From: a virus
Lineage: Duplodnaviria; Caudoviricetes
Direction: 5' to 3' (one strand)
IMG/VR virus record: IMGVR_UViG_3300035670_001093
Location: 1 to 26,625 of that record
Length of the DNA stretch: 26,625 nt
Shown here: piece after piece, positions 1-26,625 of the stretch
How the letters are laid out: each line of letters begins with the position of its first letter
How positions within the stretch are numbered: the stretch's first letter is position 1
Made by a program: the position numbers and the translations under genes
Notes under the pieces: generated by a model
Seen by the model: only the letters and a program-made list of their open reading frames with translations
Database searches by the model: none
Told to the model about the DNA's origin: nothing

Positions 1-3000
1 TTCACCAACAGGACGGCCGAGGCGAGCGTATACGCCGACAGTGTTGAAAATGCCGCGACGGGATTCGACCCGACATCGAGCCGCAGCAAGCCGCCTGTCG
101 AAGGCGGCAACGTCCTTCCAGTCTACGTTCGCGCCAGCAACCCGCTGGTAATTACGACCACCGAGACGTCCGCGTCGATGGAAGCGGACATGAATCGCGC
201 CGAGATCATCGCGCAACTGGTCGAAGCACAACGTGCTGGTAAGCCATACGACTCGGTCATCATCCGTCGCGCTCGCGGCGATGAGTACGACGGCATTAAC
301 GTCATTGTGTTCGAGCCTACGCAGGTTAAGTCGAAGTTCAACCGCGGCACCTACGACCCGAACGACCCGAACATCCTGAACCAGTCCGGCGTGCCGGAAC
401 CGCGCGTGGTGATGGGGCAGGAGCAGGCCGGCCCGCGCCTGACGTCGCTGCACAACCTATCTGCCGAGAACCTTGCTTTCGCCGACAAGATGGGCGGGAT
501 CGCGGTGCCGTCTATCGGCGTGGTCACAGAGTCCGCGGGCGGCGTCGAAGGGTTCGGAGAGATCACGCTGATCGGCACGAAGGGCATGGCCGATCCGTCT
601 GGCGAGCCAGTGTTCTCGTCTGACGCCTACACGGCACGGTTCCCGCGCCCCGTTTACAAGGCAGCCAAGCAGAAGGACGCCGACAAGCTGGTGGCGTTCA
701 TCAGGCCGTGGGCCGAGAAGTACGATGATGCGGACGCGAAGTATCGCGCCTGGGAGAACACTCACGAAAATCCCGACCCGCAGGACCTTATCAGCCGGGC
801 GCTGCGTAGCAGGGCGTGGATAGGCGCGTACCTCGACACCATCGGCGTCGACGTCAAGCCTGTGATGAAAGATGCCCAGATGGTTAGCGGGCTGCAGCCG
901 TACATGCTGCCGGAGCTTCGCCCGCTGTATGAGGCGATCGACCACGACCGCGGCGCCGGAGAGATCCTCGAGTCGCCGGAGTTCGCGGCGCTGGCGAAGA
1001 AGGCCGGCGAGCTGTTGGGCGCGTTTTACGAGGAGATCGGTGTTAATAAGTCTGCGGAGGAGCTGACTCGACAGTTTGGTTTTGCCGCTTATGACCGCCT
1101 CGGCCGCGACCTGCGTGACGAAGGCAAGCAGGTCATGGACCCGTGGGAGACGCTGCAGAAGATGCAGGATGCCGTCGAGCCGCATGCTGCCGACTTCAAG
1201 CGGTTCGTCGAGGACAAGGTTCTCCCGATGATGGGAGAGCCGATGCTGCAGATCGGGCGTAAGAAAGTCCCGTACACGCTCGGCAACATCGTCGACTTCA
1301 TGACCAGCGACAAGGTCCGCGGCGAAGAAAAGACCATGACCTACGGGGCAGGCATGGCGCGTTCTGCCACGGCGGAACAGTTTACCGACCTCGAGCGCAT
1401 GCGCGAGGTGGCGAAGAACACGATCGTCGATGTCAAGGAATACAACGCCAAGAAAAAAGAAACCGACGCGCTGTTGACCGAGTACCGCAACAAGGTCGCC
1501 GACTACTACAACGGCTCGACGTGGGACGCGATGGATTCGGCCATGAAGGCCATCGCAATGTGGGGCACTGGCAAGGTCCGCGGGAAGCCCGATCTTGTTA
1601 AGGCGCTCAAGAAGGCAGGGTTCAAGACCGGCTCTATTCCGGGCGACGTGATCGACCTGGCTATGAACGCCGGCAACGCATTGCTCGATGCGCCGGTGCC
1701 TTATTTCGAGGCGAAGCCGCAGCGAGCGGTCACGCTGGACGAGTTCGCCGGGGCGGTGATCCCTGACAACGCATCGCCAGAGGTGCTTGCCATCCTCGAC
1801 AAGCACGGCATCAAGTACCGCGAGTACGCGGCAGATGGCGAGCGCACTGGTGTCGTGCGGGATTTCACGCGCGAGCTGTCGACCGACGGCCGTGATGTGC
1901 TGTTCCAGAACCGCGAGCAGCAGGCCCGCGGCTACATCGAGATCGCCAAGAACCGCCGGCTGTCCATCACGCTGCTGGCCGGCGCCGACATGTCGACGTT
2001 CCAGCACGAGCTGGCGCACGCCTACCTCGAGATGGTGCGCGACCTTGCCGTCGACCCTGCGGCGTCCGCTGACCTGCAGGCCGACTGGCAGACCTTGCGC
2101 GAGTGGCTTGGCGTCGAGGGGACGTCGATCAGCCGCGAGCAGCACGAGAAGTTCGCCCGCGGGTACGAGGCCTACCTCATGGAAGGCAACGCGCCGAGCC
2201 TGACGCTTGGTCGCGCCTTCGCCCGCATGAAGGGCTGGATGCTGCGGATCTATCGCAAGCTGGAAAACCTGAACGTCAACATGACCGACGACGTGCGCGG
2301 CGTGTTCGACCGCATGCTGGCTGCCGAGAGCGAGATCAAGGCCGCCCGCCAGGCGCAGGGCTATGCCGCGATGTTTGCCGATGCCGAGCAGATGGGCGTC
2401 AGCCAGCGCGAGTTCGAGGCGTACCAGCGTGCCGTGCAGGACGACCTGCAGGCCGGCGTCGACCGCCTGCAGCGCGACGTCATGGACGAACTGGCCCGCG
2501 AGCGCCGGCAGTGGTGGCAGGAGGAGCGCGCGAAGGTTCTCGAGCAGGTCGAGGCCGAGGTCGATGCCGACCCGGGCTACCAGGCCCTGTCGTTCATCCG
2601 CAAGAAGGGCGGCACGAAACTGGACCGCAAGGCGCTGGTCGATGAGTTCGGCGAGCCGTTCGTGAAGAACCTGCCGCGCGGGCTGTACGTCAACAAGGAC
2701 GGCGCCTCGCCGGCGTCGGTGGCTGCGCTGTTCGAGTTCGAGAACGTCGGTGACCTGCTGGCCGCGCTGGCCCGCGCCGAGTCCATGCCGCGCGGCGAGT
2801 ACGTCAAGGCCGAGACCGACCGCCGGATGAAGGAAGCCCACGGCGACCTGATGAACGACGGCAGCCTGCCTGACCGGGCGACGCAGCGGATCCACAACGA
2901 GAAGCGGGCCGATGTGCTGGCGTTCGAGCTGCGCGCCCTGAAGCGCAAGCAGCGCGAGACGGCAGGCATCGTGCGCGCCGCCAGGCAGACCGACCGCGAG

Positions 3001-5670
3001 AATGCCTGGGCCGCGATGGCGACCGTGCCGGAGACCCGCGTGTTCCGCGAGGCTGCCAGGCTGGCGATCGCCGCGAAGGCCCTGCGCGCCATCCGGCCCT
3101 ATGACTACCTGCTGTCCGAGCGCAAGGCCGCGCGCGAGTCGGCCGCCGCGCTGGCGAAAGGGCAGTGGCAGGAGGCCGCCGCGTGGAAGGAGCGCGAACT
3201 GGTCAGCCACTACATGTACCTCGAGGCCAACAAGGCGAAAGAGGAAGGCGAGAAGATCCTCGAGCACGCGCGCAAGCAGGCGACCGTCAAGCGCCAGCAG
3301 TGGCTCGGCAAGGCCGGCGCGGACTACCTCGAGCAGATGAATGCCCTGCTCGACCAGTACGAGTTCCGCAAGGTGTCCGGCCGCGAGGTACGCCGGCGCG
3401 AGTCGCTGGCCGAGTTCGCCGCGCGCAAGCAGGCCGAGGGCACGCCGATCAACGTCCCGCTGGACGTCCTGCGCCGTTCTGGCCTGGTCAACTATGCCGA
3501 CGTCCCGCTGTCCGAATTGCGGAACGCCTACGGCGCGATGCAGCAGATCGAGCACCTTGCCGGCCTGAAGAACAAACTGCGGATCGGCAAGGAGGAGCGC
3601 GACTTCGGCGAGGTCCGCGAGGAGGTGATCGCGTCGATCAGGCAGCACAACAAGCAGCGCCTGACCGGCCAGTTTGCCGAGGATTCCGGCCTCGACCAGG
3701 TCCGCAAGCACGGCCGGTCGGTGCTGTCGATCGTGCTGCAGCCCGGCACGCTGGCCCGCGGGCTGGACGGTGGTGACCGCGAAGGGCCGCTGTCGAAGTA
3801 CGTCGTCGACCCGGTGGCCGATGCCGAGACGCGGTTCCTGATCCGGCGCCGCGACGACGGCACGAAGTTCGCGCAGATCCTCGACGCCTACACGCCGGCC
3901 GAGCGCAAGCGCATGTCGAAGGAGCGGCTGGACGTGCCGGGGTTCCCGAAAGGCGAGGCGCCGACGAAGTGGGGCGCGATCAGCTTGGCGCTGAATTGGG
4001 GCAACGAGGGGAACCGGCAGGCGATTCTCGACAGCCGCGACCCGAACGGCGCGACGCTGTGGGATGAGGGCAGGGTGCAGGCCGTGCTCGACACTCTCGA
4101 CGAGCGCGACTGGCAGTTCGTGCAGGACGTCTGGGCGTTCGTGAACGGCTACTGGCCGGAGATCGCCGAGGCGCAGCGCCGCCGCACCGGGCTGGCACCG
4201 AAGAAGGTCGACGGTCTCCCGGTGGCTACGAAGTACGGGGTGATCCAGGGCGCGTACTACCCGCTGAAATACGAGTCCCGCGGGTCGTGGGCGGTGACTG
4301 CCGACGAGGCCGCGACGGCGTTCGACGCCATGCGCGCCGGCCGGACGGCGAGCGCCTACACCCCGAACGGGCACACGAAGGAGCGGGTCGGCTCCGGTGG
4401 CCGCCCTGTCCGCCTCGACATCGGCGTGATGGGCAGCCACATCGACAACGTCCTGCGCGACCTCGAGATGGCCGACGCGGTGAACAGCGCCTGGCGCGTC
4501 CTGCATGACCGCGAGGTCCTGTCTGCGCTGGCTGCCAGCGACAACATGGACGCGATCACCGGGTTCGAGCTCTGGCTGCAGGACACGGCCGCCGGCGAGA
4601 TGGTGTCCGGCAGCAGCCTGATGTCCGGCCTGCGCCGGGTGCGGACCGGGTTCACCGCGGCCGTGATGCTGTTCAACCTGTCGAACGCGGCGCTGAACCT
4701 TGCCGGCCTCGGTCAGTCGATGGTCGTCGTCGGCAAGGGGAACATCGCGCGCGCGGCCGGGCGCATGATGCGCGGGCCCCTGATCGGCGATGACAGCATC
4801 TTCAAGCAGGTGCAGGCGCTGTCGCCGATGATGCGGGTGCGGCTCGACACCTACAACAAGGACATCAACGACCACCTGCGGAGCCTCGAGGGCACCGGCG
4901 ACTGGCGCGAGAAGATGGTCCGCTGGGGCTACGCGCCGTCGATGGCGACGCAGATCATCGTCGACACGACGACCTGGCTGGGCGCCTACGAGCGCGCGAA
5001 GTCAGAGGGCCTCGAGGGCGATGCCGCGGTGCAGTACGCCGACCGGCTGACCGAGGACGCGCAGTCGTCCGGGCGTTTCGGGTTCCGGTCGTCGTTCGAG
5101 CGGGGGACGATCGACCGCAACGTCCGGCAGACCGAGCTGGCCCGGGTGTGGACGGCCCTGCTGTCGTACATGCTGAACAAGGCGAACCGGGCCTACGAGC
5201 GCACGCGCGCGACGGACTTCAAGTCGCCGACCGAGGTGCTGTCGTGGACCTCTGACATGCTGATCCTCTACACGATCGAGGCGGTGCTGTTTGCCGCGGT
5301 GAAGGGCAACCTGCCGGACGAGGACGACGAGGAGGACGATGGCCTGGGCATGTTCGCTGCGAAGGAGACGCTGAAGTCTATGCTGGGCTCCCTGCCGTTC
5401 GTCAGGGATGCCGCTGCGGCAACGCAGGGGTTCTCCGGTGGCGGCGTGGTCGGGTCGTTCACGGATTCCATTGGCCGGGCCTACCAGCAGGTCTCGCAGG
5501 GCGAGGTCGATGCCTCGCTGGTGAAGTCGGTCAACATGCTCGGCGGCATCCTGTTCGGCTACCCGGCCGCCCAGATCAACAAGGCGATCACCGCCCTGTC
5601 GGTCGAGCAGGACGGCAAGGACGTGCCGTTCTGGCAGTACGTCACCGGCGTGCCCGCGAAGGACCGTTAA
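1..5670 (+). CDS. Giant polyvalent / internal virion (ejection) protein, 5'-truncated: ART-PolyVal-like domain, a second variable domain, HExxH metallopeptidase-like domain, long helical C-terminal region
   Basis: Frame is open from base 1 (FTNRTAEASVYA...GGNVLPVYVRASNPL...IVFEPTQVKSKFNRGTYDPNDPNIL, typical of ART-PolyVal), so ATG 178 is not the true start. STFQHELAH...EKFARGYEAYLMEG from ~1993; lies directly before the tailspike as in podophages. Confidence 0.8.
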   Translation, partial: FTNRTAEASVYADSVENAATGFDPTSSRSKPPVEGGNVLPVYVRASNPLVITTTETSASMEADMNRAEIIAQLVEAQRAGKPYDSVIIRRARGDEYDGINVIVFEPTQVKSKFNRGTYDPNDPNILNQSGVPEPRVVMGQEQAGPRLTSLHNLSAENLAFADKMGGIAVPSIGVVTESAGGVEGFGEITLIGTKGMADPSGEPVFSSDAYTARFPRPVYKAAKQKDADKLVAFIRPWAEKYDDADAKYRAWENTHENPDPQDLISRALRSRAWIGAYLDTIGVDVKPVMKDAQMVSGLQPYMLPELRPLYEAIDHDRGAGEILESPEFAALAKKAGELLGAFYEEIGVNKSAEELTRQFGFAAYDRLGRDLRDEGKQVMDPWETLQKMQDAVEPHAADFKRFVEDKVLPMMGEPMLQIGRKKVPYTLGNIVDFMTSDKVRGEEKTMTYGAGMARSATAEQFTDLERMREVAKNTIVDVKEYNAKKKETDALLTEYRNKVADYYNGSTWDAMDSAMKAIAMWGTGKVRGKPDLVKALKKAGFKTGSIPGDVIDLAMNAGNALLDAPVPYFEAKPQRAVTLDEFAGAVIPDNASPEVLAILDKHGIKYREYAADGERTGVVRDFTRELSTDGRDVLFQNREQQARGYIEIAKNRRLSITLLAGADMSTFQHELAHAYLEMVRDLAVDPAASADLQADWQTLREWLGVEGTSISREQHEKFARGYEAYLMEGNAPSLTLGRAFARMKGWMLRIYRKLENLNVNMTDDVRGVFDRMLAAESEIKAARQAQGYAAMFADAEQMGVSQREFEAYQRAVQDDLQAGVDRLQRDVMDELARERRQWWQEERAKVLEQVEAEVDADPGYQALSFIRKKGGTKLDRKALVDEFGEPFVKNLPRGLYVNKDGASPASVAALFEFENVGDLLAALARAESMPRGEYVKAETDRRMKEAHGDLMNDGSLPDRATQRIHNEKRADVLAFELRALKRKQRETAGIVRAARQTDRENAWAAMATVPETRVFREAARLAIAAKALRAIRPYDYLLSERKAARESAAALAKGQWQEAAAWKERELVSHYMYLEANKAKEEGEKILEHARKQATVKRQQWLGKAGADYLEQMNALLDQYEFRKVSGREVRRRESLAEFAARKQAEGTPINVPLDVLRRSGLVNYADVPLSELRNAYGAMQQIEHLAGLKNKLRIGKEERDFGEVREEVIASIRQHNKQRLTGQFAEDSGLDQVRKHGRSVLSIVLQPGTLARGLDGGDREGPLSKYVVDPVADAETRFLIRRRDDGTKFAQILDAYTPAERKRMSKERLDVPGFPKGEAPTKWGAISLALNWGNEGNRQAILDSRDPNGATLWDEGRVQAVLDTLDERDWQFVQDVWAFVNGYWPEIAEAQRRRTGLAPKKVDGLPVATKYGVIQGAYYPLKYESRGSWAVTADEAATAFDAMRAGRTASAYTPNGHTKERVGSGGRPVRLDIGVMGSHIDNVLRDLEMADAVNSAWRVLHDREVLSALAASDNMDAITGFELWLQDTAAGEMVSGSSLMSGLRRVRTGFTAAVMLFNLSNAALNLAGLGQSMVVVGKGNIARAAGRMMRGPLIGDDSIFKQVQALSPMMRVRLDTYNKDINDHLRSLEGTGDWREKMVRWGYAPSMATQIIVDTTTWLGAYERAKSEGLEGDAAVQYADRLTEDAQSSGRFGFRSSFERGTIDRNVRQTELARVWTALLSYMLNKANRAYERTRATDFKSPTEVLSWTSDMLILYTIEAVLFAAVKGNLPDEDDEEDDGLGMFAAKETLKSMLGSLPFVRDAAAATQGFSGGGVVGSFTDSIGRAYQQVSQGEVDASLVKSVNMLGGILFGYPAAQINKAITALSVEQDGKDVPFWQYVTGVPAKDR

Positions 5671-5700
5671 CCATGGCTGGTGTGATGCGCTAGCCTCCCC

Positions 5701-5720
5701 ACCGGTGGTATAAGTTCACC
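5701..5720 (+). promoter_or_regulatory. Putative extended -10 promoter (TGG-TATAAG) upstream of tailspike
   Basis: ACCGGTGGTATAAG; the 10-mer ACCGGTGGTA recurs at 11327 upstream of another fibre gene; GGTG-N9-CACC at 5704-5720. Confidence 0.4.
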
Positions 5721-5740
5721 AGTTTGCGAGGGCCCTCGGC

Positions 5741-8599
5741 ATGACCCTGTCGTCCGCTACCAACGAGGTCGAGTATTCCGGCAACGGAACGACCACGGTT
5801 TTTGCCTACACGTTCAAGGTCCATGCGGCCTCGCACCTGGTGGTCACGCTTGTCGATACCGATGGCGTGCCGGCGACGCAGGTCCTGAACACCGACTACA
5901 CGGTGTCCGGCGTCAACGCGGCCAGTGGCGGGAACGTCACGATGAGTACCGCCCCTGCCAGCGGGGAGACGCTCATCATCCAGCGGACCATCCCGCTGAC
6001 GCAGACGACCGACATCAAGAACCAGGGCGACTTCTACCCGGAGACGCACGAGAACGCCTTCGACCGGCTGATGATGGGGATCCAGCAGGCGAACAGGCTG
6101 GCGACCAGTGCGCTGCGGATTCCGGTCGGGCTCGACGATTACGACGCCGGCGGGCTGAAGATCACCGACCTTGCCGACGGCGAGGACGATACCGACGCGG
6201 CCACGAAGGGCCAGCTCGACGACGCTGTCACGGCCATGCAGTCAGGCATGGCTGGCGGGACGCTGGCCTCCTATGAGACCGGCACCGGGGATGGGGCGAG
6301 CGTCTACCTGCCGTTCGCCGGCATCACTGTCTCGACCGCATCGGCCTACGTCGTCGTCGTCGGCGGCGTCGTGCAGACGCCGGACACGGACTACACCATC
6401 GACGTCGCCAACGCGCGCATCGTGTTCACCACCGCGCCCGGCAACGGCGTCGGCATCCTGGCGATGTGCTTCGGCTACAAGCGCCAGATCGACGAGATCG
6501 ACGCGCTGAACGTGACGTTCACGCAGGCCGGCACCGGCGCGGTGCAGCGCACCATGCGCGACAGGCTGCGCGAGTACGTCAGCGCGAAGGACTTCGGCGC
6601 GACCGGCGACGGCACGACCGATGACACAGTCGCGCTGCAGGCGGCCATCGACTACTGCGTCAGTGTCGGCAAGCGGCTGTATATCCCGGCCGGCACCTAC
6701 AAGTTCACGCAGCTGTCCGTGTCCGTCAGCGCGACCGGCCTCGGCCCGCTCACGATCGAAGGCGACGGCACCCCGTTCGTGCAGTTCGGCACGCGGGCTA
6801 CCATCCTGCGGCAGATCGACGGCACCACCGGGACCGCGATCACGTTCACCGGGAATTGGGCCACCAGCAAGAGCATCGTCGGCCTGAAGCTGGTCGGGTT
6901 CGGCCTGTATTGCTCCAATGCCCTGACCGGTTGGGGCATCGATATGTTCAACGTGACTGGCTTCCACAGCCTGTTCGAGCAGATCGCGGTCTATGTCCCG
7001 TACTCGGGTTCTGCCGGCGCGTGGCGCCAGCGGTCCTGCTGGACGATCACGATGCGGAACATCAGGCTCGACGGCCCGTCCTCTGGCTCGACGGCGAAGG
7101 GCCTCGTCATCTACGGCGATCAGGGCACCGGCACCACGAACCAGACGCTGCTGCAGAACATCAACGCGGTCGGCTTTCCGAAGTGCAACGTGCAGATCGG
7201 AAAATGGGACGAGGCCAACGGCGGGACGACGCAGTCTATCCGCTGGGACGTCGGCCAGTGCGGCACTGCTGGCGGCTATGGCGTCGTCATCGGCCGGGCG
7301 TTCGACGTCACGATCACGAACGTCCACACCGAGAACCACGACAAGTCCGGGTGGCTGATTACCGAGTCTGCGAACGGTGCGGACTCTGGGTACATCAAGA
7401 TCGAGAACTGCGACTCCTACGACGATGGCCAGGCCGGCACCGGTAGCGCAGACAAGGACACCTACGCCATCCAGATCCTGCGGACGAACCTGCTGAAAAT
7501 TGACGGCTTCCGCACGCAAGAAGCGACCTGCGGAATCTGGATTGCCGACACGACGCAGGCCACCAACATCGAAATCGATCGCGTCCAGTTTGGCGGGAAG
7601 GCGAACAACACCGACAGCGAGACGCTGATCTACGTCGAGAACACGACCCCGAGCAACACCAAGCGCGTGACGCTCGGCAATTACGATGCCGCCTACACCT
7701 GGGGCAACAACGGCGCCAGCCGCATCGTGAACGGCGACTGCATCAGTTACAAGAAGCGGTCGGACGTCGATGCACAGCGCACTCCATACTGGACGTTCAG
7801 CGGTGACGGCGCAGATACGACTTTTGCTGTAACAGGCGCAACGTCGAGCACAAGCAGCCACTATACCGTCACGGTAGGCGGGACGCCGGTAGCGTCAACG
7901 GATTACAGCGTCGACGCATCAACCGGCATCATCACCTTTGACGTAGCTCCTGCGGTTGGTGTGAATAACATCGTTGTAAAATCAAACGCAGAGGGCATCT
8001 ATCCGTGGAACGATACTGTCGCGTTCGGCCCGTCGGCTGCCATTAGCATTACGGACCTAGTCGCGCGCGAAAACTACGAACTGGCTAGCGACCAGCATAT
8101 CGTTCTTGTTTTCAACAACGCGAACACAACGCTGATCGACGTTTCCAACGGCGGCAACTTCCGCCTGTTCAGGGAGCGGGACTTCACGCCGGCAACTGAC
8201 GATACCGTCACGGTCGTCTACCGCGGTGGCGAGTGGCACGAGGTCAACCGCTCCTACAACGGCACTTACGGCGACCATTTCGTCGTCACCGACACCAGCA
8301 CTGGCGTCACCGGGAACATCACGATCACGAACCTGACCGAGGTTTGCGACGTGACGCACTCGGTCGCCGCGAACATCAACAACCTGGCGTCTGCCAGCGG
8401 GAAGGCGACGCACACTTATCAGGTCGTCAGGCTCGTGTTCAACAACGGGAACACGACGCTGCGCGACGCATCAGGTGGCGGCAGCCGTAACTTCCGGCTG
8501 GCCGGCGGCGTCGACTTCGTGTCGTCGGCAAATGACACCATCACGGTCATGAAGAACGCGGCCGGCGAGTGGGTCGAACTTTCCCGCAGCGTGAACTGA
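5741..8599 (+). CDS. Tailspike / tail fibre with T7-gp17-like N-terminal anchor, pectate-lyase-like beta-helix (probable depolymerase) and duplicated C-terminal modules
   Basis: N-terminus YSGNGTTTVFAYTF...HENAFDRLMM; VSAKDFGATGDGTTDDTVALQAAID beta-helix entry motif. Confidence 0.9.
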   Translation: MTLSSATNEVEYSGNGTTTVFAYTFKVHAASHLVVTLVDTDGVPATQVLNTDYTVSGVNAASGGNVTMSTAPASGETLIIQRTIPLTQTTDIKNQGDFYPETHENAFDRLMMGIQQANRLATSALRIPVGLDDYDAGGLKITDLADGEDDTDAATKGQLDDAVTAMQSGMAGGTLASYETGTGDGASVYLPFAGITVSTASAYVVVVGGVVQTPDTDYTIDVANARIVFTTAPGNGVGILAMCFGYKRQIDEIDALNVTFTQAGTGAVQRTMRDRLREYVSAKDFGATGDGTTDDTVALQAAIDYCVSVGKRLYIPAGTYKFTQLSVSVSATGLGPLTIEGDGTPFVQFGTRATILRQIDGTTGTAITFTGNWATSKSIVGLKLVGFGLYCSNALTGWGIDMFNVTGFHSLFEQIAVYVPYSGSAGAWRQRSCWTITMRNIRLDGPSSGSTAKGLVIYGDQGTGTTNQTLLQNINAVGFPKCNVQIGKWDEANGGTTQSIRWDVGQCGTAGGYGVVIGRAFDVTITNVHTENHDKSGWLITESANGADSGYIKIENCDSYDDGQAGTGSADKDTYAIQILRTNLLKIDGFRTQEATCGIWIADTTQATNIEIDRVQFGGKANNTDSETLIYVENTTPSNTKRVTLGNYDAAYTWGNNGASRIVNGDCISYKKRSDVDAQRTPYWTFSGDGADTTFAVTGATSSTSSHYTVTVGGTPVASTDYSVDASTGIITFDVAPAVGVNNIVVKSNAEGIYPWNDTVAFGPSAAISITDLVARENYELASDQHIVLVFNNANTTLIDVSNGGNFRLFRERDFTPATDDTVTVVYRGGEWHEVNRSYNGTYGDHFVVTDTSTGVTGNITITNLTEVCDVTHSVAANINNLASASGKATHTYQVVRLVFNNGNTTLRDASGGGSRNFRLAGGVDFVSSANDTITVMKNAAGEWVELSRSVN

Positions 8600-8609
8600 C
8601 GGAGGCACC

Positions 8610-9098
8610 ATGGCCGAACCTCGCTGGCTGACACGGGCGCGCGCCTACATTGGGCTGCGCGAGGTCCCGGGAGCGCGCACGGAGCCGGTCATCGCCGGCT
8701 GGCTGAAGCGCGCGAAGGCCTGGTGGAACGACGACGAGACGCCGTGGTGCGGCACGTTCGTCGACGCTGTCATGCGCGACTGCGGCATCGGCAGCGCGAA
8801 GGCTTGGTATCGGGCGCAGGGCTGGCTCGAGTGGGGCCAGCCGCTGTCGGGCCCGACGCTGGGTGCCATCGTCGTGTTCAAGCGCACCGGCGGCGGTCAC
8901 GTCGGCATCATTGCCGGCATCGACGACCGCGGGAACCTGATGGTCCTCGGGGGCAACCAGGGCAATGCCGTCTGCATCATGCCGTTCGCGCGGGATCGCG
9001 TGATCGGGTATCGCTGGCCGGTTGCTATGCCGGTCCCCGGTTTATCCACGCTGCCCGTGTTGGCGAGCACCGGCGCACTCTCGAGGAACGAAGCATGA
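8610..9098 (+). CDS. TIGR02594-family (NlpC/P60/CHAP-like) peptidoglycan hydrolase, probable endolysin
   Basis: DDETPWCGTFV, GGGHVG and LGGNQGNAV motifs; GGAGG RBS at 8601. Confidence 0.9.
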   Translation: MAEPRWLTRARAYIGLREVPGARTEPVIAGWLKRAKAWWNDDETPWCGTFVDAVMRDCGIGSAKAWYRAQGWLEWGQPLSGPTLGAIVVFKRTGGGHVGIIAGIDDRGNLMVLGGNQGNAVCIMPFARDRVIGYRWPVAMPVPGLSTLPVLASTGALSRNEA

Positions 9099-9292
9099 AG
9101 GCGAAGATCCGGGGTAACCTGAAGTCCAAGACGTTCTGGACCGGCGCGGCGACTGTTGCCGCCGGCGTCGTGTCGTACCTCGCTGCCAGCCCGGAGCTGG
9201 TGGCCGCCTACGGCCCGCAGGCGCTGATGGCCGTCGGTGTCCTGAACATCATCCTGCGGCAGTTCACCGACCGCTCCGTCGAGCACAAGTGA
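9095..9292 (+). CDS. Probable holin (65 aa, two hydrophobic segments)
   Basis: ATGA overlap with endolysin stop; KSKTFW...GVLNIILRQFT pattern. Confidence 0.7.
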   Translation: MKAKIRGNLKSKTFWTGAATVAAGVVSYLAASPELVAAYGPQALMAVGVLNIILRQFTDRSVEHK

Positions 9293-9307
9293 CGGAAGCC
9301 GCCCAGC

Positions 9308-9670
9308 ATGTCGAACGAATTGACGATGTTCCAGCAGGTGGTGACCCTGCTATCTGACCGCATGGACCGCATGGAAAAGACGCAGGAGCGACTGGCCGAT
9401 GCTGTCGAGCGGCAGGCGACCGTCGTCGAAAAGGTGGCGACATTGCTGGCGAAGCACGAGGAACACAGGGACGCGATCGGCCGGGCTTTCGATGAGATCG
9501 AGGCCGATCGCGCCGCCTGCTCGGAGCGGTTCAAGGACCACGAGACCCGGATCCGGGTGATCGAGGACGATATGCCGACGATGCGCCTGACCCGAAATTG
9601 GGTCATCGGGTTCACGCTGGCAGGGACCAGCGGCGTGTGCCTGGCGGTTCTGGCGATGGTGCTGAAGTGA
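9308..9670 (+). CDS. Coiled-coil protein with C-terminal transmembrane helix (lysis-associated)
   Basis: Heptad-rich N-terminus, hydrophobic C-terminus, lysis cassette position. Confidence 0.65.
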   Translation: MSNELTMFQQVVTLLSDRMDRMEKTQERLADAVERQATVVEKVATLLAKHEEHRDAIGRAFDEIEADRAACSERFKDHETRIRVIEDDMPTMRLTRNWVIGFTLAGTSGVCLAVLAMVLK

Positions 9671-11298
9671 GCGGCAAGGACACGAAGTACGAGCGCCGCC
9701 GGGCGGCCGAGGATGCCGCGACTGCGGCGGCGCCTGTCAGGGGGAGCGTCGACGTGTCGAGCACGGCGCTGCCTACTGGCGCGTCGACCTCCGCGCTGCA
9801 GACGACGGGCAATGCGTCGCTGTCCAGTATCGACGGCAAGCTGCCGGCGCTGGTCGACAGCAGGGTCCCCGTTGACCCCGGCCTGACGCAGACTGCGTTC
9901 GGCGACACGATCGTCACCGAGCTGCGCCCGATCGTGACGCTCAAGCCGACCTATGGGATCCTCGACGAGGCCGAGACGTTCACCGCAACGGGCGGCAGCG
10001 TTACGGTCGCCAGCAACAAATACGTTCTGCAGACAGGCACCAGCGTCGGCGGGTATGGCGTGCTGTGGTCCCGGAAGCCCGTGGTGTACGTCCCAGGCGT
10101 CGGCATGGAGTCTCGGATCACGGCGCAGTTCACGACCGGAGTCGCCAGCAGCATACAACTGGCGGGGATGTTCTCGAGCACCGACGGCATGATGTTCGGG
10201 TACGACGGCACGTCGTTCGGTGTCATGCACAGGTACGAGGGTGCGCTCGAGTTGCACCGGCTGACGGTCACGACACCGTCCGGCGGTGCGGCGACCGTCA
10301 CTGTCACACTGAATACTGTCGCCTACACGGCGTCGATCACGGCCGGAACCGTGCAGCAGAACGCGCACGAGATCGAGCAGGGCCTGAACGCTGGCGCGGC
10401 TGCGTCGCTGTGGCACATCCAGCATATCGACGACGAGGTGATCTTCCTGTACCGCGGCGTCGGCTCGAAGTCAGGCACTTACTCCGTGACGGTAAGCGCC
10501 GGCGCGTTTGTGGCCAACATCGCCCGCGTTCGTGCAGGCGCGAACCCGACCGAGACGTGGACGCCCAAGGCATCCTGGAACAAGGACACGGCGTCGTGGC
10601 TAACCCCGACCGAGATGAACGCCTATAAGGTCGACTCCGGCTATCTCGGCATCATCGGCCCGCGGTTCTGGGCGTGGCACAAGACACAGCGCAGATGGAA
10701 GCTGGTCCATACCATCGACAAGGACGGGCTGTCGGACATGGTGTTCGGCAACCCGACCCTGCGTGTCGGCTGGGCGTCGGCATCGCTTGGCAGCACCACG
10801 AACCTGACTGTCTACGGCGGGTCGGCGATGGCTGGCCTGCAGGGTAGGGTGGATCGGGCGCACGCGTTTGGCGCGTCCGGTGTGGCCACGACCGTGACCA
10901 CCGAGACGCAGGTTCTGTCTATCCAGTCTCGTCGTGAGTTCGGTGGCCGTGCCAACAACGGCGTGCTGGTTCCGAAGCAACTGACAATCGGGACGGACAG
11001 CACGAAGGGCGCCGTGTTCAAGCTGTACCGGAACGCGACCGTTGCCGGGAACACGGTCCACCAGTACGTCGACGAGACGGAGAGCTTCTGCACCTACGAC
11101 GCCGCCGGCACTACCGTCAGCGGCGGCCGGCTGCTGGGCGTGTACGCCATCGGGCCGAGCGGCCGGGCCGTCGTCAACCTCGGCGACATCAACGAGATCG
11201 GCGTGGCTGGTGACGAGTTGACGATCACGGCAACGGTATCAAGCGGCGGCGGCGGCGCTGACATGGTTGCCGCCCTGACGTGGGAAGAAATCATCTAA
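9667..11298 (+). CDS. Beta-rich virion structural / fibre-like protein
   Basis: GTG 9667 overlaps upstream TGA (GTGA); Thr/Gly/Ser/Val-rich; TAFGD, YVPG and NPTLRV motifs recall phage virion proteins. Confidence 0.65.
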   Translation: MSGKDTKYERRRAAEDAATAAAPVRGSVDVSSTALPTGASTSALQTTGNASLSSIDGKLPALVDSRVPVDPGLTQTAFGDTIVTELRPIVTLKPTYGILDEAETFTATGGSVTVASNKYVLQTGTSVGGYGVLWSRKPVVYVPGVGMESRITAQFTTGVASSIQLAGMFSSTDGMMFGYDGTSFGVMHRYEGALELHRLTVTTPSGGAATVTVTLNTVAYTASITAGTVQQNAHEIEQGLNAGAAASLWHIQHIDDEVIFLYRGVGSKSGTYSVTVSAGAFVANIARVRAGANPTETWTPKASWNKDTASWLTPTEMNAYKVDSGYLGIIGPRFWAWHKTQRRWKLVHTIDKDGLSDMVFGNPTLRVGWASASLGSTTNLTVYGGSAMAGLQGRVDRAHAFGASGVATTVTTETQVLSIQSRREFGGRANNGVLVPKQLTIGTDSTKGAVFKLYRNATVAGNTVHQYVDETESFCTYDAAGTTVSGGRLLGVYAIGPSGRAVVNLGDINEIGVAGDELTITATVSSGGGGADMVAALTWEEII

Positions 11299-11326
11299 CC
11301 ACTCGTGGGTGCAGCGCACTCCGTCA

Positions 11327-11340
11327 ACCGGTGGTAGCAT
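11327..11340 (+). promoter_or_regulatory. Putative extended -10 promoter (TGG-TAGCAT)
   Basis: ACCGGTGGTAGCAT, sharing a 10-mer with 5701; 44 bp before ATG 11371. Confidence 0.35.
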
Positions 11341-11370
11341 TCCCGGTACCAGTGCATACCGGAGAGTGTC

Positions 11371-12177
11371 ATGGTTACCAAAGTCCCGGGCGCCATGATC
11401 GCAGACGACGCGGTCGGCGCCGATCACATTGCCACCGACGCAGTCACAGCCGACGGGATTGCCACCGACGGCGTTGCCGCTGCCGAGATCGCGGCCGATG
11501 CCGTGGGCTCGAGCGAGGTGGCTGCCGATGCCATCGGCGCGTCCGAGATCGCGGCCGACGCTGTCGGGGCCTCGGAGATCGCCGCGGACGCGGTGGGCGC
11601 CAGCGAGATCGCTGCCGGCGCAGTCGGCACGGCAGAGATCGCCGACGGCACGGTCGGCGCCGACGACCTCGCGGCCACGCTAGACCTGTCTGGCAAGACT
11701 CTCACGCTGCCTGCCTCGGTTACCGCATCGCCTTACCTCGAGTACCGTGAGGAGCAGGCGGCCGGCACTGACGCCGGCGGGTTCACAAGCGGGGCCTGGC
11801 AGACGCGCACCCTGAACACGGAGCATGCCGACGCCGGCGGGCACGGGTCGCTGGCGGCGAACCAGATCACGCTGGCGGCCGGCACCTACGAGGTCGACAT
11901 CTCATGCCCGGCGGGGGTGGTGAACAATCACCAGGCCAAGCTCTACAACGTGACCGACGCGGCCGACACGCTGATCGGGACGTCCGAGTATTGCGGGTCC
12001 GGCTCGACGCAATACACGAAGTCGAGGATCACCGGGCGCTTCACCATTGCCGGCAGCAAGGTGTTCGAGGTGCGGCACCAGTGCCAGACCACGAAGGCCA
12101 CCGACGGGTTCGGCAACGCCTGCAACTTCGGCGTCACCGAGATCTACACCGTCGCCCGTTTCTGGAAGGTCGGGTAA
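11371..12177 (+). CDS. Fibre protein with 10-aa repeat shaft and C-terminal beta-rich head
   Basis: About nine (E)IAADAVGAS-type repeats followed by a globular domain; GGAGAG RBS. Confidence 0.75.
   Translation: MVTKVPGAMIADDAVGADHIATDAVTADGIATDGVAAAEIAADAVGSSEVAADAIGASEIAADAVGASEIAADAVGASEIAAGAVGTAEIADGTVGADDLAATLDLSGKTLTLPASVTASPYLEYREEQAAGTDAGGFTSGAWQTRTLNTEHADAGGHGSLAANQITLAAGTYEVDISCPAGVVNNHQAKLYNVTDAADTLIGTSEYCGSGSTQYTKSRITGRFTIAGSKVFEVRHQCQTTKATDGFGNACNFGVTEIYTVARFWKVG
11398..11670 (+). repeat. Degenerate 30-nt tandem coding repeat (~9 units)
   Basis: IADDAVGADH/IATDAVTADG/IATDGVAAAE/IAADAVGSSE/VAADAIGASE/IAADAVGASE x2/IAAGAVGTAE/IADGTVGADD. Confidence 0.9.
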
Positions 12178-12316
12178 CGCCGGCAGGATTCTCGCGCGGT
12201 AGTAACGCGGGGCACAAAGGCTAGGCGGGATTAACGGGCAACATTCTTGCGCGACCGGAAGTGTCCGGTGGGTAAGGGGATGATGCGGCTGGGCGTTGTC
12301 CGTTAGCGTTTGCTTA

Positions 12317-12344
12317 TTGTCGCATAATGCACAATCGGGCTATC
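12317..12344 (+). other. dif-like site (good XerC arm, degenerate XerD arm); candidate attP
   Basis: TTGTCGCATAA-TGCACA-ATCGGGCTATC versus E. coli dif GGTGCGCATAA-TGTATA-TTATGTTAAAT; lies in the convergent intergenic gap. Confidence 0.4.
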
Positions 12345-12385
12345 TCACGAGCGCGCGCAACATCTGGTATGCCGGCAACGATGTT

Positions 12386-12712
12386 TCACGGGCTGCCATG
12401 CTTGCGATTCGTGTACGGCCTGCCCGGCCCGCGCAGCGCCCGCAGTTTCGCGTTCACCGCCCGGCACTGGAACCTGACCTCGAGCAGCACCGAGCGGGCA
12501 GGGCGGTCCTCCCAGCGGCTCGCCTGCTCCATCATCGTCGCCAGCCCGCGCAGGTGGTCGGCCACCCGGCGCAGCGATACGACGGAACGCAGCGGGATGT
12601 CGAGCCTGGCGACGTCGCCGACGATCATCCTGTCGAGCCCGTCGATCTCGTCGACGCTGTTCTGCTCGAGCTGCCGGCGACGGATTACTTCTTCCGGTGT
12701 GATCTGAACCAT
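12386..12712 (-). CDS. Hypothetical helical protein (108 aa) with its own promoter
   Basis: ATG 12712 with AAGGAGG RBS; MVQITPEEVIRRRQLEQ... Confidence 0.7.
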   Translation of the reverse strand: MVQITPEEVIRRRQLEQNSVDEIDGLDRMIVGDVARLDIPLRSVVSLRRVADHLRGLATMMEQASRWEDRPARSVLLEVRFQCRAVNAKLRALRGPGRPYTNRKHGSP

Positions 12713-12737
12713 TGTTGCCCTCCTTGGCGATGCAGCC

Positions 12738-12766
12738 GTGGTAGCACGGCCGCACCGGTGGTGCAA
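12738..12766 (-). promoter_or_regulatory. Putative sigma70 promoter TTGCAC-N17-(TGC)TACCAC with degenerate operator 12740-12756
   Basis: Aligns closely with the leftward promoter at 18936-18964. Confidence 0.5.
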
Positions 12767-12771
12767 GGATC

Positions 12772-13134
12772 TCATCGGCGGAAGTTCCCGCGCTCGGCGT
12801 CCTGGCGCTCGGCGAGCTGGCGCGGGTGGTCGCCGCCTGCCGGCTTCGCGGCGGCGAGCGCCTTTTCCAAGTCCTCCCGCCACCAGTATCCGACACGCCA
12901 ACCAGTGCGGGAAAAACGCGCATCACCGAACCACAGCCCGCACGGATGCGGCTTGGTTCCGAGCAGAAACTCGACGATCTCAACAGGCACCGGCACAAAC
13001 CCATCCGGCACCGCCACGACCTGCTCGATCAGCCAGCGGATGTCGGCCGTGCTGATCGCGGCCGTGCCGTAGTCCTGCCCGACGAGGGCCTTGATGCGCT
13101 CGAGGCGCTCACGGGTAGCAGCGGGCGTCGACAT
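12772..13134 (-). CDS. Hypothetical phage protein (120 aa)
   Basis: GAGGA RBS; FLLG..GLWFGD..GYWWR segment; operon context. Confidence 0.65.
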   Translation of the reverse strand: MSTPAATRERLERIKALVGQDYGTAAISTADIRWLIEQVVAVPDGFVPVPVEIVEFLLGTKPHPCGLWFGDARFSRTGWRVGYWWREDLEKALAAAKPAGGDHPRQLAERQDAERGNFRR

Positions 13135-13249
13135 TGGCGCAGTCCTCGCTGGTCAGGTTCACAGAGCCGGCCTTCGCCGGTCCTACCCAGGCGCAGGCTG
13201 CGAGCGCGAGCGCCAGCAGCAGGCCGTTCAGCAGTGTCGTGCGGGTCAT
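13109..13249 (-). CDS. Small secreted/membrane peptide (46 aa)
   Basis: ATGA coupling with upstream stop; MTRTTLLNGLLLALALAACAW signal-like N-terminus. Confidence 0.5.
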   Translation of the reverse strand: MTRTTLLNGLLLALALAACAWVGPAKAGSVNLTSEDCANVDARCYP

Positions 13250-13443
13250 AGTCCGTCGTCCTCGTGTTCGGCGATGTTCTCGCTGCAGCAGTGTGGGCAC
13301 TGGTTGGTCACGCGCTGGTCGTCGCTGCTGAACAGCGCGAGGCAGTCACGGCAGTCGAACCAGATCGGGTGATCGTCGGGCGGCTCCATGTTGTCGTAGG
13401 CCGCCTGCGCGGCGGCCATCGTCGTCCGGCGGATACGTCGCAT
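13246..13443 (-). CDS. Small zinc-ribbon protein
   Basis: CRDC...CPHCCS; AQAAYDNMEPPDD N-terminus; GGAGG RBS. Confidence 0.65.
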   Translation of the reverse strand: MRRIRRTTMAAAQAAYDNMEPPDDHPIWFDCRDCLALFSSDDQRVTNQCPHCCSENIAEHEDDGL

Positions 13444-13444
13444 A

Positions 13445-13636
13445 TCAGCGGCCCTCCTGCTCGACCCCGAGCCGCTGCTCGAGACCTGCCGTGGTCATCG
13501 CCTTCAGCGCGTCGCCAGACAGATCGAACAGCGGCGTGCCGTCGCGCTCCTCGAAGTAGAACCGGTTGTCCTCGTTGTCGCGGATCAGTTTCTTGCCGTG
13601 CTTCGCGGCGACCATCTTGGCGGTGTGGTAGTTCAT
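13445..13636 (-). CDS. Hypothetical protein (63 aa)
   Basis: ATG 13636 overlaps upstream TGA; GAGGG RBS. Confidence 0.65.
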   Translation of the reverse strand: MNYHTAKMVAAKHGKKLIRDNEDNRFYFEERDGTPLFDLSGDALKAMTTAGLEQRLGVEQEGR

Positions 13637-13890
13637 GCGGCGGCCCTCGTGTAACGCTGGCCGGCGAAGCTCAGCATGACGTGGGCTGCATCTCGCACGC
13701 GGAGGATCTTGTCGGCGAGATCGTGGAATCCTGCGTCGTTCGCCTGGTTGCTGTCGATGAAGCACCGGCTGGCGAAGTAGCCCAGCGTGTAGCAGTCGCC
13801 GCTGCGGCTAAATGGTGTCAGCGCAGTGCCGGAGCAGAAGAACCGGTAGTCGTCGAGGAATTCGCTGGTGATCTGTTCGCGGGTTTTCAT
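13633..13890 (-). CDS. Hypothetical protein (85 aa)
   Basis: Tight operon packing, typical codon usage. Confidence 0.65.
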   Translation of the reverse strand: MKTREQITSEFLDDYRFFCSGTALTPFSRSGDCYTLGYFASRCFIDSNQANDAGFHDLADKILRVRDAAHVMLSFAGQRYTRAAA

Positions 13891-13892
13891 GG

Positions 13893-14129
13893 TCAGGCCC
13901 CGCCCTTGATGTCGTGCAGGTAGATGCAGTGCCCGCCGTTGACGTCGCCGCCCTTGAGCGCGTTGGCTATGGCGATCAGTGCTTCGGCGTGGCGCTCGGA
14001 TGCGCGGGACAGCGCCTCGATCGCGGCGCGCGTGTGCTCGTTCGCCGCCGTGTTGTTGGTGTAGTTGAAGTGGCTGTCTTGGATCGTGATGTCGCCCTTC
14101 TCGGGCGCCTTCGGTTTCTTCGTTGCCAT
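13893..14129 (-). CDS. Hypothetical protein (78 aa), first gene after the 14202 promoter
   Basis: AGGGAG RBS; promoter immediately upstream. Confidence 0.7.
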   Translation of the reverse strand: MATKKPKAPEKGDITIQDSHFNYTNNTAANEHTRAAIEALSRASERHAEALIAIANALKGGDVNGGHCIYLHDIKGGA

Positions 14130-14167
14130 GGTCTTGCTCCCTGTGTCAGCGGTCGTGCGCCGCTGTT

Positions 14168-14202
14168 GGTGCGTTTATCGCACCACTACCGGTACGTGTC
14201 AA
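14168..14202 (-). promoter_or_regulatory. Sigma70 promoter TTGACA-N17-(TGC)GATAAA overlapped by perfect operator GGTGCG-TTTAT-CGCACC (14168-14184)
   Basis: Perfect -35; same geometry as the promoter at 19685. Confidence 0.7.
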
Positions 14203-14542
14203 CGGGTCCGGTCAACAATTTCTCCGCGTCCTCCGACGAACGGCAGATGCCGGCGATCCCGCCTGCCGCGCGCACGGCCGCGATGAATGCCAGCTGCTCC
14301 TTGGTAGGCCGGCCGGTTTCGGCTTTCGCCTCGATGGCGACGAACACGGCGATCCGCTTGCCGACCATGTCCGGCGTCACGACGACCGACTGCCAGCCGA
14401 TCACGTCGCTGCTGCCGACGCACAGGCCAGTCCGCACGACGCGCCCGTCCTCCGTGCGGAATTGGCCGGTCGAGTTGCGAAAGAGACGGACGGCTCCTTT
14501 ACCGAGCCGGAGAATCATGGATAGAACGGCGGCTTCTTTCAC
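14186..14542 (-). CDS. VRR-NUC family nuclease (putative Holliday junction resolvase)
   Basis: RLFRNSTG, GSSDVIG, FVAIEAK...GRPTKEQLAF..GGIAG; GTG 14542 overlaps HNH stop. Confidence 0.9.
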   Translation of the reverse strand: MKEAAVLSMILRLGKGAVRLFRNSTGQFRTEDGRVVRTGLCVGSSDVIGWQSVVVTPDMVGKRIAVFVAIEAKAETGRPTKEQLAFIAAVRAAGGIAGICRSSEDAEKLLTGPVDTYR

Positions 14543-15090
14543 AGTAGGCGTCCGATACGGTTTGCGTATTCGATTGGATCTGTCGCGTGCTTCCTGCTGT
14601 TGCAGGGTCTGCACGCTGGCGCGATGTTGTCCGGTTCGTGTTTGCCGCCTCGAGCCAGCGGCGTGATGTGATCCATAGTCAGCGGTCGCTTCTTGCCGCA
14701 GTAGGCGCAACAGTTCCGGTGCTTCGTCTTGATCTGGGCCCACTGCAGCGGCGTCACGCCTGGTGAGCCAGACATCGCATGCTTGCGGCGCGCGCGCTTG
14801 TTCTGGTCGTTGACTCGGCACCTGTCTCGGTTCTGCTGGCGATATTTTCGGTAATTCTCCTTACGTTCAGGAGTGGCGTTGTATCTGCGCTGGCGCTCAC
14901 GATGTTGTTCAATGTGCGCTGCGTTGTAGGCCATCGCTCGCGCCACTTCCTGCTCGCGGTGTTCGCTATACCAATCGCGTTTATATGCGGCGTAGCAGGT
15001 GCGGCAGTAGGTGTGCGTTCCGTCCTTTCGGTTTCCCTTTGGGAATCCGTCGAGCGGTTTGGTCTGCTTGCAGCGAGGACACTCACGCAC
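14539..15090 (-). CDS. HNH endonuclease with N-terminal Zn finger (free-standing homing type)
   Basis: CPRC...CRTC; CAYCG...TMDHITPLARGGKHEPDNIAPACRPCNSRK; visibly lower GC. Confidence 0.9.
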   Translation of the reverse strand: MRECPRCKQTKPLDGFPKGNRKDGTHTYCRTCYAAYKRDWYSEHREQEVARAMAYNAAHIEQHRERQRRYNATPERKENYRKYRQQNRDRCRVNDQNKRARRKHAMSGSPGVTPLQWAQIKTKHRNCCAYCGKKRPLTMDHITPLARGGKHEPDNIAPACRPCNSRKHATDPIEYANRIGRLL

Positions 15091-16462
15091 GGCGGCGACC
15101 CTTCCGTGACTTCCAGACCATGTGCGCCCAGGCCGTGGGGTTCTGGTACCCGCGCATCTTCCCGAGCGCGATCAGCCCGGCCAGCGACTTCGTCATGCCC
15201 TGCTCGCGGGCGGCGTCCTTCGCCTCGACGTCGGCGATCTCCTCGAGGTCGCCTTCGACCTGCCGGATCTTCCGCGCCTCGACCGGGAACGGGTTGCCGC
15301 AGTCGACGCACTTCTCGGCACCCGGCATGCTGATCGCAAAGCACACAGGGCAGCGCCTTCCTGCCGACGGCGCCGCCTCGCCTTTCCCGCGGCGCTCGGT
15401 GTTACCTTCGAGCGTCCACTCTCGCAGCGCGGCCGGGTGCCCGTGCATCTGGTACAGCCCGCCATGATCCAGCACGACGCAGTCCGGCTTGCCCGGGTGA
15501 ATCCGCAGCCCGCGGCCTACCGACTGCAGGAACATCGTCAGCGACTTCGTCGGCCGGTCCAACCCGATGCAGCTCACGTTCGGGGCGTCGACGCCGGCCA
15601 CCCACAGCGCGCAGTTTGTCACCACGTCGACGCGCCCGGCCTGCAGGTCGGCAAGCGCCTGGCGGCGTTCCTCGCTGTCCGTCTCGCCGCTCACTGCCAC
15701 GGCTCGGACCCCGGCCGACCGGAACTGATGGGCCATGGCCTCGGCGTGCGCGATGCTGCAGCAGAACCGGATCGTGGGGCGGTGCCGCGCAAGGCGCAGC
15801 CAGTGAGCCACGGCGTCGCCGACCAGCTTCGGCTTCGACATCACCGCCTCGAGGTCGTCGCGCGCGTAGTCGCCGGCCAGCGTCCGCACCCCGGACAGGT
15901 CGACGTCGGTCGGCGCAAAGTACCGGATCGGCGCCAGCAGGCCCTCGGCGATGAGGTCGCCCGAGCTGCAGGTCGGGATGATGACATCGGCCACCTCACC
16001 GAGGCCGCGGCCGTCGAGCCGCTGGGGCGTCGCCGTGAGCAGCAGCAGGAACGGGTCGCCCGTGCCGCGGATCACCTTGCGGTACGTCTCGGCGACGGCC
16101 AGGTGCGCCTCGTCGATGATGAGCAGGTCCGGGCGCGGCAGGCGGTCGAGCCGGCGGACGGCGGTCTGCACGCTGACGACCTGCACAGGCAGGCGCGGTT
16201 GCTCCGGCTGGCCTGCCATGATCGTCCCGTGCCGAATGCCCTCGGCGGTTAGCTTTCCGCTGGTCGCCTCGAGGATCTCGCGCAGGTGAGCCATGAACCA
16301 GACGCGCTTGCCCTTGGCAACCGAGATGCGAACGAGCTCGGCCGTCGTGTGGGTCTTGCCGAATCCTGTCGGGGCAACCAGCACCGGCGCGCGATAACCG
16401 GCGGCATAGGCCGCACGGATGTCGTCGATCGCCTTGACCTGGCGGGGACGGAGACCGTTCAC
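15083..16462 (-). CDS. SF2 DExH helicase (RadD/YejH-like) with C-terminal Zn finger
   Basis: APTGFGKT, IIDEAH, LTATP, QSVGRGLR, CPVC..CVDC. Confidence 0.93.
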   Translation of the reverse strand: MNGLRPRQVKAIDDIRAAYAAGYRAPVLVAPTGFGKTHTTAELVRISVAKGKRVWFMAHLREILEATSGKLTAEGIRHGTIMAGQPEQPRLPVQVVSVQTAVRRLDRLPRPDLLIIDEAHLAVAETYRKVIRGTGDPFLLLLTATPQRLDGRGLGEVADVIIPTCSSGDLIAEGLLAPIRYFAPTDVDLSGVRTLAGDYARDDLEAVMSKPKLVGDAVAHWLRLARHRPTIRFCCSIAHAEAMAHQFRSAGVRAVAVSGETDSEERRQALADLQAGRVDVVTNCALWVAGVDAPNVSCIGLDRPTKSLTMFLQSVGRGLRIHPGKPDCVVLDHGGLYQMHGHPAALREWTLEGNTERRGKGEAAPSAGRRCPVCFAISMPGAEKCVDCGNPFPVEARKIRQVEGDLEEIADVEAKDAAREQGMTKSLAGLIALGKMRGYQNPTAWAHMVWKSRKGRRRA

Positions 16463-17046
16463 GGATAACCCTCTGGCATGCGGTTACCCTTCCTGCGGTT
16501 TTCCTCTCGACTCACAATTCGGAGATTGCCCTCGCAGTGCAGGCCGCAGACGTAGCGCGACCGCAGCGGGTAGATGTGGTCGACCTCCATGCCCTGCTGG
16601 CGTGCCTGCTCGTATATCTTCTCGATGGCGTCGAGGTTCGCCCATGAAGGCGTTGCGCGCAGTTTCTGCGCCTGCCGCTTGCGGACATCTGCGAGAACCT
16701 TGTGAGGGTTCTGCCTTGCCCACTGGCGTTTAAGTTCGCGGTTGCGTTCCGGGTTTTGACGTTCCCACTGCTTCGCCTTTTCTGGGTTTGCTCGCTTCCA
16801 CGTCTTGCTCTTGTCACGATTCGCGCGCGCGTAACGGTTGGCGATCGTTTTTCTGGCGTCGGGGTTGTTCGCAGCCCACTGCTTGTTCTTCGCGTACACG
16901 CATTGCTTGCAGGTGGCGCAGTGCTTGCCGGTGTCCTTCCTGAAATGGAAATCATGTAGCGGCTTCTCGACGCCGCAGCACCGGCACGTCTGCCCGCGGA
17001 TCTGCTCGATCAGTTCGGCCTGGTACGGCCGGAGGGCGATGGTCAT
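16459..17046 (-). CDS. HNH endonuclease with helicase-like N-terminal 17 aa
   Basis: CRCC...CATC; EVDHIYPL...VCGLHCEGNLRIVSREENRRKGN. Confidence 0.88.
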   Translation of the reverse strand: MTIALRPYQAELIEQIRGQTCRCCGVEKPLHDFHFRKDTGKHCATCKQCVYAKNKQWAANNPDARKTIANRYARANRDKSKTWKRANPEKAKQWERQNPERNRELKRQWARQNPHKVLADVRKRQAQKLRATPSWANLDAIEKIYEQARQQGMEVDHIYPLRSRYVCGLHCEGNLRIVSREENRRKGNRMPEGYP

Positions 17047-17954
17047 GGCGCACCGGCTGGCGAGGTAATCGCATCACTCACGGCAGCGTTTTGCGAGCTC
17101 GGTGAATGCTGCTGCCGCCACTCGAGCCACTTGTCCATTGCCAGTGGCTTTAAGTCGGTCCACCCGAGCGGCCACCCCATCAGCCACTCGGTGAAAGCCG
17201 GATTCAGCCGGCCAGTCTGGCCAGACTGCGCGGCCTCTCGCTCGATCGTGTAGTCCAGCCTGTCGTTCGAGTCCGCCCTGTTGTGGCCTGGTGACCAGCC
17301 TTTGTGCTGCGTGGCCGTCGGAGTCGGGAACGCTGGCACTTTCCACTGCGCTTTCCTCACGTCGCGCCCGGCTATTGCGCTCGCTTCCGCAAGCGTCGCC
17401 TCCCCGTCCAGCCATCGTTGCCGGCATAGCCTCACCGTCCCCTCGCATGGCATCGCGCTGGCTGTTGGCGTAGGCCACAATCCAGATTCGCTCGCGCAGG
17501 TGAGGGGCGCCAACATCGGCCGCGGAAACAACTCCCCATTCCGCATCGTACCCGAGCGCGGCAAGGTCACAGAGCACCCTGTCGAGTCCTCGAGAAACGA
17601 GAGCTGGGCTGTTTTCAATGAATGCGAAGCGGGGTCGTACTTCGCCAATGATGCGGGCCATTTCGTGCCACATCCCGCTGCGCTCGCCGTCGAGTCCTTT
17701 CCCTGTCCCGGCGACGCTGATGTCCTGGCATGGGAAGCCGCCAGATACCACGTCAACAAGGCCTCGCCACGGTCGTCCGTCAAAGGTGCGAACGTCATCC
17801 CAAATCGGGAAAGGCGGGAGCATGCCGTCATTCTGTCGGGCGAGCAGTACGCTTGCTGGGTAGGGTTCCCACTCGACAGCGCAGACGGTTCGCCATCCGA
17901 GCAGGTGGCCGCCGAGTATTCCGCCACCAGCGCCTGCGAAAAGTGCCAGCTCAT
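17043..17954 (-). CDS. Overlapping +1-frame ORF: putative beta subunit of split C5 methyltransferase (TRD-like region + motif IX)
   Basis: WPTP/FPTP repeats and GRLNPAFTEWLMGWPLGWT; stop overlaps the HNH ATG; start immediately follows the upstream stop. Confidence 0.7.
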   Translation of the reverse strand: MSWHFSQALVAEYSAATCSDGEPSALSSGNPTQQAYCSPDRMTACSRLSRFGMTFAPLTDDRGEALLTWYLAASHARTSASPGQGKDSTASAAGCGTKWPASLAKYDPASHSLKTAQLSFLEDSTGCSVTLPRSGTMRNGELFPRPMLAPLTCASESGLWPTPTASAMPCEGTVRLCRQRWLDGEATLAEASAIAGRDVRKAQWKVPAFPTPTATQHKGWSPGHNRADSNDRLDYTIEREAAQSGQTGRLNPAFTEWLMGWPLGWTDLKPLAMDKWLEWRQQHSPSSQNAAVSDAITSPAGAP

Positions 17955-17958
17955 TCAT
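17074..17958 (-). CDS. dcm: DNA cytosine-5 methyltransferase, catalytic (alpha) chain lacking motif IX
   Basis: LFAGAGG (I), GGFPCQDIS (IV), IENS (VI), HLRERIW (VIII), RLKATGNGQV (X). Confidence 0.92.
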   Translation of the reverse strand: MNELALFAGAGGGILGGHLLGWRTVCAVEWEPYPASVLLARQNDGMLPPFPIWDDVRTFDGRPWRGLVDVVSGGFPCQDISVAGTGKGLDGERSGMWHEMARIIGEVRPRFAFIENSPALVSRGLDRVLCDLAALGYDAEWGVVSAADVGAPHLRERIWIVAYANSQRDAMRGDGEAMPATMAGRGGDACGSERNSRARREESAVESASVPDSDGHAAQRLVTRPQQGGLERQAGLHDRARGRAVWPDWPAESGFHRVADGVAARVDRLKATGNGQVARVAAAAFTELAKRCRE

Positions 17959-18152
17959 AGGTTCTCGTTATTGATGAAGTCGATGGTGTGTCTGCAGCGC
18001 CGCACGCGCGGCGCCTGCATCTGCTGGCAGTAGGCGGCGTACCAGCGGCGCGCGCCCGAGTGCATCGGGTGCGACCACCAGCCGTTGCCGCCTCGCCAGC
18101 CTGCTCGACGCAGGGCCGCGGCTACCTGTTCAGGGCAGCGGATCTCGACCAC
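17955..18152 (-). CDS. Hypothetical protein (65 aa)
   Basis: GTG start just after Cro-like stop; stop overlaps MTase ATG. Confidence 0.55.
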   Translation of the reverse strand: MVEIRCPEQVAAALRRAGWRGGNGWWSHPMHSGARRWYAAYCQQMQAPRVRRCRHTIDFINNENL

Positions 18153-18154
18153 GG

Positions 18155-18382
18155 TCAGTCCCCGATCAGGTCGTCGGCCCGCAGGCGGATGCCGTTCGCC
18201 TTGGCGACGCGCAGGATGGTCCGGTGGTATTTCGCCGGGATCAGCCCGTCGGTGCCTTCCGGCTTCGGCTTGCGCCAGCGCACGACCCAGGAGTGGTCGA
18301 CGTCCAGCTCGCGGGCGAGCGCGCGCGGCCCGCCGAACGCCTCGATGACGCGGTTGGCTGGGGTGTCGGGGTAGTCACTCAT
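18155..18382 (-). CDS. Cro-like HTH regulator (75 aa)
   Basis: VIEAFGGPRALARELDVDHSWVVRWR...GLIP; AAGGAG RBS; ATG 18382. Confidence 0.85.
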   Translation of the reverse strand: MSDYPDTPANRVIEAFGGPRALARELDVDHSWVVRWRKPKPEGTDGLIPAKYHRTILRVAKANGIRLRADDLIGD

Positions 18383-18513
18383 GGCTGGCACTCCTTGAAT
18401 GCCGGCCATGTTTTGCACCGCAAGGCGTCGATTAGATCGTTGTCGCCGCACGAGACAAGGCACGCGCAAAAGAAGATCAGGACTATCCAGACGTTCGCTG
18501 CGTTCTGGCTCAT
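18379..18513 (-). CDS. Small putative lipoprotein (44 aa)
   Basis: Hydrophobic N-terminus and LVSC lipobox-like motif; ATGA coupling at both ends. Confidence 0.55.
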   Translation of the reverse strand: MSQNAANVWIVLIFFCACLVSCGDNDLIDALRCKTWPAFKECQP

Positions 18514-18902
18514 ACCGCAGACCTCGCCAGCCCTGCGATCACGGCGACCAGCACGATCACCACCAGCACGGTCAGCGCGATGTCGCCGACGCGGCTGGGC
18601 TCGTCCTCGCGCAGGCTCTGGTCGTCGGCGCCGTCGGTTGCGTCGCGGCGTACCTGCTCGGAGCGGCGTTCGAGTTCGGCGGCAGACACCGGCGGCAGGA
18701 CGACGTGCGGTGTCTGCTCGTCGAACGACACGCGCACCGCGCACCCTGCCTTGTGCGCCTCGCGCGCGATGTCCTCGAGGGTTACCGGCTGCGACACCTT
18801 CGTGCCCTTGTCGCTGCGCGGCTTCCGCGCCCGTTTCACCGGCGGCCTCTTACCCGCAGGCTTCCTGTCCCGGCGCGGTGCCGGCTTCTTCGTGGTCCCC
18901 AT
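18510..18902 (-). CDS. Protein with Lys/Arg-rich N-terminus and C-terminal TM helix (130 aa)
   Basis: ATG 18902 with GGGGG RBS; MGTTKKPAPRRDRK...IALTVLVVIVLVAVIAGL. Confidence 0.65.
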   Translation of the reverse strand: MGTTKKPAPRRDRKPAGKRPPVKRARKPRSDKGTKVSQPVTLEDIAREAHKAGCAVRVSFDEQTPHVVLPPVSAAELERRSEQVRRDATDGADDQSLREDEPSRVGDIALTVLVVIVLVAVIAGLARSAV

Positions 18903-18914
18903 ATATCCCCCGTT

Positions 18915-19002
18915 AGTGGTGATAACGCACCACCCATGGTGCCAGTATCGCACCGGGGTTGCAATCCCCTCGTGGCCGTGTATATGGTGCGGTATACGCA
19001 CC
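18915..19002. promoter_or_regulatory. Divergent switch region: three 17-bp operators (18915-18931, 18938-18954, 18986-19002) and leftward promoter TTGCAA-N17-(TGG)CACCAT
   Basis: AGTGGT-GATAA-CGCACC; GGTGCC-AGTAT-CGCACC; GGTGCG-GTATA-CGCACC. Confidence 0.75.
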
Positions 19003-19066
19003 GCATGACAGGCATGCCCGTGCTGGGTGTGTGTCTTTGATCCATGTCAAAGAAAGGCGGCCAAGG

Positions 19067-19663
19067 ATGGCGATAGACACTCGGTGGTTCCGCGACAGGC
19101 TCGCCGATCGGCAGATGAGCCAGCGGGAACTGGCCCGCAAGATGGGCCTCGACCATGCCTCGATCTCGGGGCTCATCAGGGGGAAGCGACCAATGCGGAT
19201 GCAAGAGGCAGCCACGATCGCGCGGCTGCTGGGCGTGCCAGTGTCACAGGTCGTCGAGCACGCCGGCCTGAAACTCGAGGACTCTCGCCAGTGCGCCATC
19301 GTCGGTTACGTCGACGGCACCGGCGAGGCGCACATCGACTGGCACTCCGAGTCCGACCGCGCGCCCTGCATGCTCGGCTGCCCGGAACGCTGCGTCGCCA
19401 TCCGGTTCCAGACCGCGGCCACCACGCTCGACCACCTCGACGGCTGGCTGGCGCACCTGCTGATCCCAGACGACGGCGTGCCGGCCGATTCCGTGGGCAG
19501 ACTGTGCCTGGTCAAACTGCGCGAGGGCATGAAGATCGTCGCCACGGTTCGCCGCGGCTACCAGCCCGGCCGCTGGAACCTGATCCGGCTGGCCGGCGGG
19601 GCGCTCGAGGGCGCCGATCTGCAGTGGGCGACCCCGATCCGGGTGCTGCGCGCGCCGGAATAA
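19067..19663 (+). CDS. CI-like XRE HTH repressor with degenerate S24-like C-terminal domain
   Basis: MSQRELARKMGLDHASISGLIRGKR HTH; IVGYV...GRLCLVKLREG; divergent from the Cro-containing operon. Confidence 0.85.
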   Translation: MAIDTRWFRDRLADRQMSQRELARKMGLDHASISGLIRGKRPMRMQEAATIARLLGVPVSQVVEHAGLKLEDSRQCAIVGYVDGTGEAHIDWHSESDRAPCMLGCPERCVAIRFQTAATTLDHLDGWLAHLLIPDDGVPADSVGRLCLVKLREGMKIVATVRRGYQPGRWNLIRLAGGALEGADLQWATPIRVLRAPE

Positions 19664-19684
19664 GGCGTAATTCTGCGGCACCTG

Positions 19685-19719
19685 TTGACACCGGGCGGGA
19701 GCGGTGCGATATTCCCACC
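19685..19719 (+). promoter_or_regulatory. Sigma70 promoter TTGACA-N17-(TGC)GATATT overlapped by operator GGTGCG-ATATT-CCCACC (19703-19719)
   Basis: Perfect -35, extended -10, directly upstream of the exonuclease gene. Confidence 0.75.
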
Positions 19720-19758
19720 GCCGGCGTGAGACCGGCACCACCATCAGGGAGATCCACC

Positions 19759-20730
19759 ATGGCAATCATCATCCCGCGCGACCGCCAGCACTGGCTGGAA
19801 TTGCGCGCCGGCGTCGTCACCTCGACCGAGGTGTCCGCCCTGTTCGGCGAGTCGCCGTACCTCACCGCGTTCGAGCTCTGGCACCGGAAGAAAAACGGGG
19901 ACCTCGGCGAGATCGCCGACAACGACCGCATGAAGTGGGGCCGTCGCCTCGAGGCCAGCATCGCCGAGGGCGTGGCCGAGGACTTCGGCGTCGACGTCCG
20001 CAACCTGCAGGAGTTCGCCACCCACGACGACGTCCGCATGGGCGCCTCGTTCGACTTCGAGGTCATCGGCACGCTGGTCGGCCACGAGGACGTCGCTGAC
20101 CGCCGGCTGCTCGACCTGTACGACGAGCACGGCCCGGGCGTCATGGAGATCAAGAACGTCGACGGCCTCGCCTGGCGCAACAACTGGACCCGCGGCGAGG
20201 TCGCCGAGGCGCCGGCCCACATCGAGATCCAGCTGCAGGCGCAGCTCGACTGCCTCGGCCGCGAGTGGGGCTGCATCGTGGCGCTGGTCGGCGGCAACGA
20301 GGCGCACGTCATCGTCCGCAAGCGGGACCGTGCCGTCGGTGCGGCATTGCGCCGCAAGGTCGCCGAGTTCTGGGCCAGCATCGAGGCCAACACGCCGCCG
20401 CCTCCGGTCATGCCGCAGGACGCCGCCTTCATCGTCCAGCTTTACCAGTTCGCCGAGCCGGGCAAGGTTTTCGATGGCCGCGGTGATGCGGAGATCGCAT
20501 CGCTGTGTGCCGAATACCACCAGGCCGGCAAGGAGGAGAAGGCCGCCAAGGACCGCAAGGATTCCGCGCGCGCCCGCCTGCTCGAGCGCATCGGCGACTC
20601 CGAGAAGGTCCTCGCCGACGGCTTCAGCATCAGCTGCGGCATGGTCGGCCCGGCCGAGATCCCCGCCTACACCCGCGCGGGTTATCGCGGGTTCCGTGTC
20701 ACCGCCAAGAAATCCACCAGCAAGGAGTAA
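19759..20730 (+). CDS. YqaJ / lambda-exonuclease family recombination nuclease
   Basis: WLELRAGVVTSTEVSALFGESPY, WGRRLE, ASFD, MEIKNV, IQLQAQL; AGGGAG RBS. Confidence 0.92.
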   Translation: MAIIIPRDRQHWLELRAGVVTSTEVSALFGESPYLTAFELWHRKKNGDLGEIADNDRMKWGRRLEASIAEGVAEDFGVDVRNLQEFATHDDVRMGASFDFEVIGTLVGHEDVADRRLLDLYDEHGPGVMEIKNVDGLAWRNNWTRGEVAEAPAHIEIQLQAQLDCLGREWGCIVALVGGNEAHVIVRKRDRAVGAALRRKVAEFWASIEANTPPPPVMPQDAAFIVQLYQFAEPGKVFDGRGDAEIASLCAEYHQAGKEEKAAKDRKDSARARLLERIGDSEKVLADGFSISCGMVGPAEIPAYTRAGYRGFRVTAKKSTSKE

Positions 20731-20737
20731 CGCCACC

Positions 20738-21574
20738 ATGTCCACCGCAATCGTCGAGTTCCGCAACACCCTGACCAGCATGGCGCCCGAGTTCGGCAAG
20801 GCCCTGCCGGCGCACGTCACCAGCGACAAGTTCACCCGCGTCGTGATGTCCGCCGTCCAGGCCAACCCGGACGTGCTCAACGCCGACAAGCGCACGCTGC
20901 TCGGTGCCTGCATGAAGGCCGCGCAGGACGGCCTGCTGGTCGACGGCCGCGAGGCCGCGCTGACGGTCTACAACAGCAAGGCCGGCAAGGTCGTCCAATA
21001 CATGCCGATGATCGCCGGCATCCTGAAGAAGGCCCGCAACAGCGGCGAGATCAGCACCATCGCCGCCGAGCTGGTCTACGAGAACGACTCGTTCAAGTAC
21101 CGCATCATCAACGGCAAGCCGGAGATGAGCCACGAGCCCGACGTGTTCAGCGACCGCGGCGAGATTAAGGGCGCCTACGCCTGCGCGGTGCTGAAGGACG
21201 GCAGCACCATGATCGAGGTGATGTCGAAGGCCGACATCGAGAAGGTCCGCGCCGCCAGCCGCGCGAAGGACTCCGGCCCGTGGGTGTCCTGGTGGGGCGA
21301 GATGGCGCGCAAGACTGTCCTGCGCCGCCTGTCGAAGCGCCTGCCGTCCAGCTCCGACCGCGAGGACGACCTGCAGCGCACGATCCAGCGCGACGACGAT
21401 CTGTACGACCTGGACCAGCAGCAGGACGCCACGCCGGCCGGCGCTGCTCCGGCTGCTACCGCCCGGCCGTCGTCGCTGTCCCGCGTTGTCGAGGCCGCTG
21501 GCGCGACGATTGACGGCACCGCCGACGAGATCCCGCCGGCGTCGCCCGAGAACCTCGACGACATCCCGCTGTGA
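20738..21574 (+). CDS. recT: RecT-family ssDNA annealing protein
   Basis: ALPAHVTSDKFTRV, AAQDGLLVDGREAA, PWVSWWGEMARKTVLRRLSKRLP; follows the exonuclease. Confidence 0.92.
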   Translation: MSTAIVEFRNTLTSMAPEFGKALPAHVTSDKFTRVVMSAVQANPDVLNADKRTLLGACMKAAQDGLLVDGREAALTVYNSKAGKVVQYMPMIAGILKKARNSGEISTIAAELVYENDSFKYRIINGKPEMSHEPDVFSDRGEIKGAYACAVLKDGSTMIEVMSKADIEKVRAASRAKDSGPWVSWWGEMARKTVLRRLSKRLPSSSDREDDLQRTIQRDDDLYDLDQQQDATPAGAAPAATARPSSLSRVVEAAGATIDGTADEIPPASPENLDDIPL

Positions 21575-21582
21575 GGTGATGC

Positions 21583-21786
21583 ATGACGTCGCAGGCATTC
21601 CTGACGACGGAGGACCTGGCTGCCCGGTGGCGCATGTCACCGGGCGGCATCAAGAACCTCCGCAATTCCGGGCGCCCGCACCCGAAGCACCTGAAGTTCG
21701 GGTTCGGCAAAAACTCACCCGTCCGCTACCCGCTGGACGAGGTGGAAAAATTTGAGCGGGAGAATATGAGGGGTGAGGATGTATGA
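21583..21786 (+). CDS. Excisionase/AlpA-like HTH DNA-binding protein
   Basis: FLTTEDLAARWRMS...VRYPLDEVEKFE. Confidence 0.8.
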   Translation: MTSQAFLTTEDLAARWRMSPGGIKNLRNSGRPHPKHLKFGFGKNSPVRYPLDEVEKFERENMRGEDV

Positions 21787-22535
21787 GCGGGCATAACTGG
21801 CTGATTGATAGGATTGACGGCTCGTTCACTTGGTGGATGTGTTCTCGGTGCGGGCTCAAAAAACCGACAAGTATGGGCAATCCTCCGCGCGCTGACGTTG
21901 AACCGTCGTGCGGGGCTGTTGCTGAAAAACTGAAAGACGCCGACGGCTGGATCGAGTGGAAGGGCGGCGACTGCCCGTGCGGGCCTGGCGTGGTGGTCGA
22001 GTGGAAAACGCGGGCGATGCCTGGCGATCAGATTTATTGGGGCCCGCGCGAGGCCGACCTGCTCGACTGGCGGCAAACCGGAGGCGGCGACGATATTGTC
22101 GCCTTCCGCGTCGTCGGCGCGGTGACGATGCACGTCCAGAAGCCGGGCGAGTCGCGCCGGGTATGCGTTCATGGCATGCCGGAAGGAGGCGTCTGCGCGC
22201 AGTGCTTTGCAGACCATGCAGTGCGCGAGGACAGGCGCAAGCTGTCCGGCGTCGGCCTCTACAACGACAACGGCGACGAGAGCATCCTCGCCGAAGCCGC
22301 CCGCATCGTCGCCGGCGATCGCCAGGCCGACTACGGCGACATGCGCGCGTCGTTCGGCAGGATCGCTACGATCTGGTCAGCCATCCTCGACACCCGCGTC
22401 TCGCCGCGCGACGTCGCCCGCTGCATGATCGCGCTCAAGCTGTCCCGCGACCTGCACCGCCCGAAGCGCGACAACCTGGTCGACATCGCCGGCTACGCGC
22501 ACTGCGCCCAGCAGCTCGAGGACGACGTGCCATGA
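21783..22535 (+). CDS. Mosaic protein with C-terminal DUF6378-like (all-alpha NTP pyrophosphatase-like) domain
   Basis: ILAEAARIVAGDRQADYG...KLSR...RDNLVDIAGYA; upstream GWIEWKGGDCP...DIVAFR module and Cys motifs. Confidence 0.75.
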   Translation: MSGHNWLIDRIDGSFTWWMCSRCGLKKPTSMGNPPRADVEPSCGAVAEKLKDADGWIEWKGGDCPCGPGVVVEWKTRAMPGDQIYWGPREADLLDWRQTGGGDDIVAFRVVGAVTMHVQKPGESRRVCVHGMPEGGVCAQCFADHAVREDRRKLSGVGLYNDNGDESILAEAARIVAGDRQADYGDMRASFGRIATIWSAILDTRVSPRDVARCMIALKLSRDLHRPKRDNLVDIAGYAHCAQQLEDDVP

Positions 22536-22888
22536 ACGCGCCCGAGTGGACGTCTCGTGACATGCTGCGGCTTCGCCACCTCTACGGCACCATCCCTGCG
22601 AGCGATCTGGCCGCGCATTTTCCGGGGCGCACTGAAAAGGCCATCCGTGAGAAGGCGCGCAGGATAGGGCTCCGGTCCAGCCTTCACCGCGAGCAGCGCG
22701 GGCAGCGCCTGTCGCAGGCTTTCTACGAGGAGATACTGGCCGAGTTCGCCGCTGACAAGATCGTCACCATCGCCGCCAGGCGCGGGGTTCCCGAGGGGAC
22801 GGTCAGTTCGTGGGTCAGCCGGGCCAAGTGGCGGCGCGACGCGCAGGCAAAAAAATCCCCGGGGAGCATGGCTCAACCCGGGGAGTGA
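22532..22888 (+). CDS. Myb/SANT-like plus HTH putative regulator (118 aa)
   Basis: WTSRDMLRLRHLY...FPGRTEKAIREKARRIGL; IAARRGVPEGTVSSW; ATGA coupling. Confidence 0.65.
   Translation: MNAPEWTSRDMLRLRHLYGTIPASDLAAHFPGRTEKAIREKARRIGLRSSLHREQRGQRLSQAFYEEILAEFAADKIVTIAARRGVPEGTVSSWVSRAKWRRDAQAKKSPGSMAQPGE
22849..22884 (-). terminator. Rho-independent terminator on minus strand
   Basis: TCCCCGGG-GAGC-ATG-GCTC-AA-CCCGGGGA stem preceded on + by A7 (U7 tail on minus). Confidence 0.65.
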
Positions 22889-22925
22889 GTAGGGAGTCAC
22901 CATGGCCGTCAGGGAGGGCGGCCGT
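22849..22925 (-). ncRNA. Candidate ~75-nt antisense small RNA
   Basis: Bounded by minus-strand promoter (22931-22960) and terminator; carries CUCCCU anti-SD tracts. Confidence 0.45.
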
Positions 22926-22930
22926 GGTCG

Positions 22931-22961
22931 ACCATAGCAGCGCCGGTGCGCTCGTCGCAAC
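22931..22961 (-). promoter_or_regulatory. Promoter TTGCGA-N18-(TGC)TATGGT overlapped by operator GGTGCG-CTCGT-CGCAAC (22945-22961)
   Basis: Operator differs by one base from consensus; back-to-back with possible + promoter TTGTGG-N17-TACCGT (22966-22994). Confidence 0.55.
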
Positions 22962-23093
22962 AGTGTTGTGGATTCCTCACCACTGCGATACCGTTATGGC
23001 TGGGGCTTGGCCGGTCTGATCCACCGGCGACAAGGCTTTGTCCAGGCGCGGGGCTGCCCCTTCCATTCCGCGCCTTCTGCCTGGAGATACCGT

Positions 23094-23291
23094 ATGAATC
23101 GCTTTGAGCTCCGCCTCAAGAATATCGAGTCGACGCCTTTTCACGGCCCTGTGATCGACGTGATGGACACGTTCGACACTGTGGTCCGCGGCCTCGAGGT
23201 CTTTGCGCCTGATAACTGGACCGCTGCCGATGCCGTCAGGCTGACGGAGCTGGTCCTTGCCCGCGTCGACTCAACCGCAAAGCAAGAGTGA
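23094..23291 (+). CDS. Hypothetical protein (65 aa)
   Basis: GGAG RBS, ATG 23094. Confidence 0.6.
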   Translation: MNRFELRLKNIESTPFHGPVIDVMDTFDTVVRGLEVFAPDNWTAADAVRLTELVLARVDSTAKQE

Positions 23292-23301
23292 GGCCTATCT
23301 C

Positions 23302-25716
23302 ATGGCCTCTGGGACAATCGACCCCGGCGTAATTGCGCGGGCAAAGGACAGTCTTGTCGACACGATCGGCAGGTTCGTCGAGATCAAGAAACGCGGGAAC
23401 GAATACGTCGCCTGCTGCCCGTTCCACCAGGAGCGCAGCCCGTCGTTCACCGTCAACCCCGACAAGGGGTTCTACTACTGCTTCGGGTGCGGGGCGACCG
23501 GCGATGCCGTCGACTTCGTCATGCACCACCAGGGCCTTGGGTTCCGAGAGGCCGTCGAGCTGATCGTCGGCAACCTGCCGGCCGGGCCCGCGCCGGAGCG
23601 TTCGTCGCCGCGGCCGCGCGCGCCGGAGCGCCAGGTCATCACGCCGGCGCCGACCCCGTGCCCGTCGTTTTTCCACCCCGCCTACGGCGAGCCGGTCCAC
23701 GTCTGGGCCTACTCCGACCTGCAGGACCGCCTGCTCGGCTACGTCGCCCGGTACGAGCCGGCCGGCGAGCGCAAGCAGATCGTGCCGTGGACGTTCGGCG
23801 GGCAGCCTGACCAGCGTCCGACGTGGGGCATGGGCCAGTTCACCGACCCTCGCCCGCTGTACGGGCTCAACACGCTGCCGGGCGCGAAGGCCGTCCTGCT
23901 GGTCGAGGGCGAGAAGGCCGCCGATGCGGCGCGCGCGTTTGCCGGCGGGGTCTACGCGGTCATGACGTGGCCGGGCGGCTCGCAGGCCTGGCGCAAGGTC
24001 GACTGGTCGCCGCTGCATGGGCAGCGCATCCTGCTGTGGCCTGACGCCGACGAGCCGGGCCTCGAGTGCATGCGCGCCATCGGGCGCCAGCTCCTGCCGC
24101 ACTGCCCGGAGGTCAAGATCATCGACCCGCAGGGGCAGCCGAAGGGCTGGGACGCCGCCGACAGCGGGTTCGACTGGCAGGCGTTCCTCGCTTGGGCGAA
24201 GCCTCGAGTATCGCTGCTGCCGGCCGACGAGCCGCCAGACGATCCGGCCCCGCCTTCGCCGCCACCGCCGCCGGCAACCCCGCCGCCGCGCGCGCGCCCC
24301 GCTCTGGTCGTGGTCGGTAACACCGCAGCCGCAGCCGCGCCAGTGGCAGAGTGCGACGTCATCCCCGAGAAGTTCAGCGAGGACAATGCGGCGCTCGCGT
24401 TCAGCAAGCGGCACGCCGAGGAGCTGCGCTATGTCGCAGGCTGGGGCAGGTGGATGAAGTGGGACGGGGCCCGCTGGACCAACGAGGACACGCTCGAGGT
24501 GTTTGACCTAGCCCGTGTCGTGTGCCGTGAATTCGCCCGCGACGCGCGCACGGATGGCTCTCTGTCCGATTCCCAGCGGTCCAGGGTGGCAACGGTCTAC
24601 GGCAAGAGCCAGACCGTCACCTCCGTGGAAAAACTGGCTAAGGCCGACCGCCGGCACGCCGCCACGACGCGCCAGTGGGATTCCGACCCGTGGCTGCTGA
24701 ACACCCCGGCCGGCGTTGTCGACCTGCGTGACGGCACGCTCCACCCGCAGCGGCGCGACGCCTACATGACCAAGATCACCAGCGTCGCGCCCGGTGGCGA
24801 CTGCCCGACGTGGCGCAAGTTCCTCGACGTGGCAACGCACGGGGATACCGAGCTGCAGGTGTTTATGCAGCAGCTCGCCGGGTACTCCCTGACCGGCATC
24901 ACGCGCGAGCAGATACTGGCATTCGTTTACGGCCCCGGCGGCAACGGCAAAGGCACGTTCATCAACACGTTGCAGTGGGTGATGGGCGACTACGCCACAA
25001 CGGCCGCGATGGACCTGTTCACGGAGCGCAAGCACGAGGGCCACCCGACCGAGCTTGCCGGCCTGATGGGAGCCCGGCTGGTCACTGCCCAGGAGACCGA
25101 GGAGGGCAAGCGGTGGGCAGAGGCGCGCATCAAGGCAATGACCGGCGGCGACCCGATCAAGGCCAGGTTCATGCGGCAGGACGAGTTCGAGTTCATCCCG
25201 CAGTTCAAGCTGCTGATCGCCGGCAATCACAAGCCCGGTCTGCGGAACGTCGACGAGGCTATCCGCCGGAGGCTGCGCCTGATCCCGTTCGATGTCATGA
25301 TCCCGGCCGAGAAACGCGACCAGCACCTTGCTGAGAAGCTTCGCGGAGAAGGGCCCGGCATCCTGCAGTGGGCTATCGACGGATGCCTCGACTGGCAGGC
25401 GAGAGGGCTGCTGACGCCGGCCCGCGTGCTGGCCGCGACCGAGGACTACCTCGAGCAGCAGGACAGCTTTGGCCTGTGGCTTGAGGAGTGTACGGTTCGC
25501 ATCCCGGGAGCGACTAAACGCAGCTCGCTTTACGAGTCTTTCAAGGCATGGGCAGACCGATCCGGGGAGTACCAGCTGCCGCAAAAGCGGTGGGTGGCTG
25601 CGCTTGAGCAGCGCGGATTTAGCACCATGACGCGCAAGGGCTACCCTGTCGTCGAGGGAGTCGGGCTGAAGGAGGTCCAAAATGCTCCTTACTGGCCCGA
25701 CGAACGTGATTACTGA
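23302..25716 (+). CDS. Primase-helicase: CHC2 zinc finger, TOPRIM-like primase, Pro-rich linker, D5_N and SF3 (P4 alpha/D5-like) helicase
   Basis: CPFHQERSPSF..CFGCGATGD; LLVEGEKAAD; WPDAD; LLNTPAGVVDL; GPGGNGKGT; RFMRQDEFEF; GAGG RBS before ATG 23302. Confidence 0.93.
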   Translation: MASGTIDPGVIARAKDSLVDTIGRFVEIKKRGNEYVACCPFHQERSPSFTVNPDKGFYYCFGCGATGDAVDFVMHHQGLGFREAVELIVGNLPAGPAPERSSPRPRAPERQVITPAPTPCPSFFHPAYGEPVHVWAYSDLQDRLLGYVARYEPAGERKQIVPWTFGGQPDQRPTWGMGQFTDPRPLYGLNTLPGAKAVLLVEGEKAADAARAFAGGVYAVMTWPGGSQAWRKVDWSPLHGQRILLWPDADEPGLECMRAIGRQLLPHCPEVKIIDPQGQPKGWDAADSGFDWQAFLAWAKPRVSLLPADEPPDDPAPPSPPPPPATPPPRARPALVVVGNTAAAAAPVAECDVIPEKFSEDNAALAFSKRHAEELRYVAGWGRWMKWDGARWTNEDTLEVFDLARVVCREFARDARTDGSLSDSQRSRVATVYGKSQTVTSVEKLAKADRRHAATTRQWDSDPWLLNTPAGVVDLRDGTLHPQRRDAYMTKITSVAPGGDCPTWRKFLDVATHGDTELQVFMQQLAGYSLTGITREQILAFVYGPGGNGKGTFINTLQWVMGDYATTAAMDLFTERKHEGHPTELAGLMGARLVTAQETEEGKRWAEARIKAMTGGDPIKARFMRQDEFEFIPQFKLLIAGNHKPGLRNVDEAIRRRLRLIPFDVMIPAEKRDQHLAEKLRGEGPGILQWAIDGCLDWQARGLLTPARVLAATEDYLEQQDSFGLWLEECTVRIPGATKRSSLYESFKAWADRSGEYQLPQKRWVAALEQRGFSTMTRKGYPVVEGVGLKEVQNAPYWPDERDY

Positions 25717-25718
25717 AA

Positions 25719-25835
25719 AATCAACAACTTGCAAAAATGGGGTGAGTCTGGGTGATGGATTTCCGTTTATACCGTATACGTGCGCGCGTACGCGGATAAC
25801 AGGGGAATGGGAAAACACTCACCTTGCCTCACCCC
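25719..25835. other. Putative replication origin: IHF consensus, inverted GGTGA iterons, central alternating purine-pyrimidine tract
   Basis: AATCAACAACTTG; GGGGTGAG/GGGTGA...CTCACC/CTCACCCC; 22-nt RY tract 25773-25794; immediately downstream of primase-helicase. Confidence 0.55.
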
Positions 25836-25853
25836 GCTAACCGAGACCGAGCC

Positions 25854-26084
25854 ATGACTACCGACTGCCCGCACTGCAAAACCAACGCCGCGATCTACGA
25901 CCTGAACCGCCTGTGCTGCGCCGCCAGGTTCCTCGCCTCTCTGCCCACCCGCGCGTCCATGGCGCGCACCGCCGAGGCGTTCCAGCGCCGCCACGGGCAC
26001 ACCCTCGAGGACCTGCGCCGCGAGGTCGTCCGCATCCAGCGCGAGCAGGCCGAGGCAGCCCTCGCTGCCCACGTCCCGCGTTGA
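25854..26084 (+). CDS. Small Cys-containing hypothetical protein (76 aa)
   Basis: CPHC...CCAARFL. Confidence 0.6.
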   Translation: MTTDCPHCKTNAAIYDLNRLCCAARFLASLPTRASMARTAEAFQRRHGHTLEDLRREVVRIQREQAEAALAAHVPR

Positions 26085-26116
26085 CCTGAACGCACCGACG
26101 GGGGCAGAATCGCACC
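26081..26116 (+). promoter_or_regulatory. Putative promoter TTGACC-N18-CAGAAT with two CGCACC operator half-sites
   Basis: CGCACC at 26091 and 26111; -10 ends 6 nt before terS ATG. Confidence 0.45.
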
Positions 26117-26536
26117 ATGACCGGCAGGCCGAGTGACTACACGCCAGAGATCGCAGACACGATCTGCGAACGGGTCGTCATGCGCCCGCTGCACCAGGTC
26201 GCCAAAGACGACGACATGCCGTCCGAGACCGCGATCTACTCGTGGCTGGGTAAACACCCTGACTTCGCAACGAAGTACGCGCGCGCGAAGGAGATCCGTG
26301 CTCACCGTCGCGCCGAGCAGGTCGACCAGATCATGGAGGACCTGAAGGCGGGGCGCGTCGACCACCAGCAGGCCCGCGTCATGCTCGACGCGATCAAGTG
26401 GCAGACCGGCAAGGAGGCGCCTCGCGTGTTCGGCGACAAGGTCCAGCACGAGGGCACCGGCGCCGGCGGCGCGATCCTGATTCAGGCCGTGACCAACGTG
26501 CCGCAGGCCGATGACGGCGACAGTCCAGCAGGTTGA
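26117..26536 (+). CDS. terS: Terminase small subunit
   Basis: GRPSDYTPEIADTICERV...MPSETAIYSWL...IKWQTGKEAPRVFGDK. Confidence 0.88.
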   Translation: MTGRPSDYTPEIADTICERVVMRPLHQVAKDDDMPSETAIYSWLGKHPDFATKYARAKEIRAHRRAEQVDQIMEDLKAGRVDHQQARVMLDAIKWQTGKEAPRVFGDKVQHEGTGAGGAILIQAVTNVPQADDGDSPAG

Positions 26537-26625
26537 CCTCGGGTTCCGGCCTCGCCAGTGGCAGGCCGAGTGCTTCCGCAGGCTGCGCCGGTTCTCGGTG
26601 CTGGTGATCCACCGCCGGGCCGGCA
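26511..26625 (+). CDS. terL: Terminase large subunit, N-terminal fragment (3'-truncated; not in ORF track)
   Basis: MTATVQQVDLGFRPRQWQAECFRRLRRFSVLVIHRRAG, leading into an HRRAGK-type Walker A; overlaps terS end. Confidence 0.85.
   Translation, partial: MTATVQQVDLGFRPRQWQAECFRRLRRFSVLVIHRRAG

Follow-up and report, generated by a model that had tools for sequence, protein, structure and literature searches.

Gene content of the window

The window, a stretch of 26,625 nucleotides from IMG/VR record IMGVR_UViG_3300035670_001093 (Duplodnaviria; Caudoviricetes), is a phage fragment of 66% GC that is 59% complete. Its rightward genes encode a cI-like repressor (19067), a RecE-like exonuclease, RecT, an excisionase-like protein, an HTH regulator-like protein (22532–22888), the product of an ORF at 23094, a primase-helicase (23302), and TerS. 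The leftward genes encode a Cro-like protein, a methylase, HNH proteins, a helicase, and a VRR-type nuclease, and the gene for a CHAP endolysin starts at 8610. The encoded proteins are 30–56% identical to those of the relatives, which are viral and metagenome contigs. For the exonuclease, the nearest named phages are Ralstonia and Burkholderia phages (~44%), and the closest homolog of the cI-like repressor is P0002 (81%), encoded on a 37-kb contig. The HTH gene matches phrog_323 (E 2e-8), and a homolog search with it returned itself alone. No family, look-alike, or known domain was found for gene 12712, which is conserved across the phage family, and no family was found for gene 14129. A family scan of the window's ORFs recognized no integrase, and a tRNA scan of the window returned none.

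Gene order suggests that a central block (VRR to HTH, 14168–22961) is inverted relative to the related phages, with its junctions near operator sites. In the relatives, the cro arm carries VRR and then primase, and the homolog of gene 12712 is found downstream of cI/recT. In one relative with an exonuclease ~92% alike (run X6, record 25, compared with window positions 18964–19755), the operator region lies within ~270 nt of the exonuclease start, so this relative appears to have no cI at that place. An AT-rich stretch at 12300–12340, between the tail genes and gene 12712, carries a promoter-like site, and one of its arms resembles a XerC arm of dif. A 303-codon ORF (17043–17954, minus strand) covers almost the whole methylase gene in another frame of the same strand.

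Promoter, operators, and terminator of the minus-strand unit

The initial annotation had described an operator-controlled antisense RNA gene at 22849–22961, and the sequence strings on which that description was built, including those at the exonuclease, 14129, and 12712 starts, were all found where it had placed them. On the minus strand, this interval carries an operator-overlapped promoter-like site followed by ~77 nt in which two CU-rich loops precede a U7 terminator. The promoter-like site (22931–22960) consists of a −35 box TTGCGA (22960–22955) and a −10 box TATGGT (22936–22931) separated by a spacer of 18 nt, and it has a TG extension at the −10 box (22939–22931) that had been overlooked. 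It shares the form TTGCRA-N18-TATGGT with the site before cI (18959–18988). A 17-bp operator-like palindrome with one mismatch (22945–22961; PWM score 15.8) lies over the −35 box, and a second, weaker operator-like site (22965–22981) lies over the −35 box of a rightward promoter (22966–22994) that stands back-to-back with the first. The intrinsic terminator (22849–22884) comprises a hairpin at 22884–22856 and the U7 tract at 22855–22849 (−21.3 kcal/mol), and it lies antisense to the 3′-terminal part of the HTH gene. A generic scanner missed both the promoter (8/12 consensus matches) and the terminator. Contigs from the Logan collection (run X1, which may be the source sample) match the window in two pieces, 19833–22890 (one difference, at 22580) and 22874–23500 (no differences), and so the unit region is not an assembly artefact. 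Both proposed bounds of a ~75-nt unit are in place. The unit is only partly non-coding, however: the HTH gene extends with its 3′ end over the last 40 nt, and the plus strand has an SD and an 11-codon ORF.

The palindrome GGTGCG-N5-CGCACC occurs with at most one mismatch at five sites in the window (14168, 18938, 18986, 19703, and 22945), compared with 0.4 expected from Markov sequences, the 17-bp consensus having been picked post hoc. The same motif is found at dispersed sites in most related loci. An operator half-site coincides with the −35 box in 75 distinct promoters, of which 66 related loci contribute 72 and the window 3; judged from these sequences, such doubling is the usual promoter design of this phage family. 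A terminator follows within 170 nt in 3 of the 75, and the window unit is the only compact unit among them. The operator before gene 12712 has three mismatches and is, taken alone, at chance level, although homologs of this gene in L026, L029, and L031 stand behind family operators.

Dispersed 17-bp operator-like sites in the window lie at 14168, 18915, 18938, 18986, 19703, 22945, 22965, 26080, 26100, 12740, and 5704. Such sites, with half-sites that double as −35 boxes, may constitute a family-wide regulon. The site at 5704 precedes a tail gene (5741). The terS promoter (26080–26119, plus strand) has two operator-like sites, and because the ATG is only 6 nt past the −10 box, terS mRNA would be leaderless; several relatives have the same arrangement.

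Homologs of the unit, its slot, and the neighboring leader

Both ends of the unit recur, on the same strand, in one contig from a separate study (run X9). Window positions 22846–22867 are matched at 21/22 letters and 22944–22982 at 33/39, and the two blocks are 74 letters apart in the contig and 76 in the window; joints with a short side often stem from other organisms, and we read this one accordingly, as a relative. At its loose end the contig runs into the leader motif described below, at the expected distance. Because the flank past the terminator is unlike the HTH gene, the unit appears to travel with the leader module and not with the HTH gene.

Searches for homologs of the unit were otherwise negative. 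Its exact motifs occur neither in the viral contigs nor in the genome contigs searched, and a loose pattern gave 99 loci, 18 of them with a hairpin, none of which is a promoter-bounded non-coding unit. blastn against phages and plasmids returned short chance pieces only. A single-sequence model of the RNA (R1), which is insensitive and was run on many records that are fragments, gave E-values no lower than 2 in 66 loci, 0.27 in 36 records, and 7 in 28 loci, and matched 0/12 further records. A terminator-anchored scan for analogs (147 terminators) found nothing convincing outside the window, and no usable coverage of the unit came from runs X2, X3, X4, X6, X7, and X8. As no homolog was found in 48 related records or in the related loci searched, the interior would be lineage-restricted or fast-evolving.

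An Rfam scan, one of the checks that the initial annotation had proposed, returned no hits in the window at the gathering cut-off, and a scan by E-value gave sub-threshold hits only. A weak full-length match to anti-hemB (RF02837) reached 20 bits against a gathering cut-off of 49.5 (E 0.034), so the unit is not a member; weak hits of this type were rejected as generic because similar ones occur in 14/45 records and 11/14 control genomes. The Betaproteobacteria toxic (double-hairpin) sRNA model (RF02278) and, in the window, the C4 antisense RNA model (RF01695) gave no hit at E ≤ 10.

The unit stands back-to-back with a promoter and leader that are found in 16 other loci. The leader (23002–23060, plus strand) lies behind the rightward promoter, in front of the primase module, and forms a predicted three-way junction, with a loop (23041–23051) complementary to 23068–23075 and to 23079–23085 (SD of ORF 23094). 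A model of this leader matches 16 of 31 pattern-hit loci (L176, L178, L180–L183, L185, L187, L189, L191, L192, L194, L196, L199, L201, and L202) as well as the window at E ≤ 2e-8, 5 of these 17 sequences being those from which it was built. Two-sided changes affect 8 of 23 base pairs across 12 distinct sequences, and none of 500 shuffles reaches the covariation score, a score biased upward, since the model was used to fit the alignment. The third loop is complementary to two downstream sites, one of them at the RBS, in 10 of 11 distinct leaders, and in the window the loop and both sites have changed together in a compensatory manner. A VRR-type gene lies before the leader in 10 of the 16 loci, and a hit to the window's primase lies behind it in 6. 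It has no Rfam match, and we found nothing relevant to it in the literature consulted. The leader is better supported than the minus-strand RNA, and it represents a well-supported structured RNA family that lacks an Rfam match.

In the relatives, the slot divergent from the leader can hold other RNA genes. It is occupied by tRNA-Met in 2 of 12 loci scanned (L187, 9838–9914, minus strand; L178, 5117–5193, plus strand), and L181 has a cloverleaf there (5730–5815, plus strand; z −3.7), behind a TG-extended −10 box. Of 13 distinct upstream regions, 3 (those of the window, L178, and L181) have a divergent TG-extended −10 box. Because tRNA-Met genes and a cloverleaf occupy the slot in relatives, we consider it to be used for non-coding RNAs.

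These observations bear on whether the unit is a gene at all. It could be a by-product: a palindromic operator supplies a −35 box to either strand, the terminator would do no more than insulate the early operon, and the interior would be the neutral remnant of a start region at a rearrangement junction. Operator half-sites do serve as −35 boxes throughout the family, the inverted central block has one of its junctions at the unit, and the interior was not found in 48 related records and did not align in X9. A relic of this kind leaves unexplained, however, why the X9 unit agrees in length to within 2 nt, why a second operator and a TG-extended −10 box are present, why relatives carry tRNA genes in the slot, and why the interior is structured with both anti-SD words exposed, and we regard it as quite unlikely. 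The unit is probably a non-coding RNA gene. Its family promoter, the ends kept in X9, and the tRNA genes in the slot point to a minus-strand, operator-controlled small RNA gene as the likely identity.

Predicted RNA structure, pairing with translation starts, and possible role

With its 5′ end inferred from the −10 box, the predicted RNA is ~77 nt long (22849–22925, minus strand). Hairpin 1 (22904–22923) has a 5-bp stem and a CU-rich anti-SD loop (22918–22909), and the linker between it and the terminator (22885–22903) contains an anti-AUG flank and a second CU-rich anti-SD word (22896–22889). The computed unpaired probabilities leave both CU-rich words largely single-stranded in the predicted structure, and the anti-AUG letters lie partly inside stem 1.

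The complementary strand also has a plausible function. At 22891–22937 (plus strand), directly past the HTH stop, an SD (22891–22896) precedes an 11-codon ORF (22902–22937) with an SD–ATG spacing of 5 nt, and a 12-bp hairpin (22899–22928) hides the ATG. These elements could form a translation-coupled attenuator or processing site at the end of the early operon, and the targets would then look like this stretch simply because it is a start region itself. We kept this explanation chiefly because the plus strand folds better (z −4.9, compared with −3.2 for the minus strand) and carries the SD and ORF. The hairpin energies are −22.4 and −13.6 kcal/mol, respectively, as the G-U pairs of the plus strand are A-C mismatches on the minus strand, and the antisense strands of ordinary starts score similarly to the minus-strand RNA. 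Nevertheless, the U-tract works on the minus strand only, and both ends conserved in X9 are minus-strand signals. No U-run follows the plus-strand hairpin, and its outer pairs fall before the inferred 5′ end of the minus-strand RNA. We consider a function confined to the plus strand to be the least probable of the alternatives.

The OOP RNA of phage lambda is ~77 nt long. As described in PMC5869508, OOP is transcribed leftward, terminates inside the 3′ end of cII with an overlap of 52 bases, has a repressor site at its promoter, and lies beside a replication gene. The window unit has the same geometry, being short and leftward, with its own promoter-like site and terminator, a 40-nt overlap with the HTH gene, and the primase gene nearby at 23302. 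An OOP-like RNA would pair in cis with the last 40 nt of the HTH gene, its possible target, and with the intergenic rightward transcript, and would lower HTH expression or primase read-through; the generic scanner listed no plus-strand terminator between the exonuclease promoter and primase, which is compatible with such read-through. This role seems improbable to us. The terminator itself makes up 36 of the 40 overlapping nt, the X9 flank beyond the terminator is unlike the HTH gene, and two anti-SD loops would be left unexplained. Moreover, OOP acts in cis on cII and is LexA-controlled, whereas the unit has the phage family's own operator, an overlap that is almost terminator only, and a 5′ half composed of two anti-SD words that match unlinked genes.

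The initial annotation had proposed that the RNA pairs in trans with the exonuclease, 14129, and 12712 starts and that these be ranked against all phage start regions. We scored 31 hand-annotated starts of the window with a home-made accessibility-aware method (not IntaRNA), using 350 starts drawn from 463 as background. The starts of genes 14129 (14123–14145, minus strand; −10.3 kcal/mol; rank 1–4 over settings) and 12712 (12706–12730, minus strand; −10.3; rank 1–3) and of the exonuclease gene (19741–19763, plus strand; −9.1; rank 2–5) ranked 1, 2, and 5 of 31, and they remained in the top 5 in all six settings of 5′ end and flank. Three candidates had been omitted. The 13443 start was third (−10.2). 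The endolysin start (8601–8616, plus strand; −9.1; rank 1–6) is the best exact match, with 15/16 nt complementary and an 11-nt perfect run across the AUG that exceeds any among 465 start–start pairs. The leader of the cI-like repressor gene (19045–19062, plus strand; −8.7; rank 6, and 5–8 over settings) is a weaker candidate. The best accessible pairing with 14129, 12712, and 13443 involves hairpin 1 and their SDs, and the linker pairs with the endolysin and exonuclease starts. The proposed pairing with SD plus AUG requires stem 1 to open, and for 14129 and 12712 the best accessible pairing covers the SD only.

The ranking favors genes behind operators. Seven operator-first starts of the window outscore the other 24 (Mann–Whitney p 0.004). 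They also outscore 35 operator-first starts of relatives, none of which reaches −8.7 (p 0.0004), in a comparison that is not GC-matched. Six of the 31 window starts fall within the top 5% of the 350 background starts (binomial p 0.003). In contrast, raw duplex energies do not exceed those of shuffles (130 of 300 are as good), and ranking by them, which places 14129 and 12712 at 9 and 14 of 31, is uninformative. The net energies of −9 to −10 kcal/mol are modest, and 9 of the 350 foreign starts equal the best score. When the natural antisense strands of other starts were scored in the same way, the sum of the top five was as strong in 8/31 and strong hits were as numerous in 6/31. Pairing strength is thus what any anti-RBS would give, which bears out the caveat, raised at the outset, that SDs resemble each other anyway. 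The endolysin, exonuclease, and 14129 starts share a start word of 8–10 nt, and so these three matches are not independent. Of 18 starts of exonuclease orthologs in relatives, 2 score −9.6 and −8.9, compared with −9.1 in the window, and no such RNA was found there. Pairing with the start of ORF 23094 behind the leader is weak (−3.1). The unit does not stand out by the strength of any one pairing; it stands out because two anti-SD words and an anti-AUG are exposed between a promoter and a terminator and because it favors the operator-first starts of its own phage.

An RNA of this composition might mainly serve host mRNAs. The Burkholderia double-hairpin (toxic) sRNAs and anti-hemB are short, terminator-ended RNAs whose CU-rich unpaired stretches are complementary to RBSs, as described in PMC5688073 and PMC1950547. 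The predicted RNA resembles them in its CU-rich loop, CU-rich linker, and terminator, and PMC5688073 places 55–80% of the predicted pairings of double-hairpin RNAs on start regions. The unit could accordingly encode a generic CU-rich anti-SD RNA with phage matches that are incidental, as is also suggested by the foreign starts that pair as well as the best phage starts and by the weak full-length anti-hemB hit. The preference for the phage's own operator-first starts over those of relatives speaks against mainly host targets. So do the low anti-hemB score, the frequency of such hits among related records and controls, and the absence of an RF02278 hit, and we judge host targeting to be unlikely, if somewhat less so than the other alternatives. 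The Burkholderia families (RF02278 and RF02837) are also chromosomal, whereas the unit is phage-borne and operator-covered.

The initial comparison with P22 sar and P1 C4 is less apt: sar acts as an antisense RNA in cis, and no hit was obtained with the Rfam model of C4. OOP and the Burkholderia double-hairpin sRNAs are the closer analogies. The C4 RNA of P1 and the CI RNA of P4 use two single-stranded seeds to pair with start regions and are cut from the leader of the operon that they control. The unit, by contrast, has its own promoter-like site on the opposite strand and its own terminator and is not made from the transcript of a target operon. By architecture, the leader at 23002–23060 is more C4/CI-like than the unit. 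As summarized in a review (PMC12197685), P22 sar blocks translation initiation of the antirepressor, and as15 of PAK_P4 is proposed to repress endolysin and delay lysis. Each of these is antisense to one gene, whereas the unit is unlinked to its several predicted targets. The same source describes VpdS of VP882, PreS of lambda, and 24B_1 as phage-encoded, Hfq-associated sRNAs that tune the lysis–lysogeny outcome, their main targets being host mRNAs, Hfq, or a single antirepressor gene; the predicted targets of the unit are instead several phage starts. Phage regulatory RNAs in the literature consulted are mostly antisense to one overlapping gene or host-acting. Within the open-licence literature searched, we found no repressor-controlled phage sRNA with several unlinked phage targets, although the 38 phage sRNAs without function that the review tabulates may include a similar one.

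We consider the most likely reading, with a probability of about 0.4, to be that the unit encodes a repressor-controlled, trans-acting anti-RBS sRNA that would damp early genes, cI, and lysis. Its basis is the anatomy of the unit, the promoter design shared across the family, the recurrence of both unit ends in an independent contig, and the complementarities; that the unit is transcribed, that the cI-like (or Cro-like) protein represses it, and which starts it targets are inferred from these. The alternatives are not all exclusive. In outline, inactivity of the phage repressor would allow a ~77-nt sRNA to be made, which would block translation in trans by pairing with RBSs of genes of the same phage. 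Pairing would nucleate between loop 1 and the exposed SDs of 14129, 12712, and 13443, and once stem 1 opens, the linker would extend over the SD and AUG of exonuclease and endolysin. Because the sRNA promoter would be released together with those of its early targets, the arrangement would be an incoherent feed-forward loop, in which the accumulating sRNA damps the exonuclease, 14129, and 12712 operons and early recombination genes are expressed as a pulse. The sRNA would also lower cI translation and delay endolysin, and its terminator would in addition stop the minus-strand transcript from entering the early operon.

In its most specific form, this reading has a phage repressor regulon that includes a trans-acting sRNA of its own, which would pair simultaneously with the starts of several unlinked phage genes (early recombination genes, genes without a known function, the repressor gene, and the endolysin gene). 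Such an sRNA would time lytic development by RNA feed-forward and would be exchangeable cargo of a non-coding slot that stands back-to-back with a covarying, previously undescribed anti-RBS leader of the primase operon; this version we regard as tentative and rather doubtful. If true, the genetic switch and the timing of lysis, endolysin included, would gain an RNA layer with several targets.

Five CU-rich, terminator-ended hairpin units were seen in related phages, in L205 (1501–1566), L206 (1501–1569), L209 (1501–1565), L207 (1501–1547), and L210 (975–1031). They have no family operator in front. Those of L205 and L209 lie just downstream of the endolysin gene, and that of L205 faces an integrase-like gene. 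These units may be analogs of the window unit, attP-borne ends of host RNAs, or plain terminators.
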